In this document: positions 1-64,000 of the stretch, in pieces
How the letters are laid out: every line of letters begins with the position of its first letter
How positions within the stretch are numbered: position 1 is the stretch's first letter
Assembly: GCA_963827235.1 (NCBI GenBank)
Contig: CAWHAE010000016.1
Coordinates: forward strand, 1,156,002-1,220,001
DNA from: an uncultured bacterium
Lineage (GTDB): Bacteria; Chloroflexota; UBA5177; JANWHV01
Length of the DNA: 64,000 nt
Direction of reading: 5' to 3'
Translations under genes and position numbers: made by a program
The notes under the pieces: generated by a model
The model's database searches: none
Told to the model about the DNA's origin: nothing
What the model saw: only the letters and a program-made list of their open reading frames with translations

Positions 1-224
1 GCCTGCCAGGGCCGTGTACTGAAGAAGGGATCGCGCACGCTGTTCGCGCGCTTTAATCCCACGATGCTGCAGATCCTGCGTACCAGCCAACTCTCAGCGG
101 CTGCCACCTCGACGAGCACATCCAGCATTGCGCGATGTGCTTGCTCAATGCTCTGGGTCAGCGCCCACTGCAGATCGGAGAAGACGCGTTGCATAGCCCA
201 ACGGGTCAGCATCTGGAAGCCGTT

Positions 225-793
225 TTAGCTGCCGGATTCAGCCCTCGATCGCAGGACCCAGCCGTGACCCGCGTCCGGGATGGGGTGCTGTCCGAGGAAG
301 AGGCTCAGTTGGACCGCGTATTCCTGGACGTGACGCATGGTATAGAGTTGCAGCTCCAGAAAGCTGGTGGACTGCCCTGCCGACCAGGGATAGGCGCCGG
401 GCCGATTCGCCTGCTCATCGGTCAGCGCGACCAGGGTGCAGTGACACTTTCGGCGCAATGACGCGAGATAGTCGCGCAACTCCTCCTTGTGTAGGGCTGT
501 GCGGGCAGCGCTTCATGAGAATCGAGCACCCCGTGGGCAAAGGGAGCAGGGGGAGTAAACTCCCTCCTCTCCGGCATGCCGGTGAGATACAGGTCGAGCC
601 AGACCAACGCGTGAAAGCCGACATACCAGAACTCGGCAAACTGCTGGGGGAACTCCGGCGGCGGGGAGTTTCGCCAGAGGCACTGGGTCCACAGCGAGGC
701 GGGACAGGTCACCAGGGCGTTGTCCAGCATGTCGATGGCGGCGCCGAACTGCCGCCAGAGCGCGGCCTGCCATGGGGTCTCCATCTGTCTCAA
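225..793 (-). CDS. DinB-family protein (one frameshift near 490)
   Basis: ORF 793-422 (LWRQFGAAIDMLDNAL..FWYVGFHALVWLDLYL) continues in ORF 479-225 (LELQLYTMRHVQEY), giving the DinB/YfiT His pattern. Confidence 0.7.
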
Positions 794-816
794 CCGCCTC
801 GCCTTCTACTCCGTGC

Positions 817-1218
817 TCAGGCTCCTTGCTCCTCGCTACCGTCCCGTGCAGGAATACGTTCCTCGAAGATCAGGATGTTCCGAAAGGGATCGCAGAGCCA
901 GAATCCTTTGGTGCCCCAGGCGGTCTCCTGAACAGGAGACCGGACAGCACCAGTCGGCTCATACTGCTGCTGCAGTGCCTCGATATTGGTGACGCCGATA
1001 TAGCACACCCTGCAACCCTCTCGGGGTGCTTGTGGTGGATCGGAGACATTCCACTGCAGCGCGATCCTGTCACGTTCGACGATGGCGAACCCTTCGCCAT
1101 GATAGGTGTTCACAAAGCCAAGTTGTCCATAGAATGCCAGGGCTTGCTCCATATCTCCGACAAGAAGTCGAGGCGCGACTGACTCGAGTGTCGGTTGCTT
1201 CTCTAGGGATGCTGACAT
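817..1218 (-). CDS. VOC/glyoxalase-bleomycin resistance family protein
   Basis: VAPRLLVGDMEQALAFYGQLGF...VQETAWGTKGFWLCDPFRNILIFEE; ATG at 1218 with AAGGGA upstream. Confidence 0.85.
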   Translation of the reverse strand: MSASLEKQPTLESVAPRLLVGDMEQALAFYGQLGFVNTYHGEGFAIVERDRIALQWNVSDPPQAPREGCRVCYIGVTNIEALQQQYEPTGAVRSPVQETAWGTKGFWLCDPFRNILIFEERIPARDGSEEQGA

Positions 1219-1285
1219 TGGTGCATATCCCTTTCTTGCCCGCAGTGATGCCTGGTGTCTGTGCCAACCCGGCACCGCCATCGCG

Positions 1286-1811
1286 GCGAGGAAAGCACGC
1301 GCCGCCGGGCACCCCTGGGAGACGCACGATGGGGAGCACGTCCCGAAAGACCTGCTCCCCATCGCGTACCTGTGTCCCCGATACTCCTGCTGGTGCCGCG
1401 GACACCGCTACGGCCTGCCTGGTTGGACCCCGTCGCAACGGGTTCCCACCGTTCCCCGCGATTCTCTCGAATCACGTGGTGGCGAGCTATAACGTGCCCC
1501 GAGACTCTCTACCGTCTCCCGCGTGCGTGTGGGATTGGGCGACGGTGGGCTGCCTCGTGCGGCCCTGGTGCGTGGTCATGGTCGACACGACGAACGGGTC
1601 TCCCATACTCTCCCGCCCGCCGGTATCTGGCGACGCTCCCGGCGATAGTTCCCTTCACCCGACCGGCGCTTGCACGCGCGGTCTGCAGTTGCGGGCCACC
1701 TCAGGGTAGCGGTGCGGATCTCCTTCCTCGTACACAGTTGCATCAGTTCATTCAGGTACTACGAGCATAAGTCACGTCACGAGCGGCATCCAGGAACTTA
1801 TCCACCACGTC
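1286..1811 (-). ncRNA. Putative large structured RNA/leader element, copy 1 of 2
   Basis: Roughly 85-90% identical by eye to 10302-10828; long-range helices (1403-1411/1706-1714; 1366-1372/1753-1759), GAGA and UUCG tetraloop hairpins; lies upstream of the VOC gene. Confidence 0.6.
1322..1368 (-). terminator. Strong UUCG-capped hairpin at the 3' end of the repeated element (no U-tract)
   Basis: Minus strand GCGATGGGGAGCA-GGTC-TTTCGG-GACG-TGCTCCCCATCGTGC; identical in copy 2 (~10338-10384). Confidence 0.5.
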
Positions 1812-2047
1812 TGAAACGTGCCCGATTTCAAAGGTGATCGGGTTCTGATTGGGAAGGCGACATGGACCACGCGCCGCCCAAGCCGTCGCGCTGCTCCCTG
1901 CCGCCGTGTGATGCCAGGCTCGTGATTAGGAACGAAGCATGCACGGATGTATCCGGATAACCGGCTGCACGCAAGGGATTGTCGCGGGTAGCCTCTACGG
2001 TGTGGGCTGATCACGGCATCGTGCCGGCAACCGCAAAGGGGCTCAGG

Positions 2048-2608
2048 ATGGCCTTGCTGATCTACTCGGCGATCACCTCGCTCGACGGCTATGTAGAGGA
2101 TGAGAACGGCAGCTTTGACTGGGCTGAGCCGGACGAGGAGGTGTTCGCCTTCGTCAACGACCTTGAGCGTCCGGTGGGCACGTACCTCTATGGGCGGCGG
2201 ATGTACGAGACCATGGTCTATTGGGAGACCGCGCAGTCATTGGCCAATCACGCGCACGTCGAACAGGACTTCACCACGATCTGGCAGGCGGCCGACAAGA
2301 TCGTGTATTCCCGCACCCTGCAGACGGTCTCCAGCGCCAGGACGCGTATCGAGCGGGACTTCGAGCCCGAGGCGATCCGGCAGTTGAAAGCCACTGCGGA
2401 ACGCGACATCACCGTAGGTGGTGCCGAACTGGCCGCCCAGGCGATCCGGGCTGGGTTGATCGACGAGTACCACCTGTTCCTCACGCCGGTCGCGGTCGGA
2501 GGCGGGAAGCCGTCCCTCCCAAACAAGATCGGTGTGCACATCGAGCTACTCGACGCACGCCGTTTCAGCCATGGCGTGGTGTATCTCCGGTACCGCACAA
2601 GGATCTGA
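2048..2608 (+). CDS. Dihydrofolate reductase-like (RibD C-terminal domain) protein, type A
   Basis: LIYSAITSLDGYV, YLYGRRMYETM, GGAELAAQAIRAGLIDEYHLFLTPVAVGGGKP. Confidence 0.9.
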   Translation: MALLIYSAITSLDGYVEDENGSFDWAEPDEEVFAFVNDLERPVGTYLYGRRMYETMVYWETAQSLANHAHVEQDFTTIWQAADKIVYSRTLQTVSSARTRIERDFEPEAIRQLKATAERDITVGGAELAAQAIRAGLIDEYHLFLTPVAVGGGKPSLPNKIGVHIELLDARRFSHGVVYLRYRTRI

Positions 2609-2638
2609 TCGTTCGCCACTCGGAGCACGGAGACTCAC

Positions 2639-3219
2639 ATGAGAAAGCTCACCATCCACGAACACATCTCGCTGGACGGCGTGATCCAGCAGTCCGCCGA
2701 TGACTGTAATTTCCCCTACGGCAACTGGAGCGTGCCCTATCGGACCCCCGCTGGCCGGGAGGCAATCCTCGCGGCATATGGCGAGCGCTTCGATCTGGTG
2801 CTTGGCCGGCGCACATACGATATGTGGTCGGACTCCTGGCCACACGCGCCGAGCAGTCCGATGGCGGACCGCCTCAATGCGGCCACGAAATGTATCGCCA
2901 CCCACCGGCCGGAAAGTCTTTCATGGGGCCCGTTCGTGTGCCTTGGCCCGGACATCGTCGAGGGCATTCGCCGGATCAAGGCGCAGGACGGCCCGGACCT
3001 TATCCTCGCGGGTAGCTCCACGCTGACATCGACGCTGCTCGAACATGGGCTCGCGGATGACGTCGTGCTGGTCGTCTCTCCGGTCCTGTTGGGCACTGGT
3101 AAGCGCTCTTTGCAGAAGGAACCCCGCCACGCTCTTTCGAGCTCGTCAGCACGAAGGCAACGCCGTCCGGCGTCATCCTCAGTGCGTACAAGGTGGCCGG
3201 GCCTTTGCAGACCGGATAG
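2639..3219 (+). CDS. Dihydrofolate reductase-like (RibD-C) protein, type B (frameshift near 3110)
   Basis: MRKLTIHEHISLDGVIQ, LVLGRRTYDMW, GSSTLTSTLL; alternate frame gives FAEGTPPRSFELVSTKATPSGVILSAYKVAGPLQTG-stop at 3219. Confidence 0.8.
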
Positions 3220-3551
3220 GGGTCGTCGCACAAGCAACAACGAACGCGGCGACGTTTGCGCCGGGTCTACGCGTAGGTTTTCTGACCGATTCTGCGACGA
3301 CCCCTCAGTGGCCCAGGGCTACGATTGCGGCGAGCCGTGGCGAGCCTGCACGTCCATGGCGTCGTGTATCTCCAGTACCGCGCAAGGATCTGATCGTTCG
3401 GCGCTCGGGGCCAGGATGCGCATGGTCTGCGTTGTCCCAGGCAGGCGGTCCTGCGTGCTGTTTGCTGCCTCCTCCCGGCGTACAAGGTGCTCTGCGCTGC
3501 CGCCTGATTCCAGGTTATTGAAGGTACGTCTCGCCTGCTGTCCGGGGCTGA

Positions 3552-4433
3552 TCAGATGAAGTAGTGGCCCTGTTCGATGTCCTCGATGAGGCCGGGGTGG
3601 GTGGGCTTCCAGCCCAGGAGCTCCTGGGTGATGGTGCTGGAGGCGGGCATGTCGGTGCTGAGGAGGTGCACGAGCATGCCCCCGAACTCTTCGGCGGGCA
3701 GGGACCGGGCCGGCAGGTCCAGGTGCCGGCCGATGGCCTCGGCGATCTCGCGGACGGGCACGCCTTCGTCGCCGACGGCGTGGAGCACCGCGCCGGCGGG
3801 AGCCTGCTCGATGGCCAGCCGGTACAGGCTCGCGGCGTCCTTCACGTGGACGGCGGGCCAGCGGCTGGTCCCGTCGCCGATGTAGCCGGAGACGCCCTTG
3901 GTCCGGGCCACGGCGATGAGCTGGGGGATGAAGCCGTGACGTTCTCCCTCGCCGTGCACCGAGCGGGGCAGCATGACCAGGCAGGAGCGAACGCCCCGGT
4001 CTGCGGCCGCGAGCGCGGCCTGCATGTTGGTGATGCGGGCCGCGATGGGCCCGGCGGCGATGAGTTCGTCGCGTTCGGTCGCGGGTCGGCCGGGTGTGAC
4101 GAGCGTTGCGCCAGAGATCACCAGGGGCTTGCCGGAGCCGGCGAGGCAGGTGACAAACGTCTCGATGGCCGTGGCGTCGGTCCGCGTCGCAGCCTCGCTC
4201 ACGCTGGGCACGACGAAGGCCAGGTGGATGACGCCGTCGCTGTCGAGGGAGCCGGCGCGCAGCACGTCGGTGTCGTTCAGGTCGCCGCGCAGCACCTCGG
4301 CGCCCATGTCGGCGACTGCTGTGGCGGAGGCGTCCGAGCGGGCGAGCCCGAGGACCTGGTGGCCGGCACTGATGAGTTCGGGGACGACGGCCGAGCCGAT
4401 CCAGCCGGAAGCGCCGGTGACGAAGATGCGCAT
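3552..4433 (-). CDS. NAD-dependent epimerase/dehydratase (atypical SDR)
   Basis: MRIFVTGASGWIGSAV Rossmann motif, WPAVHVKDAA; GGAG RBS before ATG at 4433. Confidence 0.9.
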   Translation of the reverse strand: MRIFVTGASGWIGSAVVPELISAGHQVLGLARSDASATAVADMGAEVLRGDLNDTDVLRAGSLDSDGVIHLAFVVPSVSEAATRTDATAIETFVTCLAGSGKPLVISGATLVTPGRPATERDELIAAGPIAARITNMQAALAAADRGVRSCLVMLPRSVHGEGERHGFIPQLIAVARTKGVSGYIGDGTSRWPAVHVKDAASLYRLAIEQAPAGAVLHAVGDEGVPVREIAEAIGRHLDLPARSLPAEEFGGMLVHLLSTDMPASSTITQELLGWKPTHPGLIEDIEQGHYFI

Positions 4434-4501
4434 GGAAAGGTCTCCTTGGTCGTGCTTTGGGTGATGAAGATGCGCGGCGAGGACGCCGCGGCCGAAACGA
4501 C

Positions 4502-4585
4502 GATGCGATCCGGTCGCATCAACTATACCACAACCATGCGATGAAGTCGCATCATCTCTCCAGGTGATGCGATCCCGGTCGCCTC
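4502..4585. promoter_or_regulatory. Three palindromic TetR-type operators (ATGCGA-N5/6-TCGCAT-like)
   Basis: GATGCGATCCGGTCGCATC 4502-4520, ATGCGATGAAGTCGCAT 4536-4552, GATGCGATCCCGGTCGCCTC 4566-4585, between the divergent SDR and TetR genes. Confidence 0.7.
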
Positions 4586-4600
4586 GCGTATGCTGTGACG

Positions 4601-5216
4601 GTGAGCAGATGGGCACCGAACGCGCGTGAGCGCCTGGAGACCGCCGCGCTGGACCTGTTCGTGGAGAACGGGTACGAGGACACGACCGTCGCGCAGATCG
4701 CGGATCGCGCCGGTTTGAACCGCGCCACGTTCTTCCGGCACTTCGCCGATAAGCGGGAGGTCCTGTTCGGCGGTGAAGACGTGCTGGCCGGGCTGTTCGC
4801 CGACGGCCATCCGGGCTGCCTCTCCGGATGCGACGCTCACCGAGTGCCTGCAGGCGGCGTTCGCGGCCGCCGAGGTCGCGATGACTCCGCAGCAGCGGGC
4901 GAAGGCCGCCCAGCGCGTGCTGGTGGTCGCGGCGAACAGCGAACTGCAGGAGCGGGGACTGCTCAAGCACGCCCGGATCGCCAGGTCAATCAACGCCGCC
5001 CTGCGCGAACGGGGCGCAGACGAGCTGACCGCCCGGCTGGGGGCGGAAGTGGGGATGCTCGCCTTCACCATCGCCGTTGAGCGCTGGATGAAGGCGGACA
5101 ATGACGAGCCGTTCTCGCTCCATGCCGCAGCGGCATTGCGTGACCTGCAGGTGCGCGCGGCCGAGCTTGACTCCCGGTCCCGCCCCTCAGTCTCACGTGA
5201 GTTCAGCGAAACGTAG
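4601..5216 (+). CDS. TetR-family transcriptional regulator (frameshift near 4805)
   Basis: RWAPNARERLETAALDLFVENGYEDTTVAQIADRAGLNRATFFRHFADKREVLF; C-terminal part in ORF 4773-5216. Confidence 0.85.
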
Positions 5217-5231
5217 GAGACCAGCTCACGC

Positions 5232-5372
5232 TTGTTACGAGTCAACAAAGGCCAGCTAGCGAACCGGAGGAAGGGCAGTTCAGGCGGCCGCCTGTACGCC
5301 TTCGACACGGAGAGGCACAAGAAGCGGCACGCCATGAAGTGCGGTATCAACCGGCTCAAGCGCAATCGTGCC
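5232..5372 (+). pseudogene. IS5-family transposase C-terminal remnant
   Basis: RRKGSSGGRLYAFDTERHKKRHAMKCGINRLKRNRA resembles the IS5/IS427 C-terminal motif GGRPPAFD..YK.RN.VER.INRLK. Confidence 0.55.
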
Positions 5373-5622
5373 AAACTAGTCATCCACCACCGTGTAGACC
5401 ACCGTGAACACCATCTCCTACGGTACATCCATGGCAACCTCCGCCGCGACGGTATTCACGTGGTGTCTCGCTGTCCGATGAGGCTTTACTTGAGCGAAGC
5501 CAGCGAAAGCCGCGCGAGGAACCATCAAGTAGCCACGGTGGCTGGTCCGCCATCTGGGACATCTTGCTCGATGTTTTCCGCGTGTCGTGCCGCCGGGCGG
5601 TCGCATCCGTGCCACGATCCGT

Positions 5623-5910
5623 TCAGTCGAAGGACTCCGGCCACTGACGTTTTGAGTGGATGACGGCGAGGAGTTGTACCACGCCCGTGCGACTGCGATA
5701 GGGCACAATGTATGGGGTGTTCGGTACAACAAGCTCGCGCGTGCCGTCCACGCGTCCTGGCCGCCCCAGCGCCGGTTGTTCGAGAAGCAGCGCGGCAGTC
5801 GCAAAGATGCGGTCGTAGACTCGCTCCGCGGCGTCGGGATCGTCACGCGCGATGTACGCGACAATCTCAGCCAGATCTGCTCGGGCTTGCGGCATCCAGC
5901 GGAGACGCAC
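5623..5910 (-). CDS. Type II TA toxin, RelE/ParE family
   Basis: MRLRWMPQARADLAEIVAYIARDDPDAA...PALGRPGRVDGTRELVVPNTPYIVPYR. Confidence 0.9.
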   Translation of the reverse strand: MRLRWMPQARADLAEIVAYIARDDPDAAERVYDRIFATAALLLEQPALGRPGRVDGTRELVVPNTPYIVPYRSRTGVVQLLAVIHSKRQWPESFD

Positions 5911-6189
5911 TTAGCCCTGCGCTGAGGTGCCGCTGCCCAGTCGAGCGCGCGCGTCGGTGACGATGTGCCGCATCTCCGCTTCGATCTCGTCCTGTTCATA
6001 GCCCAAGTCGGCATCTGCTTCGGCCAGACCTTGGCGGATCTTGGCCACTTGCCAGCTCTCTTCGGCCAGGTAGCGCCGTACCGCTTCTGCCACGTGGTGA
6101 TTGCGGCTACGTCCTGTAGCGGCGGCGAGGGCATCCAGTTGCACCTTATACTCTTCCGCCATGCGGACCGGGATGTTTGTCGTTGCCAT
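5911..6189 (-). CDS. CopG/RHH-family antitoxin
   Basis: IPVRMAEEYKVQLDALAAATGRSRNHHVAEAVRRYL; abuts the toxin; GGAGG RBS; inverted repeat TGTAGAC..GTCTGCA at ~6234-6252 is a likely operator. Confidence 0.85.
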   Translation of the reverse strand: MATTNIPVRMAEEYKVQLDALAAATGRSRNHHVAEAVRRYLAEESWQVAKIRQGLAEADADLGYEQDEIEAEMRHIVTDARARLGSGTSAQG

Positions 6190-6618
6190 CGCGGTGTAGC
6201 CTCCTCACTGCGAGTATAGCAGCTGTAGAGATCTGTAGACATACCGTCTGCAACACGAAGCGCCAACACCGATCGTGGTCCTTGGGCTCGTACGCAGGGG
6301 TCGGCGCGCGTCAAGGGAGAGGGCGATGCGCGGGCGCCAATGCGTTGAGACGGACTGACTGAACGCATCAACGCACTCACGCTTCGGCGCAGTGGCCGGC
6401 GGTGACGCTGCCGCGCAAGCGCCGATGACAGCCAATGCCATCAACTACAGAATCCGACCATCAAATGGGTCTCACATACAATGTCCAAACATCAAGGAAG
6501 TTGTCGTACGACACTCGCTGCAAGGTTGCCAGTCTACGCTCTCAGCCCCTCATGTGCACCGCGCGCCTCAAGCTCTGCCGGTGCTGCCGTTGTGCAGGAA
6601 GTTGATCTGCCGCTTACC

Positions 6619-6656
6619 ACCATCGCCATCGCCATCGCCATCGCCATCGCCATCGC
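6619..6656. repeat. Hexanucleotide microsatellite (CCATCG)x6
   Basis: ccatcgccatcgccatcgccatcgccatcgccatcgc visible directly. Confidence 0.9.
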
Positions 6657-6859
6657 ACACGAGGGTGCGCCGGTCAGTATACAAATGAAGAGCATCGTGT
6701 CCCTGGGCGACGACGAGGCTCGCCCGGATGACTGCCGGCCGGGTGCAGCGTGATGCCGTCCAGCCGGCACAGGCCGCAGCCACTGGTGAGCCGTGGATCA
6801 TCAGCGTGGGCGCGCACCGGCGCGGCGGGCAGGGCCAAGGCGATAGACTGGGTTCGAAG

Positions 6860-8095
6860 CTATCGACGCCCGCGAAACGTTCGTCGCAGGTCCTCGACCC
6901 ATTCTTCGGGGACTTCCCATGGAATGAAGTGACCGCCGTGGTCGTGCGCGGTGATGTTGACGTGGTTGTACCAGGCGGCGCGATCGCTTTCCAGGAAGTG
7001 CTGCACGCGTTGCTCGTTCGTGTCCACGCCGGGCGGATTCTCGTAGCCGACGAACGTGATCCCGGTTGGTGCTTCGACCACCGGCCAGCGATCATGCGAC
7101 GGCTGCCAGGGGTAGCGGTTGTTGTTCGCGTAGGTGCGCATGGACGTGGCGATCGCGTCTCCGGCCCAGTAGATCGTGGCATGGGTGAGCCGGTCGTCCT
7201 TGCTGAAGACGTTCTCGATGTTGCCGCCGGTGTCGGCCCAGTTGGTTCAGCGCTCCAGGATCCAGGCGAGCATTCCGGCAGGCGAGTCGGTGAGCCCAAA
7301 GGCCAGCGTGCTGGGGTCGAGCACGTGCGCGGCCAGATGCACGGCAAACCGCTTGTCCAGGCTCACGATCCGCCGATGGATCGCGGGCCGGAGCCCTTCG
7401 GGAATGGCTCGACCGCCGGAGTAGTCCCAGCCGCGGTCGCCATTGAAGAAGCTGAGCTTCAGCCCCGAGCAGATGTGGATCGCATACAGCTCGCCGGCGT
7501 ACTTGTGCCCGAGCTGCCCGGTGATGAGCGCGCCGACGTCGCAGCCTGCGGCGGCGTATTTCCGGTAGCCGAGAATCCCCGTCATCAGCTGGCGCCAGAC
7601 GTCTGCTATCTTCCAGAAGTTCATGTCCGGGCTGCTCGACGGCGGTGTTGAGAAGCCGAATCCCGGCAGCGACGGCACGATCACGTCGAACGCCTCGCCG
7701 GGGTCACCACCGAACGCGCCGGGATCCGCCAACCGGTCGACGACCTTCGACCAGTGCCAGAACGTCCACGGCCACCCGTGCGAGAGGATCAGCGGCGTCG
7801 GGTTGGGGCCGGCTCCCGGCCTGCGCATGAAGTGGACGGGCACGCCGTCGACGTCGACCTTGTAGTGCTCGTAGGCGTTGATCGCCGCTTCCGCCGCGCG
7901 CCAGTCGTACCTGGTACTCCAGTACTGCACCAGCACCTGCAGATACGAGCGGCGCACGCCATAGTAGCCGTCATCGTTGCCGGCATCCTCGGGCCACTTG
8001 GTCGCCTTCAGCCGGACGACGAGGTCGTCGAGCACCGCATCCGGGACATGGATCGGCGTTTGCTGCAGCGGGAATGCTGTATCCGGCACGCCCAA
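6860..8095 (-). CDS. Epoxide hydrolase (EHN + alpha/beta hydrolase), frameshifted near 7250
   Basis: LILSHGWPWTFWHW, VIVPSLPGFGFS, nucleophile elbow GCDVGA, C-terminal HGGHFIPWEVPE in ORF 6860-7141. Confidence 0.85.
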
Positions 8096-8302
8096 CTCCG
8101 TGACAGTGACTCAAACCCAAGGCAAGCATGTGGGCGTGTTTCCGTGCCGACGGCCCGGGGCGGCCGGCGGTTCGTTGCGCCGCCGCGACGAGGAGGCCCA
8201 CGACCCTGCCCTGAGTCTAGTCTACGGGACAAGGCGTCGAAGACGAGGGTTCGAGGCCGGCCGTAACCCAGTGTTGTGCCCTGGTGGCCATGCCGCTTAC
8301 TC

Positions 8303-8731
8303 TCATGCTCGGTGCATATGCCCGTCTTGGGACTTTATGTAGTCATAGGATTGTTGCACGATTTGTTCAAGTATTGGCAGTTGTATATCGCTAAGCCGCT
8401 TGATGTACACACAAACCCTGCTCGAAGTATGTTTGCCTAAGCGAGCCAGTAATTCAGAGTAACGTACCGTGCCGTCCATAAGGTAAATGGTTATCTTACC
8501 TCTTCTTGGATAAAAACCAATAGTCTGGCTGTCGCCTTCGCGTCCGCTGTCGTATTTGTAGTGATACGTATCAAACCCGATAGTTCCCACATTCCACATC
8601 TTTGGCTCATGTCCGCTTATTCTCTGCATCATTTCAACAAGCACGTGGCAATCTCTTACGCTTTCTTCATCGTCAAGTGAAGAAATATAGTCTGTGACTG
8701 AACTGTCATTATGAGTAGTCATTTTGTCCAT
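8303..8731 (-). CDS. DUF1801 (YdhG-like) domain protein
   Basis: ISGHEPKMWNVGTIGFDTYHYKYDSGREGD...LGKHTSSRVCVYIKRLSDI; clearly lower GC than its flanks. Confidence 0.9.
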   Translation of the reverse strand: MDKMTTHNDSSVTDYISSLDDEESVRDCHVLVEMMQRISGHEPKMWNVGTIGFDTYHYKYDSGREGDSQTIGFYPRRGKITIYLMDGTVRYSELLARLGKHTSSRVCVYIKRLSDIQLPILEQIVQQSYDYIKSQDGHMHRA

Positions 8732-8827
8732 GGGTCATATTGTACCATCTCAGACAGTGCCAACTCAACGAGCAGGGGCGGACGGCACGACAGCTGAGGG
8801 CATGTTAGCAGCGGACGGCGTCTCCAA

Positions 8828-9429
8828 TCAGAACGACCCAGCGTTGACCGGACCTGCGGCGCGGTAGGTGGTGATGAGGACGCCCTTGGGCGTGCTGCGC
8901 GTCTCGACCAAGGCAAGGCCGCGCGGCAGCACGCCATTCCCAAACAGCCGCTTTCCTTCGCCGAGCACCACCGGAGCGATCCAGTGGCGATATTCTTCGA
9001 CAAGCTCGGCAGCGATCAGCGTTTGCAGCATGCGCTGCTGCCCCCGACATGTAGCACAGGCCCATCCGATGCCTTGAGGCGGCGGACCTCGTCCATGATA
9101 TCGCCCCCTATGCGCTGCGACTTCTCCCAGTCGAGCTGGTCGAGCGTGCGCGTGACGACGTAATTGGTCGCCTTGTTGAACGCCTTCGCGATCGGGTTGT
9201 CGCCCTGGTGCGGCCAGCAGGCGGCGAAGATCTCGTAGGTCCGGCGTCCCAACAGCATGCCGAACTCCCCAGCGATAGTCTCGTCGATGATCTGGCTGAG
9301 GGCGTCGTCCCCGAAGGGCATGGCCCAGCCTCCGTAGGTGAACCCGTTGCTCGGATCCGCGTCGGGGCCACCAGGCGCCTGCATGACGCCGTCCACCGTG
9401 ACTTGGGTGATGGCGATGATCCTTCTCAT
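8828..9429 (-). CDS. Dihydrofolate reductase-like (RibD-C) protein, type B (frameshift near 9035)
   Basis: MRRIIAITQVTVDGVMQAPGGP, LLGRRTYEIFA; C-terminus LVEEYRHWIAPVVLGEGKRLF in the adjacent frame. Confidence 0.85.
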
Positions 9430-9621
9430 TGTCTCTCTCCAGTTTCTTCGCATCGCATCCCAAGACGCGAGCACCAATTGGCCGCTCTCTCTGGCTTTCG
9501 GTTCACTTGCTTGCCTTGGACGGCAGCGAGAGAGAGCGCGCGACATGGTCGAGGCTCTACGCGGCAATCTCAGGCCCACCCTTTTGCCGTGGAGTCCGCC
9601 AATGCCGGCATCGCGGGCCTC

Positions 9622-10182
9622 TCATGGCCTGCTGCGATAGCGGAGGTGCACGACGCCGCACCCACACCGGTGTTCGTCGAGCAGCTCGAGCGGCAGGTGC
9701 ACTTGCCTGGGCAAGGCGGGGAGGCCGCCTCCGACCACGACTGGCGTGAGGAACAGGTGATACTCGTCGACCAGCCCGGCACTGATGGCCTGGGCGGCCA
9801 GGGTCGCGCCGCCGATGCTGATATCGCGCTGCAGGCTGCCTTTCAGCTGCCGCACCGCCGCGATGTCGAAGTCTCGCTCAATCCGTGTCCTAGCGCTGGA
9901 GACCGCCTGCAACGTCCCGGAGTACACGACCGTGTCGGCCGCCTGCCAGATGGCGGCAAACTCCTGCAGGACAAGCGGCTGGTCGGCGACGAAGCGCGGG
10001 TCCTCCCAGACGACCATCGTCTCATACATCTTGCGCCCCAAGAGGTGCGTGCCGATCGGCCGCTCGAGCTCATTGATCAACGCGATTACCTCCTCGTCCG
10101 GCATCGTCCAGTCGATGCTGCCCTGCTCGTCCGCGACGTAGCCGTCGAGGGACGTGTTCGCAGCGTAGATCAGCTTGGCCAT
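9622..10182 (-). CDS. Dihydrofolate reductase-like (RibD-C) protein, type A
   Basis: MAKLIYAANTSLDGYV, LLGRKMYETM; paralog of 2048-2608; AAGGAGG RBS. Confidence 0.9.
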   Translation of the reverse strand: MAKLIYAANTSLDGYVADEQGSIDWTMPDEEVIALINELERPIGTHLLGRKMYETMVVWEDPRFVADQPLVLQEFAAIWQAADTVVYSGTLQAVSSARTRIERDFDIAAVRQLKGSLQRDISIGGATLAAQAISAGLVDEYHLFLTPVVVGGGLPALPRQVHLPLELLDEHRCGCGVVHLRYRSRP

Positions 10183-10301
10183 ACAGGATCCTCCTTGTAC
10201 GCATGGTGCCTGCATCGCGCAATCTTCCCGCGGGTAGCCGCGTGGCATGGAGACCGCGAGCCTGGTTAGCGCGTGTCAGCAGATCCAGATTCGCACGCCT
10301 G

Positions 10302-10828
10302 GTGAGGAAGCCACGCGCTGCCGGGCGACCTCGGGAGACGCACGATGGGGAGCACGTCCCGAAAGACCTGCTCCCCATCGCGTACCTGTTTCCCCGATAC
10401 TCCTGCTGGTGCCGCGGACACCGCTACGGTCTGCCTGGCCGGACCCCGTCGAAAGGGGTCCCTTCCATTCCGCGCGACTCTCTCGAATCACGTGGTGCCG
10501 AGCTATAGCGTGCCCCGAGACTCTGTACCATCCCCCGCGTGCATGTGGGATTGGGCGACGGTGGGTTGCCTCGTGCGTCCCTGGTGCGTGGTCGTGGTCG
10601 ACACGACGAGCGGGTCTCCCATACTCCCCCGCCCGCCGGTATCTGGCGACGCTCCCGGTGATGGATTCCCTTCACCCGACCGGCGCTTGCACGCACGATC
10701 TGCAGTTGCGGGCCACCTCAGGGTAGCGGTGCGGATCTCTTTCCTCGTACACAGTTGCATCAGTTCATTCAGGTGGTACCAGCATAAGTCACGTTAGGAG
10801 CGGCATCCAGGATGTTATCCACCACGTT
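10302..10828 (-). ncRNA. Putative large structured RNA/leader element, copy 2 of 2
   Basis: Direct-repeat homolog of 1286-1811; substitutions in stems mostly retain pairing on the minus strand. Confidence 0.6.
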
Positions 10829-11031
10829 TGCGAGTTGCCATTCCGACTTTGGCGGCGCACCATGGGGGCGCAGGTGCCTGGGTGATGAGGAGCTGCCCCA
10901 TGCGAGCGACGCTTTTCGCGGTACACTCACCCGAGCAACGCCGCTGCCATTCTTTGTCATTGCAGCCGAGCGCCTAGCTCGAGGGACGGCGTGGCACCGG
11001 GGCCCTGTGGTGGGAGGGCAAATCTGGAAAG

Positions 11032-11664
11032 GTGCTCTCGATGCGGGCTCCTCGCCCGGGGACTGTCGGCCTGTGTGGAATCGCCGCGTTCGCCGGCCTG
11101 GTTGGCGTGGAGCATGTCCTGCGCCCCGACCATGATCCGTGCGGCCGCTATGTGAGCGAGTATGGCGTGGGTCCCTATCACCAGGTGATGACGACCGCGT
11201 TCTTCGCTCTCGGGATCAGCTCAACCGCCACGCTGGTGGATCTGTCGCGAACCGTTCCCGCCCCTGCCCGCTCGCGCGCCGGTCTCGTCTTCCTCGGCAT
11301 CTGGAGTGGGGCGATTCTCGTTGCCGGGCTCTTTCCCACGGACCTCTCGGGACCGAACGGCCGGCCGGAGCACCCAACGACGCCGGGAATCATCCGCGCG
11401 CTGGCCGGCGTTACCGGATTCCTCAGCGTGCCGCTCGCCGCGTGTCTGCTGGGCCGCGGGTTCCGGCGTGACCCCGCCTGGAAGCGCTTTGCCCAGCCCT
11501 CGCTCACACTGAGCGCGCTGCAGAGCGCCGCCGTAGTACTGTCCATCGCTAGTCCAGTGCGGTACATCGGCGTGAACGAGCGGGTCTTGATCGTGTGCGA
11601 CCTGGCGTGGCTAGCGTGGCTGAGTCAGGTTCTGCGGTGCGCGCAGTACCAAGTAAAGGAATAG
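11032..11664 (+). CDS. DUF998-family membrane protein
   Basis: HVLRPDHDPCGRYVSEYGVGPY, AGLFPTD, multiple hydrophobic helices, GVNERV. Confidence 0.8.
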   Translation: MLSMRAPRPGTVGLCGIAAFAGLVGVEHVLRPDHDPCGRYVSEYGVGPYHQVMTTAFFALGISSTATLVDLSRTVPAPARSRAGLVFLGIWSGAILVAGLFPTDLSGPNGRPEHPTTPGIIRALAGVTGFLSVPLAACLLGRGFRRDPAWKRFAQPSLTLSALQSAAVVLSIASPVRYIGVNERVLIVCDLAWLAWLSQVLRCAQYQVKE

Positions 11665-11666
11665 AC

Positions 11667-12065
11667 ATGAACACGCTAGTCCCAATGACAACAAAGGAGA
11701 TCTTCGAGCAGGCGCTGCCTGCCATTCTGAGCGGTGATCTTGCCGGCCTCCTTGGCTGTTGCGCCGAGGATGTGGTCTTCGAGTTTCGCGTCGCGCCGGC
11801 CGGCCGGCCACGCCGCCTGGAAGGCCGCGAGCAGGTCCGTGCATACCTGGACGCGGTCTATGCGCGCCTCTCGATCGAAGGCGTCATCAGTCTCGAAATC
11901 CACGAGACGACGGATCCGGCTGTCGTGATTGCCGAAATGACCCTCAAGATCACGTTGCGCGATGGTACGACCCGCGAAGCGGCCTACGTCGAGGTCGTGA
12001 CGGTGAGAGACGGTCGGATAGTGCACATCCGTGATTACTGGAGCCCACTCGCGCTCGCAAACTAG
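11667..12065 (+). CDS. SnoaL/NTF2-like protein
   Basis: CAEDVVFEF..GRPRRLEGREQVRAY...VVTVRDGRIVHIRDYWSP; AAGGA RBS. Confidence 0.85.
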   Translation: MNTLVPMTTKEIFEQALPAILSGDLAGLLGCCAEDVVFEFRVAPAGRPRRLEGREQVRAYLDAVYARLSIEGVISLEIHETTDPAVVIAEMTLKITLRDGTTREAAYVEVVTVRDGRIVHIRDYWSPLALAN

Positions 12066-12125
12066 AGGCAGGATAGCAACCAAACGTGTAATCCGGCATA
12101 GGGCCAGATACTCCACGAATCGGTG

Positions 12126-12299
12126 TCACGCCCCCGTGTTCTTGAGGACGAGCAGATAGAAGGCTCCAAACGCCCCGACAATGCAGATGTTCGCCAGCAG
12201 CCGTGCCCAGAACTGATGCCGCAAGAACAGGACATCGACACTCACGACAAGGGCGATCATCACCACAACGTACAGTACAATTGGCATCTGCTTTGGCAT
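12126..12299 (-). CDS. Small two-TM membrane protein (57 aa, absent from the ORF track)
   Basis: Hand translation MPKQMPIVLYVVVMIALVVSVDVLFLRHQFWARLLANICIVGAFGAFYLLVLKNTGA; AGGAGA RBS. Confidence 0.7.
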   Translation of the reverse strand: MPKQMPIVLYVVVMIALVVSVDVLFLRHQFWARLLANICIVGAFGAFYLLVLKNTGA

Positions 12300-12340
12300 G
12301 TCAATCTCCTGTCAAGTTACACCGCCCGCTGAACACAGGC

Positions 12341-12608
12341 TCAGGTTCTGGGAGATGCGGAGCGGGCGATGGTCAGCTCCCAGTAGCCGGCCGCGCCTGC
12401 CGGCGCCGCCCCCAGGAACAGCGCTGCCCACCCGTACGTCTTCCCGTTGGCGCCGCCGAACACGAGCGTCAGGACCACAGACAGCCAGGACGATACCAGC
12501 TGCAATGCGCGCGCTTGCAAAGGCACGGAGATGGCGGTACTCCCTCGGCGGGATCAACCGTCGCAAGTCGGCACGCAGGGGAATGGTATTTTCGTGCTGT
12601 GCGTCCAT
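12341..12608 (-). CDS. Small membrane protein, hypothetical (frameshift near 12480)
   Basis: MDAQHENTIPLRADLRRLIPPREYRHLRAFASARIAAGIVL joined to VLTLVFGGANGKTYGWAALFL...YWELTIARS; GGAGGAG RBS. Confidence 0.55.
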
Positions 12609-12806
12609 AGGATGTCTCCTCCGACCTGCGGTGTCCGGCCACCCGGCCGCCTCTCAAGACGGTAGCACGTTGAGAGGTGGGCCGTCAGGAGTGACTGTCG
12701 CGAGGATCCGGCTGGGCGGGTACGTGTGCTCACCGTGCTCACACGCGGCTGGCCTGGGCGCATCGCGCACCCGGCGTAGACCGTCTACTGACATAGCGGC
12801 AACGAC

Positions 12807-14382
12807 TGATTTAGGCAGGAGGAGGTTGCAGTATAGGGCAGGGTATGCCAAGCTGGACAGACCAGGAAGAGTGCCCCCGGATCCCTGGCGCAGTGCAAGG
12901 TGGACGCCATGGCACGCACGTACTTTCCCCTCACCACGGCCTCCCAGCGGCGGCTATGTTTGAGACCTGGCAGACGACGGGCGACGTAGCGCAGGCTTGT
13001 CGGGTGGCCCACGTCGGCCAGCGTACCTTCTAGTATTGGAAGCCCCGCTTCGTGGCCGGGGGCTACCCGACCCTGGAGCGGTGTGGCAGTCATGTGCCCC
13101 ATCACCCGCACCAGACGGCCCCGGCCGTGGCGGAGCGGGTGATTGCCCTCAAGCAGGCGCAGCCCGGCTGGGGTAAACGGCGGCTGGCTGAGGAACTGGC
13201 CAAAGCGCAGGGGTGGGTACCCCTGGTCAGCCCGAATACGGTCCAGCGCATCTTGCGGGACGCTGGCCTGTGGCCGGAAGCGGCGCCGCCGGGAAAACGG
13301 GCGGGCCGAGCGGCGAGAGCCGCAGCGCCGACGAGCCCGGCCAAACCCTGAACGTCGACCTGTGCTTCGTGCCCGCCGTGCACCAGGTGGCGCAGCACCT
13401 GCCGGCGGTGAGCGGGTCGTCGGGGCATCTGGTGGTCTACGGGCCACGCCCACAGACGGACGATGCGGTGCGGGTCTGGCCAGGCCAGGTGTTCGCCGAC
13501 CCTGCGCTGGACGATGCGGCAGCGATGCGGGAGTTCGTGTGGCGGTCGGCGCCGCCCACACCGCGGCGCGCCGCCGGGCACGGGCGCCAGGAGACGGCGG
13601 AACAGGCGGCGGCCCGGCTGCTGCGGGAGCAACGCAAGCGCGTGAATGGGCAGCGGGCCCAGGTGCTCGCCCAGCGCAAACAGGAGGATGCCGCTTGGCG
13701 CGCAGTCTGCCGCGAGCGGCAAACACGGCTCCGCCCTGCGCGCTGGACCCCGCGCCAGCCAGCCGCCTACCTGGCGGCGGAGGACTACTTCCTCGTGCTG
13801 CAGGACCAGCGGCAGGCCACGCTCACCCGACGGGAACAGGAGGATGCCGCCAAGCACGCTGCGCTGGTGCGCCTCGCCCCGCCGCCCGCGCCGCCGGTCA
13901 CCAAGCCGCCCTGGATCGCCATCCTGGTGGTCACGGATAACTGCACCCGGCAGTGTTTGGGCCTGCCCCTGTTCGTCGCCGGCCCCCAAGGTCACCGCCG
14001 AGGTGGTCGTCGCCGCCCTCCGTGAACTCTTGCCCGCCCAGCTCCAGTTCCTGATCTCCGACCGCGGCTGCCACTGCACCGCCCAGCAGTTCGCACAGTT
14101 CGCCGACGAGGAGGACTTCGTGCATGTCCTGATCGCGCGCCATCGTCCTGCGAGCAACGGGATAGCGGAAAGAGTTGTGCGCACCGTCAAAACCTGGCTC
14201 GCTGAGCACGCCTGGAGCAGCACCGAGACCCTGGAGACCCTGCTCGAGCAGTGCCGGCTGGCCTATAATGACCGGCCGCACCAAGGCCTGGCACTTCCCG
14301 GCCTCTCCCCCAACGAGTTCGCCAGCCGCTTCTGGCTGCTCTAGGTTCGACGTCCAAGTGCAACATCTGTCTGCCTAAATCA
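12807..14382 (+). mobile_element. IS481-like insertion sequence (HTH + DDE integrase core), degenerate
   Basis: 24-bp imperfect TIRs TGATTTAGGCAG-N6-GTTGCA at 12807-12830 and 14359-14382; transposase pieces PGWGKRRLAEEL, FLISDRG, SNGIAERVVRTVK, YNDRPHQGL, with stops and frameshifts. Confidence 0.75.
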
Positions 14383-14907
14383 TGGGCTTGCGACTTCCTA
14401 CCGGCTACCGACCTCCTCTTCCGCTCGATCCACGCCTTCTTCGTGATCGAATTGGCCACTCGCCGGATCGTGCATGTCGGCGTCACCCGCCACCCTACCG
14501 ATGTCTGGGTCACCCAGCAACTGCGTGAAGCTACCCCCTTCGGTCGGCACCCCAAACACCTGATTCGCGACAATGACACCGAGTTTGGATCGGCCTTCCG
14601 GGCTTTAGCCGCCACCGGCATCGAAGACGTCCGCACAGCCATCCGGGCACCGAGGGAAAACGCCTGCTGTGAGCGCTTGATGGGAAGTGTCCGTCGCGAG
14701 TGCCTGGACCACCTGCTCATCGTACATGAGAAGCACCTGCTCCGGGCGTTGCGCGAGTACGCGCAGTACTACAATTCCTCTCGGCCGCACCAGGGGCTGC
14801 ACCAACGCTTCCCCGATCCGCCGGTCTCGTCCGGCAGCCCGACAGGCACAGTCTGCGCTATGCCGGTCCTCGGCGGGCTTCACCATTCGTACGCTCGGGC
14901 AGCCTAA
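14383..14907 (+). pseudogene. 5'-truncated integrase-core (rve) transposase
   Basis: Frame starts WACDFL immediately after the TIR; LIRDND, RENACCERLMGSVRRECLDH, YYNSSRPHQGL. Confidence 0.75.
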
Positions 14908-14994
14908 CGGCGCGTGGATACCCTTTCCAGCCAGGACAGGCGGGATCATTGCACTTGCATCGGAGGTGCAAGCATCCACGGCAATGCAGCCAGA

Positions 14995-15290
14995 AGGTCA
15001 CAGCAAGGTGCTCATCATAGGCCAGAATGACGTTTTACCCGCCGCCAATCCCACGCTGTCGAGCGACCTTCGGCGGCTACCCTGTGTGTTGCACTCCATG
15101 TGGCATGTTCTGCCTGCGGAGCCGCTCAACCTGAGCCCGGTCTTGGGCGTTGGCGGGGCTGGCATGCAGGACCAGCAGGTGGCACAGCGTGTCCATCGCG
15201 TCGTGGATCTTCGGACCGACGGACCGCTTGGCTCCGTAGTAGACGGCACGTGCACCACTCTCGGGCGTCGAATGCAGAGTGCGCGAGTTG
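14995..15290 (-). pseudogene. IS5-family transposase fragment
   Basis: [41 protein letters not shown] matches the IS5 YDGAK..G.K.H..VDTLG.LL...V..AN.QDR motif. Confidence 0.6.
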
Positions 15291-15493
15291 GCAGCACCGC
15301 GGGACCACATAGCGATGCGAACCCCGTGCAGCCTCTGACTACCGCCGGTGACCATATTGCCTCTGGACTTACTGGCAGTTGCGCCTCACAGGACACTCAG
15401 CCCCGCAATCAGTGATGCACGGAGGCCGGGCAGTGGTCACCATCGGTATAGCATGTGCAGCCCAAGCCGGACTGTCCCGCGTGGGTGCCGGCA

Positions 15494-16348
15494 CTACCTC
15501 GCCGGGGGACTGCCTGCCGCAAGCGCGCTGGGCATCTCCCGTGGCATGCTCGGGCGCTGCGTGCACCATCGGTGGTAGAACGTTGTGTAGTGCACGATGT
15601 CGATCCCGCGCTCTTTGGCCGCATGCAGCAGCGCTTCAGTCATGTGCATGCTCGGATCCTCGCGAACGCTGCTCCAGTCGTGCTGCCCATATGACCAAAC
15701 AAGGTCGCGACGCGCGATCTCGTCCAGGTTAGGCTCGACCGCCTGCAGGTAGCCATCCAGATTGGCCCAGCCGAGGCTTTCGCGCAAAAGACAATCCTGC
15801 CAGCCTTGGTCCGGCATTTCCAGAAGATCCGGGAAACCTTGCGCCTCATACCCGAATGGCTGGACCTCGAAGGGCACCGGCTGCCAATCGTGGGCATCCC
15901 GCGCGTAGGTACGTGCATAGCGGATCCCGCAATCCCACAGGATCTCCAGGATGTCGGGCCGGTCGGAGAGTCCGCGATAGTAGCCCCATGGGCCAGTAAG
16001 ACCGATACACGCCAGGCCGAGCATCTCCTGCAAGAGGGCGCTGGCCTTTGCGACCTCCTCGCGAATCTCCGCTAGCGTGCCACCAGGGAACAGCTGTATG
16101 CCATCGTCGCTTTCCTGGCAAACGGTCTTAAGCCGCACATGCGAATACGTATGCTGCTGGATGTCGAAGAGCGGGTGGCCCGCGATGTTGCGGAACGCCT
16201 CGGGACTACGCTCCAAGGTCTGGCCCACGACGAACAAGGTTGCCGGGGCTTGTAGCTTCTCGTGTACCGTAACAGCTCGCTTCAGGAACGCGCGAGTGAT
16301 CAGAGGGTCAGGATCTTCGACATCATAACCGATGAGGAACGTTGCCAT
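15494..16348 (-). CDS. Polysaccharide deacetylase (CE4/NodB-like) family protein
   Basis: FLIGYDVE, ATLFVVG, DIQQHTYSH metal motif. Confidence 0.8.
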   Translation of the reverse strand: MATFLIGYDVEDPDPLITRAFLKRAVTVHEKLQAPATLFVVGQTLERSPEAFRNIAGHPLFDIQQHTYSHVRLKTVCQESDDGIQLFPGGTLAEIREEVAKASALLQEMLGLACIGLTGPWGYYRGLSDRPDILEILWDCGIRYARTYARDAHDWQPVPFEVQPFGYEAQGFPDLLEMPDQGWQDCLLRESLGWANLDGYLQAVEPNLDEIARRDLVWSYGQHDWSSVREDPSMHMTEALLHAAKERGIDIVHYTTFYHRWCTQRPSMPREMPSALAAGSPPAR

Positions 16349-16474
16349 TACGTCTGCCGCTCCCTTGCTACTGGTGCCAGGCCTGCAATGCACGTGCCGG
16401 CATCACATGGTCGGCAGTCGACGTGCCGGGTACCTGGATACTGCAGAGCCACGAAATCCGCCAGTCCACCACCA

Positions 16475-17590
16475 TTACGACGCCGCTCCAGGATCTCGGG
16501 GGGCGCCGCGCGGGGCACCGATTGAGCCCCCGTCGTGGAACCGCATCGGCAGTATCACGCGGCGCGGCGGTTGGCCCGCCATCAGCTCCAGAAGTAGCTG
16601 CACTGCTGTCGTCCCCATTTCGAAGGCTGGCTGCCGTCCGCATGTGAACTGTGGTGGCGCGTACGGGAACGGATTCACTGGGTCGACGCTGCAGACCGAA
16701 AGATCGTCGGGTATACGCCATCCCAGCCGTTGGGCGGCGTTCCACGCAAGCAGTGCCAGCGCCGTATTGGTTGCGAACACCGCGGTAATCTCCGGATGCT
16801 CCAGGACGTAGCTGGCAAAGCGCGCAACCTGAACGTCTGTCACGCCGTCGTCGGCCCCCAGGTCAAGCTGCTGTTCAGTGTAGATGAGGGAGCGGGCTTG
16901 AGGGATGCCCGCGTCGGCGAGTGCATGCAGGTAACCCTCGACCCGGTCCTCGATCGTCGACGTGTCCTGGGGTGGATAGATCATCGCGCAGATGTGCTTG
17001 TGGCCTGCGGCGACCAGCTTGGCCACGAGTTCGCGTGCTCCAGCCACATTGTCGCTCTGGACCGACGCGCACTGGATGCCCCGCAGGTACCGATCGACGA
17101 GCACGAACGGATAGGCGTCTAGCGAAAGCCGCAGCACCTCCGCGTTGTAGGCCTCGCCATCCTGCAAGCAGAGCGCGATGCCCGCCGCCTGCGCTGCACG
17201 CGCATCGCGTACGGCCCGCTCCTCGTCTTCACGCGCGGCGCCCGATAGGTAGAACAACAGGTTATAGCCCGACTCTCGGCCAGCCTGCTCTATACCGCGC
17301 AGCAATTCATGGTCGAAAGGATAGTCGATGTCCGGCTGAATCCAGGCCAGACACCCCCGTCGGCCGGCCTCCTTCGGACGCACACCTTCCAGGACGACTG
17401 TGCCGCGCCGCGGGGCTCGTTTCACCAAGCCCTCTCGTGCGAGCGAGGACAGCGCGGTCGCTGCGGTGCCACGGCTCACCGCATGGGTGGCGGCGAGCTC
17501 CACCTCCGTCGGCAGCTTGTCGCCCGGCTTGAAGACACCGGACATAATCTGAGCCCGCAGCAGATCGTGGATACGTCGATAATGCCCCAT
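16475..17590 (-). CDS. GntR-HTH + LacI-type sugar-binding regulator (AraR-like)
   Basis: FKPGDKLPTEVELAATHAVSRGTA..L..LAREGLV; PFVLVDRY, RIPDDLSVCSVD. Confidence 0.9.
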   Translation of the reverse strand: MGHYRRIHDLLRAQIMSGVFKPGDKLPTEVELAATHAVSRGTAATALSSLAREGLVKRAPRRGTVVLEGVRPKEAGRRGCLAWIQPDIDYPFDHELLRGIEQAGRESGYNLLFYLSGAAREDEERAVRDARAAQAAGIALCLQDGEAYNAEVLRLSLDAYPFVLVDRYLRGIQCASVQSDNVAGARELVAKLVAAGHKHICAMIYPPQDTSTIEDRVEGYLHALADAGIPQARSLIYTEQQLDLGADDGVTDVQVARFASYVLEHPEITAVFATNTALALLAWNAAQRLGWRIPDDLSVCSVDPVNPFPYAPPQFTCGRQPAFEMGTTAVQLLLELMAGQPPRRVILPMRFHDGGSIGAPRGAPRDPGAAS

Positions 17591-17921
17591 GCGCACCCTG
17601 GGCTGCACTGTTGCAGCAATGAACACACGCGTCGTCAGACACACCAAGCGTAACTCAAACGCTCTCGTGTAGCAATAGATCTTTCAATATAGCTAATCCT
17701 GATCGCTTCTCTCTCTCAGGACACATGGTCGGCCGAAGGTCGTCGCCAGGGCCTCGGCTACGCGGGCGTGCCCAGCTGTCATGCCCGTGGGAGTACAAGC
17801 GTGCTGGGCCTGGATCCTCCGGAAAAGCACGCCTGGCATTCACAACTCCAGGCTTGATTGACGCGACGACTTGAAGGCCGTTTGGCCGACACCTCTGTAT
17901 TGCAGAGCCCGGAGATCATAT

Positions 17922-17937
17922 GCTATTATGTCATAGC
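17922..17937. promoter_or_regulatory. Candidate operator palindrome GCTAT-N6-ATAGC upstream of the ABC operon
   Basis: AT-rich inverted repeat in the GntR/ABC divergent region. Confidence 0.3.
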
Positions 17938-18067
17938 TATCCGTCAGGGCCGGAGAGCCGTCAACGATCATCCATCGTGGAATTAACTCCACAGAGCGCT
18001 GCAGGTTGGGGTCCGCGGGCCGGCAGACACGCAGCGCAATGTGTGTAGCGCGCGGGGGTCAGGCTGA

Positions 18068-18994
18068 ATGCTGGCAGGCGACGAGACTGCGACGGCCAAC
18101 CCAGAAGTGGACACGACGGCGTCGTTCACGGAATACCACCAATTGGTAGCTGTGTTCAGACGGGTTGCCCGCAGCAAGCTGGCTCTCATGGGCATGCTTG
18201 TCGCCGTGGCGCTGGTCGTGGTCGCCGTGGCCGCACCGCTGGTCGCTCCACACGATCCCAACGAGCAGTTTGATTCCGGCCTCAGCCTTTACGGGGCGCC
18301 GCTGCCACCTGGCCGCCACTTCCTGCTGGGCACGGATAGCCTTGGTCGGGATGTCGAGAGTCGCCTGATCTTCGGAGCGCGTATCTCTCTGCTTATAGGT
18401 ATCGTGGCCAACGGGCTGGCTATAGCGATCGGCGTCACGCTGGGTGCCCTGGCTGGATACTTCGGCGGTCTGGTCGAGACGGCCATCATGCGGCTCACCG
18501 ACATCATGATGGCGTTCCCGCTGATATTGCTCCTGATCGCCCTGGCGGTCATCCTGCAGCCGAGTGTCGGCGTGATTATTGTGGTCATCGCCATCGGTGG
18601 CTGGGCAGGCACGGCTCGACTGATCCGCGGCGAGATAATCTCGCTCAAAGAGCGAGAGTTCATCATGGCCGCGCGCGCAGTCGGCGTCTCCGATATGGGA
18701 ATTCTGCTGCGTCACATGCTGCCGCACATAATCCCGACGATAATCGTGTGGCTCATGCTGGGTATCGCGCCGGCAATCATGACCGAAAGTGTGCTGAGCT
18801 TCCTTGGCGTAGGCGTACAGCCGCCGACGGCAAGTTGGGGCAATATGATCAGCGATGGCCAAGCCTATTTCCGTATCGCGCCATGGCTCGTGGTCTATCC
18901 AGGCCTGGCCATAGTAGTGACGGTCGTCAGTCTGAATCTGGTCGGGGATGCCCTGCGTGATGCGTTGTATGCGGGAAGCGGCAGGCGTGGGTGA
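18068..18994 (+). CDS. ABC transporter permease (DppC/OppC type)
   Basis: LLGTDSLGRDVESRLIFGARISL, EREFIMAARAVG, LSFLGVGVQPPTASWG. Confidence 0.95.
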   Translation: MLAGDETATANPEVDTTASFTEYHQLVAVFRRVARSKLALMGMLVAVALVVVAVAAPLVAPHDPNEQFDSGLSLYGAPLPPGRHFLLGTDSLGRDVESRLIFGARISLLIGIVANGLAIAIGVTLGALAGYFGGLVETAIMRLTDIMMAFPLILLLIALAVILQPSVGVIIVVIAIGGWAGTARLIRGEIISLKEREFIMAARAVGVSDMGILLRHMLPHIIPTIIVWLMLGIAPAIMTESVLSFLGVGVQPPTASWGNMISDGQAYFRIAPWLVVYPGLAIVVTVVSLNLVGDALRDALYAGSGRRG

Positions 18995-19100
18995 GGGGGT
19001 GGTCTGCACACAGAGACAAAAGTAGCGGTGCCGGTGCCTGTTCGCGGTGACAAGCCCAAGGTGCAAACGCAATGCGTACACAACATGTAGTAGAGAAGTG

Positions 19101-20723
19101 ATGAAGGCGATGAGACGCGCAACTGTCGGCGCTCTGCTGGTCTGTATGCTTATCTTGCCGGCGTTAGGTCAATCGACAACCCGGGCGGCCACTACCCGCG
19201 CCACAGGGGGGACGCTGGTGGTCACCGCCCAGGCCGACCTTCCCTCGCTGGACCCGGCGATCGCCTACGACTTCAACGGTTACAACACGATCCATAACAT
19301 GTTCAATGGTCTGCTCGACTACAAGCAAGGCACCCTGCAGCTGGTGCCCTCCATCGCGGCGGCCATGCCCACTGTGAGCGCCGACGGTCTGGTATGGACG
19401 TTCAACCTGCGCAAAGGAGTCCTGTTCCAGGAACCGGTCAATCGTGAGGTCCAGGCGTCGGACTTCAAGTACAGCTGGGAACGTGTGCTCAATCCCAAAA
19501 CCGCGAGTCCGGGCTCGGGTTTCTTCATGGACATCCAGGGCGCGGCCGCCTATGCCGCGGGCAAGGCGAAGGACGTGTCGGGGATCCAAGTCCTTGGGCC
19601 ATACACACTGCAGATACGTCTGGTCAAGCCCTACGTTCCCTTCAAGTACATCTGCGCCATGACCTTCGCCTACGTGGTCCCGCGGGAAATCGTGGACAAG
19701 TATCCCAAGGACTTCTCGCACCACGCCGTGGGCACCGGCGCCTTCAGGCTGGCCCAGTGGATTCCAGGCCAGAAGATTGTGCTGGAGCGAAACCCTCACT
19801 TCTTCATCAGCGGCCTGCCACGCGTGGACAGTGTCGTCTTCAATATCGGCCCGGCCCCCGATGTCGCCATCATGCAGGTCCAGCGCGATCAGGCCGACAT
19901 CCCTTCCGATGAGCTTACCGCCCCGGAGTACCTGAGCCTGAAGACAGATCCCCAATGGGGACCGCGCATCTATAGGGAACCAAGCATTGCCACCACCTAC
20001 ATCTTTATGAACACTGCGATACCCCCGTTCACCAACAGGCTGGTACGGCAAGCCGTGGCCATGGCGTTCAACAAAGAGCGCCTCGTGGCGGTGGGCTCCG
20101 GCGGCCTGGGCTCGCCGACCGGTGGCGTGCTGCCCCCGCTGATGCCCTGTTACGATTCCCACCTGAAGACCTGGCAGTATGACCCGGCACAGGCTCGGCA
20201 GTTGCTGGCCCAGGCCGGATATCCTCATGGCTTCAGCACCACGATCTATGCCAGCGGCACTAGTGTGTCGCAAGCGCGTCCCGAAGAAGTGATGCAACAG
20301 GAGCTGGCCGCCATCGGCGTTAAGGCGGATATTAAGATGGCCGTCGGCTCGACCTGGGCCACGTTGATCACCACGCCCAAGGCAGTGCCGATCTCCCTGA
20401 ACGCCTGGACGCTCGACTTCCCTGATCCGTCCGACTTCATTGACCCTATCTTGACGACCGCAGCCGCCCAGAACGGCGGCTCGAATTTCGCATTCTACAG
20501 CAATCCCCTCGTGGATAACCTGGCTGCCAGGGCCGATCAAGAACAGGATCAGGCCAAGCGATGCTCGCTCTACCACCAGGCGGAGCAAACCATCGTCGAC
20601 GATGCGCCCTGGGTGCCGATCTACAACCCTGACCACGCCACTATCGTCTCCTCGCACGTGGCAGGGTTCTACATGAGCCCAATCTGGTATGGATATGACT
20701 TCGAGTACTACAGCGTGAAGTAA
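19101..20723 (+). CDS. ABC substrate-binding protein, family 5 (DppA/OppA type)
   Basis: Signal peptide, SLDPAIAYD, WTFNLRKGVLF, GTGAFRL. Confidence 0.95.
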   Translation: MKAMRRATVGALLVCMLILPALGQSTTRAATTRATGGTLVVTAQADLPSLDPAIAYDFNGYNTIHNMFNGLLDYKQGTLQLVPSIAAAMPTVSADGLVWTFNLRKGVLFQEPVNREVQASDFKYSWERVLNPKTASPGSGFFMDIQGAAAYAAGKAKDVSGIQVLGPYTLQIRLVKPYVPFKYICAMTFAYVVPREIVDKYPKDFSHHAVGTGAFRLAQWIPGQKIVLERNPHFFISGLPRVDSVVFNIGPAPDVAIMQVQRDQADIPSDELTAPEYLSLKTDPQWGPRIYREPSIATTYIFMNTAIPPFTNRLVRQAVAMAFNKERLVAVGSGGLGSPTGGVLPPLMPCYDSHLKTWQYDPAQARQLLAQAGYPHGFSTTIYASGTSVSQARPEEVMQQELAAIGVKADIKMAVGSTWATLITTPKAVPISLNAWTLDFPDPSDFIDPILTTAAAQNGGSNFAFYSNPLVDNLAARADQEQDQAKRCSLYHQAEQTIVDDAPWVPIYNPDHATIVSSHVAGFYMSPIWYGYDFEYYSVK

Positions 20724-20725
20724 CA

Positions 20726-21646
20726 ATGGCCAGCTACATCATTCGCCGGCTCCTGTGGGTTGTCGTGGTTCTGTGGGGTGTGTCAGTGCTCACCTTCATC
20801 GTCACCTATGCCGTGCCGGCCGATCCGGCCAGACTCTACGCAGGCACACACGCCTCCGCCGCTGCAGTGCAGAGCATCCGGCACCAGATGGGACTCGACC
20901 AGCCTGCCTACGTGCAGTACGTTGAGTACCTCTGGCGGGTCCTGCACGGAGATTTCGGTTACTCGTACCACCTGGGACTGAACGTGCTGCCGGCCATCGC
21001 CGGGCGTTTCCCGGCTACGGCTGAGCTGGCGTTGGGCGGCATCGTCGCCGAGATGCTCCTCGGCTTGCCGCTCGGCATCATCGCCGCACTTCGTCACGGT
21101 GGCGCCATGGACAGGGTGATCCTGTTGGTGAGTCTTGTCGGGATCTCCGCTCCCCAGTTCTGGCTCGGCCTGATGTTGATCTACTACTTCGGCTACGTCT
21201 GGCCGATCTTCCCTCTGGGTGGCTATGGCAGTCTCATCAACCTCGTGCTGCCGTCGCTGACTTTGGGAATCGGAGGTGCTGGGTGGTATGCGCGCATGCT
21301 GCGCTCGACAATGCTAGACATCATGGAGATGGACTACGTGCGCACGGCACGGGCGAAGGGTGTGCCCCGAAGGGGAATAGTAGTGCGGCACATGTTGCGG
21401 AACGCCCTTAGCCCCATCGTCACCATGCTGGGCCTCGATCTCGGCTACTTTTTGGGCGGCGTGCTGGTCGTGGAGACGGTCTTCGGCTGGCCGGGCATAG
21501 GCAGGCAGGGCTGGGAGGCCATCAGTTACCAGGACGTACCGATGATTATGGGCACGGTGCTCTTCGCCGCTCTGGTGATTGTCCTCGTCAACCTTGTTGT
21601 CGACGTGAGCTACGGCTTCCTCGATCCCCGCGTGCGTTACGAGTGA
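20726..21646 (+). CDS. ABC transporter permease (DppB/OppB type)
   Basis: YIIRRLL, GDFGYSY, DYVRTARAKG, VETVFGWPGIG. Confidence 0.95.
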   Translation: MASYIIRRLLWVVVVLWGVSVLTFIVTYAVPADPARLYAGTHASAAAVQSIRHQMGLDQPAYVQYVEYLWRVLHGDFGYSYHLGLNVLPAIAGRFPATAELALGGIVAEMLLGLPLGIIAALRHGGAMDRVILLVSLVGISAPQFWLGLMLIYYFGYVWPIFPLGGYGSLINLVLPSLTLGIGGAGWYARMLRSTMLDIMEMDYVRTARAKGVPRRGIVVRHMLRNALSPIVTMLGLDLGYFLGGVLVVETVFGWPGIGRQGWEAISYQDVPMIMGTVLFAALVIVLVNLVVDVSYGFLDPRVRYE

Positions 21647-21678
21647 GCGGGCCGATAGGCCCCTTCGGCCTGCTCACC
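21643..21678 (+). other. Intra-operon stem-loop
   Basis: GTGAGCGGGCCGA...TCGGCCTGCTCAC between the permease and GH4. Confidence 0.5.
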
Positions 21679-21727
21679 CGTAGCGCACATCACATGAAGT
21701 ATCAGACCCGCGGAGGGAGGACAGGCG

Positions 21728-23053
21728 ATGACCAGGATCACGTTTGTCGGCGCCGGCAGTTACAACTTTACCCGCGAGCTCGTGCGCGATATCCTGACCT
21801 TTCCCCTGCTGCCCGACAGCACACTCGTGCTTATGGACATCGATGCCGAGCGGCTCGAGTTCGCCGATAGGTCGGTGCGGCGGATCGTCGAGCTGGGACG
21901 TTACCCGGCCCGCGTTGAGGTGACCATGGACCGGCCCACTGCGCTCAAGGACGCGGATGTCGTCGTCTGCACCATCCTGTCTGGTGGCGTCGACGTCTGG
22001 CAGCATGACCTCCTGATACCACAGACGTACGGCATTGATACCAACGTCGGCGACACACGTGGGCCGTCCGGCATCTTCCGCGCCCTTCGCACCATCCCCG
22101 TGCTGCTCGACATCGTGAAGGACATGGAGCGCTACTGCCCGGGAGCGGTATTGCTCAACTATACCAACCCAATGGCCATGCTCTGCCGCGCTGTCCAGCG
22201 CGAAACCTCCGTTCGCGCGACAGGCCTGTGCCATAGCGTGCAAGGGACTGCGGAGATGCTGGCGGGCTGGATCGGCGCGCCGGTGAGCGAGATCACCTAT
22301 ACCTGCGCCGGCATCAACCATCAGGCATGGTACCTGCGCTTCGCATGGAACGGACGCGATGCCTACCCGCTGATCCGCGAGGCCGTGGAGAAACCCGAGA
22401 TATACAGCCAGGAGATTGTGCGCAACGAGATCTTCCATGCCCTGGGCTTCTATCCGACCGAATCGAGTGGCCACAATTCCGAGTACAACTGGTGGTTCCG
22501 AAAGCGGCCCGACCTGATCGCGAAGTATTGTCTACCCGGAACCGGATGGAATCCGGGCGAGTTCGGCTACAGCTTGAAGGAATACCGTCAACGCGAAAAG
22601 ACCTGGCGCGATGAGGCAAGCAGCTGGTACGCGGCAGATGCGCCCATCGATCTCGCGCGAGGAAACGAATACGCAGCGTCCATCATCAATGCACTCCAGG
22701 GCGGTGAGCCTTTCTGCTTCAACGGCAACGTGCGCAACAGCTCGCTGATAACGAATCTGCCGCCCGATGCCTGCGTCGAGGTGCCCGTGTACGTGGACCG
22801 GGGCGGTTTCCATCCGGTGCATGTGGGCGCGCTGCCGCCACAGCTTGTCGCGCTCAACCACGTAAGCGTCATGGTAGAGGAAATGGCCGTCGAGGCGGCC
22901 CTTACCGGCGATCCGCGGCTGGTATTCCAGGCGATCGCCTACGACCCACTGACTGCGGCAGTACTCTCCCTGGCCGAGATCCGGGCACTGGTCAACGAGA
23001 TGCTGGAACAGAATCGTTCCTACCTGCCGCAGTTCCGGCACTTCGTGGCGTAG
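21728..23053 (+). CDS. melA: GH4 alpha-galactosidase/alpha-glucosidase
   Basis: [55 protein letters not shown]. Confidence 0.9.
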
Positions 23054-23063
23054 TCGAAGCTGC

Positions 23064-23095
23064 CACGGCCGCCTGGCGGGAACCAGGCGGCCGTG
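23064..23095 (+). terminator. 13-bp perfect stem-loop after GH4 (terminator or mRNA stabiliser)
   Basis: CACGGCCGCCTGG-CGGGAA-CCAGGCGGCCGTG. Confidence 0.55.
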
Positions 23096-23155
23096 CGAAA
23101 GTCGACGGGCACGGCGCAGATTGGTGGATGCGATGCAATACGGAAAGGCTTGCCA

Positions 23156-23923
23156 ATGGGTGTGCTCGATGGGAAGAAAGTGCTGGTGACAGGAGCGGGA
23201 ACTGGTATCGGCCGCGGCATCGCCATGGAGTGTGCGCGGGCGGGGGCCAGTGTAGCGCTGCACTATGCTTCTAGCGGCCAGGGGGCGCAGGACGCACTGG
23301 AAACGCTGCGGAGCGAAGATGTCGAAGCCGTGGCCGTACAGGCGGATCTCAGCCGAACAGTCGAGTGCCAGGAGCTCGTAGACAGGGCCGCGGCACTCCT
23401 CGGGGGTCTCGACGTGCTGATCAACAACGCCGGCGTCAGTCTCAAGAAACCATTTCTCGACACGACGGTGGACGACTTCGACTTTGTCGTCGGCCTGAAC
23501 TTGCGCGGCTACTTCTTGTGCGCGCAACGGGCCGTGTCCTATCTGCTGGACCGAGGCGGTGGCTGCATCCTCAATATATCTTCAGGGCAGGCTATTCTGG
23601 GAGTGCCCGGACACGCAGCCTATGCAGCCACCAAGGGTGCAATCGTCAGCTTCACCCGCGAGTTGGCAGTCGAGCTGGCACCATTGCGCATCCGGGTCAA
23701 TGCTGTCGGGCCGGGTCTGATCGAAGTGCCGCGCTTCTACACTGCTATGCCCGGCTACACCCGTGAGCGCGCGGCGTCGCAGATACCCTGGGGCCGGGTC
23801 GGCGTTCCCGAGGATGTTGGACGGGTCGTCGTATTCCTCGTCTCGGATGCAGCCGACTTCGTCACCGGGCAGATGCTGTACGTCGACGGCGGCACGACCG
23901 CCACAATTCCAGATGCGCTGTGA
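23156..23923 (+). CDS. Classical SDR oxidoreductase (putative sugar dehydrogenase)
   Basis: VTGAGTGIG, LINNAG, YAATK, VTGQMLYVDGG. Confidence 0.9.
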   Translation: MGVLDGKKVLVTGAGTGIGRGIAMECARAGASVALHYASSGQGAQDALETLRSEDVEAVAVQADLSRTVECQELVDRAAALLGGLDVLINNAGVSLKKPFLDTTVDDFDFVVGLNLRGYFLCAQRAVSYLLDRGGGCILNISSGQAILGVPGHAAYAATKGAIVSFTRELAVELAPLRIRVNAVGPGLIEVPRFYTAMPGYTRERAASQIPWGRVGVPEDVGRVVVFLVSDAADFVTGQMLYVDGGTTATIPDAL

Positions 23924-24046
23924 GGTGCGTGGTTCCTTATAGGGCTGAGCACACTCGGTCACTGCGCGCGATACGTAATCGACATCTGTCCGTCTGCCGG
24001 CTCACCGACGATACGGATGGAATGCAACCACAGAGAGGCGTGAGGC

Positions 24047-25801
24047 ATGGTGCAACCCACGGTCGACACGAGCCGGGGCGTGTCGCGCAGCGGCGCGTGG
24101 CTCAATCGGACGGACTTCGAGGGCTGGGCGCAGCGGGGCTGCCTCAAGGCTGAGGGATTCTCCGAAGCATCGTTCAAGAACCGCCCGGTCATAGGCATCT
24201 GCAACACGTGGAGCGAGCTCGTCCACTGCAATGCGCACCTACGAGCTGTTGCCGAGGCGGTCAAACGCGGCGTGCTCCAGGCCGGCGGGTTCCCGCTGGA
24301 GTTTCCGGTGATGTCGCTCGGCGAGCCGTTCATGAAGCCCACGACCATGCTCTACCGGAATCTGATGGCTATGGACGTCGAGGAATCCATCCGCGCCTAT
24401 CCGCTGGATGGCGTGGTGCTGCTGGTGGGGTGTGACAAGACAACGCCCGCTTGCCTGATGGGGGCTGCCAGTGCCGACGTCCCGGCTATCGTCGTACCCG
24501 GTGGCCCACAACTCAACGCATACTGGCGGGGACGGCCGATCGGCAACTGCACGGACTGCTGGTTCTACACCGAAGAGTTCCGGGCAGGCCGGATCTCGCT
24601 GGCAGATTGGCAGGACCTCGAGGAGTCGGCGGTCCGCTCCCCGGGCCACTGCATGACAATGGGCACGGCGTCCACCATGGCTTGTCTGGTCGAAGCGCTC
24701 GGGATGGCGCTTCCCGGATCGGCCGCCATACCGGCGGCCGATTCGCGTCATAAGCGAGCCGCCGAGGCGGCGGGCCGATCAATCGTCGATCTTGTCCGGC
24801 GCGATGTGAGGCCGTCCTCAATACTCACGATGCAGTCGTTTGAGAACGCCATTCGGACCCTGCACGCGATCGGCGGCTCGACGAACGGCATCCTGCACCT
24901 TATCGCGCTTGCAGGCCGCGTCGGCATCCCGCTGCCGCTCGAAATGTTCGAATCGCTCGGCGCCACGACGCCGTGCCTGCTCAACCTCAAGCCTTCCGGG
25001 TCATACCTCATGGAGGATTTCTTTTTCGCTGGCGGCCTGCCTGCCCTCTTGACCCGCATCCGCGATCTCCTGCATCTGGACACGCCGACTGTGTCGGGAC
25101 AGACCATCGGCGAGACACTCGACAGGGTCGCGGTCGTCAACGAGGCGGTCATACTGCCGAGAAGTCAGCCTCTCTCGCCGCACGGCGCGCTCAACGTGCT
25201 GCACGGGAATCTCTGTCCAGATGGCGCAGTGATCAAGGTGACAGCGGCGTCTAAGGAACTACTTGTCCATGAGGGAACGGCGGTCGTGTTTGAGGACCTC
25301 GCCGACCTTGAAGCGCGGCTCGACGATCCGGAGCTCGAAGTTGACCCATCCAGCGTGCTTGTGCTGAAGAACGCTGGACCATTAGGCGCCCCTGGCATGC
25401 CTGAGGTCGGTCAGCTCCCGATCCCCAAGAAGCTGTTGCGCGCCGGGGTCAGCGATATGGTACGCATCAGCGATGCGCGGATGAGCGGAACGGCGTACGG
25501 CACTGTGGTGCTGCACATCGCGCCCGAGTCGGCGGTCGGCGGGCCGCTATCCCTGGTACAGAACGGCGATCCTATTCGGCTCGACGTATCGAGCCGTTGC
25601 CTCGACCTGCTGGTGGACCAGCCGGAGCTGTCTCGACGCCAGCTTGCTTGGCGCGCGCGTGCGCCGTACTACGATCGCGGATTCGGAAAGCTCTACCTGG
25701 AGCACGTGCAGCAGGCAAATCTCGGCTGCGATTTCGACTTTCTGCGGGGCGCTACTCCTTGTATCGGTGCGGAGCCTCTTGCGCGGGCCGGAGCGGAGTA
25801 A
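24047..25801 (+). CDS. IlvD/Edd-family sugar-acid dehydratase
   Basis: GICNTWSELVHCNAHL, GCDKTTPA, GHCMTMGTASTM, ISDARMSGTAYGTVVLH (arabinonate/xylonate dehydratase-like). Confidence 0.9.
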   Translation: MVQPTVDTSRGVSRSGAWLNRTDFEGWAQRGCLKAEGFSEASFKNRPVIGICNTWSELVHCNAHLRAVAEAVKRGVLQAGGFPLEFPVMSLGEPFMKPTTMLYRNLMAMDVEESIRAYPLDGVVLLVGCDKTTPACLMGAASADVPAIVVPGGPQLNAYWRGRPIGNCTDCWFYTEEFRAGRISLADWQDLEESAVRSPGHCMTMGTASTMACLVEALGMALPGSAAIPAADSRHKRAAEAAGRSIVDLVRRDVRPSSILTMQSFENAIRTLHAIGGSTNGILHLIALAGRVGIPLPLEMFESLGATTPCLLNLKPSGSYLMEDFFFAGGLPALLTRIRDLLHLDTPTVSGQTIGETLDRVAVVNEAVILPRSQPLSPHGALNVLHGNLCPDGAVIKVTAASKELLVHEGTAVVFEDLADLEARLDDPELEVDPSSVLVLKNAGPLGAPGMPEVGQLPIPKKLLRAGVSDMVRISDARMSGTAYGTVVLHIAPESAVGGPLSLVQNGDPIRLDVSSRCLDLLVDQPELSRRQLAWRARAPYYDRGFGKLYLEHVQQANLGCDFDFLRGATPCIGAEPLARAGAE

Positions 25802-25819
25802 CGCCGGAAGGAGCGTGAA

Positions 25820-26713
25820 GTGGTGCTCAGCGGTATAGTCTGTCCGATGATGAGTCCGATCGATAGCGAAGGGCGCGTGAACCGCACCGCGACGGCCGCC
25901 CTCACCGGCCATCTGCTAGCCGGGCCGGTCGATGCCATCCTGGTAGCCGGCACGACCGGGGAGTTTCACTGCCTCTCGGACGCTGCATGGTCGTCGCTGA
26001 TAGACGTTGCGCTTTGTGAGATCGCTGGGGCGGTCCCGGTCCTCGTCAATGTGTCGCATTGCAGCGTGCGCGTGGCGGCGGAACGCGCGCGCCACGCGGC
26101 ACGCCAGGGAGCCACCTATGTGACCTCGATACCACCCTACTATGTGCCGCTCGGAAACGACGGCCTCGTCGCGTTCTATCAGCATCTGGCCGACGCATCG
26201 AGTGTGCCGCTCGTTCTCTACAACATCCCCCAGTTCACCAAGTGCGACCTAATGCCGGTGCTGCCAATCCTGGCGGAACACCCGAACATCGTGGGCATCA
26301 AGGAATCGTCAGGGCTGCTCGAGGGGCTGACCGCGATCCCGCGGCGAGTTGGTCGACCATTCATTCGGCTGGCTGGCACCGACGTACTCTTGCCTGCCGC
26401 GGTTGCTCAGCAGATCGACGGCGTGGTGCCCGGTCTCGCCAATGTGATTCCGCGGCTGTACCGCCAATGGTGGGACACTCTGGAATCTGGTGATCGAGCC
26501 CATGCGCATGACAGCGAAGCCGGGATCCATGCCTTCACCGACCTCTACGCGGCGGTGCCTGGGGCAGCACCTCATATGGCTGTGTATCGTTCCGGTCTCC
26601 GCTTGCTCGGCATCGATCCCGGAAGTCCCTGCGGCATTGATGCGTCGCTTCCCGAGCACGTGCAGCGCCAGCTCGAAGCGGCGTTGGCGAACGCGACCCA
26701 GCTCGCGCCCTGA
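25820..26713 (+). CDS. DHDPS/NAL-family lyase (putative 2-keto-3-deoxy sugar-acid aldolase/dehydratase)
   Basis: AGTTGEF, LYNIPQFT, IVGIKESSG Schiff-base Lys. Confidence 0.85.
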   Translation: MVLSGIVCPMMSPIDSEGRVNRTATAALTGHLLAGPVDAILVAGTTGEFHCLSDAAWSSLIDVALCEIAGAVPVLVNVSHCSVRVAAERARHAARQGATYVTSIPPYYVPLGNDGLVAFYQHLADASSVPLVLYNIPQFTKCDLMPVLPILAEHPNIVGIKESSGLLEGLTAIPRRVGRPFIRLAGTDVLLPAAVAQQIDGVVPGLANVIPRLYRQWWDTLESGDRAHAHDSEAGIHAFTDLYAAVPGAAPHMAVYRSGLRLLGIDPGSPCGIDASLPEHVQRQLEAALANATQLAP

Positions 26714-26866
26714 TACGAACACGTCGCATAACTACTGAAACCGTCGGTCGCTCTCCGCTCAGGCAGAATTCGGAAACCGTCATCTCCTGCATCAGCGCAA
26801 TCTCGCGCGAGAGAACCTCGTCGGCGTCGGCGGAGTGCGTCTTCGATCAACAGTGAGGAGACTGCT

Positions 26867-29341
26867 ATGACACGTGCGATCCATCTGGTGTGCAATGCCC
26901 ATATCGACCCGGTCTGGCAGTGGGAGTGGGATGAAGGGCTGGCGGCGGCACTGGCGACATTTCGCACTGCCGCGGACATCTGCGAGGAGTCTGAGACGCT
27001 CATCTTCAACCACAACGAGGCGATTCTCTATCAGTGGATCGAGGAGCACGATCGCCGGCTGTTCGACCGAATACGCCGCCTCGCCGGCGCTGGGCGCTGG
27101 CACATCATGGGAGGCTGGTTTCTGCAGCCCGACTGCAATATGCTGGCCGGCGAGTCCTACGTGCGGCAGATAGGAGTTGGGCGCCGGTACTTCCTCGACC
27201 GATTTGGCATGGCGCCGACGACCGCCATCAACTTCGACGCCTTTGGGCATTCGCGCGGCCTCGTCCAGGTCATGGCGAAGTGCGGCTTCGATTCCTATCT
27301 ATGCTGCCGCCCCGATCCCGGCTGGCTGACGCTGCCTGCCGATACCTTCACCTGGGTGGGCTATGACGGATCGCGCGTCACTGTCCACCGTTCGGACCAG
27401 TACGAGTCGGCGCTGGGCGGGGCCCGCAGCAAAGTAGAGACGTGGCTACGCGGCCACCAGGAGACGCAGATCGGCCTCGTCTTGTGGGGCGTCGGAGACC
27501 ACGGCGGCGGACCTTCTCGGAGAGATGTGAAGGATCTAGATGCGCTGATCGGCGAGATTCATAACGCGGACATACGCCATTCGACCCCGGAACAGTATTT
27601 TCGCGACGTGCACGCTCGGGCGGAAGCACTGCCCGAGTTCGCGGAGGACCTCAATCCCTGGGGCGTCGGCTGCTATACGTCGATGGCCCGGGTGAAGCAG
27701 CGGCATCGGCGCCTGGAGGACTCGCTCTACTGTATCGAGCGCATGGCGGCCTGTGCTGCGGCCCAGGATCTGATGGCCTATCCGCACGAGGAGCTTGGCG
27801 CGGCCGAGAGGGACCTGCTGTTCGTGCAGTTCCACGATATTCTTCCGGGTTCTTCGGTGGAGGCGGTGGAATCGGCGGCCTTGCGCACCATGGACCACGG
27901 TCTCGAGCTGCTCGACCGCGTCCGCGTGCATGCCTTCTTTGCTCTGGCCGCCGGCCAGCCGGCAGCGACAGATGGCACTATCCCCGTGCTCGTCTATAAC
28001 TCGCACCCGTTCCCGGTCCGCCGGTCTATCACCTGCGAGCTCCAGCTCGCGGATATCAATAGGACTGGCACATTCACCGCCGTGGACGTGCGAGATGCAC
28101 GCGGCAGCGTGCCATGCCAGATCGAGCAGGAGGCGAGCAGCCTCAACCTCGATTGGCGCAAGCGCGTGGTCTTCGACGCAGAACTGGCGCCCATGAGTAT
28201 GTCCCGCTTCGACTGCAGTCTCGTGGCACTGCCTGCACGTCGTGCGCCCGCCGTCGAGCTCGTGGCGGGCGCAATCACGCTCAGCTCGCCGACGATGGAG
28301 CTACTCGTCGACTGCAGTACAGGTCTCCTCGACAGGTATCAGGTGGAAGGCACGGAGTACGTGGTGTCGGGTGCGTGCAAGCTCCTGATCATGGCCGACG
28401 ACGACGATTCGTGGGGCATGCGTGTGCGTGAGTTTCGCACCGTGGTCGGGAGCTTCAGCTTGATGTCTCCAGAGTCGGCGGCTCGATTCTGCGGTTCGCA
28501 TGCCAAGGCCGTCCCGCCGGTTCGGGTCGTGGAAGATGGTGCGGTGCGCACCGTGATCGAGGCGTACTTCGCCTATGGCGACTCGGCCGCATGTCTGAGC
28601 TATGCTGTGCCGAAGCGCGGGACTGAGCTCGAAGTGCGGCTGCGGGTGTACTGGCAGGAGAAGCACCGGATGCTCAAGCTCGCCTTGTCAACACCGTTTC
28701 AGGACGCGCGCTACATCGGTCAGAGTGCGTACGGCCGTTCTGAGCTTCGCACCGACGGCAGTGAAGCAGTCGCGCAACGCTGGAGCGCGGTAGTGTCGGA
28801 CGCAGAGGACCGCGCTCTCACCTGCGTCAACGACGGCGTCTACGGCTCCGACTGCGCGGCAGGTGAGTTGCGTCTGTCGCTGCTGCGCTCGCCGGGCTAT
28901 GCGGCTTCGCACGAACTCGATCTGCCGATCTTGCCGCAGGACCGGTTCTCTCCACGGATCGATCAGGGCGAACACACCTTCCGCTTCTGGCTGTGTGGCG
29001 GCCGCATCGCCGATCGCCTCGATCACATCGATCGCGAGGCGCAAGTGCACGCCGAGCCTCCACAGGCGCTTGCGCTCTTTCCCTCCGGCGAGGGCACGCT
29101 CCCGGTCCCGCTTGTTACGCTGAGCGACAATGTGATACAGCTGACGGCGTGCAGGAGACCGGCCGACTGCGACGGCTACGTCCTGCGACTGTTCGAGCCT
29201 ACGGGACGTGCCCGGGAGACTGAGGTGTCTATCCCGTTGCTGCGAGTACAGCGTACAGTCCAGCTCGGTCCCTTCGAAATCAAGTCGCTGATCATGGATC
29301 TTGCTCAGCGTGACCTTCGAGATACTTCGCTTTCCACATAG
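26867..29341 (+). CDS. GH38 alpha-mannosidase
   Basis: NAHIDPVWQW, INFDAFGHS, GVGDHGGGP, QFHDILPGSS. Confidence 0.92.
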   Translation: MTRAIHLVCNAHIDPVWQWEWDEGLAAALATFRTAADICEESETLIFNHNEAILYQWIEEHDRRLFDRIRRLAGAGRWHIMGGWFLQPDCNMLAGESYVRQIGVGRRYFLDRFGMAPTTAINFDAFGHSRGLVQVMAKCGFDSYLCCRPDPGWLTLPADTFTWVGYDGSRVTVHRSDQYESALGGARSKVETWLRGHQETQIGLVLWGVGDHGGGPSRRDVKDLDALIGEIHNADIRHSTPEQYFRDVHARAEALPEFAEDLNPWGVGCYTSMARVKQRHRRLEDSLYCIERMAACAAAQDLMAYPHEELGAAERDLLFVQFHDILPGSSVEAVESAALRTMDHGLELLDRVRVHAFFALAAGQPAATDGTIPVLVYNSHPFPVRRSITCELQLADINRTGTFTAVDVRDARGSVPCQIEQEASSLNLDWRKRVVFDAELAPMSMSRFDCSLVALPARRAPAVELVAGAITLSSPTMELLVDCSTGLLDRYQVEGTEYVVSGACKLLIMADDDDSWGMRVREFRTVVGSFSLMSPESAARFCGSHAKAVPPVRVVEDGAVRTVIEAYFAYGDSAACLSYAVPKRGTELEVRLRVYWQEKHRMLKLALSTPFQDARYIGQSAYGRSELRTDGSEAVAQRWSAVVSDAEDRALTCVNDGVYGSDCAAGELRLSLLRSPGYAASHELDLPILPQDRFSPRIDQGEHTFRFWLCGGRIADRLDHIDREAQVHAEPPQALALFPSGEGTLPVPLVTLSDNVIQLTACRRPADCDGYVLRLFEPTGRARETEVSIPLLRVQRTVQLGPFEIKSLIMDLAQRDLRDTSLST

Positions 29342-30000
29342 TCGCAGCCACCGCTGTGTGGGGCGATTGTCGAACCTAGCGCCTGTTCCGCTGCTCGGCG
29401 GCAAAGATACTTCGGCCTTCGACAGCCTTCAGCACGCAAGTCCATCCAAGTACCTCTGCTCGACGACGCGATGCATCCGTATGGACACTGAACCGGACCA
29501 TACTGGAATTGGAACGTTTACGCGCAACCATGCTGCGTGTCCCCGGCCAGCATCTGGTCGGCCTGTACGACGCGCGATGTGGCTCCCGCTGGCGCCTCGC
29601 CTTGCTGCCAGCCGTTGGTGTGTCGCTCCGGCTCTTGGCATCCAAGACGTGAGAAAGCAGGCACGGGCGATCGCGTCTACGCGGAGTCAGGCACCAGGTC
29701 GTATATTGCCCGCGCCCGGTGGTGCCACCAGACTCTGTGGAAGTGCTGGCCTCTACCGCATCTTGCGCGGCAGACAATACAGTATGCGGACGAGCGAGAC
29801 CATCTCCGCGCTGCACTTCTTTGTGTACACAATGTACGCGGCTGGGCCGATTCGGCGCTGGAGAGCGGTGGAGTAAGTAAGCGGCCTCATCAAAGACATC
29901 GGCGCAGAGTGTTGAAAAACCACCCCGAACCGCAAGGCACGCGCTGGGTGCCGGGCAGCGCCGTTGCTAGCCGGAAAGATGGGAGTCAGCAAGCGCGTGG

Positions 30001-31514
30001 TCAACAGGCAGGGGAAAGGGCCGGGCCGTCCAGGTGCAGCCCGGGAGCGGCGGGGAAGTCTCGACGACCCCATCCGTGACGGCTCAGGAGTCGCTTGAGG
30101 TTCTGTCCTGCGGCCGTCCAGAGCACTTGCACGTTCACCCGCCAGAGCCGCCGCAGCCGACAGCGCCGTAAGCCATGCCAGGACTTGGCCTCGGCGAAGA
30201 GCGGTTCGACCCACACGCTGCGCTTGCGCCGCGCCTTGTGGTAGGCCTCGGTGGCTTGGTAGGCGACCACGCGGTCGCGGAACTCCTCGTCGTAGTGGCG
30301 CGCGATGCTCCGGCCGTAGGCGGAGCCGGTGCAGCGCTCCCGGAGCGCACAGGCATCGCAGGTGGCGGGGTCGGCCCGGTACATCAGGAGTTGCTGGGTG
30401 TGGCTGGCTGACCGGTAGGGCAGGCTGGCCCCGTTGGGACAGATGTACCGGTCGCCGGCGGGGTCGTAGGTGAAGTCCTCTTTGTTGAAGTCTGGCTCAC
30501 TCCGTGCGAGGTGCGGCATGAGGACGTAGGCGCGCACCCCCTGCTCCTCAAGGGCGCGGATGATCGCCAGGGTGCCGTACGCCTTGTCGCCCGTGGCTTG
30601 CCGGAGCCGCAGGTGCCAGCGCATGCGGGTCCGCCAGATGAGGTCCAGCGCCGGCAGCTCCTCTGCGACCTCAGCCGGCGTCGCTAACGCTTCCAGAATG
30701 ATGCGGGCCGTGCCGCCGTCGACGACGTAGTGGCCTTGGTAGCCTCAAGCGCACCCCGTCGCGCATCGGCAGGTGAGTGGCATCTGGGTCGGTGGTGCTC
30801 ACCGCGTGCTCGGCCGTGCGCACCCAGACATGGTGGACGCGCCGCCGGTCCAGCAGCCCACTTTGCGCCAGCCAGTCGTGCCGGGTCGCGTTTGCTGCGG
30901 CCAGGGCAGGCGCCTCCTCCTCGCTCGGCCCGATGCGGGTGGGTTCCTCGCTGACCACCGCTGGCGGCTCGGGCCCCAGGGCGCCCTCGTTGATGGCAAA
31001 CAGGTCGTCCACATGCGCGCGGGCGGCGACGGCGAAGCGCGGCTGTATGGACTCCACTGAGGCGTCGGCCACCATCTTGGTGGCGTCGCTGTACAGCTCC
31101 TTGCCCCAGACCAGCCCGGCCGCCACGCAGCGCTCGACAATCTCGTCGAAGAAGCGCTGGAACACCTCCCGGCCGTAGCGTTCGCGGATGCGCGTCAGGC
31201 TGGAGTGGTCGGGCAGCGCTTCCCCGAGGTCGTATCCTATAATACCACCGTGCCCCGAGCCGATCTGCTACCAAGCGCATGAGCTGCCGCTCGGAGCGAA
31301 TGCCCTCCAAGAACATGACCAGCTCGAGCCTGAAGAAGACGACCGGATCGATGCTCGGGCGCCCGGCCAGGGCATAGTAGGGCGCCACCAGCTCGCGCAC
31401 GAAGGTGAGGTCCAGCACCCGCTCCACATGGCGATAGAAGTGATCGCGCGGCACCAACTGCTCGAGCGTCAGGTGCTCGACCGGCGCAAACTGCCGGACC
31501 TTCAGCCCCATCAT
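30001..31514 (-). CDS. IS1182-family transposase (several frameshifts)
   Basis: LEQLVPRDHFYR, GRPSIDPVVFFRL, STTDPDA, GDKAYG, YICPNG, VEPLFAEAKSWHGLRR. Confidence 0.85.
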
Positions 31515-31818
31515 CTGCCTGCTCCCTGCCCACCGACCCCAACCATCGTACGCTCCAGCTTGGCGTCCTGAGCGCTAAGGATCAAGCAACCTGGACGGCG
31601 CGCCGGACGGGCAGGAGCACTGCCGCGGTGCACACGCTGACCCCCAGCGGCGTGTGGGCGGAGTGGCGGGCCTGTGAGCGCGGCCCGTCCACACGTCGCT
31701 TCGCCCCGCCATCTCTGCCCGCCGACCAGCCCCTCCCGGCAACGTGTCGTAACGATAGAAACTCCGCTAGACTGGAGAGGAGCAGTTGCTGTCGTTACGA
31801 CCGGCGCGAGGAGGGCAC

Positions 31819-32088
31819 GTGCGCACCATCACCACCGTGTGCGACTACTGTGGTGAGCCTGCCCAGGTCACCTATGCCGGGACCGGTCGCCCGCCGCTCT
31901 TCTGCGATGCCGTCTGCAGGGCGGCAACTCGTCAGGCTCAGCGCCAGGCCGATGCCGAACAGCACGGTGCTGCCCGGGCCCGCCGCTGGCGTGCCGCGCA
32001 CCCGGAAGGCGTGGCGAGTCAGCGAGTGCAACGCCAGCAGCGCGAGGCAGCCTGGCGTGCTCTGCTTGCCCGCGTCCGCAACGAGTGA
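31819..32088 (+). CDS. Small CxxC...CxxxC Zn-finger protein inside IS1182
   Basis: MRTITTVCDYCGE...GRPPLFCDAVCR; GAGGAGG RBS; stop codon immediately before the TIR. Confidence 0.6.
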   Translation: MRTITTVCDYCGEPAQVTYAGTGRPPLFCDAVCRAATRQAQRQADAEQHGAARARRWRAAHPEGVASQRVQRQQREAAWRALLARVRNE

Positions 32089-32643
32089 CACGGGGTCAGT
32101 TTTTCAACAGACTGCGCCCCCCTACAGCCGCACTTAACGGGATCGCCACCACATGTGCACTTGTTGAAAAACTCATAGCACAAGATGTAGTAGGCGGATC
32201 GCTGAAGATGCTCGAAGTGCGGCTGTAGGGGCCCAAGGATCAAAGTTGAGGTCGCTTCCGGGCAGTTGTAGGTCGAGATCATGCCTGCGCGGTGTGATCG
32301 ACCCAGAGCATACTCATGCGTTGGCCCGAGATTCCATACATCTGGCCAAGCATCGTGATTGCAGGCTGGATGCCGACTTCAGGCCCTTCATTACGCTGCT
32401 GATCGCGGCAGACACTCGGACGGCCCGTCCCGCGGTGCGCGCGTGGGGCATACTACACGACCCGCGGACATTCAAGAGAAAACCGCTGCCGCATGCCGTT
32501 CAGGTCATGCCACTGAGGCCGGCCAATGGCGCTTTGGAGAAGCTCGCAGACGCCTTACCGCAACGTGCCCGCGACTTCTGGCGGGGAAATCGGCGGGGAA
32601 GCCGGATACTCAAGATCGAAAAAGAGCGATTTTGCCACGTTTA

Positions 32644-32950
32644 GAGAGCGGGTAACGAGACTCGAACCCACGTCCATCTGCTTGGGAAGCAGGCCGGGCT
32701 TCGTGCACGGTCATCCGCCGTCCTCTATCTTCCTCCGTCATCTCTGGTAGCTCCTTCGAAGATGGAGTTCTATGCAGTTCTCTGGACCGTCGTACGCGAC
32801 ACCTCACGTGTTAAAACGCGTGCTAAGAATACGGCTCGACCTTCGCCTAATGATGGGCTCATGCTTTATGCATTGATCACCCGATAACTGCCAACATACT
32901 GCCTGGAACCGGGTTACCCTCATAGTACTCGTGAGCTGAAATCGGCGCGA
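32644..32950 (+). repeat. Left ~300-bp island-boundary repeat (att-like), containing a minus-strand tRNA-Gly(CCC) mimic
   Basis: TCTATCTTCCTC..CTCTGGTAGC..CGAAGATGG.GTTCTATGCAGTTCT..GACCGTCGT..GCGACA.CTCACGTG.TAAAACG shared with 38250-38560. Confidence 0.75.
32647..32718 (-). pseudogene. tRNA-Gly(CCC)-like sequence with non-canonical D-arm, no CCA
   Basis: GCGGATG..CTGCTTCCCAAGCAG..GGGTTCGAGTCTC..TACCCGC, 72 nt. Confidence 0.65.
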
Positions 32951-33082
32951 TATGGTCAATGACGAATCCTCGGCTACCGTGCGCAGAAACCGCCCGTCGT
33001 CCGCACACCCTATCTACCTGCGCCAGTGCACTGGCCGGAGTATGCCACACACTGGTACTACTGAGCTGGGAGGCGAACGCGA

Positions 33083-35581
33083 TTGCTCGACGAAGTGGAC
33101 CAAGATCCATCGATTTCACGACGGGATGCCGTTGCTCACGAGATCATCGCGCTCCGGCGCCGCTTGACATCCCTCGAACAGGAGTGCTCCACTATAGGCG
33201 CTCGTCTTGCTGCATTGGAAATGGCGTGGTCTGCTGATGGTCCTGGCGATGGCAGCAAGGCAACTGTCGGCATCCCAAAGGCGTTCTCCACCGCCGCGAA
33301 GCTCACGCTGTTTGCTGACCTCTTCCGTGGACGCGAGGACGTCTTCCCGCGCCGCTGGGAGAACCTGAAGACGGGCAAGTCCGGCTATGCTCCCGCATGC
33401 CGCAACGAGTGGGTCCGCGGTATTTGCGGCAAGCCTTCGGTCAGGTGCAGCGAGTGCCCCAACCAGGCATTCATCCCGGCTACTGAGGACATACTGCGCG
33501 CACACCTCCAGGGACGATCGCCGGGGCGCAGCGGGGACTTCACGGCAGGCGTGTACCCCCTGCTGGTGGATGAGACCTGTTGGTTCCTCGCTGCCGACTT
33601 CGACAAGACCTGCTGGATGCGCGATGTCGCCGCCTACCGTGACGCAGCTCGAGCCCATGGCCTCAGCGTGGCCGTCGAGCGCTCCCGCTCGGGAAATGGT
33701 GCCCACGCCTGGCTCTTCTTCGCCAAGCCCATTCCAGTCACCGAAGCGAGAAAGCTTGGCGCGCTCCTCATTACGGCTGCCATGGAGCGCTGCCCCGACC
33801 TGGGCTTCGATTCCTACGACCGCTTCTTTCCCAGCCAGGACACCATGCCGCTCGGCGGCTTCGGCAACCTGATCGCTCTGCCATTGCAAGCCCGTCCGCG
33901 TGAGGCCGGCAACAGTGTGTTCGTCGACGACGACTTCCGCCCCTATGCCGACCAGTGGGCCTATCTGGGTACAGTCGATCGGATTGATCATGCAGCAGTT
34001 ACCAGATTGGTCGCTGACGCGGCAGCGGGCGGCCGTATTCTGGGCGTGCGCCTGCCTATGAGCGAGGACGACGAGGCGCCCTGGCTGCTACCGCCATCTC
34101 GGCGCGCAGCCGAAGCACCAATCAAGGGGCCGTTGCCCGCCTCGCTCGAGATTGTGCTCGGCAACCAGATCTACGTCGACCGGTCGCAGCTGCCGCCCGC
34201 CTTGGTCACCAGGCTCCTCCGCCTCGCAGCATTCCAGAACCCGGAGTTCTACGCCGCTCAGGCCATGCGCATGCCTACCTTCGGCAAGCCCCGCATCATC
34301 TCGTGCGCGGAGCTGTTCTCCAGACACATCGCCCTGCCACGCGGCTGTCTGGATGCGGTACTCACCCTGCTGGATGCGTTGGGCATCACTGTCGCACTGC
34401 GCGACGAGCGCAATCAGGGAGCGCCCATCGGCCTGCGGTTCCTGGGCGAGCTGACGCCCGAGCAAGAAGCCGCAGCGGCCGACCTCCTGCGGCACGATAC
34501 GGGCGTGTTGGCCGCGACGACCGCGTTCGGCAAGACGGTGGTGGCCGCGCAGCTGATCGCAGCGCGCGATCGCAGCACGCTCGTGCTGGTCCACCGGCGC
34601 CAGCTACTCGACCAGTGGGTAGCTCGGCTCCAGACCTTCCTCGACATTCCATCTGCCAAGGTCGGTGTCATCCAGGGCGGGAAGCGGAAGCCAGGGGGCG
34701 TCGTCGATGTCGCACTGATGCAGAGCCTGGTCCGCAAGGGCGAGGTCGCCGACCTGGTCGCCGACTATGGGCACTTGGTGGTCGACGAGTGCCACCATCT
34801 CTCGGCCGTCAGCTTCGAAGCGATTGCTCGCCAGGTCAAAGCGCGTTATGTATTGGGTCTCTCCGCCACCGTGACGCGCAAGGACGGCCACCACCCGATC
34901 ATCTTTATGCAGTGTGGACCGGTGCGCCATAAGGTCGACGCCCGGCAGCAAGCCGCTGCTCGGCCGTTCGACCACAAGGTGATTTTCCGGCATACGGCGT
35001 TCCGCCCAGCAGCCACGACGGATGAGAGAACGCCAATCCAGACACTCTATACACAACTGGCCGCTGACTCGATGCGGAATGATCTCATCGTCGCCGATGC
35101 CGCCGTCGCCATCACCGCCGGGCGCTCGCCGGTGGTCATCTCCGAACGTCGGGAACACGTGGCAGTGCTGGCTGAGCGGCTGGCCGCCTGCGCCCAACAC
35201 GTTGTGGTGCTGCAGGGCGGCATGGGCGCCCGCCAGTTGCACGCCGCCATGGAGTCCTTGGCCACCATTCCCGAGAACGAAACGCGCGTGCTGGTTGCAA
35301 CTGGGCGCTACCTGGGCGAAGGCTTCGACGATGCCCGCCTCGACACCCTGTTCCTGACGTTACCCATCTCCTGGCGGGGCACACTGGCCCAGTACGCTGG
35401 GCGACTGCATCGACTGCACGCTGCCAAGCGCGAGGTGCTCATCTACGACTACATCGACGTGCACGCTCCGCTGTTCGTCAAGATGGCTGCCAAGCGAGAG
35501 GTGGGCTATCGAAGTCTGGGGTACAGCGCAGTGCAGAACGCAGAGCTGAACTTCAGCCCGTCAGCAGTGCCCGACCAGTAG
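33083..35581 (+). CDS. AEP-like primase domain + SF2 (DEAD/ResIII) helicase (TOTE conflict-system type)
   Basis: LFRGREDVFPRRW, FLAADFD, ERSRSGNGAHAWLFF, GNLIALPLQ; AFGKT, VVDECHH, LGLSAT, QYAGRLHR. Confidence 0.85.
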   Translation: MLDEVDQDPSISRRDAVAHEIIALRRRLTSLEQECSTIGARLAALEMAWSADGPGDGSKATVGIPKAFSTAAKLTLFADLFRGREDVFPRRWENLKTGKSGYAPACRNEWVRGICGKPSVRCSECPNQAFIPATEDILRAHLQGRSPGRSGDFTAGVYPLLVDETCWFLAADFDKTCWMRDVAAYRDAARAHGLSVAVERSRSGNGAHAWLFFAKPIPVTEARKLGALLITAAMERCPDLGFDSYDRFFPSQDTMPLGGFGNLIALPLQARPREAGNSVFVDDDFRPYADQWAYLGTVDRIDHAAVTRLVADAAAGGRILGVRLPMSEDDEAPWLLPPSRRAAEAPIKGPLPASLEIVLGNQIYVDRSQLPPALVTRLLRLAAFQNPEFYAAQAMRMPTFGKPRIISCAELFSRHIALPRGCLDAVLTLLDALGITVALRDERNQGAPIGLRFLGELTPEQEAAAADLLRHDTGVLAATTAFGKTVVAAQLIAARDRSTLVLVHRRQLLDQWVARLQTFLDIPSAKVGVIQGGKRKPGGVVDVALMQSLVRKGEVADLVADYGHLVVDECHHLSAVSFEAIARQVKARYVLGLSATVTRKDGHHPIIFMQCGPVRHKVDARQQAAARPFDHKVIFRHTAFRPAATTDERTPIQTLYTQLAADSMRNDLIVADAAVAITAGRSPVVISERREHVAVLAERLAACAQHVVVLQGGMGARQLHAAMESLATIPENETRVLVATGRYLGEGFDDARLDTLFLTLPISWRGTLAQYAGRLHRLHAAKREVLIYDYIDVHAPLFVKMAAKREVGYRSLGYSAVQNAELNFSPSAVPDQ

Positions 35582-35735
35582 GTCACTGATCAGCAGAATC
35601 TGGCGATCGCGATGAGCGCCCACCGCTCTCGTCGACGCACCTGCATCGTCTATCGTGCACGTCAGCTGTTGAGCGGGGCTACAGGTACAGTTCGCCTTCT
35701 GTCGCAGCACAAGGCAGCGTCGTCAGGTGCAAATC

Positions 35736-36416
35736 TCATCCACGTCCGAGCCGTTTCGGTGGCGGCCAGGCATCCAGCGACGGGCAGGGCCCTACCAGAT
35801 ACACCGAGTCCCACGCACCGCCATCCTGCGGATAGTCGAGCGTCAGCTCCGCGGTGCCAAAGACGGTGGCCCAGATGGCCGTGAGCTGCGGTTCCGTGAT
35901 CTGACGGCGGCCGGACTCGACGACGACCACCCGTACCCAGAGCTGATCGCCTTGCACGCGGAAGTAGGCCTTCGGCGGCGGGCTCTCGGTGACCGGCACC
36001 TCCGTGCCCAGCTCCGCCAACGCGGCTTCCAGGGCCGGACGCGCAGCGCGCAGCACCCTCTCCATCAACCGTACCGGCGCGTCAGCATCGAAGTTGGCGA
36101 TGTCTGCCGATGTCGGCAAATGACTGTCACTACGCGCCAAGGTTTCCACCCGAGCGTACACCGTGTGGTCGCCCGCTGCCAGGAGCCAGCAGACGTCGCG
36201 GCCACGGTCATACCAGGTGACGGCTCGTACACTGCGGCCACCCGAGAGGTCGGCGTGAAGCTTCCGGAGCGGTCCGCCCACCCCTTGCATCGTCTCACCG
36301 CTCTCTGGGTCCAACCCGCGACGTTCGACGAAGACCTCGACGATGTGTTCAGCAACATCGGCTGAGAGTGCCGCAAAGTCATCCCAACACCGTGCAGTAA
36401 TCGCCAGGTCGCTCAC
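35736..36416 (-). CDS. Hypothetical protein, possible RelE-like toxin with C-terminal extension
   Basis: GTG start overlaps the upstream TGA; GPLRKLH..GGRSVRAVTWYD..VCWLLAAGDH resembles a RelE-fold pattern. Confidence 0.5.
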   Translation of the reverse strand: MSDLAITARCWDDFAALSADVAEHIVEVFVERRGLDPESGETMQGVGGPLRKLHADLSGGRSVRAVTWYDRGRDVCWLLAAGDHTVYARVETLARSDSHLPTSADIANFDADAPVRLMERVLRAARPALEAALAELGTEVPVTESPPPKAYFRVQGDQLWVRVVVVESGRRQITEPQLTAIWATVFGTAELTLDYPQDGGAWDSVYLVGPCPSLDAWPPPKRLGRG

Positions 36417-36742
36417 GGCCTCGGCTGGCTGCGGGCGCGCAGGCGCGCCAGCGCCGCACTCACCGACACCGAGCCATCCGGTGTCGCGCCAGGCACCTCC
36501 TCGCGGAGGGAACGGATCGCCGCCAGCTGGGCAGAGGGATCGGGAGAAAACCGCAGATCGAGCGCGGCTTGGAGCAGTGCTCGGTAGTCGCGGCCCATCA
36601 GCTCCTCGCGCAAGGCCAGTGCCTCCTCGACGATGGTGGCCTTTTCCTTCTGTTCGATGGCCGCCGCAACGTCGAGCGCGCGTGCGCGGTCTACTGCGAG
36701 CTTGAGATTGGTTTGTACCTTCTGCCTCGACGTCGTGGCCAT
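36413..36742 (-). CDS. Hypothetical protein, RHH-like putative antitoxin
   Basis: KVQTNLKLAVDRARALDVAAAIEQKEKATIVEEAL; GCTA(T/C)C direct repeats upstream at ~36758-36779. Confidence 0.5.
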   Translation of the reverse strand: MATTSRQKVQTNLKLAVDRARALDVAAAIEQKEKATIVEEALALREELMGRDYRALLQAALDLRFSPDPSAQLAAIRSLREEVPGATPDGSVSVSAALARLRARSQPRP

Positions 36743-37029
36743 GTCGTGCCCCCACTTGCTATCTAGCTATCCAGCTACCTATTCTACCGCAGTTGCGGGG
36801 CACATGTCGAGCGGCTACTGCCAGTTCGGTGCGTTACCTCGTAGCAGGACTTCTGTATGCAATGAGCCATCCGCTTCCTCAGAACCCGGTAACCTGAGGC
36901 CTCGCCGGTATACCGGAGGTGGCATGTCACAGTGACTGGGGCGCGTCACGTACCTACCGCGTGATCGGCCAGGCCGGTGCCGTCGCCGACTGCCACTGCA
37001 GGCGAAATCATGAATACGGAGCATCGATA

Positions 37030-38169
37030 ATGGCACGAGGCAGCATTCAGGTACGCAAAGGTCCACGCGGCATCGCCTATCGCACTCGCGCCGAGCACGG
37101 TCCAGATCCACTGACGGGCACACGCAAGCAACGATCCAAGACCTTCCTGGTTCGGCGTGAGGCCGAAGCGTACCTCACGCGCTGGCAGGCGGAAATCGAG
37201 CGCGGTATCGCCGTCGAGCCGAGCACGGTGACCGTCGGCGAGCAACTGCGCTACTGGCTGCAGTCCTACGCACGGAGCCGTGTAAGCGTGCAGACCTTCG
37301 CCGAGTATGAACGCACCGTCCGCGCCTACATCGCTCCCATTCTCGGAGCGGTGCCACTGCAAAAACTGGGCGTGGCGCATCTGGAAGCCTTCAAAGGAGA
37401 ATCGCTGGCTCGCGGCCTGGGTGCCAGGACAGTCAGCGTCTGCCTTATGCGGCTGCAGCAGATGCTCGCCCAGGCCATTGACCTGCACCTGCTGGCGACG
37501 AACGCGGCCGTGCACGTGGAGAAGCCCCGGGAGCTGAGTCGCCGAGGCCGGACCTGGACGGCCGAGCAAGACCGCCGCTTCCTCGCTGTCGCTGACCACA
37601 GTCCCTGCGCGCCGATCTGGGCCGTGTACCTGGGTAGCGGTATGCGGCGCGGCGAGGGTCTGGGCCTGCGCTGGGAAGACGTCTCCTTCCTCTATTGGAC
37701 GTTGCGCGTCGAGCAGACCATCGGCCTGGAGCGGGGCAGAACGGTGGTCAAGCCGCGACCAAAGACGGAGTCATCCCGGCGCACCATCGCCGTCGACGCC
37801 ACGATCATCGCCGCACTCGCGGCACTGCGGGAGCGCCAGCAGGTCACACGTGAGCAGGCCGATGACGCATGGCAGGATCGCGATCTGGTCTTCGCCACAC
37901 GCCACGGCCAGCCCATCAACCCGAACAACTTGCTCCGCGACTTCCGTCGCCTGATCGCCCTCGCCGGTGTGCCGCGCATCCGGATCCACGATCTGCGCCA
38001 CACGCACATCACGCTGGCCATTCAAGCCGGCGCGCCAATCGCCGCAGTGAGCCGCCGCGCTGGCCATGCACGGGTGAGTACCACCATGGACATCTACGCT
38101 CAGGTCACAGCCGACATGCACGCGGAAGTCGCCGATCGCATCAGCGGGCTGCTCTTCGCGCCGCGGTGA
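37030..38169 (+). CDS. Tyrosine recombinase / phage-ICE integrase
   Basis: MARGSIQ N-terminal arm-binding domain, GMRRGEGLGLRW, RIHDLRHTH, AGHARVSTTMDIY. Confidence 0.95.
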   Translation: MARGSIQVRKGPRGIAYRTRAEHGPDPLTGTRKQRSKTFLVRREAEAYLTRWQAEIERGIAVEPSTVTVGEQLRYWLQSYARSRVSVQTFAEYERTVRAYIAPILGAVPLQKLGVAHLEAFKGESLARGLGARTVSVCLMRLQQMLAQAIDLHLLATNAAVHVEKPRELSRRGRTWTAEQDRRFLAVADHSPCAPIWAVYLGSGMRRGEGLGLRWEDVSFLYWTLRVEQTIGLERGRTVVKPRPKTESSRRTIAVDATIIAALAALRERQQVTREQADDAWQDRDLVFATRHGQPINPNNLLRDFRRLIALAGVPRIRIHDLRHTHITLAIQAGAPIAAVSRRAGHARVSTTMDIYAQVTADMHAEVADRISGLLFAPR

Positions 38170-38207
38170 CCAAGGTCACGATCGGCCGTGACCAATTCGT
38201 GACCAAG
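38165..38207 (+). repeat. GTGACCAA x3 plus inverted GGTCAC: integrase arm-type site candidates
   Basis: gGTGACCAAggtcacgatcggccGTGACCAAttcGTGACCAAg directly after the int stop codon. Confidence 0.6.
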
Positions 38208-38249
38208 CGCAATGATGAGTCTGGCTTAAGCGCGATTTAGGCGTAAGAA

Positions 38250-38560
38250 GAGGGCGGGTGACCGTGCACGAAGCCCGGCCTGCTCCCAAGCAGAATGTCG
38301 CCGGTTCGAGCCCGGTCACCCGTCTTTGTCTATCTTCCTCTGTCTTCTCTGGTAGCGCCATCGAAGATGGCGTTCTATGCAGTTCTGTAGACCGTCGTTC
38401 GCGACATCTCACGTGCTAAAACGGGTGCTTAAAGTGCGGCTTGAGACTCGCCCTGTGGTGGCCTTCTCTCTGATGCTCGCATTGCCCGCCTAGCTCTGAT
38501 GTTCTGCCTGGGATAGGCTGCCCTCATGGTACTATTGAGATACATGTTGCCGCGATACTT
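38250..38560 (+). repeat. Right ~300-bp island-boundary repeat (att-like), containing a plus-strand tRNA-Gly(CCC) mimic
   Basis: Homolog of 32644-32950. Confidence 0.75.
38254..38323 (+). pseudogene. tRNA-Gly(CCC)-like sequence with non-canonical D-arm, no CCA
   Basis: GCGGGTG-ACCGTGCACGAAGCCCGGC-CTGCTCCCAAGCAG-AATGTC-GCCGGTTCGAGCCCGGT-CACCCGT. Confidence 0.65.
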
Positions 38561-38577
38561 CTATCGACGAGGTCACC

Positions 38578-39015
38578 ATGGCTGTCAGAACAATCCCAGT
38601 GCACCTGCCTGAAGACCTCTACGCTCACCTCGCGGCACAGGCCCAGAGCGTGCCGCACAGTCGGTCGACGAGCTGGCGGCGCAGACCCTCGCCGAGCGGC
38701 TCCCAGCTGCGTCTGATGCCGAGTCTGTCGCCTGCGCTGCAGGCGGAGCTAGAGGCCATGACCCAACTGTCCGATGACGCCCTCTGGGCAATCGCGGGGA
38801 GCACGGTAAACGCGGATAAGCTCGCCCTCTATGACCTGCTCATCGAGCGACAGAACGCCGGCCCGTTGACCCCGGATGGGAAGCAGTTGCTCGCCCAGTT
38901 GCGCGACGAGGCTGACGCCTTGATGGTGCGCAAGGCGCACGCATATGCCCTCTTGCGCCAGCGGGGACATACGCTGCCGAGCCTGGACGACCTGGCACCG
39001 TCCGATCGGCGATGA
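38578..39015 (+). CDS. RHH-like/antitoxin-type protein upstream of HNH
   Basis: IPVHLPEDLYAHL; LSDDALWAIA...LMVRKAHAYALLRQRG; ATGA overlap with the next gene. Confidence 0.6.
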   Translation: MAVRTIPVHLPEDLYAHLAAQAQSVPHSRSTSWRRRPSPSGSQLRLMPSLSPALQAELEAMTQLSDDALWAIAGSTVNADKLALYDLLIERQNAGPLTPDGKQLLAQLRDEADALMVRKAHAYALLRQRGHTLPSLDDLAPSDRR

Positions 39016-39447
39016 GCCGGCCAGCGATATGCTGCGGCGCTCCAGCGGCAGATCCTGAGCGGATGCCGGCCACCGCTGCGGTTACTGTCAATCCGACGAG
39101 CGCCTAACAGGCATTCCGCTCAGCATGGAGCACATCGGCCCCATTGCGGCGGGCGGGCAAACCGTCCGCGAGAACCTCTGGCGCTCCTGCCGGCCCTGCA
39201 ACGAGCTCAAAGGCGTGCAGACCGACGCCGTGGATCCGGATACTCGGCGAGTTGGTCTCCACTCTACAATCCGCGCACGGACAACTGGCACGAGCACTTT
39301 GGCTGGAATGACGATGGCACCACACTGCTTGCTCATTCCCCGATTGGTCGAGTGACGATTACGGCGCTCCAGCTCAATCGGCCCATGCTGCGCAGCGCCC
39401 GCCGGCGCTGGGTGCTAGCAGGCTGGCATCCGCCACCTCTCCGCTGA
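39012..39447 (+). CDS. HNH endonuclease (frameshifted)
   Basis: HRCGYC, MEHIGPIAAGG, NLWRSCRPCNELKG, then LYNPRTDNWHEHFGW...LQLNR...GWHPP in a shifted frame. Confidence 0.75.
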
Positions 39448-39542
39448 GGAATCGTAGATCGCGCGCACTGCCTGAGCAGTCGTCCGGAATCCTTACCGCC
39501 CGTACACTGAACGAGGAGTGAGCAGCGTGGGAGGCAGTATTC

Positions 39543-39968
39543 ATGCCACGGTCAGAGGATGCCCAGTACGCCTACAACGTGCGGCGCCGCGTCCAGCGCG
39601 GCGTCGAACGGATCGATGCGCGCATGCTGGTGGCCGAGTGTGATGGCTCCCTTTTCGAGGGACCTGCTGTCGATGTGTCCTACCGCAGACTCGTGGACCA
39701 GACCGGCGTCACCTACGTCGTGCCTGACGACACCGTTCCTGCATCCGCGCAGCAAGCGAACCTCGTGCGGCTCATCCACCTGCTGGAAGACAAAGGTCTG
39801 CCGGTCAGGTACGCGGATCGGGACACCGGAGCGAACTATCCCTGTCTAGAAGTTGCCTTGGATGAGGAGTACCATCGGCAGTTCATGACCACGATCGCCG
39901 CCGCTGTGTATGAACAAGGCGAGGAGGCGGTCCTGCCGATCGTCAACCGCCTGGGCGTGCGCGTGTAG
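39543..39968 (+). CDS. Hypothetical protein
   Basis: 141-aa ORF with GGGAGG RBS and GC3-rich codons; no recognised motif. Confidence 0.6.
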   Translation: MPRSEDAQYAYNVRRRVQRGVERIDARMLVAECDGSLFEGPAVDVSYRRLVDQTGVTYVVPDDTVPASAQQANLVRLIHLLEDKGLPVRYADRDTGANYPCLEVALDEEYHRQFMTTIAAAVYEQGEEAVLPIVNRLGVRV

Positions 39969-40410
39969 TCGTCTTGGCAGAAGCGCTTGGCACGCAGACC
40001 GCAGTGCACGGCGTCGCGTCAAATATGACGCCAAAGCCTCAGGCACGATCCTCTCTATGTATGGCGCGTCATATGTATGTCGCGTGGCTGGAAATGCCTC
40101 GCTGCACACAGGTTGGCGGCCCAAGCCAGTGGTCGGTTGGCCGAGTGACTCCGTAACCCGAGCCTGCTTCCAGCAACTCACACGGTCGCGACGGATCCCA
40201 TGCAAGGTTATGCACAACCCGCATATTGATGTGATCGCTAGCGAGCCAGAAACGAGCCTTTCGAGTGGTTCAGTGATGCACTCAACCAGGCTCTGGTTTG
40301 ATACCCGGGCCGTTATCTTACGCGCCGAGCGCGCCAACTGCCTTGACACAACATGCACCATCCTGTGCGCCAGCCCAGCATGCCATGCTATGAGCGCGTG
40401 TCGTTGGTTC

Positions 40411-43338
40411 TCAGCCGAGCGTGAGCGGCGCCTGCTCCACGCGCTCAAGGTCTTTGCGCGCGCCTAGCCGCCGGAAGATAGCGGCTGCCTCCGCCAGTCG
40501 TGCGCGTGTCGCAGCCGGCTCGCCGCACGCCAGGTGCAGGTGGCCGTAGGCCTCGAGCAGCCGTCCCTCGCCGTGCGGATAGGGCAGCGCGCGGGCCAGG
40601 GCCAGCCCTTCGTCCAGGGCCTGTGCCGCCGTGCTGCGGTCATCGAGTCGCAGAGCCACCAACGCATGCACCCGCAGTGCGCCGACCAGGGTCAGCCGGT
40701 ACTCCGCCTCGCGCGCCCGACACAGCGCCTGTGCAATCACCTCCGCGGCCCGCGCCGTTTCGCCCAGCTCCAGCTGTGCCCATGCCAGCACCGGCAGCAC
40801 GTAGGCTGTCACATCGCGCTCCTCGGCGCCTTCACCACGATCGAGGAGCCGACGCAGCCGCGCCTCGGCCGTTGCCGGTCGCCCTTGCAACAGGTCGAGT
40901 TCTGCCAGGTAACTCTGCGCCACTCTCTCTTGCGCGTGGACAAATGTGCCGACGTGCAGTGTGATGGCGCTGCACTGCTCCAGGTAGCGCGTGGCCTCCT
41001 CCCAGGCGCCCTCCGCCAGGCAGAGACGACCAAGCTCGAGCGCGGGCCCGGCAGCGAGCTCGCCGGGCAACTGCTGGAGCGGCTCGAGACGCGCAAGCGC
41101 ACGTCGTGCCCCTGGCCAGTCTCCCTCGAAGAAGGCGAGTGCCGCGATCCGAAAGGTCGCGCTCGCGATCAGCGCCGGATCGGCCAGCTGCTCGCCCAGG
41201 GCGAGCGCGTGCGCGGCCAGCGACCAGGCCCGGCTGAATTCGCCTCTGTTGTCATGGATGTTCGCTGCTTGACACGCTGCGAACGCGACCGTGTCCAGCT
41301 TGCCCACCGCCTCTGCCAGGCGCGCCGCCTCCTGGAGCGCCGGTAGCGCTTCTGCGTCCCGGCCCACAATCGACAGCAGGACGCCGCGTCGCGCCACGAC
41401 CTCTGCCTGCAGGGCGCGATCGCCGACGGCGCGCGCCAACTCCACTGCTCGCGCGCTGGTCGCCACCGCCGCCTGGTGTTCATCGCGGAAGTAACGGAGC
41501 CGTGCGAGGGCGGCGTACACGGCGGCAAGGCTGCGCGAGCGGCCCCGCGCTTCCAGCGGCGCCACCACCGGCAGCAGGCAGGCCAGTCCGGCCTCAATGC
41601 TATCGGCCGTGAAGCGGCGGATGTGTAGGTGGGCGCTGGCCGCCAGCACCCGGCCTAGGCCCTCGGCGTCGCCGGCTCCGCGCAGGGCTGCTGCGGCCTG
41701 CCCCAGGACCTCCAGTGCCGCGTCCATGCGAAGCGCCGTGCCCAGTACCTCGGCCAGCTTCTCGCGTACTCGCGCCGCCTCCAGCAGACGGCCGAGCCCA
41801 TCGAGTCGGGCCACGGCCTCGCGATAGTACTGTTCGGCGGCCTCGTAAGCTGCTGTGGCACGCGCGCGGTCGCCGGCCAGCTCCAGGTAGCGCAGCGCTT
41901 GCTCTAGCTCCCCGCTCCGCGCGTAGTGGTGGGCCAGCAGCTCTACCGGCGGCTCGCCCGGCTGCTGCTCCAGCACTTCCGCCACGCGGCGATGCAGCAG
42001 CGCGCGGCGGGCCTGCCCCAGCCCGCTCTCGACGACTTCCCGGATTACGTCATGCACGAAGCCGTACGCGTCCTCGCCCACCTCTTCCAGCAGGCCAGCC
42101 CGGCACGCCGCCTCCAGGCCGTCAAGTACCGCCGTCTCCGGCTCCTCCAGCAGGCGCAGCAGCAGGGCACGCGCGGTCACCCGACCGGCCACAGCCGCCG
42201 CGTCCACCAGCGACCGCGCCACATCCGGCAGTGCCCGTAGCCGCCGCTGCAGGCTCTGCCGGAGGTCCCATGGTACGCCCTGCCGCACCACCGCCTCGCC
42301 GCCCTCCTCCAGGCTGCGGGCGTAGCTGACCAGAGAGAAGGGCACGCCGCCGACCCGCTGCACCACCTGCGCGACCTGCCCTGCCTCTACACGTGCAGGC
42401 CCACCGCACAGCTGCGTAACCAGCGCTGCCGCGTCGTGGTCGGCGAGCGGCGGCAGCGGTCGCTGTGCAGCCAGCTGGGCCTCGGCAAGCTCGGCGAGGG
42501 TCAGCATGAGGGGATGCTCCGGCGCGACGTCAGTGTCGCGATAGGTGCCGACGATGCGCAGCGCCGCGGCAGGCGCGTGGCGGAGCAGCGTGGCCACAAG
42601 GTCGAGCGCGTCGGACCCAGCCCATTGGAGGTCGTCGAGCAGTAGCAGCGTCCCCGCCGGCCCTGCGACATTGCGAAGTAAGCGTCCCACCGCGACGAAC
42701 AGAAGACGCCGCTCTTGCTCCAACGACAGCGTCCACCCGGGCAGCGGCTCAATCTGGTCCGCTGCCAGCTCGGGGAGCATGCGGACCAGCCAGGCGCAGC
42801 CGCGCAGGTCGGCCTGCCGCTCGGCGGCCGAGCGCCCGGCGAGATGGGCATGTACGGCCTGCAGCAGCGGCGCGAAGGGCTGCTGCCCGCCGGCACGCGT
42901 GCAGCCACCAGACACGACGGCCCAGCCCAGCCGGGCGGCGACGCGTGCTGCCTCCTGGAGCAGGCGCGTCTTACCGAAACCGGGCTGGCCTGCGAGAAGC
43001 AGCAGCGGTGAACCCTTACCGTGCAGATGGCGGTCAAGCAACGCCATCTCCCGCTCGCGTCCCACGAGGATTGGTATCGCCTCAGGCGCCATCGGGCCTG
43101 CCAGTCTGCGGGCTGCCGTCTCGAGTTGCTGCTCGGCAGTGGCGTCGAGGCTCAAGGCGCGGGCCAGCAGGCGCAGGGTCACCGGGCGCGGGGCGCGGTT
43201 GATGCCCCTTTCCAGGTCGCTGATTCCCCGGGCGGAGATGCTTGCGCGCTCGGCCAGCGCTTCCTGGGTGAGGCCAGCGGCCTCCCGCTGCCGCTTGAGC
43301 AGCACGCCAAACGCGGAACCATGCTGCTCGCTGACCAT
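40411..43338 (-). CDS. XRE-HTH + AAA/STAND ATPase + TPR regulator
   Basis: REAAGLTQEALAERASISARGISDLERG; LVGRERE, GQPGFGKTRL, LLLDDLQWA; helical repeat C-terminus. Confidence 0.92.
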   Translation of the reverse strand: MVSEQHGSAFGVLLKRQREAAGLTQEALAERASISARGISDLERGINRAPRPVTLRLLARALSLDATAEQQLETAARRLAGPMAPEAIPILVGREREMALLDRHLHGKGSPLLLLAGQPGFGKTRLLQEAARVAARLGWAVVSGGCTRAGGQQPFAPLLQAVHAHLAGRSAAERQADLRGCAWLVRMLPELAADQIEPLPGWTLSLEQERRLLFVAVGRLLRNVAGPAGTLLLLDDLQWAGSDALDLVATLLRHAPAAALRIVGTYRDTDVAPEHPLMLTLAELAEAQLAAQRPLPPLADHDAAALVTQLCGGPARVEAGQVAQVVQRVGGVPFSLVSYARSLEEGGEAVVRQGVPWDLRQSLQRRLRALPDVARSLVDAAAVAGRVTARALLLRLLEEPETAVLDGLEAACRAGLLEEVGEDAYGFVHDVIREVVESGLGQARRALLHRRVAEVLEQQPGEPPVELLAHHYARSGELEQALRYLELAGDRARATAAYEAAEQYYREAVARLDGLGRLLEAARVREKLAEVLGTALRMDAALEVLGQAAAALRGAGDAEGLGRVLAASAHLHIRRFTADSIEAGLACLLPVVAPLEARGRSRSLAAVYAALARLRYFRDEHQAAVATSARAVELARAVGDRALQAEVVARRGVLLSIVGRDAEALPALQEAARLAEAVGKLDTVAFAACQAANIHDNRGEFSRAWSLAAHALALGEQLADPALIASATFRIAALAFFEGDWPGARRALARLEPLQQLPGELAAGPALELGRLCLAEGAWEEATRYLEQCSAITLHVGTFVHAQERVAQSYLAELDLLQGRPATAEARLRRLLDRGEGAEERDVTAYVLPVLAWAQLELGETARAAEVIAQALCRAREAEYRLTLVGALRVHALVALRLDDRSTAAQALDEGLALARALPYPHGEGRLLEAYGHLHLACGEPAATRARLAEAAAIFRRLGARKDLERVEQAPLTLG

Positions 43339-43500
43339 GGGTGTCTGCCTCCGGAGGTGCCGCGCTGCTCGCGCTCATGTGGGTCGATACGTGGATACCC
43401 TGTGCCTACCTGTGTGGAGGTCAGCATGCCCGTCAACCAGACTTGAGAACAGCATAGCATGGCGCTGGATGCGGCTTGAGTCAGACAAGGAAGATGGGCG

Positions 43501-43983
43501 ATGCGGGTGGTCCAACTGGGTGCGATTCTGCTGGCCGCCATCATAGGCAGTGCGGTGGCGAGCAGTCAGGCAGGGGGAGAAAAGGGTGCAACGCTGAGCG
43601 TGGCGGCTCTGGTAGCGCAGCTGGAGACACGGCCCGGACCCTGGATCGGCCACACAATGACGCTGCTGGGCACGCTGGAGCCCTGCCCGTGGTCCGGACC
43701 TGCCGCGCAGACGCGCTTCTGTGCCGGCGAGCCGCTGGTGCTGGCCGCGGCGCGCGGTACCGGCATGCTGCCTGCGGTGTGCGCAGCCGAGCCGAGCTGG
43801 CTCGCGCTGGCGCGGGACATCCCGTTCGTTGGCGCGCTGCTGCCGGCGCCACGAGCCCTGACGCTGTTCACTCCTCTGCGTGTGACCGTGCGGGTAGAGC
43901 GTCTCCCGGCGTCATCGTGTGGAATGGACAACTGCTTCCGCGCGCGGCTGCTCAGCAGTGCGCGTGTTCGCGTACAGGCGTGA
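43501..43983 (+). CDS. Secreted Cys-containing hypothetical protein
   Basis: Signal peptide MRVVQLGAILLAAIIGSAVASSQA; five Cys; divergent from the STAND gene. Confidence 0.6.
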   Translation: MRVVQLGAILLAAIIGSAVASSQAGGEKGATLSVAALVAQLETRPGPWIGHTMTLLGTLEPCPWSGPAAQTRFCAGEPLVLAAARGTGMLPAVCAAEPSWLALARDIPFVGALLPAPRALTLFTPLRVTVRVERLPASSCGMDNCFRARLLSSARVRVQA

Positions 43984-44251
43984 GTGGTCTCGTCACGCGA
44001 TGCCGTTGGCCCGCCAGGGTGACCCCGATGTCGAAGCAGTGCTAATGGAGTAGCGCACCCGCCAGTGGCGCATGTGGGCCAGGAAACGTACTCAGCATCG
44101 CAAACACCACACGCAAACATACCCGCCGCGCCCAAGTCTGCGGCCAACGCCGCCGGTCCGCGTGGTAGGCGTGGGTGGTGCGGCACAGACTGGAGCGTAG
44201 AGAGCGGACGTTCCGCTCGCCGGCAAGCGAAGAGGGACAAGGAGAGCAGAA

Positions 44252-44515
44252 ATGAGGACGGATCGCAATGGCACTGCGGAGGCTCGGGAGTGGCTGCCGC
44301 CGCTGATGACCGCCATGGTCGACGCGCAGTTCGCGGACCCGCCGGCCGATCCCGGCGAGAACGCACCAGCGGCCTGGCCGCGCTGTAATGCGTACCTGTT
44401 CGAGGCCAGCGAGGCGAGCGCGGTCTTTGCCGCGCGGACACGACGTCGCACGCTTGTGGAGTTGCTGCGCAGCTATCTGGCGGGCAGGCGCCTCCGGAGA
44501 CAGACCACCATGTAA
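44252..44515 (+). CDS. Small hypothetical protein
   Basis: AAGGAG RBS, 87 aa. Confidence 0.45.
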   Translation: MRTDRNGTAEAREWLPPLMTAMVDAQFADPPADPGENAPAAWPRCNAYLFEASEASAVFAARTRRRTLVELLRSYLAGRRLRRQTTM

Positions 44516-44787
44516 CTGCCCGCGCCGCGGCGGTCCCGGGCTGTCGCGTCGGTGACAGCGTGCTTGTGCCAGTGGTGACGGTGCAGCCGCGTTCCACATG
44601 GTCTACTGGTGCCAGTGGCCGCTGCTCTCGCTCCACGGTACCTGGACGGTCACAGGGCCAACTTCCAAACGAGCAACACCAGAACCAATTCGCTTCTACA
44701 AGCTCTGCAGCACTACTGCCGGCTTGGAGTGGATTGGCGAGGAGCCGAATCCTTGACAGCGGTGAGAAGGGGACAGATGGAACGACC

Positions 44788-46218
44788 ATGACGACGATGG
44801 AGCACAGCGCGACATTGGTGGCGTCCAAGGGGAGCACACCAGCCGGCATCTATGAGCGGGACCGGCAGCGGCACGTGCAGGCGCGCGACGTAAGCCTGAA
44901 CGTCGAAGCAGAGAAGATTGAATGGTCGCTAACGCAATTGCAAGCGCTGCGTGACGAGCGCCTGCGCGCGCTCGTGCGCCACGCGAAGGCGCATTCACCC
45001 TGGCACGCCAATCGCCTGCGCCACGTCAATCCCGACCGGCTGCGCGGCGACGACCTCTCCACGATCCCGCCGATGACCAAAGCTGACCTGATGGAGCACT
45101 GGGATGAGATTGTCACCGATCGGCGCCTCACGCTGGATATGGTCACCAAGCATCTTGCCGGCATAAGCACCTATGGTCCCTCCTACCTGCTGGACGAGTA
45201 TCACGTGCTGGCCAGCGGCGGGTCCTCGGGCCTCCGCGGCGTTTTCGTCTGGGACTACGCCGGTTGGCTCACCGCGCAGCTCTCTACGGCACGCGTCGGT
45301 GCGTGGCTGTGCACACACCTCGGAATGGAGAGCCCGGAGCCTGGCGCGCGTGTCGGGGCCGCCTCGCCGGTCCACGCCACCGCAGCGATGGAGGCGACCT
45401 TCGGCGGTCCGCTCGCCTCACGCCACAGCTTTCCCGTCACACTCCCGTTGGCAGAAATCGTGGCCGGGCTGAATCGCACGCGTCCGGTCATGCTGAACTG
45501 CTATCCATCCATGCTGCACCGGCTGGCCCTGGAGGCGCGCGCCGGCCGGCTGCGTATCGCGCCGCGGCTCCTCATTTGCGCGACCGAGCCGTTGCCGGCG
45601 GGCACGCGCCAGCTCGTCGAGAGCGTGTTCGACGCCCCAGCCATCGATGCCTACGGCGCGTCGGAGACCTGGTGCCTCGCCATCTCTCCGCCCGGATCGC
45701 CCAATCTGCACCTGCTCGAGGACGTCGCCGTCTGCGAGCCGGTTGACCGCGACGGGAGACCGGTTGAGCCCGGCGACTCCAGCGCGGCGTTGCTGGTGAC
45801 CAACGTGGTCAATCGAGTCCTTCCGCTGATCCGCTACGAGCTGAACGATGAGGTCACCTTCCTACCGGAGCCCAACCCAGGCCCCTGGGCCGGGCGCCGC
45901 ATTGCACCGGTTGGAGGGAGACACGATCACGTGTTCAGCTACGCAGGGGGCGTTGCCGTGCATCCCATCGTCTTTCATTCTGCTCTGGACGAGCTGCCGG
46001 ACGTCAGCGAATTCCAGGTACGTCAAACGCCACACGGCGCAGACATCGTCGTGCGTGCGGCGCCCGACGTGGCGCTCGACGGCGTGCGAAGCAGCCTGAT
46101 CTCCTCGCTGCGCAGGCTGGGTCTTTCGGATCCGCAGATCTCGATTGCCGCCGTGAACGATCTGCCGCGCAAGCCCGACACGGGCAAGCTGACACGCTTC
46201 ATACCACTTGCGAGGTGA
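44788..46218 (+). CDS. Phenylacetate-CoA ligase (PaaK)-like adenylate-forming enzyme
   Basis: IPPMTKADLM, SGGSSG P-loop, DAYGASE, PLIRYELND, TGKLTRF. Confidence 0.85.
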   Translation: MTTMEHSATLVASKGSTPAGIYERDRQRHVQARDVSLNVEAEKIEWSLTQLQALRDERLRALVRHAKAHSPWHANRLRHVNPDRLRGDDLSTIPPMTKADLMEHWDEIVTDRRLTLDMVTKHLAGISTYGPSYLLDEYHVLASGGSSGLRGVFVWDYAGWLTAQLSTARVGAWLCTHLGMESPEPGARVGAASPVHATAAMEATFGGPLASRHSFPVTLPLAEIVAGLNRTRPVMLNCYPSMLHRLALEARAGRLRIAPRLLICATEPLPAGTRQLVESVFDAPAIDAYGASETWCLAISPPGSPNLHLLEDVAVCEPVDRDGRPVEPGDSSAALLVTNVVNRVLPLIRYELNDEVTFLPEPNPGPWAGRRIAPVGGRHDHVFSYAGGVAVHPIVFHSALDELPDVSEFQVRQTPHGADIVVRAAPDVALDGVRSSLISSLRRLGLSDPQISIAAVNDLPRKPDTGKLTRFIPLAR

Positions 46219-46245
46219 AATGGCCACACAGAGAGGAGCACGGAG

Positions 46246-47523
46246 ATGGCCTCTGCTACCACCGCCGCGTCGGCCGGCGCCACGCCCCCGCGGATCCCGC
46301 CTCTACTCGTCACGCTCGCCCTGGCGGACGGGCTGACCGCCGCCGGTCTCTCCGGGCTCGGCGAGGTGCTGCCCAGCTTGCATCGAGAATGGCATGCCGG
46401 CTACGGCGCGCTGGGACTTGCCCTCGGCGTGTTGCGCCTGGCCTGCTTGGCGGGCGCACTGTGGATCGGGCCGCGAGCAGACCGCCTGCCCACGCGCCCG
46501 CTGCTCGTCACGGCGCTGGTCACCATCGGCCTGGCCTGGGCAGCGTTCCCCGTCGCGGGCGGCCTCGCACCCGCGCTGTTTATCTTCGCACTGCTCGGCG
46601 CGGCTACCGGCGCGCATATTGTCCTGATCACCATGGTGGCGCCCCGCCTGCAGGTGCATGCGCCTGCCGGCGCAACGGCGCTGCTCTCGCTCGCCTTCGT
46701 CGTCGGCTCCGCGGCCGGTCCCGTGCTTGGTACGGGCAGCATGCTGCTGACCGGCGGCGCCGGCGGCCTGGGCATCGCACTGGCACTGGCCAGCCTCCCG
46801 CTCGTGCTCGCCTACGCGCGCCTGCCGGTTCCCCACGGAACCGTGCCTCCTGCCAGCGGGTGTCGCGAGGCGAAGGGCACTGCCGCGGCTTTGCAGGACG
46901 TCGTGGTGGACGTCGGCTTGCTGGCCGCCGTGTTGTTCCTCCTGGTAGGCGTCCAGATCAGCTTCTCGACCTGGTCGTTTACGCTGCTGGGCGGCCAAGG
47001 CACTCTGGCCGCGGCAGTGCCCCTGGTGTACTGGCTGGCCCAGGCAGCAGGGGCCGCTCGCCTGGCATTGGGTGCGTCGCTCGGCCTGCGCGCCCCGACG
47101 TTCGCGAGCGTCCCGGCCGCCGCCCTGATCACCGCCGGTGCGCTGCTCCTGTTCGCGCTGGCTGGATCGCTCGTAGTGGCACTGGCCGTCGCGGCTGTGA
47201 TGGGCTGGGTGCAGGGCCCGCTCTTTGCCCTGGTGGCCGTTCGGGCCATGGGATTGCGCCCGGCCGCGGCGGGCCGGATCGGCAGCGCGATCATGGCAGC
47301 CAATCAGGCGGGAGCACTGCTACTGCCGACGGTAGCAGGACTCACAGTGGCCGAGGGCCGCGGAGCGGCTGCGGCGCTCCTCATCGCAGCGAGTCTGCTG
47401 ATGGCAGGGCTGGCACGGCTGGCGCAGCGGGCCTACTTGCGGAACGAAGCCTACCGCGCGGACACCAGGGCCGCTATCGCCCGGCCGGCGCACGGTGCCG
47501 AACTCGAAGCAGCGCTGGCATAA
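46246..47523 (+). CDS. MFS transporter
   Basis: About 12 hydrophobic helices, GPRADRLPTRP (motif A-like); GGAG RBS. Confidence 0.8.
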   Translation: MASATTAASAGATPPRIPPLLVTLALADGLTAAGLSGLGEVLPSLHREWHAGYGALGLALGVLRLACLAGALWIGPRADRLPTRPLLVTALVTIGLAWAAFPVAGGLAPALFIFALLGAATGAHIVLITMVAPRLQVHAPAGATALLSLAFVVGSAAGPVLGTGSMLLTGGAGGLGIALALASLPLVLAYARLPVPHGTVPPASGCREAKGTAAALQDVVVDVGLLAAVLFLLVGVQISFSTWSFTLLGGQGTLAAAVPLVYWLAQAAGAARLALGASLGLRAPTFASVPAAALITAGALLLFALAGSLVVALAVAAVMGWVQGPLFALVAVRAMGLRPAAAGRIGSAIMAANQAGALLLPTVAGLTVAEGRGAAAALLIAASLLMAGLARLAQRAYLRNEAYRADTRAAIARPAHGAELEAALA

Positions 47524-47551
47524 GCACAGTGCGCACTGTTGGAGGAATGCG

Positions 47552-48190
47552 ATGCATACGCTCTCTGTCCTGGTCCGCGCGACCTGCGCGGCGACGTTGT
47601 TGCTGGCCATCCTCTGTGCCGGACCGTTGCGAGGCGCGAGCGCGGTGCGCGACGGCTCCTCGCTGGCAGGCCGCTGGGTTGCCCACGTAGTGTGGCGGTG
47701 CCAGCCCGGCGCGGGGCACGGCGACCCCATCTGTCTGATGGCTGCCAATGCCCCCGGCCCGGTCACCTGGGCCGGCACCTTCGATATCGAAAGCGATGCC
47801 GCGGGCCACGCCTCGTACACCTATGAAGCGACCGTCGCGGGCGCAGGCAGCGGCATCAGCCGGCAGTGTGGGGCGCAACTGTATGCGAGCGATGCGGTCA
47901 CGGGTGTCTGCCCCCTGACCGCGCACGGTAAGGGGTACTTTGATCCGCCCACGGCGACCTTCTTCAGCACCGACGAATGGGTGACGTTCTACGGCGCGAA
48001 GATGGCGCGCGCGGTGCACAACGCCGCGGCGGCCGGCGGATGGACGGCCGGCGACTTGCCTATCCCAGCGCGGCCTGGCTACTACGATGACGACACGGTG
48101 AACACCGGGCGCGACGCGGTGAATGTGGCTCTTGAGCGGATCGAGCCGCTCACGGGCATCGAGTACATTGCCGTGGTGGCACGCTACTGA
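47552..48190 (+). CDS. Secreted hypothetical protein
   Basis: GGAGG RBS, signal peptide ending GASA, four Cys in the mature part, beta-rich composition. Confidence 0.6.
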   Translation: MHTLSVLVRATCAATLLLAILCAGPLRGASAVRDGSSLAGRWVAHVVWRCQPGAGHGDPICLMAANAPGPVTWAGTFDIESDAAGHASYTYEATVAGAGSGISRQCGAQLYASDAVTGVCPLTAHGKGYFDPPTATFFSTDEWVTFYGAKMARAVHNAAAAGGWTAGDLPIPARPGYYDDDTVNTGRDAVNVALERIEPLTGIEYIAVVARY

Positions 48191-48289
48191 GCCGCGCTTG
48201 ACGCGGCCGCAGAGGCCCAGCCGTGACGCACTGGGCGGCGGTTACAAGAGCCGAGAAAGGAGCAGCCCTGGCGTGCCAGGGACGGACAG

Positions 48290-51010
48290 CTATTGTGCAG
48301 ATTCCGGTGTGTCGTGCAGCACCAAGGCTACGGCCTCCTCAAGCGGAAGAGCCCGCCCCGCCTCCCAGGCCGCGGCGAACGCTTCTTCTCTCAGTGTCTC
48401 ACGTGTGGTCCGGATTGCCTGCTCGTGGCCCGCGCGCAGCACAAGGTGCAGGGTTTGACCGAGCGTCGCGCGGAGCGCTTCGGCTGCCCCACCCAGTCGG
48501 GCCGCTCGCGTCGCCTTGCCTTCAGCCGAGTCGAGCCAGGCCATACCCTCCAGGGCCTCGGCGAGCAGGCCTCGCGCGCCGATGTCCTGGCCGAGCGCGA
48601 CGGCTTCTCGGAGATAGCCCGTCGCCCGCCCATACTCACCTCGCGCCTGCACCACGCAACCCAAAGCAGTCAGCAGCCAGACCACGCCCCAGCGATAGTC
48701 GACCCGGCGCCAGCGCTCCAAAGCCTCCTCTTGAAGCGCCGCGGCCTATGCGTAGTCACCCTGCAGATACGCCGCCCAGCCCAGATGGCCGAGCGCATGG
48801 GAGATGCCAACGAAGAACCCCGTCTCCCGTGCCATGGCCATGCTCTCCTCCATGAGCGCCGTGGCCCGCTCGACCTCTCCGAGCGCCAGCAGGCACCAGC
48901 CCAGCTTCGTCAGCACCCAGGCCACACCAAGCGTGTTCCCCACCTCGCGCCACCGCACCAGCCCGTCCTCGAACAGCGCTGCCGCGCGCTCGTAGGCGCC
49001 GCTCCGCTCCAGCACCCACGCCTACGTGCACGAGGGAATAGGCGACGCCATCACCATTTCCCGCCTCGCGGTAAAGGATCTTGGCTTCCTCGAAGCCGAC
49101 TGCCGCCTGCTGATACTCACCACGCATGAAGGCATCCAAAGCGAGCTGGAGCAGTGTCTCGGCGGCGCCAACCCGATCGCCCAGCCTGCGATAGCGGGCG
49201 AGGGCTTCCTTCTGCAGAACTCGGGCCCGGGCGCCGTCGCCATGCAGCTCCACCACGACCCCCAGGTGGTGCAGGGCCAGGGCGATGCCGCTGGAGTCGT
49301 CCAACGTGCAATAGAGGGACAGGCCTTGCTCGCCGTACCGACACGGCACGGGCAAGGTCGCCCTGCTTGTGGGCCAAGTCGCACGCCTGTACCAGCGCCA
49401 GTGCGCGGGCCGCGGCCAATCCCTGCGTGCCCGCCGCCAGAGCGCCTTCCAGCCAGCCCAGGCCTTCGCCAAGGTAGTCGTGCACCTGCCAGTAGCGCGC
49501 CAGCGCTCCCGTCAGTCGCAACCCCTCCTCGCCCGGCGCCGCGTTCTCGTGCCCAGCGCAGCGCGGCGCGCAGGTTGTCGTGCGCCGCGTCGAGCCGCTG
49601 AAGCCACGTTATCTGCGCCGCGTCCCACAGGTGCGGGGCTGCCTCCTCGGCCAGGGCCAGGCACCAAGCCAGATGCTGGTCGCGCACATTGTCTAGCTTG
49701 CCGGTCGCCGCCAGCCGTTCCTCTCCGTACTGCCGCACGGTCTCCAGCAGCCCGTAGCGCACTTCTCCGTCTGCTCCGTCGGTCTGGACCAGCGACTTGC
49801 TCACCGGGTTGCCGAGCAGGTTGACGATCTCCCACCGCTCCACGCCTGGCCCGGCGCAAACCGCCTCTGCCGCGACAAGCGTCCAGCCGCCGGCGAAAAC
49901 ACTCAGGCTATCGAGAAGGACCTGCTCGGCATCCCGCAGCAGGTCGTAGCTCCAGTCCAGCGTAGCGCGCAGGGTCTGTTGGCGGGCCAGGGCCGTGCGC
50001 GGGCCGCCGGTTAGCAAGCGGAAGCGGTCGTCGAGTCGGGCGGCAATCCCGGCAACGCCCAGGCCGTCTATCCGTGCGGCCGCCAGCTCAAGCGCCAGCG
50101 GAATGCCGTCCAGGCGACGCGCAAATCTGGGCGACCGCCTGCGCGTTCTGCGCCGTGATCGCGAGGTCCGGTCGCAGCTCCCGCGCCCGCGCCAGGAAGA
50201 GCGTCACCGATGCGGCATTCTCTGCCAGCATCTCGGGCGGGGGCAGGCGGGCCAGGTCGGGGACGGGTAGGGAGGGGACGCGATAGCGCTGCTCCCCCGC
50301 TACTCCCAGCCCCTCGCGATTGGTGGCCAGCACGCGCATACCGGGACAGCGCTGCAGCAGCCCTTCCACCACCTCGGCGCAGGCGGCGATGAGATGCTCG
50401 CAGTTGTCCAGCACCAGCAGCAACTGCTTCTCCTGCAGATAGCCGCTCAGGGTAGCCAGCAGGGATCGGCCGGCTTCCTCGGGCGTGCCTAGCATCTCAA
50501 GCACGGTCTGGGCGACCAAACGGGCTTCAGCCAGGGCAGCCAGCTCTACCAGCCAGACGCCGTCCACAAACCGGTCTCCTACGTCGCGCTACTGCGAGGG
50601 CCAGGCGTGTCTTACCCACACCGCCGCTGCCGGTGAGCGTCACGAGGCGCGCCTGGTCCAGGAGGGCGACGACCTCAGCCCGCTCCGCTTGCCCCGAATC
50701 AGGCGCAGAGCACCAGAGGCACATTATGCCGGGACGCTGGGCGTCGCAGTGTAGAAGGAGTGGCCAATCGCCGGGCCGTGGGTCGGCGCGGGGCCGGTGT
50801 GCCCGCGGCAAGGAAGAAGACGCGCTCCCCCTTCGGCAAGGCCAGTGTGTCCGCCAAGCGGTGCAGCGTCTCGCGCTGAGGCCGGTTCTCCCCACGCTCG
50901 AGGGCTTGGATGCTGCGCACGCCCAGCCCGGCTCGTTCGGCCAGCGCCTCCTGCGTCAGCCCAGCCGCGAGCCGGTACTGCCGAAGCAGCTCGGCGAATA
51001 GCCCGGCCAT
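48290..51010 (-). CDS. XRE-HTH + NB-ARC-like STAND ATPase + TPR regulator (multiple frameshifts)
   Basis: FAELLRQYRLAAGLTQEALAERAG; LTGSGGVGKTRLAL; LVLDNCEHL; RQQTLRATLDWSYDLL; TPR C-terminus across ORF fragments. Confidence 0.8.
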
Positions 51011-51435
51011 CGGTGCGGCACCCCCTCCGTTCCGGCAGCCCGCGTCCCGCAACCGCGCCTGCCGCGGGCGACCTCGTAGAGGTCAGGTCGTCGGGTGGGC
51101 GGTGTTCTAAGCACGTAGCCAAAACTCTGGCGCGGTTTTCGCGTAGGGGCGAATTGCATTCGTCCGTGGTGCCCCTGAGCGGATGTATGCACTACACCCC
51201 TTCAGATGCGGGCGTCGAATCCGTGCCTAACCTTTGATCATGTGCTTAGCCCCATAATACCAGGCGTGGCTGAAGCCGCCCTGACGCGCGACCGGCAAGA
51301 CTGACGCGATTGCGCCAGTTTCGCGGCTAAGATCGCGGGTTCGCGTGGTGCACACGGCAAGCCCGACACAAACTGGTAGCCATGAGAGGTCCACACGGCG
51401 CAGGCCGTAGAGCAGAGCAGAAGGGAACAATCACC

Positions 51436-51738
51436 ATGTACCAGTCGGTGCTCGTGCAGCATGCGGAGAGTTGCCGGTACCACGCCGGCCAGGAGGAGTT
51501 TACGGTCCACGTCCTGTCCTCGCGTCACGCGGACGAAGGCGTGCCCACGGTGCTCCTGGAGCGTCAGGACAATCCTGCAGCCAGTCTCGCGCCGGCTGGC
51601 GGTCTGCGCGAGGAGCTTTGCAGGATGGCAAGGCAGGTTCGCGCGTACTGGCGGGCTCCGATGCCGACGCGGCCTGCCGGCAACGCCGCTGCACCGGCTG
51701 CCGGCGGATCCCTGGACGACTGGGCTACCGGCACGTGA
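51436..51738 (+). CDS. Small hypothetical protein
   Basis: AAGGGA RBS, MYQSVLVQHAESCRYHAG..., 100 aa. Confidence 0.45.
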   Translation: MYQSVLVQHAESCRYHAGQEEFTVHVLSSRHADEGVPTVLLERQDNPAASLAPAGGLREELCRMARQVRAYWRAPMPTRPAGNAAAPAAGGSLDDWATGT

Positions 51739-51934
51739 GGGCGTGCACGTGCATTCAGCCAGGGGCAGCGCCATCCGCGGCAGAGCAACTCTGCGCAAAT
51801 GGACCAAATGGACCGGTCTGCTCTGACAACTTCGGCGTCACATACAATGCTGGTTGCGAGGCGTGTCGAAGCTGACTGCGGAGCGGGCCAGACCAGCGAC
51901 TAGGCCCCGTACACGTTTGGCAAGGGAGACGTGC

Positions 51935-54900
51935 ATGGAGCCAGCCGCTCGCGCAATGGCCCGCGGCGCCGCTACGCTGCCCGACGCAGGTACGTTGACC
52001 TTCATGTTCACCGATGTGGAAGGCAGTACCCCGCTCTGGGAGCGGCACGAAGGCATCATGCGCGCCGTCACCGCCCGCCACGACGCGCTGCTGGACGCCA
52101 TCATTGGCGCGCACGGCGGGCAACGGGTGCGTGAGCGCGGCGAGGGCGACTCCATCTTCGCCGTGTTCGTGCAGCCCGGCGGCGCGGTGACGGCGGCACT
52201 GGCAATGTCGCAGGCGATGCAAACCGAGCCGTGGCCGGCCGAGACCCCTATCCGCATTCCGCATGGGGCTGCATACCGGCAGTGCCCAAATGCGGGCCGG
52301 CGACTACTATGGGCCCGTCGTGAACCGCTGTGCACGGATCCGGGGGCTCGGTCACGGTGGCCAGATCCTGCTCTCGGCAGCCACCGCGTCGCTCGTTCAG
52401 GGCGTGCTGCCGGCGAAGGCGAGCCTGCGCTCACTGGGTGCGCACAGCCTGAAGGGTATTTCCGAGCCCGAGGAGGTGTTCCAGCTCTGCCATCCCGACC
52501 TCCCGGGGGACTTTCCCCCACTGCTCTCCCCGCAAGCGCCCCGTCACAACCTGCCGCTTGCGCTTTCCAGTCTGATCGGGCGGGAAGCGGAGCAGGGCGA
52601 TGTGTTGGCCCTTCTGGCAACAGCGCGGCTGGTCACACTGACCGGGAGCGGCGGCGTGGGCAAGACTCGCCTGGCGCTGGCGGTGGCCGCCGAGCTGATG
52701 GACCAGTATGCCGACGGCATCTGGCTGGTCGAGCTTGCACCCTTGAGCGAGCCATCGCTCGTCCCCGCTGCCGTGGCGCAGGTACTGGGAGTGCGTGAGG
52801 AACCGAGCCGTCCGTTGACGGCTACCCTGGTCGACCACTTAAAGGACAAACGCCTGCTCCTATTCCTGGACAATTGCGAGCACCTGGTGGCGGCCTGCGC
52901 CGATCTCGCGGCGGCGCTGCTCCGCGCCTGTCCCGGGCTCAGCATGCTGGCCACCAGTCGCGAGGGCCTGGAAATCGCCGGGGAGCAGCGCTGGCGGGTA
53001 CCCTCCCTCTCCGTCCCCGACCCCAGGCACCTGCCCCCACCCGAGCTGACCGGCAGCTTCGAGGCCGTACGGCTCTTCGTGGCTCGGGCCAAAGAGCGGC
53101 ACGCCGACTTCGCGCTCACGGCCCAGAACGCGCGGGCCGCTGCGCAGATCTGCGCTCGCCTGGATGGCATCCCGCTGGCCATCGAGCTTGCGGCCGCGCG
53201 CATGCCGGCACTTGGCGTGGAGGGCCTCGCCGCCCGGCTGGACGACCGCTTCAGCCTGCTCACGGGCGGCTCCCGCGACGCCCTACCCCGGCAGCGGACG
53301 CTGCGCGCGGCGCTGGCCTGGAGCTATGACCTGCTGACGGAGCAGGAACAACTGCTCCTCGATCGACTCTCTGTCTTCGCGGGCGGCTGTACGCTCGCCG
53401 CGGTGGAAACCGTGTGCGCGGGAGACGGCGTCGAGAAATGGGAAATGCTCGACCTGCTGGGTGGCCTGGTCAACAAGTCGCTGGTGCAAACCGAGGAGCG
53501 ACAGGGTGGTGAGATGCGCTACACCCTGCTGGAGACGGTGCGACAGTATGGGCAAGAGCGGCTGGCGGCTGGCGACACGGCGGAGGGTCCACAGGACCGG
53601 CACCTGGCTTGCTTCCTGGCGCTCGCCGAGGAGGCGGCGCCGCAGATCGCCGGACCGGAGCAGGCGGCGTGGCTGGAGCGGCTGGAAATCGAGCACGACA
53701 ATCTGCGAGCTGCTCTGGGCCGGGCAGTGGATCATGAGCGTTCCACCCTGGCACTGAACCTGGTTGGAGAGTTGTGGAGTTTCTGGTCCGCTCGCGGCCA
53801 TCTGAGCGAGGGCCGGCGCTGGCTGGATCTCGCGCTCGCAATGCCAGGAAGCGGCCTGGACGCCGATGAGGCAGTGGCGCGGCTCGTGGCGCTGCACGGC
53901 GCCACGATGCTGGCTATCGGACAGGCCGACCTCCCGCACGCAACGGAGCTCGCGGCACTGAACATGACTCAGGCACGGGCACTTGGTGATCCTGGGCATC
54001 TGGCGCGCGCCCTGGACGTCCAGGGGCTGCTGGCGCGATTGCAGGGAGACCATACCCAGGCTATTGCCGTGCACCAGGAGGCGCTAGCTCTGGCACGGCA
54101 GACTATGGACAGGGTCCTGATGGCTGATGCATTCCTCGCGCTAGCGATGGATTTTGGCTTCGCCGGCGATTTTGAGCGATCCGATCCACTATTCGCGGAA
54201 GGCCTGGCCCTCTGTCGTGCCGTCGGCGACAGACGGCGCGTGGCGGACCTGCTCTGCAGTCTTGCCCTGCAGGCCACCATGCGTGGGGCACATGTGCAGG
54301 CGGAGACGAGGGCAAGGGACGCCGCGGCACTCTTTCGCGAGCTCGGCGATAGCGGTAACCTGGCGCAGGCACTGATGGTACTCGGCATAGCCATGACCTG
54401 GCAGGGTGCGCATGCAGAGGCGCGCACGCACCTGGAGGAGAGCCTGGCACTGCGTCAGGAGCGCGGTGATCGACATGGTGCCGGCTACTCGCTTTCGGCG
54501 CTTGCTCTAGCCAGATTGCTGGAAGGGGAAATCGACGCCGCAATGGCTCTGGCCGAAGACGGCCTCGCACTGCTGCGCGAAAGTGGCGACCGTGCGCAGC
54601 AAGCAATCGACCTTGCCTTCTTGGCGCATGGAGCCATTTGGCGCGAGCACCGCGAGCGTGCGGTGGAGTTGTTGGTAGAAAGCCTCACCCTCTACAAGGC
54701 CATGGGCGCCCGCCGGTTCCTACCGTGGGTCTTCGAGGGGACGGCGCGCATTATGGCTGGGCGCGCGGAGTTGACGTCCGCCGTACGGTTCTACAGTGCG
54801 ATGGCTAACGAAGCGCAAGCGACTGGATTTAGCTGGGTACCACTCAACCGGCCTGCCTGCGAGGAAACGATGGCGACCGCAAAGCGGGAGCTCGGGAGCG

Positions 54901-54986
54901 CGACATTTGCAGAAGAGTGGGCGGCGGGCGAGGCCATGACACCGGACGGGGCCATAGCGCTCGCGCTCGAGAGCTTGGGCCGCTGA
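51935..54986 (+). CDS. Class III nucleotidyl cyclase + STAND ATPase + TPR protein (frameshift near 52258)
   Basis: TFMFTDVEGST, GEGDSIFAVF, GLHTG, DYYGPVVNRCARI; [32 protein letters not shown]. Confidence 0.88.
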
Positions 54987-55059
54987 CAGCCAGCACATTC
55001 CAGAGTACCCCACGTCCCGTCGAGAGGTAATCGAAGCACAGGCATGAGGAGGAAACCCG

Positions 55060-55600
55060 GTGGCCGAACCTATCGCCGTTCCATCCTGCCGCGCCGATGT
55101 GCTGGCAGATTCTGGCTGTCATGCGGGCCGCCGCCGAGCGGCTCTTCAGCTGCGTGTCCGACGCCGACTGGCGGCGCCATAGCGCCAATCCCGGCTGGAC
55201 CGTCGGCGAGGTGTTGACCCACCTCACGTGGAGCCTCGAACAAGTGCCGCGCGAGGTAGAGAGTGCGCGACGAGGTCGCGGCATGTACAATCTGCCCCGC
55301 CTCGTCCGCGACCCGCTCAGCACGGTCGTCACCCGTATGCTTGCGCGCCGTTATACACTGCGAAGGCTTGCCCGGCAGTATGACGCCGCGTATGCGGCGG
55401 CCCTGCACACGCTCGACGGCGTTGGCGACGATGAGTGGCGACGCGGAGCCTCCTTCTACGGCGAAGGCTTTAGGGATATTGAGGCGCTCTTCCGGGAGCA
55501 GGCGCGACACCTCGAGGAGCACGGGCGAGACATACGGGCCGTCCTTCTGCGGGCGGCGGAGGACTCACCGGCGAGTGACTTGGCCGTGGAGTCGGTATAG
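55060..55600 (+). CDS. DinB/MDMPI-N family protein (probable early frameshift)
   Basis: DADWRRHSANPGWTVGEVLTHL...ARHLEEH; GAGGAGG RBS before GTG at 55060. Confidence 0.7.
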
Positions 55601-55662
55601 GGCCCAGCTCGGGTCTCAGCGTCCATCATTGCAGGAACTCCGCGAATGCCGGCGCCATAGCT

Positions 55663-58600
55663 CTACTGACCCAGCAGCTCGTGCTCGACGCGCTCGACGT
55701 CCTTTGAGGCGCCCAGCCGCCGGAAGATGGCCAGCGCCGCGTCAAGTCGTGCGCGCGCGGCCGCCGTTTCGCCGCGCGCCCTGTGCAGCCGGCCGTAGAC
55801 CTGGAGCAGGCGCCCCTCTCCGTGGGGATAGGGCATGCTCCGCGCCACGGCGAGGCCGTCCTCCAGCGCGCTTGCAGCATCGTCCCAGCGTGCCTGCGCA
55901 ATCGCCGCCAGCGCCTGGACGCGCAGCGCGTGGGCCAGGCCCAGCCGGCAAAGGCCAACGCGTCCGCGCCTCACGGCTTCTGCCGCCGTGGCAGCGGCTC
56001 GATCGACTTCGCCGAGCTCCAGCTCGGCCCAGGCCAGCATCGGCAGGACGTACTGCGTGACGACTCGTTCTTCGAGCCCCGATCGGTCCAGAAGGGGGAG
56101 AAGCCGCGCCTTGGCCGCCGCCGGCTCCCCGGTGAGGATGTCGCGCTCGGCCAGGTGCCCGTGGGCCACCCGCCGCAGGTTGTCGTTGCCGGTCTCGGCG
56201 TAGGCGGTCAAGCTCTCCTCCAGGTAGCGGGTCGCCTCCTCCCACGCCCCCTCGGCCGTGCACAGCCGTCCAAAGTCCATCCGGCACGCCGTATACCAGG
56301 TACCTTCGGTGAGCCCGAGCTCGGCAGTTGTGGCGATCGCTTTCTCCAGACACGCGTGCGCCCCCGGCCAGTCCCCGGTCAACAACGAGCTCAAGCCCAG
56401 GCGCACCATGCTCCAGACGCTGAGCAGCGGATGGCGCAGGCGCTCTGCCAGCTCGAGCGCGCGCTCGGCACACCGGCGATCTTGCTCGTACTCGCCACGC
56501 TCCTCGTGGATCCACGCCAGGATCGCGAGGGGCACGACGAGCGCTGCGGGGTCACCACTCGCTTCGGCGTGCCGCAGCGCTTCTTCTTGGGCTTGCAGCG
56601 CCTCATCGCTGCGGTTGAGAGACAAGAGGAACGAGCCGAGACTCTGCTGGATAGAGGTCAAAACCTCGTCATCGCCTGCGGCGCGCGCGGCGGCGACTGC
56701 GTGCTCGGCCGCCGCCAGCGCCTCGGCATATCGCCCGTCGTCGAGGTAGATCCCCGCCAGCGCGTTGTAGACCAGCGCAAGACTGGAGGACGGGCCATGA
56801 GACTCCAGCTGCGCCACGATAGGCTGCAGACGGGCCAGGCCCGACTTCGTCGCTCCTCGGGCTACCTGGACGCCCGCTATCTGCGCCTCTATCCGGCCCA
56901 GACCATTCAGGTCTCCGGCCTGGCGCAGCGCGGCCGCGACTCCCTCCAACGCCGCCTGCTGGGCATCAAAGCGCACGGTGCTGGCCAACGCCTGACCCAG
57001 CTTCTGGCCCGCGCGTGCCAGGTCGGACATGCGGCCTAGCCCCTCCAGGCAGTCGACTAGATCCCGATAGTGCTCGGCCGCCGCGGCATACGCATAGCGC
57101 GCCACTGCCAGATCGCCCGCCTGCTCCAGATAGACCGCGGCTCGCGGCTGCTCGCCTGCCTGGCGGAAGTGGTAGGCCAGCGCCTCTACGGGCGGTGTTT
57201 CGCGCTGCTGTTCCAGCGACTCGGCCACGCGCCGGTGCAGGAGACGGCGCCTTGCCGGCTGCAGGCTGCCTTCGATAGCCTCGCGGACCACGTCGTGCAC
57301 GAAGCCATAGCTATCCACCCCCACTTCCTCGAGCAGGCCAGCGTGGCAGGCCCGCTCCAGGGCTTCGAGCATATCCTGTTCGGATCGAGCCAGCACGGCC
57401 AGGAGCAGTGTGCGGGAGGCCACGCGACCTATCACGGCGGCCACTGCCAACAGCTCGCGCGCCGGCTCGGGCAGCGCCAACACCCGCCGCTGAATACTCT
57501 GCCCAAGGTCCCAGGGCAGGTCCCCGGGCGCCTCCTCGCCTGCTTCCTCGCGCTCCAGGCCGGATGCGTAGCTGACCAGGTAGAAAGGCACCCCGCCGGT
57601 GCGCCGCGCGATGTGCGCCGAGAGCACGTCTGCGGTCCGAGTGCCTAGCAGGCGTCCGAGGAGGTCCTGCGCGTCCTGTTGCACCAACGGCCGCAGGCGA
57701 TGCTGGAGCGCAGCGTGCCGCTCGGCCAGCTCGGCGAGGAGGATAAGCAGAGGATGCTCCGGCTCCACGTCGGTGTCGCGATAGGCTCCGATGACGCGCA
57801 CGGGAGACGACGGTGTGCGATGCAGCATGGAGGCCAGCAGCTGCAGCGCATCGCTCTCCGCCCACTGCAGATCGTCCAGTACCAGGAGCGTGCCGGCTCG
57901 TCCGGCCACGTTGACGAGAAACTGCTGCACGGCGTCGAACATCAGCCGCCGCTCCTGGAGGGGCGGCAACGGCCAGGTCGACAGCGGCACGATCTCGTCA
58001 GCTGCCAGCTCGGGGAGCATGCGCGCAAGCCAGGCACATCCGCGAAGATCGTGCCGGCGCTGTTCTGGTGTGCAGCCGACTATCTGCCACTGCAGTGCTT
58101 GCAGCACCGGGGCAAAAGGCTGCTGGCCTCCGGCGCGGGTGCAGCCGCCCTGCAGCACGCGCCAGCCCGTGGCACGGGCGCGCTCGGCCGCTTCCTGCAG
58201 CAGGCGCGACTTGCCGATGCCGGGCGGCCCGGCCAGGATCAGCACAGGAGGACCCTGGCCGGCGAGGTGGCGATCCAGCACAACCAGCTCTCGACCGCGG
58301 CCGATGAGCGGCACGGCCTGCTCGGCCTGCAACCGCACGGGCCACACGGCAGGAGGCTCCCGACCATCGGACGATATGGCGTCCGGGATCTCGGTCACCG
58401 GCTGGATGCGGTCGGGCGCAGACTCGGCTACGGCGTGATCGCGGTCGGCCGGCTTGCGCGGGGCCGGCGGGCCAGCCGCGAGCAGCCGGCCGCGCTCGTC
58501 GTCCACGAGTCCGAGCCCATCCGCGAGCCGGCGCAACGTCTCCCTGAGTGGCCGGCTCTCGCCGCGCTCGAGCGCCTGGATGCTGCGCACGCCCAGCCCG

Positions 58601-58692
58601 GCTCGCTCGGCCAGGGCCTCCTGCGTGAGCCCTGCTGCCAGCCTGTAGTCCCTGAGCAACGAACCGAATGAGCTCGACGGTGCTTCAGCCAT
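55663..58692 (-). CDS. XRE-HTH + AAA/STAND ATPase + TPR regulator
   Basis: FGSLLRDYRLAAGLTQEAL; GPPGIGKSRL; LVLDDLQWA; paralog of 40411-43338. Confidence 0.92.
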   Translation of the reverse strand: MAEAPSSSFGSLLRDYRLAAGLTQEALAERAGLGVRSIQALERGESRPLRETLRRLADGLGLVDDERGRLLAAGPPAPRKPADRDHAVAESAPDRIQPVTEIPDAISSDGREPPAVWPVRLQAEQAVPLIGRGRELVVLDRHLAGQGPPVLILAGPPGIGKSRLLQEAAERARATGWRVLQGGCTRAGGQQPFAPVLQALQWQIVGCTPEQRRHDLRGCAWLARMLPELAADEIVPLSTWPLPPLQERRLMFDAVQQFLVNVAGRAGTLLVLDDLQWAESDALQLLASMLHRTPSSPVRVIGAYRDTDVEPEHPLLILLAELAERHAALQHRLRPLVQQDAQDLLGRLLGTRTADVLSAHIARRTGGVPFYLVSYASGLEREEAGEEAPGDLPWDLGQSIQRRVLALPEPARELLAVAAVIGRVASRTLLLAVLARSEQDMLEALERACHAGLLEEVGVDSYGFVHDVVREAIEGSLQPARRRLLHRRVAESLEQQRETPPVEALAYHFRQAGEQPRAAVYLEQAGDLAVARYAYAAAAEHYRDLVDCLEGLGRMSDLARAGQKLGQALASTVRFDAQQAALEGVAAALRQAGDLNGLGRIEAQIAGVQVARGATKSGLARLQPIVAQLESHGPSSSLALVYNALAGIYLDDGRYAEALAAAEHAVAAARAAGDDEVLTSIQQSLGSFLLSLNRSDEALQAQEEALRHAEASGDPAALVVPLAILAWIHEERGEYEQDRRCAERALELAERLRHPLLSVWSMVRLGLSSLLTGDWPGAHACLEKAIATTAELGLTEGTWYTACRMDFGRLCTAEGAWEEATRYLEESLTAYAETGNDNLRRVAHGHLAERDILTGEPAAAKARLLPLLDRSGLEERVVTQYVLPMLAWAELELGEVDRAAATAAEAVRRGRVGLCRLGLAHALRVQALAAIAQARWDDAASALEDGLAVARSMPYPHGEGRLLQVYGRLHRARGETAAARARLDAALAIFRRLGASKDVERVEHELLGQ

Positions 58693-58762
58693 GGTCACCT
58701 TCACGGCTGCGCGGCTATCCCTTTAGCCTACCAGACTGAGCGAGACGATACGGAACATCGCT

Positions 58763-59464
58763 CTACCGCGCCCGAGCCTCGAGCGCCGCTGGGTCGCAGA
58801 GCGTGATGCGCAAGGAGTGGTCGATGGCGATGATGTCATGGCGCTTGTAGTACATGAGCACGGCGTTGACGCGGGCACGCGTAGCTCCCACCATGGCGGC
58901 CAGGTCGCTCTGTGTCAGGCGGACCGGGATGCGTACCGCGTCCTGAGCCTCCGGCGCCGGCTCACCGCACTGCTCTGCCAGGCTCAAGAGCTGCCGTGCC
59001 ACCCTGCCGTAGAGGTCCAGGGTAGAGAGGGTCAGGATCTGCACGCCGGCCAGTCGCAGCCGGCGGGCCAGGAGGTGCAGCAAGTTCGCGCTCAACAGCG
59101 GCACGGTCTGCAGCCAGGTCGCAAACGTCGATCGGTCGACCCAGAGCACATCGCAGGGCTCCAGGGCCGTCACCGTGGCGGAGCGCGCCTGCCGGTCGAG
59201 CAGACTCATCTCCCCGACCACGTCGCCAGGACCGCGCAGGCCCAGAATCACCTCGCTGCCGTCGGCCTGTGTCAGCGAGATCTTCACGGTGCCGTGCTCG
59301 ATCAGATAGGCCGTCTCGCCCGGCTCCTCGGCCAGGATCAAGGTCGTGCCGGCGGGGACGGTGCGCCGGCGGAACCGTCCGGCGATCGTGGCGAGCTGAG
59401 ATGGTGTGAGACCGGCAAACAGGGGCAGCGCAGCCAGGCTCGCCGGGTCAACCTGCCCATGCAT
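58763..59464 (-). CDS. Crp/Fnr-family regulator with cNMP-binding domain
   Basis: LPLFAGL, GPGDVVGEMSLL..ARSATV phosphate-binding cassette, LTQSDLAAMVGATRARVN HTH. Confidence 0.93.
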   Translation of the reverse strand: MHGQVDPASLAALPLFAGLTPSQLATIAGRFRRRTVPAGTTLILAEEPGETAYLIEHGTVKISLTQADGSEVILGLRGPGDVVGEMSLLDRQARSATVTALEPCDVLWVDRSTFATWLQTVPLLSANLLHLLARRLRLAGVQILTLSTLDLYGRVARQLLSLAEQCGEPAPEAQDAVRIPVRLTQSDLAAMVGATRARVNAVLMYYKRHDIIAIDHSLRITLCDPAALEARAR

Positions 59465-59628
59465 AGCACCCTCCTCCCTGCTCCTAGCCTACCATGCGCC
59501 CGAATGGTCGCGCTGCCTCGCGGAGGTACGGCGCCGGCGAATGACGGCTGGTGCAACCAGGTTATTCCGGGTGAAGTCGGAGAGCGCGCGTCGATGCACT
59601 GGGCGAGATTGTCTTGCAGCGTCAGGCC

Positions 59629-62419
59629 TCAAGAGGAGGCGCTGCGCGGCAGCACGGCCAGAGCGGCGGCGAGGGACTGATCCACCATGGCGGCGCGTCC
59701 TGCAGCCAAAGCCGCTTCATAGGCATTCGTGCCCAGCGTGCGCCGAAGGGCGTCCGCGATCTGGTCTGCGGCCTCGCGCTCGCTGGGCAGCAAGCTCTGG
59801 CCCAGGCTAGAGCGCAGTCCGTCTGCTGCTGCCAGCAGCCATGTTGCCCGCTCCGCCTGTCCCGAGAGCGCCAGCACCTCCCCCAAGTCTTGCAGGCACA
59901 CCGCGATGTTCGGCCGATTGCCCTGGTCCCGGTGCATCTTGAGGCTCTCCTGTATGAGCGCCACGGCTCGTGGGTAGTCCTGCTGGGCTCTGGCCATCTT
60001 GGCGACGTTCGTGAGCGCGATAGCCACGAGCCACTTGTCGTCCGAATCCGACACGAGATGCAGACACTTGTTGGCCAATACAGTGGCGCCTGCCGCGTCG
60101 CCCTGCGCCTGCACGACCAGCGCGAGCGTGGCAAGAACGAGGGCGTGAGTCGGCTTGTCTTCCAGGTAGCCGTGCACGACCAGGGCTTCCCGGTACATGG
60201 CCTCCGCGCGCGGATAATCGCCGCGTCCACGCGCCAGCTCGCCGAGGAAATAGAAGACGAAGCTGGCGTACCAATCCCGGCCAAGCTCGTTGTAGAGCGC
60301 GAGGCTCTCCTCGAGGAGTGTCTCCACGCGTCCATAATCGCCCTGGTCCAGTGCGCTCAGCGCCCGGATGGTGGTCGCATGGGCGATGCCAAGCGTATTG
60401 CCGCTCTGGCGACTGAGCGCGAGCCCCTCCTCCGCCCACGACCCTGCCTGCGCATAGTTGCCCAAGAAGAATGCCACCCAGCCTGCCCCGATCAAACCGC
60501 CTGCTCGTACCTCCGGCGGCACCTGCCGTCCATCTGCCAGGAACCGTTCCAGCCAGCGCCCGCCCTCGAGCAGGTGACCGCCGCGATACCAGAACCACGA
60601 CAGCGCGGCCGCGAGCCGCAAGCCCTGCTCGACGCAGCCTACCTCGGCGCAAGTCGTCAAGGCAGCGCGCAAGTTGTCGTGCTCGCGCTCCAACCGTGTG
60701 AGCCAGGTGCGCCACGCCTGCCCCGTCAGGTGGGGTGCCGCCTCTTCTGCCAGCTCCAGGAAGTACACCGCATGACGGGCACGGAAGCGCCCCGTCTCGC
60801 CCCGTGCTGTCAGGGCTTCGCGGGCATACTCGTGCAGTGTCTCCAGCAGGACGAAGCGCGGCTCACCCTCGTCCGCGGCATCGTCCCGGCGCAGCAGACT
60901 CTCCTCGACGAGGGACGTCACGCCGTCGAGGATGTCATACCCGGCCAGTACGTCCTCGGGCTCATCCGAGGGACGGCAAATAGCCTCGATGGCCGCCAGG
61001 GTGCGTCCGCCGGTGAAGACGGCAAGGCGGGCGAAGAGAGCTTGTCCTTGCGACGAGAGCAAGCGGTAGCTCCAGTCGATTGTCGAGCGCAATGTTTGCT
61101 GGCGGACGGGCAGATTGCGCGGCCCGCCGGTCAGCGTGGCCAGGCGGTTGTCGAGGCGCGCCAGCAGCGCGGGCGGTGACAGCAGACGCACCCGCGCGGC
61201 AGCCAGCTCGATGGCCAAAGGCAGTCCATCCAGCCGCGTGCAGATCTCGACCACGGCCCGTGCAGTGGCGCTGGTCATCGTGAAGTCCGGCCGCACCGCC
61301 AGCGCGCGCTGGATGAATAGGGCCATGGCGGCGTACTGCGTAAGCTCCTCCGGAGGCGGGGAAACGCCGCGGGGGGAAGGGCCAGGGGCGGCACGGCGTA
61401 TTCGTGTTCGCCGTAGACTCGGAGCACGGTGCGGCTGGTGACCACGAGGCGCACGCGTGGACAGCTGCTCAGAAAGCGTCCGACCAACGTGGCGGCGTCG
61501 AGGACCTGCTCAAAGTTGTCCAGGATGAGCAAGAGGTGCTTCTCCGCAAGGTAGACGGCCAATCGCTCCTCCAGCGGCTGGCTGCCGGCCTCCCGCAGGC
61601 CCAGGGCAGTTGCGATAGTGACGCCGACAAGAGCAGGGTCGACGAGGGGCGCGAGATCGATGAAGAAGGCACCATCGGCGAATTGGTCGAGGAGATCGGC
61701 AGCAAGCTGCAGGGCGAGGCGGGTCTTCCCGATGCCGCCTGGGCCGGTCAGCGTGAGCAGGCGCAGATCGGGACGGCTCAGTAGCGCGGCGAGCCGGGCC
61801 AGGTCCTCCTCGCGACCAAGCAGGGGCGTGGGCTGTGTCGGAAGGTTGGTCGCGCGCCCCTCGAGCGTGTGCAACGCGGGGAAGTCGGCCGGAAGGTGCA
61901 CGGCAAGGAGCTGGTAGAGGTGTTCGGGCCGCTTGAGAATCCTTGAGGCGGTGCTGGCCAAGATCACGGAACTGCACGCCAGCAGGAGGATTGTCGCCTA
62001 CCAGGTCATGGGTAGCGGCCGAGAGCAAGATCTGCCCTCCATGCGCTGCCGCGGCTACGCGCGCGGCTCGGTTCACCGCAGGAGCGTAGTAGTCTCCGGC
62101 ACGTAGCGTGGCCTCGCCGGTGTGCAGGCCCATACGCACTCGCATCGGTCCGGTCTCCCGGCCAAGATGCCGCCGCCAGAGCACGCTGGGCGGTGAGCGC
62201 AGCCGCCAGTGCATCGCCCGCCGCCGCGAACACGGCGTGCACGCCGTCGCCGCGCAGCTTCACGACGTAGCCGCCGCAGCCCTCAATGGTCTCCCGCAGC
62301 ATGCGGTCGTGCTGGCTAAGCGCCGCCTGCATCGCCTCCGGATGCTGCTCCCACAGCCGGGTGCTGCCCTCGATGTCCGTGAAGAGGAAGGTGACGGTGC
62401 CCGTGGGTAAAGCAGGCAT
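59629..62419 (-). CDS. Class III adenylate cyclase + STAND ATPase + TPR protein (frameshifts near 62170, 61940, 61375)
   Basis: [38 protein letters not shown]; [30 protein letters not shown]. Confidence 0.85.
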
Positions 62420-62545
62420 GGACGGCGGCCTCCTCGGAAACCAAGGGGTAGCCTCACGGCCCCAGTATAGCATGGCCCGGCGATGGCACCTGGGAGGTTC
62501 CCAGACGGCCCTGACGGCGAGTTGCAACCAAGCAGCTCCTGCCGG

Positions 62546-64000
62546 GTAAGAGTTCAGAGTCGAGGTCAAAGAGTCTGCAAGGCGTGGAGGCAGGCAGCGA
62601 AGGGGTTGAGGTCGCGCGCAGCCCAGGTGGAGAAGACGCTGGCCAGGTCGCAACGGATGGCCGAGCCGGCATCGCCGCGCGAGCCACCGCTGATCTTGCG
62701 GGCGATCACCTGGGGACGCACGGTGCGTTCGGCCAGGTTGTTCGTGGGGCTGACGCCGGGCGTGCGGATGAACTCGAACAGTTCGCTCTCATAGCGGTGC
62801 AGGCGGGTGGCCAAGACCTGAGCCGGATGCCCGGGCGTCGTGCGATAGCAGCGGGCCAGCAGCCGCAGCCGCCGTTCCAGGTTGCGGGCCACGCGGGCAC
62901 GCTCCCGCAGGGTGCAGGCGGACAGGTCCAAGGCACGCGCACCGGCAAAGAGGTCCTTGAGCGCACGGACCCAGTCCTGCACGTCTGGCCGCGCAGGGCA
63001 GTCCGCACCGAGCTTGTGGGCGTCGCGCAAGAGATGGGCCCAACAGCGCTGGTGTGGTCCGGGGTACTGGTCGTAGGCCGCGTAGAAGTCGGTGCTCAGC
63101 ACGCCGCCAAAGTCGCCCACCAGCTCCCGTGCCACCTGGCCCAATCGGCTCGGGTGGAAGGTATACAGCCGCGTGGCCGCCGGCCCGTCCGTGGCTTGCA
63201 CCCACAAATAGCCGTTCTGCCCGTCTTGGCGCCAGCCCGTTTCGTCCATGTACTGCACCGGACTGGCCCGTGTCTGGGCTCGAATCGTCGCCACCACCGG
63301 TGCCAACTGCTGCCGCAGGCGGGCCAGGATGTCTTGCAGGCCGCCGATCGAGAACCGGAGCCCGTAGACCTGGTCCAGCAAGGCTTGCACCTGTGCCAAG
63401 GGTAGCCGAGCGCTGGTGCGCAAGACACCAATCAGGCTGGCCAGCCGCACGCCTATCCGCCCCTGCCCCAACACCTGCCCCGCAAAAGAGACCCGCGGCG
63501 TCTTGTATGCGCGACAGACCGGACAGTACCGCTTGAGGGTCTGGTGCTCCACCACGCTCACCGGCGTGGCCGGCACCTCCAGCACTTCCCGCCGCCGCTG
63601 CACCGCTCCGTCGCGTAACGTATAGCCGCAATCCGGACAGCGGTCATAGGCGTGTCGGACGTATTGGCTCGGCGTGCTCCGCGGCCGACCATGGTTCTGC
63701 TCCGCCGCCCGCTGTCGCCGCGTTTCCCCTTCCGCCTTCTCCCGCTTGACCCGGTTGGCCTTGGCCCAGGGCGGCGGCGGCCGCTTCTCCGCCTCCAGTT
63801 CAGCTATCCGCTGTTCCAGTGCCGCCACTTTCACGCGTAAAGCCGCGTTTTCGACCTGGAGTTGCGCCACCTGCTCCCGCAGCAGCGCATTCTGGATCTG
63901 CAGTTCGGCAATCAGGGCGAGGGCGTCTTCGAGCGTCATCCCTTGACGCTACCCGCTTCATCCATAGCGGGCCAGCAACCTCAACCGATTGCACCTGCAT
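62546..64000 (-). mobile_element. IS66-family element (single-ORF type); far end beyond the window
   Basis: GTAAG terminal motif at 62546 next to the transposase stop. Confidence 0.7.
62566..63939 (-). CDS. IS66-family transposase
   Basis: N-terminal coiled coil, CPDCG, MDETGW, STDFYAAY, QRCWAHLLR, PTNNLAERTVR..RKISGG. Confidence 0.93.
   Translation of the reverse strand: MTLEDALALIAELQIQNALLREQVAQLQVENAALRVKVAALEQRIAELEAEKRPPPPWAKANRVKREKAEGETRRQRAAEQNHGRPRSTPSQYVRHAYDRCPDCGYTLRDGAVQRRREVLEVPATPVSVVEHQTLKRYCPVCRAYKTPRVSFAGQVLGQGRIGVRLASLIGVLRTSARLPLAQVQALLDQVYGLRFSIGGLQDILARLRQQLAPVVATIRAQTRASPVQYMDETGWRQDGQNGYLWVQATDGPAATRLYTFHPSRLGQVARELVGDFGGVLSTDFYAAYDQYPGPHQRCWAHLLRDAHKLGADCPARPDVQDWVRALKDLFAGARALDLSACTLRERARVARNLERRLRLLARCYRTTPGHPAQVLATRLHRYESELFEFIRTPGVSPTNNLAERTVRPQVIARKISGGSRGDAGSAIRCDLASVFSTWAARDLNPFAACLHALQTL

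Follow-up and report, generated by a model that had tools for sequence, protein, structure and literature searches.

Bacterial RNAs that exceed 400 nt in length and conserve an intricate fold are described as rare, and nearly all of those that are understood are either ribozymes or the cores of large machines (PMC5737381). The same survey argues for the rarity of large folded RNAs in general and considers their functions to be probably sophisticated (PMC5737381). Among the members of this group without an assigned chemistry, ROOL RNAs are 581 nt long on average and possess six multistem junctions (PMC5737381); ROOL and GOLLD are often found near tRNAs and within prophages (PMC5737381), and ROOL, GOLLD, and OLE each form RNA-only homo-oligomers (PMC12286853). 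OLE, an RNA of ~600 nt from extremophilic and anaerobic Bacillota, is highly structured, contains conserved nucleotides, and forms a complex with the Oap proteins; its biochemical function is described as unresolved (PMC9723947, PMC12054373). The raiA motif RNA is likewise abundant and structured, and its position relative to genes is taken to speak against cis-regulation (PMC5737381, PMC12968392).

The DNA studied here, a stretch of 64,000 nucleotides from the genome of an uncultured Chloroflexota bacterium (hereafter the window), holds two copies of an element that invites comparison with these RNAs. Like ROOL and GOLLD, its predicted product is large, built from many helices and stand-alone, lacks a constant protein partner nearby, and came to light through comparative analysis. 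It differs from them in being shorter (~430 nt), in having no tRNA nearby at 25 loci and no phage or viral match, in being found in one group of Chloroflexota as diverged chromosomal paralogues, and in matching no family of Rfam 15 at E<1, a collection that presumably holds models for both ROOL and GOLLD. With OLE the element shares the standing of a large, highly structured non-coding RNA with conserved nucleotides; in contrast to OLE, it belongs to another phylum, has no conserved neighboring protein gene and gives no Rfam match. The raiA RNA resembles it as a structured non-coding RNA whose gene positions speak against a cis-regulatory role, but is roughly half its size and widespread in Firmicutes and Actinobacteria with raiA and comFC as recurrent neighbors, whereas the distribution of the element is narrow and no neighbor recurs. 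A stand-alone and apparently abundant RNA also calls to mind 6S RNA and Ms1, abundant RNAs that bind RNA polymerase; 6S RNA folds into a long rod of ~180 nt with a central bubble, while the element is multi-branched and 430 nt long. A canonical 6S RNA was found in none of the five genomes of the genus, an absence that says little since the same model matched only 5 of 14 control genomes. The closest known counterparts are ROOL, GOLLD, OLE, and raiA, by virtue of size class, complexity and the absent cis target; as there is no Rfam match, this likeness does not lie in sequence or fold.

A preliminary description of this DNA had reported a ~520-bp segment that is present twice in the same orientation between unrelated flanks. 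This was confirmed: a unit of ~530 bp occurs as two direct copies with ~92% identity (Table 1). A repeat search aligned positions 1285-1584 with 10301-10600 at 90% and positions 1649-1822 with 10666-10839 at 91% identity, and a MAFFT alignment of the two minus strands gave 92% column identity between unrelated flanks, the high-identity stretch extending from ~10 nt before a box with the sequence TGGTGGATAA to ~45 nt past a GC-rich hairpin. A blastn search of the whole assembly (7,984,468 bp in 21 contigs) recovered these two copies only (91.5% identity over 530 nt). The repeat search of the window detected no inverted repeat at the ends of the unit, and no transposase, TIR or TSD is present in the flanks examined, as had been stated. 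The RibD_C paralogues that adjoin the two copies are 76% identical, as compared with 92% for the copies of the unit itself. These data fit an interpretation of the window copies as paralogues that owe their likeness to a recent duplication, or to gene conversion that did not reach beyond the homologous unit; a process limited in this way would explain the sharp boundaries without transposition.

Table 1. Positions of the two copies, their predicted parts and the adjoining genes in the window
Feature	Position	Strand	Basis or remark
Copy 1 of the unit (box to ~45 nt past the 3' hairpin)	1286..1822	-	Repeat search, MAFFT, blastn
Copy 2 of the unit	10302..10839	-	Repeat search, MAFFT, blastn
5' box TGGTGGATAA(G/C), copy 1	1798..1807	-	A-rich tract before it in most copies
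5' box, copy 2	10815..10824	-	
-10-like hexamer TATGCT, copy 1	1764..1769	-	27 nt after the box, 6 nt before ACCUGA
-10-like hexamer, copy 2	10781..10786	-	
Predicted RNA body, copy 1 (~436 nt)	1322..1757	-	Starts at ACCUGA; at least 13 helices
Predicted RNA body, copy 2	10338..10774	-	Includes the 3' hairpin, 10344-10379
GC-rich 3' hairpin, copy 1	1328..1363	-	16-bp stem, UUUC loop; terminator-like, no U tract
Helix ACCUG/CAGGU	1757-1753 / 1372-1368	-	Read directly from the sequence
Helix CACCGCUAC/GUAGCGGUG	1714-1706 / 1411-1403	-	
Invariant motif GAGAUCCGCACC	1711..1722	-	Same in 20/20 copies
Hairpin CCGUCGCC...GGAGACGG	1512..1545	-	Inside the CGAGGC/GUCUCG helix (1552-1557 with 1500-1505); helices 8 and 9
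GNRA-capped hairpin AUUC-GAGA-GAAU	1461..1472	-	Helix 12
VOC/glyoxalase gene	817..1219	-	Downstream of copy 1, outside the element; PF00903, E 2.4e-5; start read from sequence
RibD_C gene	9622..10248	-	Downstream of copy 2, outside the element; PF01872, E 7.4e-17
RibD_C paralogue	1979..2608	+	Divergent from copy 1; 458-nt, 76% inverted repeat with 9725-10182

The unit is non-coding, since the substitutions among eight homologues show no codon periodicity (100, 103, and 109 variable columns at the three codon positions); the reading as a protein-coding gene or a pseudogene was discarded on the same ground. When we scanned Rfam 15, in which we take the motifs of the large comparative survey of non-coding RNAs to be included, with cmscan at E<1, neither copy (window 1-14000) gave a match, and neither did six copies from the other two clades of the family. 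The scan itself works, as is evident from a SAM riboswitch that it detected with 86.5 bits elsewhere on the metagenome contig L154. These results agree with the earlier remark that hallmarks of RNase P RNA, tmRNA, T-box, cobalamin riboswitch, and group II intron domain V are lacking. A canonical RNase P RNA (288.7 bits) lies on the same contig as the window copies, outside of the element, which disposes of a reading as this housekeeping RNA. A full-text search of the published literature retrieved no account of the RNA; the supplementary motif list of one survey lay outside the scope of this search and could hold a related motif (PMC5737381).

The preliminary description had argued from a handful of differences between the two copies that structure on the minus strand is under selection, and the three changes from Watson-Crick to G-U pairs on which it relied (GACCG to GAUCG, GAAUC to GAGUC, and GACGGU to GAUGGU) are all seen in the MAFFT alignment. 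Selection on the minus-strand structure is borne out by compensatory changes and by folding energies and z-scores that are better than those of the opposite strand. Folding of the predicted RNA of copy 1 gave an MFE z-score of -4.05 for the minus strand, which none of 100 shuffles matched, versus -2.25 for the plus strand, which two of 100 matched. RNAalifold, applied to eight copies, yielded -111.7 kcal/mol for the RNA strand versus -83.1 kcal/mol for the opposite one, and 34 of the 114 predicted pairs carry compensatory changes. The same picture emerged from alignment A4, which comprises 20 full-length copies without redundancy in 519 columns at a mean identity of 72%: the forward strand gave -84.7 kcal/mol versus -54.4 for its reverse complement, with covariance terms of 9.03 versus 2.65. 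For the 77-pair consensus structure of A4, 96.5% of the cells are paired and 27 pairs show changes on both sides, as compared with 39.4-48.7% and 7-11 pairs, respectively, when the 3' partners are slid by one to three columns, a comparison in which the tested structure is favored because it was derived from the same alignment. None of 500 shuffles reached the observed value on any of five measures, a control that overstates significance inasmuch as the copies come from close relatives. Columns ~105-200 of the MAFFT alignment are out of register between the clades, so that helices located there are under-counted.

Changes on both sides were observed in 10 of the 16 pairs of helix 14, the 3' hairpin, and in two of the four pairs of the long-range helix 77-80/445-448; covariation was likewise found in 5 of 7 pairs of helix 5, in 4 of 7 pairs of helix 9, and in 3 of 4 pairs of helix 12, whose loop conforms to GNRA in 19 of 20 copies and reads CUUG in the remaining one. 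One of the 14 helices (3-7/13-17), situated in the promoter region and devoid of double changes, was regarded as spurious. When the three clades were folded separately, they proved to have one overall plan in common: a closing stem starts at ACCUGA, with the stretch immediately ahead of the 3' hairpin as its partner, and is followed by two multi-helix domains, the second of which is closed by GCCGC/GCGGC. The closing helix ACCUG/CAGGU that had been proposed for the window can be read directly from the sequence, and its CCUG/CAGG part is invariant; the long helix CACCGCUAC/GUAGCGGUG, proposed alongside it, is indeed present in the window copies but absent from the other two clades. Duplex folding paired the 5' and 3' ends in the 19 copies folded (of 20; L157 was left out). 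A comparison of closing-stem energies had a weak outcome: on average, cognate strands gave -9.7 kcal/mol, cross-clade combinations -6.6 and shuffled strands -7.2, the cognate energy was equaled by 24% of the shuffles, and 5 of the 20 sequences entered with a wrongly cut 3' strand. We are highly confident that the unit specifies a conserved structured RNA.

Relatives of the window copies are few. In BLAST searches of 61 related genomes, matches were confined to the genome itself and to its congeners G003 and G004, apart from a marginal match of 35 nt in G005; with relaxed scoring, six loci were recovered in G003 and G004 (63.6-65.4% identity over 413-524 nt). R1, a covariance model built on 177 positions of the central domain, found 10 matches when run over 21 genomes of the class, distributed over the genome of the window (two), G003 (three), and G004 (five); beyond the window pair there are hence eight further copies in G003 and G004 together, and genomes that possess the element carry between two and five copies. 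Two extra matches in G004 correspond to a complete copy situated 1.9 kb downstream of a second one and to a copy without its 5' half. R1 had no match in the remaining two members of the genus, whose genomes are 87% and 83% complete, or, beyond the genome of the window, in a 151-genome sample of the phylum. Altogether, the element was found in three of the five genomes of the genus, in none of the 16 others of the class and in none of ~135 further ones sampled from the phylum.

We also scanned metagenomes with a pattern composed of two exact motifs, one of them the invariant sequence GAGAUCCGCACC, a requirement that would miss distant relatives. Twenty contigs were returned, 18 of which carry 20 true copies that are 80-99.6% identical to those of G003 and G004, with tandem pairs ~1.6 kb apart on two contigs. 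The other two contigs (L147 and L152) look protein-coding and were set aside as chance matches. A loose pattern of 17 bases hit at least 119 stretches on genome contigs; among the 80 loci listed, R1 matched three, all of them on contigs of two MAGs that were already known. Viral contigs, plasmids, and phages in the collections searched contained no copies. The sequences form a main clade, a clade "G4c" (here clade C) and a third one that consists of the window pair, with 57-63% identity between the clades. As far as found, the family is restricted to one genus-level group of uncultured soil Chloroflexota.

All three clades share a common layout in which a box with the consensus TGGTGGATAAC is followed by a spacer of 27 nt, a -10-like hexamer TAnnnT, a gap of ~7 nt, ACCUGA together with the many-helix RNA, and the 16-bp hairpin. 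The promoter-like box noted at the 5' edge of both window copies is indeed there; across the 20 copies, 10 of its 11 positions are at least 90% conserved, and it has been lost in copy L149. The hexamer, which we infer to be the -10 element of a promoter, shows no variation at T40, A41, and T45 among the 20 copies, and ACCTGA (positions 52-57) does not vary either. The T1, A2, and T6 of a sigma-70-type -10 element are thus conserved at a near-constant distance from the RNA start, the spacing between hexamer and ACCUGA being 6-8 nt across the family, and all 11 copies of clade C possess an extended -10 motif (TGn) before the hexamer. A promoter scan of the minus strand of both window copies detected no sigma-70 -35/-10 pair, and the box, lying 27 nt upstream of the hexamer, is too distant to serve as a -35 hexamer, for which 16-18 nt would be expected. 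A plus-strand site (TCGACA-16-CATACT) present in both window copies is not conserved in the other clades and was treated as a chance occurrence. The start of transcription is provisionally placed at ACCUGA since the conserved fold begins there in all three clades. At the other end, 3-4 U follow the 3' hairpin in the main clade and in clade C and none do so in the window copies, on whose minus strand a terminator scan detected no hairpin with a U tract; as the hairpin is here followed by AUCGUGCG instead of a U run, read-through into the VOC or the RibD_C gene would be possible.

Members of the family occur in RNA libraries. An index search returned three RNA-labeled runs from three studies, with small word shares, which were matched to positions 600-2600 of the window at a likeness of at least 85%. 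The soil run X2 (62 million letters) contributed 78 contigs on the element, of which eight have a likeness of 99% or more, 19 of 95-99%, 32 of 90-95% and 19 a lower one, with a summed word depth of up to 558. The wetland run X1 contributed 17 contigs, part of them on the element and part on neighboring genes, and X3 a single contig of 416 nt that spans positions 1468-1757. Among the pieces listed, those on the element lie between positions 1393 and 1769. Beyond the proposed start at 1757, the X3 contig continues for 23 nt and one X1 contig reaches position 1769, which indicates that some molecules extend upstream of this start. No contig from X2 or X3 fell on positions 600-1336 or 1806-2600, an observation that is not evidence of transcript ends; the flanks of relatives also differ. 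These data place many variants of the family in RNA libraries, as assembled contigs that carry no information on strand or ends, that may in part derive from DNA and whose depth is a poor measure of expression.

The unit is non-coding, it recurs as a discrete entity in unrelated contexts, and its strand-specific, many-helix fold is kept by compensatory changes. We consider it probable that the copies are self-contained genes, each encoding on the minus strand a highly structured, stand-alone and trans-acting non-coding RNA of ~430-440 nt, and that these RNAs represent a new family. Transcription would start ~7 nt after the TAnnnT hexamer, at or beside ACCUGA, and the upstream box TGGTGGATAAC may be a promoter-proximal site for the binding of a protein. 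By pairing of its 5' end with the stretch that directly precedes the 3' hairpin, the RNA would close on itself, and the GC-rich hairpin would end or stabilize the transcript. Such an RNA might act in trans as a folded particle, be it as a scaffold for proteins, an RNA-only assembly or a catalyst, and would not be a leader for the gene that chances to lie downstream.

The genes in its neighborhood bear directly on the last point, as the preliminary description had proposed that the element controls or mobilizes xenobiotic- or antibiotic-response genes. In the window, the run RibD_C, RibD_C, DUF1801, and epoxide hydrolase after copy 2 was confirmed by Pfam, the second RibD_C consisting of two overlapping ORFs; after copy 1, the VOC/glyoxalase assignment held, while a DinB protein was not confirmed for the ORF at 422-793 at E<=1e-4. 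Across the family, 10 locus types can be distinguished, and in six of them the downstream gene is co-oriented with the element: a VOC/glyoxalase gene (copy 1), a RibD_C gene (copy 2), an AMP-binding, acetoacetyl-CoA-synthetase-like gene (four genomes; G3a, the truncated G4d, L140, and L157), a gene for nitronate monooxygenase (two genomes; G4b and G3c), an M20 peptidase gene at a distance of 300 nt (G3b) and a CBS/BON gene (the partial copy L148). A very long cis-acting leader, similar to an attenuator or a riboswitch, that senses a signal and conditionally ends transcription ahead of such a gene at the 3' hairpin would account for the fact that in the window and main clades the next gene is co-oriented at all five locus types, 30-300 nt past the hairpin, and the lack of a U tract after the hairpin makes read-through plausible in the window copies. 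We nonetheless regard such a leader as unlikely. In the other four locus types the downstream gene is convergent (an NrfD/4Fe-4S/molybdopterin operon on L144, L151, and L154, a helicase gene on L141, a glyoxalase gene on L155, and a PIN toxin gene between tandem copies on L143), the co-oriented genes have no common pathway, and the upstream genes are as diverse as the downstream ones. Moreover, the hairpin covaries as a plain stem (helix 14) and no anti-terminator pairing was noticed, the unit has its own predicted -10 element, and 430 nt exceeds by far the size of known leaders. The variety of the downstream genes and the convergent locus types leave the idea of a leader for detoxification genes without support, and the proposed role in mobilization fares no better, as neither a transposase, TIR or TSD nor a high copy number was found.

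The absence of a constant partner gene and of a common pathway argues not only against a dedicated leader but also against a mobile system linked to a protein. The element could still belong to a mobile or defense system, as its RNA or as its DNA end, and spread as a cassette; it would then either be non-autonomous or provide the guide or scaffold RNA for a protein encoded at another locus. Its patchy occurrence (3 of 5 genomes of the genus), the several copies with sharp homology boundaries, the one 5'-truncated copy and the tandem pairs 1.6-1.9 kb apart would be in keeping with this, and so would the toxin-antitoxin genes (ParDE, PIN, Gp49+HTH_3) that several copies of clade C adjoin. We judge this a poor prospect, somewhat less credible even than the leader. 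The flanks examined contain no transposase, integrase, reverse transcriptase or IscB/TnpB-like gene and neither TIR nor TSD, the searches of viral contigs, plasmids and phages returned no copies, and none of the 25 loci has a tRNA close by. Instead of the many near-identical copies with terminal repeats, target-site duplications and a cognate transposase that characterize a MITE or an IS element, the genome of the window has two copies, and paralogues in one genome are merely 57-63% identical. The synthetase and the monooxygenase loci each occur in more than one genome, which argues against active mobility and fits old, vertically inherited paralogues. Searches for corresponding empty sites found no orthologue of the nitronate monooxygenase in G000-G002, only paralogues of 31-35% identity with the synthetase as query, and, at the DNA level with positions 8300-12100 of the window, only RibD_C homologues whose flanks are not shared; no insertion boundaries emerged from these searches.

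Conservation at the level of DNA, as a protein-binding or replication-related region, is very improbable: on the plus strand the box (TTATCCACC) agrees at 8 of 9 positions with the DnaA-box consensus, its commonest variant (TTGTCCACC) mirrors a tolerated DnaA-box variant, and canonical DnaA boxes do form two clusters of three elsewhere in the genome, but DnaA boxes usually occur in clusters and there is a single box per unit, the box pattern (GGTGGATAA) is under-represented in the genome (14 occurrences versus 29 expected), a genome scan with relaxed DnaA boxes found no 500-bp interval with five or more, and the compensatory changes, the abundance of conserved G-U pairs, the difference in folding energy between the strands, the GNRA loops and the occurrence of family members in RNA libraries point to a single-stranded RNA.

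We return to the reading that we favor, a stand-alone gene for a trans-acting RNA. The preliminary description had suspected an undescribed, large and highly structured RNA on the minus strand, and this is supported by the lack of a match in Rfam at E<1, the strong covariation on eight as well as on 20 copies and the preference for the minus strand. We rate the RNA as a new class, to which no described family or mechanism can be assigned; the label "large non-coding RNA of unknown function" is a descriptive category only. None of our results contains a pointer to a function, a ligand or a partner protein. A tentative and rather speculative possibility, drawn by analogy, is that of an ornate RNA that operates without a protein dedicated to it, either as a ribozyme or as a self-assembling particle in the manner of ROOL, GOLLD, and OLE; the paralogues might then co-assemble, and such an RNA may be abundant in soil RNA. 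The reach of the finding is limited mainly by the narrow distribution known so far, and its interest is tempered by the lack of a functional clue. A further class of large RNA would nevertheless be a new object for RNA biochemists, and it would come from a soil lineage that is abundant but uncultured. The element offers its own predicted promoter signals, several paralogues per genome and a presence in soil and wetland RNA libraries, and its ends and helices are predicted with sufficient precision for direct synthesis, probing, and cryo-EM.

The 458-nt inverted repeat recovered by the repeat search of the window (2048-2505 versus 9725-10182; 76% complementary) consists, when combined with the Pfam assignments, of two RibD_C paralogues, one (2048-2505) divergent from element copy 1 and the other (9725-10182) positioned downstream of copy 2. 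The two element copies are direct repeats, whereas the RibD_C genes in their neighborhood are inverted relative to each other. An additional RibD_C homologue is split, with one half of PF01872 residing in each of two overlapping ORFs; the split could stem from a frameshift, mark a pseudogene or have arisen through misassembly. A short direct repeat is found near the 3' ends of two RibD_C-type ORFs arranged in tandem (see the table).

Coordinates of repeats, genes and further signals in the window, in its source genome (G000) and at loci with tandem element copies
Feature	Location	Strand	Remarks
Split RibD_C homologue	window 8828-9579	minus	overlapping ORFs 8828-9463 and 9016-9579 (Pfam)
Direct repeat, 63 nt	window 2569-2631 and 3354-3416		87%
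Tandem RibD_C-type ORFs with the 63-nt repeat near their 3' ends	window 1979-2608 and 2639-3559
Sigma-70-like site, TCGACA-16-CATACT	window 1582-1609 and 10598-10625	plus	antisense, within both element copies
sR53 (Rfam)	window 4413-4491		24.3 bits, far under gathering score
Mu-gpT-DE (Rfam)	window 12297-12346		23.7 bits, far under gathering score
DnaA-box-like cluster	G000:C19:133700-133822
DnaA-box-like cluster	G000:C12:1628965-1629098
Tandem element pair L143	metagenome contig, 26-506 and 1601-2083	same
Tandem element pair L008/L019	G004:C249	same

The antisense sigma-70-like site shared by the window copies is not kept in the other element clades of our alignment. The two Rfam matches in the window are probably due to chance. 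Elsewhere in the source genome, two tight clusters, each comprising three canonical DnaA-box-like 9-mers (TTATCCACA type and TTGTCCACA type), are possible origin regions, and the presence of two such clusters may be connected to the 9% contamination estimate of this assembly.

Element copies also occur as tandem pairs with a spacing of 1.6-1.9 kb (L143, L008/L019). On the metagenome contigs L143 and L156, a PIN-domain gene lies on the opposite strand between the tandem copies; the corresponding interval in the congeneric genome G004 holds two ORFs lacking a Pfam match, one of which, by eye, looks like a nucleotidyltransferase. A SAM riboswitch (RF00162; 86.5 bits) is present at 8742-8851 of L154, a metagenome contig that bears an element copy as well, and is unrelated to the element.

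The partial metagenome copy L148 (28-262 and onward) diverges from the element family past the CCACC motif, which makes it a recombinant or else a copy whose 3' half is variant. Another copy, L018 in G004 (C396:16387-16569 plus flanks), is truncated at its 5' end and has retained solely the 3'-terminal ~240 nt and the hairpin; the AMP-binding synthetase gene situated downstream of it is the same gene that follows the full-length copies in the congeneric genome G003 and on the metagenome contigs L140 and L157.

Follow-up and report, generated by a model that had tools for sequence, protein, structure and literature searches.

Attachment junctions of tandem integrative elements with a tRNA-like core in opposite orientations, probably through inversion of one core in place

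Integrative elements that occupy tRNA genes and carry tyrosine integrases were reportedly described by Williams in 2002, and template-switch changes at bacterial quasi-palindromes are said to have been documented by Bzymek and Lovett in 2001. DNA segments are also turned by programmed inversion switches, such as fimS with FimB/FimE, Hin/Gin and the shufflons, and some recombination sites are folded single strands, as are the integron attC and the attP of CTX phage. Passages of the Islander paper (PMC4383910) present tRNA-gene islands, tandem arrays and an attP centred on the anticodon as standard, count 125 tandems and 2083 'A' sites among 3919 islands, and describe a filter that rejects pairs of fragments in opposite orientation. 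For plastomes, a passage of PMC12928735 gives small inversions of 5-50 bp, bounded by hairpin-forming inverted repeats of 11-24 bp, as widespread (citing Kim & Lee 2005).

The locus analysed here lies in a 64-kb stretch of DNA (the window) from an 8-Mb genome of metagenome-type assembly. It comprises a 5.5-kb element, E1, with a tRNA-like unit at either end (T-left and T-right), followed by an arm that belongs to E2, another element or relic related to it (Table 1). As in Islander islands, the integrase gene is inside E1 next to one end, with its stop codon 85 nt before T-right; what appears to be a displaced 3' tRNA fragment (T-left), still attached to the original flank, stands at the opposite end; two related elements are in tandem; and in relatives the integrase is convergent on the tRNA. 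An intact or regenerated tRNA gene, or a canonical tandem junction, in the orientation of the fragment would be expected at the integrase end of such an island; T-right matches none of these, and its core appears to be inverted in place. A further difference is that, on the element side, half of the core consists of the tRNA T-arm and acceptor copied in inverted form.

Table 1. Features of the locus, with positions in the window.
Feature	Position	Strand	Remarks
F, flank found after the intact tRNA-Gly(CCC) gene of sister species G001	32230..32646	-	Matches G001 C8:920068-920530 at 82% across 466 nt, immediately after the genuine tRNA there; here F comes after T-left
T-left, distal att junction: 'a' (5' 26 nt, probably element-derived) plus apparently displaced 3' part of tRNA-Gly(CCC)	32647..32718	-	Basis: alignment to the genuine tRNA, colinearity with F, X1 contig bridging the left junction
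R-left, non-coding arm of E1 from att core to first gene	32719..32952	+	Homologous to R-right
AEP (TOTE-type) primase fused to SF2 helicase, 832 aa	33083..35581	+	Open frame
Overlapping small ORFs, gene calls uncertain	35612..36935	.	Without Pfam or PHROG match
Tyrosine integrase	36919..38169	+	Open frame; probable start ATG at 37030
Three direct GTGACCAA repeats and an inverted GGTCAC	38166..38206	+	Repeat starts 22 and 11 nt apart
X, short segment with a likeness to F in reverse complement	38227..38253	+	Same orientation as at the left site
T-right, 70-nt quasi-palindrome; att core inverted relative to both flanks	38254..38323	+	
R-right, arm of second related element or relic E2	38324..38557	+	Homology to R-left

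E1 seems intact, as the frames of both its primase-helicase and its integrase are open. The former matches Pfam AEP-TOTE (1.6e-90) and ResIII (1.1e-20) and the PHROG DNA helicase and primase families, and the latter matches Pfam Phage_integrase (9.4e-22) and Phage_int_SAM_3 as well as the phrog_1 integrase family (1.6e-65). R-left contains no Rfam family and no sigma-70-type promoter match. R-right is followed by a 145-aa ORF without a match and then by an HNH fragment, and no further integrase was found within the 64-kb window. Three of the window's five exact copies of GTGACCAA fall in the short tract between the integrase gene and T-right, and GTGACC occurs eight times in 38100-38580 compared with 0.78 times per kb window-wide; the GTGACCAA repeats are putative arm-type protein-binding sites of the integrase-proximal arm of E1.

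The two tRNA-like units are inverted copies of each other, and each is followed by a direct repeat, R, of approximately 235 bp. The inverted match extends over 78 nt at 83% identity (32649-32726 versus 38322-38246, E 3e-16; pair I6), and 60 of 72 columns are identical when the reverse complement of T-left is aligned globally with T-right, versus 50 of 77, with many gaps, when the units are aligned in the same orientation. R has the same orientation after both units: 32700-32859 and 38305-38464 were paired by the repeat search at 81% over 160 nt (family D4), and BLAST widened the direct repeat to 32622-32952 and 38228-38557 (E 6.5e-46). The 25 nt or so ahead of each unit are also weakly alike in the same orientation; within X, AAGCGCGATTT and AAGAGCGATTT stand in the same register, a weak resemblance whose local score was reached by 185 of 5000 shuffles. 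Only the core is turned. Both the shared same-orientation repeat and the orientation switch recognised in the first-pass annotation are therefore real, and the acceptor-stem halves are the breakpoints of the switch, as it had proposed. Because different genes follow each R, two related elements or relics stand in tandem, in agreement with the suggestion of tandem cassettes. A search of the 8-Mb genome for the 19-mer common to both units, ACCGTGCACGAAGCCCGGC, returned exactly two occurrences, which are these two sites; two further matches with two mismatches are unrelated. The left junction (32580-32797) is spanned by a single Logan contig of run X1 (218 nt, no differences), which may stem from the source sample and hence is not independent support.

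The genuine tRNA-Gly(CCC) of this genome is on another contig (C5:33036-33108) and has a normal D-arm. Both units align to it save in the D region, and the 3' 39 nt of T-right are 100% identical to the tRNA-Gly(CCC) of the sister genome G001. It had been considered that the unusual D region might simply be that of the host's normal tRNA-Gly; ACCGTGCACGAAGCCCGGC is not the host D-arm, the C5 gene being normal there. T-left is colinear, on the minus strand, with the 417-466 nt directly downstream of the intact tRNA-Gly(CCC) in G001, and the DNA that precedes the genuine tRNA on C5 shows synteny with G001. As the upstream synteny is on C5 and F is in the window, the tRNA-Gly(CCC) gene and F are separated in this genome, which is expected after insertion. 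From its alignment and colinearity, T-left appears to be an ordinary displaced 3' tRNA fragment that is still joined to F. Since the window runs out in an IS66 copy, at the end of a contig, its connection with C5 is only putative. F is present in only one of four other genomes of the genus, with synteny broken beyond it, and could be an old element arm instead of host DNA. No integrase was found beside the genuine tRNA-Gly(CCC) on C5, where a nitrate reductase operon is located.

The D-arm with its D-loop is absent from both units, and the D region is instead the reverse complement of the T-arm, a feature that is newly recognised here. When the T-arm is reverse-complemented, the pseudo-D-arm agrees with it at 15 of 17 positions, allowing for a 2-nt insertion (a score reached by 0 of 20000 shuffles), and the 5' 26 nt of the unit are identical to the reverse complement of its 3' 24 nt at 21 of 24 positions. 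This makes the att core a quasi-palindrome of 70 nt with the anticodon stem-loop at its centre, rather than the full-length tRNA mimic with a rebuilt 5' half that had been proposed: its 5' part is an inverted copy of its own 3' part. The ends of T-right form an inverted repeat that is perfect over 10 bp, or matches at 11 of 12 (CGGGTGACCG / CGGTCACCCG), and brackets 48 nt. As single-stranded DNA, T-right has a predicted folding energy of -26.7 kcal/mol (z -6.93; a stability matched by 0 of 200 shuffles), and T-left, whose 3' part is of another type, one of -15.5 kcal/mol (z -2.0); the strong hairpin thus belongs to the flipped copy. The palindrome is not quite symmetric: its left arm lies nearer to the anticodon stem, by 4 nt, than its right arm, an offset that a single clean template switch fails to reproduce exactly.

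As with attC and the CTX attP, the core is an imperfect palindrome able to form a long hairpin. Unlike in those systems, the integrase combines Phage_integrase with Phage_int_SAM_3 (phrog_1) and is neither an integron integrase nor XerCD, and T-left, with its right half from the target, has no strong hairpin; two copies are too few to define conserved extrahelical bases. The likeness to plastid small inversions lies in the short inverted repeat that brackets the apparently inverted segment of about 48 nt and in a stem-loop that is very stable as single-stranded DNA, the T-right stem being at the short end and its loop at the long end of the ranges given in the plastome passage. Unlike the plastid cases, this one is in a bacterial chromosome and inside a site-specific recombination site, and it is a single event for which the paralogous left site is the only comparison.

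The layout expected of such an element was sought among the 29 loci of the best integrase homologues (32-41% identity; layout counted by hand). In 19 of these a tRNA or tmRNA is convergent with the 3' end of the integrase gene, about 65-222 nt away; one of the others has a real, co-directional tRNA (L056), one an upstream tRNA and eight none. T-right is co-directional with the integrase and, given the convergent layout of the 19 relatives, points the wrong way. The convergent layout is not absolute, as L056 illustrates. The distant integrase relatives and the left junction suggest that the attP of E1 itself would canonically have the opposite orientation. In four other family elements whose far end was located (of 13 regions fetched), the identity block begins in the anticodon loop (two), the anticodon stem (one) or the T-loop (one); partial tRNA-Gly(CCC) copies in G001 and G003 likewise start in the anticodon loop, at CTTCCCAAGCAG (CTTCCC), so that these copies and two of the four elements can be set beside the anticodon-centred sites of Islander. 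ACCGTGCACGAAGCCCGGC was absent, at up to three mismatches, from 400 other genomes of the phylum; none of its 14 and 29 exact 19-mer matches in genome and metagenome collections was in a tRNA-like context, and no relative of the att site or of R was found in the genomes and collections searched. The reading of the units as recombination sites of an integrase element is upheld, and the claim that such sites are used by this integrase family is not borne out by these searches.

On balance it is probable that the units are att junctions of small tyrosine-integrase elements at tRNA-Gly(CCC), that the T-right core was inverted once in place, and that E1 is consequently locked. Such elements would insert into tRNA-Gly(CCC) via the integrase, with a shared block beginning in the anticodon loop and a crossover presumably within the core. 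The order would be F, T-left, E1 (R-left, primase-helicase, small ORFs, integrase and GTGACCAA arm), T-right and the R-right of E2, an older related relic, with the tRNA locus on the minus strand of the window. Segment 'a' would be element-derived, as an inverted copy of the T-arm and the 3' strand of the acceptor. At the junction of E1 and E2, the hairpin-prone core would have been turned around where it stands, with the perfect 10-bp end repeats as boundaries, most likely through a single replication template switch or through recombination within the hairpin stem. Events of this kind give rise to the small hairpin-loop inversions of plastid genomes. The att cores of E1 would now be inverted relative to each other, T-right also having a 1-nt deletion in the presumed crossover loop. 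Because of this inverted orientation, excision of E1 by the integrase would be lost although the E1 genes are intact, and the flipped unit probably traps an otherwise intact element in the chromosome. The term 'invertible' in the first-pass annotation went further than the data, which suggest a single inversion event and do not support programming or reversibility.

Other explanations were weighed against this one. It is highly improbable that a functional tRNA-like RNA, whether decoy or mimic, is expressed from the element. The Rfam tRNA model (RF00005) does cover both units over their full length, with exact coordinates and strands, and their stems still pair, but the scores (20.0 bits, E 0.14, for T-left; 16.7 bits, E 1.2, for T-right) are below the gathering score of 29 bits, and ARAGORN called neither unit, nor any tRNA elsewhere in the 64-kb window. 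T-left and T-right are not tRNAs: in addition to the missing D-arm, T-left has one mismatch in its acceptor stem, T-right has an anticodon loop of 6 nt (a 1-nt deletion compared with the normal 7), the predicted fold is a long hairpin with no cloverleaf, and the DNA palindrome accounts for the apparent pairing. The CCC anticodon arm that had been described aligns to tRNA-Gly(CCC) but is damaged in T-right. CCA is indeed absent, but this is not distinctive, since neither this genome nor G001 encodes it in its genuine tRNA-Gly(CCC) gene. With scores under every tRNA threshold, the suggested tRNA-decoy RNA is not supported. It is quite unlikely that the 70-bp core was misoriented at the right junction during assembly and that the true sequence is a canonical tandem junction. 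The genome has 9% contamination as well as its metagenome-type origin, and a strong hairpin can disturb sequencing and polishing; however, at 10-12 bp the end repeats fall well short of assembly k-mers and read lengths, so that an exact in-place inversion is an unusual assembly error, the flanks are unique, and a separate contig, from X1, repeats the left junction without any difference. An account without any inversion, in which the core of E2 is naturally opposite in polarity to its arm R and the junctions stem from independent integrations, is very unlikely. Its precedents are L056, a distant relative with co-directional integrase and tRNA, and two of ten primase-helicase homologue loci with a real upstream tRNA on the same strand as the primase gene. 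When the possible products were worked through by hand, however, no integration gave F-T(minus)-R...int-T(plus)-R with both R direct, and, although both sites share homologous 'a' and R, these are connected through opposite ends of the core.

A recurrent or programmed flip of the att core, by hairpin flip-flop, by the integrase or by a GTGACC-binding protein, would have toggled E1 between excisable and locked states or made it an invertible segment. Plastome hairpin-loop inversions are described as flip-flop in the passage of PMC12928735, the 10-bp perfect inverted repeat that brackets the core contains GTGACC, a motif present three times in the adjacent arm, and 'a' is identical at 25 of 26 positions between the two sites when R is approximately 81% identical, which suggests constraint. 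As in programmed switches, a segment bounded by inverted repeats lies by a tyrosine recombinase gene, and its orientation would alter the options of the recombinase; unlike in such switches, the segment is much shorter and the recombinase is an ordinary phage-type integrase with putative arm-type repeats. A spacing of 48 bp between repeats is very short for a recombinase synapse. Each site has one orientation only in the assembled sequence, Pfam and PHROG matches revealed no dedicated invertase gene besides the integrase, the 1-nt deletion in the T-right loop resembles decay, and no second example was found in the genomes and collections searched, so that a programmed flip is considered unlikely. 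It is also quite improbable that the core is a purpose-built dyad-symmetric site, in which the element swapped the D-arm side for a mirrored T-arm and acceptor, placing GTGACC on both sides of the crossover, and a low-frequency hairpin flip serves as a stochastic switch between excisable and locked (or invertible) states; if true, such a flip would be a new form of mobility regulation via attachment-site polarity.

With a single in-place inversion as the preferred explanation, most of the apparent flipped tRNA mimic would be ordinary, namely the kind of att junction expected where integrative elements sit in tandem at a tRNA hotspot. Two things would be uncommon: an attP core in which the tRNA T-arm and acceptor are duplicated in inverted form on the element side, and the exact in-place inversion of that core. 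The general significance is limited for now, as the case comes from one metagenome-derived genome, with no relatives in the genomes and collections searched. The locus falls in a blind spot of island finders, as pairs of tRNA fragments in opposite orientation are discarded by the filter described in the Islander passages (PMC4383910). A natural attP with extended dyad symmetry could inform the understanding of site recognition by integrases and, if the inversion is real, it would offer a simple way for an intact mobile element to end up trapped in a chromosome.

The two ends of the element share a direct repeat (32700-32859 versus 38305-38464, 81% over 160 nt), which BLAST widens to 32622-32952 versus 38228-38557. 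The unit of about 72 nt at the start of this repeat gave only an inverted BLAST match (32649-32726 versus 38322-38246, 83% over 78 nt, E 3e-16), and in global alignment the reverse complement of the left unit (T-left) was identical to the right unit (T-right) at 60 of 72 columns, compared with 50 of 77, and many gaps, in the same orientation. The repeats and the oppositely oriented unit described in the first-pass annotation are borne out. A low-depth contig of sequencing run X1, possibly derived from the source sample, matched the left junction without differences; none of the run contigs spanned the right junction, and a loose end of X1 at 38284 was rejected as evidence for it, being tRNA-Gly of another organism. 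Among sequencing runs searched by sampled words, no run had a share above 0.08, and none of those listed was an RNA run. The right edge of the window is the contig end.

Coordinates of the features discussed (window positions unless a contig or locus is named)
Feature	Position	Strand	Description
T-left	32647-32718	-	tRNA-like unit
T-right	38254-38323	+	tRNA-like unit
R-left	32719-32952		direct-repeat arm after T-left
R-right	38324-38557		direct-repeat arm after T-right
R-left hairpin	32750-32768		GCTCC-TTCGAAGAT-GGAGT
R-right hairpin	38355-38373		GCGCC-ATCGAAGAT-GGCGT
F	32230-32646		flank
X	38227-38253		short stretch before T-right
Primase-helicase			AEP (TOTE-type) primase fused to SF2 helicase, 832 aa; between the units, after R-left
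ORFs			without family match; between primase-helicase and integrase
Tyrosine integrase			416 aa, open frame; last E1 gene before T-right
STAND-type ATPase/TPR paralogues	40411-43338	-	right of E1
	52263-54986	+
	55663-58704	-
	59629-61326	-
IS66-family transposase	62566-63939	-	at contig end
Split IS5/IS1182-like transposase	30001-31514	-	DUF772 + DDE_Tnp_1_6; just left of host flank
Direct repeats, 300 and 174 nt	1285-1822 vs 10301-10839		90-91%, ~9 kb apart
458-nt inverted pair (2048-2505 vs 9725-10182)			76%; between those two direct repeats
tRNA-Gly(CCC), source genome	C5:33036-33108		the genome's single copy
tRNA-Gly(CCC), sister species G001	C8:920038-920111		intact
Partial tRNA-Gly(CCC), G001	L041:4922-4993 (C8, about 1027921-1027992)		distal copy
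Integrase fragment, source genome	C10:992714-993001		39% identical to E1 integrase C-terminus
tRNA-Arg(CCG), source genome	C10:993124-993199		faces the integrase fragment
Integrase relative, L056	G027 C2:880574-884686		two real tRNA-Ser genes downstream, integrase strand
AEP-helicase homologues	L145:339-1978; L146:4344-5845		beside AbiEi/AbiEii toxin-antitoxin pairs

ARAGORN called no tRNA in the window and Rfam gave no match there at gathering thresholds; in a relaxed search the Rfam tRNA model aligned over the full length of each unit, scoring 20.0 and 16.7 bits (cutoff 29). Both units align with the genuine tRNA-Gly(CCC) in the acceptor, anticodon and T regions, and one base is missing from the T-right anticodon loop. 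The genuine gene has an ordinary D-arm with which the D region of the units could not be aligned, so the odd D-arm is not simply the host's normal tRNA-Gly. The absence of CCA noted in the first-pass annotation is uninformative because the genuine genes of the source genome and G001 likewise encode none. The partial copy at L041 is called a tRNA-Gly(CCC) gene by ARAGORN; its 5' half is foreign and by chance begins with the acceptor-like GTGGGTG, and the call is likely a false tRNA at an island end.

Folded as single-stranded DNA, T-right forms one long hairpin and no cloverleaf (-26.7 kcal/mol, z -6.93, none of 200 shuffles as stable). The cause is the 19-nt 'non-tRNA D-arm', whose sequence is that of the same unit's T-arm in reverse complement (15 of 17 positions match, allowing for a 2-nt insertion; none of 20000 shuffles reached the score). 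Once reverse-complemented, the last 24 nt agree with the first 26 nt, acceptor strand included, at 21 of 24 positions; what had been taken for a rebuilt 5' half is in fact a mirror copy of the unit's own 3' end. The unit is thus a quasi-palindrome of 70 nt with the anticodon stem-loop, symmetric too, at its centre, and the T-right core holds a 10-bp perfect inverted repeat (11/12) around 48 nt. The 5' 26 nt of T-left are identical to those of T-right at 25 positions, but the T-arm in its 3' part differs, and T-left consequently folds into a weak hairpin (-15.5 kcal/mol, z -2.0). Over its 3' 39 nt, T-right is identical to the tRNA-Gly(CCC) of G001 and not to that of the source genome, which would fit a contribution from an element's attP. 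Dyad symmetry was found in none of the three other partial tRNA-Gly(CCC) copies of G001 and G003, a further genome of the genus, and in neither of the two genuine genes. The mirror copy could have come from selection for a symmetric binding site, with GTGACC on both sides, or a captured tRNA copy could have undergone template-switch 'perfection'; in the palindrome, the left arm lies 4 nt nearer the centre than the right arm, and neither origin is cleanly fitted.

The left unit was compared with its counterpart region in G001, where the intact tRNA-Gly(CCC) is followed by a flank that in the source genome adjoins T-left on its left side (minus strand; 32230-32692 of the window versus G001 C8:920530-920068, 82% over 466 nt). 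Upstream of the genuine tRNA, C5 is syntenic with G001; in the source genome, therefore, the downstream flank has become detached from its gene. The flank now bears a 3' tRNA fragment with foreign sequence before it, the displaced fragment that is classic for tRNA-integrating islands (PMC4383910). T-left is thus a distal att junction of the ordinary kind. Other partial copies of tRNA-Gly(CCC), in G001 and G003, begin at CTTCCC in the anticodon loop, implying that this tRNA is an insertion hotspot in the genus, of the anticodon-centred type. Flank F is present in just one of four other genomes of the genus, and synteny is broken to its left. On C5 the genuine tRNA has a nitrate reductase operon, and no integrase, beside it.

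The layout of integrase relatives bears on which copy is turned. Relatives of the integrase of E1, the element between the units, were all distant in the phylum (at most 41% identity), and a search for close relatives among 185,579 species genomes gave 53 pattern matches, none confirmed. At 19 of 29 loci, counted by hand from the coordinates and tRNA calls of the searches, a tRNA or tmRNA gene is convergent with the integrase 3' end, roughly 65-222 nt away; one locus has a co-directional tRNA, one an upstream tRNA and eight none. T-right lies 85 nt after the integrase stop, in the expected place, but on the integrase's own strand. The short stretch X just before T-right is similar to the tRNA 3' flank in reverse complement, as is its counterpart at the left site, although weakly (185 of 5000 shuffles reach the score), and the arm after T-right is oriented as at the left site. 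Together, the layout rule, the likeness of X and the orientation of R indicate that T-left is native and that T-right is turned relative to both its flanks. Among the 29 loci, L056 is the sole natural counterpart of the T-right polarity. The fragment on C10 converges on its tRNA-Arg, so that the source genome holds a further relic in the canonical integrase-tRNA arrangement.

Other histories were traced by hand. Inversion of all of E1 by the integrase, integration in either alignment, including antiparallel, and integration into a previously flipped site all failed to reproduce the observed arm order; by this reasoning, in-place core inversion alone, among the histories considered, yields the observed arrangement. 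The favoured reading is therefore a palindromic att core, made from the tRNA's own 3' end and inverted once in place. It is simpler than the tRNA-mimic and decoy idea of the first-pass annotation and supersedes it; that annotation's view of the units as sites where tandem elements recombine stands, as does the flip itself.

Between the integrase stop and T-right lie three direct GTGACCAA repeats, spaced 22 and 11 nt start to start, out of five exact copies that the whole window contains. In 38100-38580 the frequency of GTGACC is raised about twenty-fold, and both ends of T-right are formed by this motif as well; these repeats may represent arm-type binding sites. Beside the att core, the element-side arms of two distal att sites in unrelated genomes (L127 and L131, in G146 and G354) share repeated GCGGAC / GGACGCCT motifs, which are probably bound by integrases of another subfamily. 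Each R arm contains a conserved hairpin, in which a T-to-G change on one stem strand is paired with an A-to-C change on the other; the pair is compensatory and points either to a stem or to a protein site with symmetry. A promoter scan of R-left and R-right, limited to the sigma-70 type, gave no match.

Beyond R-right, on the right side of T-right, lie small unrelated ORFs, an HNH fragment and genes for STAND-type ATPases. No second integrase was found in the window, so the second element, E2, is a relic or extends past the contig end. The STAND-type cluster includes HTH-AAA_16-TPR and NB-ARC/TPR architectures with repeated DNA segments in common, and the IS66-family transposase probably accounts for the assembly break. 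TOTE, the class of the primase, denotes TPR, OB, TBP, Effector conflict systems in 10.1101/2025.09.15.676423; the att site is unaffected by this assignment.

Relatives of the att site were sought widely. Exact matches to the 19-mer of the pseudo-D region numbered 14 in genome contigs and 29 in metagenome contigs, none in a tRNA-like context, and all were judged to be chance; most lie within coding sequence, and those at L098 and L105 were rejected as an unrelated GC hairpin adjoining another tRNA. Viral contigs gave no match to the 19-mer or to a motif of R, a 28-mer with up to three mismatches was found in none of 400 other genomes of the phylum, and in 60 relatives the matches to R and T were limited to the tRNA part. 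Primase-helicase homologues were present in 13 of 400 genomes (two being the unpublished G271 and G343). Ten loci, all from published genomes, were examined, and none had R, T or the E1 integrase; their neighbours were AbiE pairs, transposases, PIN, DUF4411 and one Xer-like integrase. Given these unrelated contexts, the homologues offer no comparator for the att site. Two of the ten adjoin AbiEi/AbiEii pairs, and the AEP-helicase may belong to defence islands as often as it acts as a replicase. The tallies of relatives (the 60 relatives, integrase, primase-helicase and 28-mer) include the unpublished G055, G018, G271, G343 and G175, from which no detailed locus is drawn.

Quasi-palindromes are a substrate for replication template switching. 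The flipped copy is the one with the strong hairpin, and a single spontaneous inversion is therefore favoured. Hairpin-loop inversions of 5-50 bp with 11-24-bp repeats are known from plastids (Kim & Lee 2005, as described in PMC12928735), and the hairpin-prone, repeat-bounded core of T-right is the same type of substrate. The palindromic, flipped att core is known from a single genome, and its weight would grow if the flip were recurrent. The tandem arrangement would have formed first, followed by one spontaneous in-place inversion of the core at T-right. The two cores of E1 would now be inverted relative to each other, with presumed overlap regions of unequal length, so that excision of E1 would be blocked although its genes are intact.
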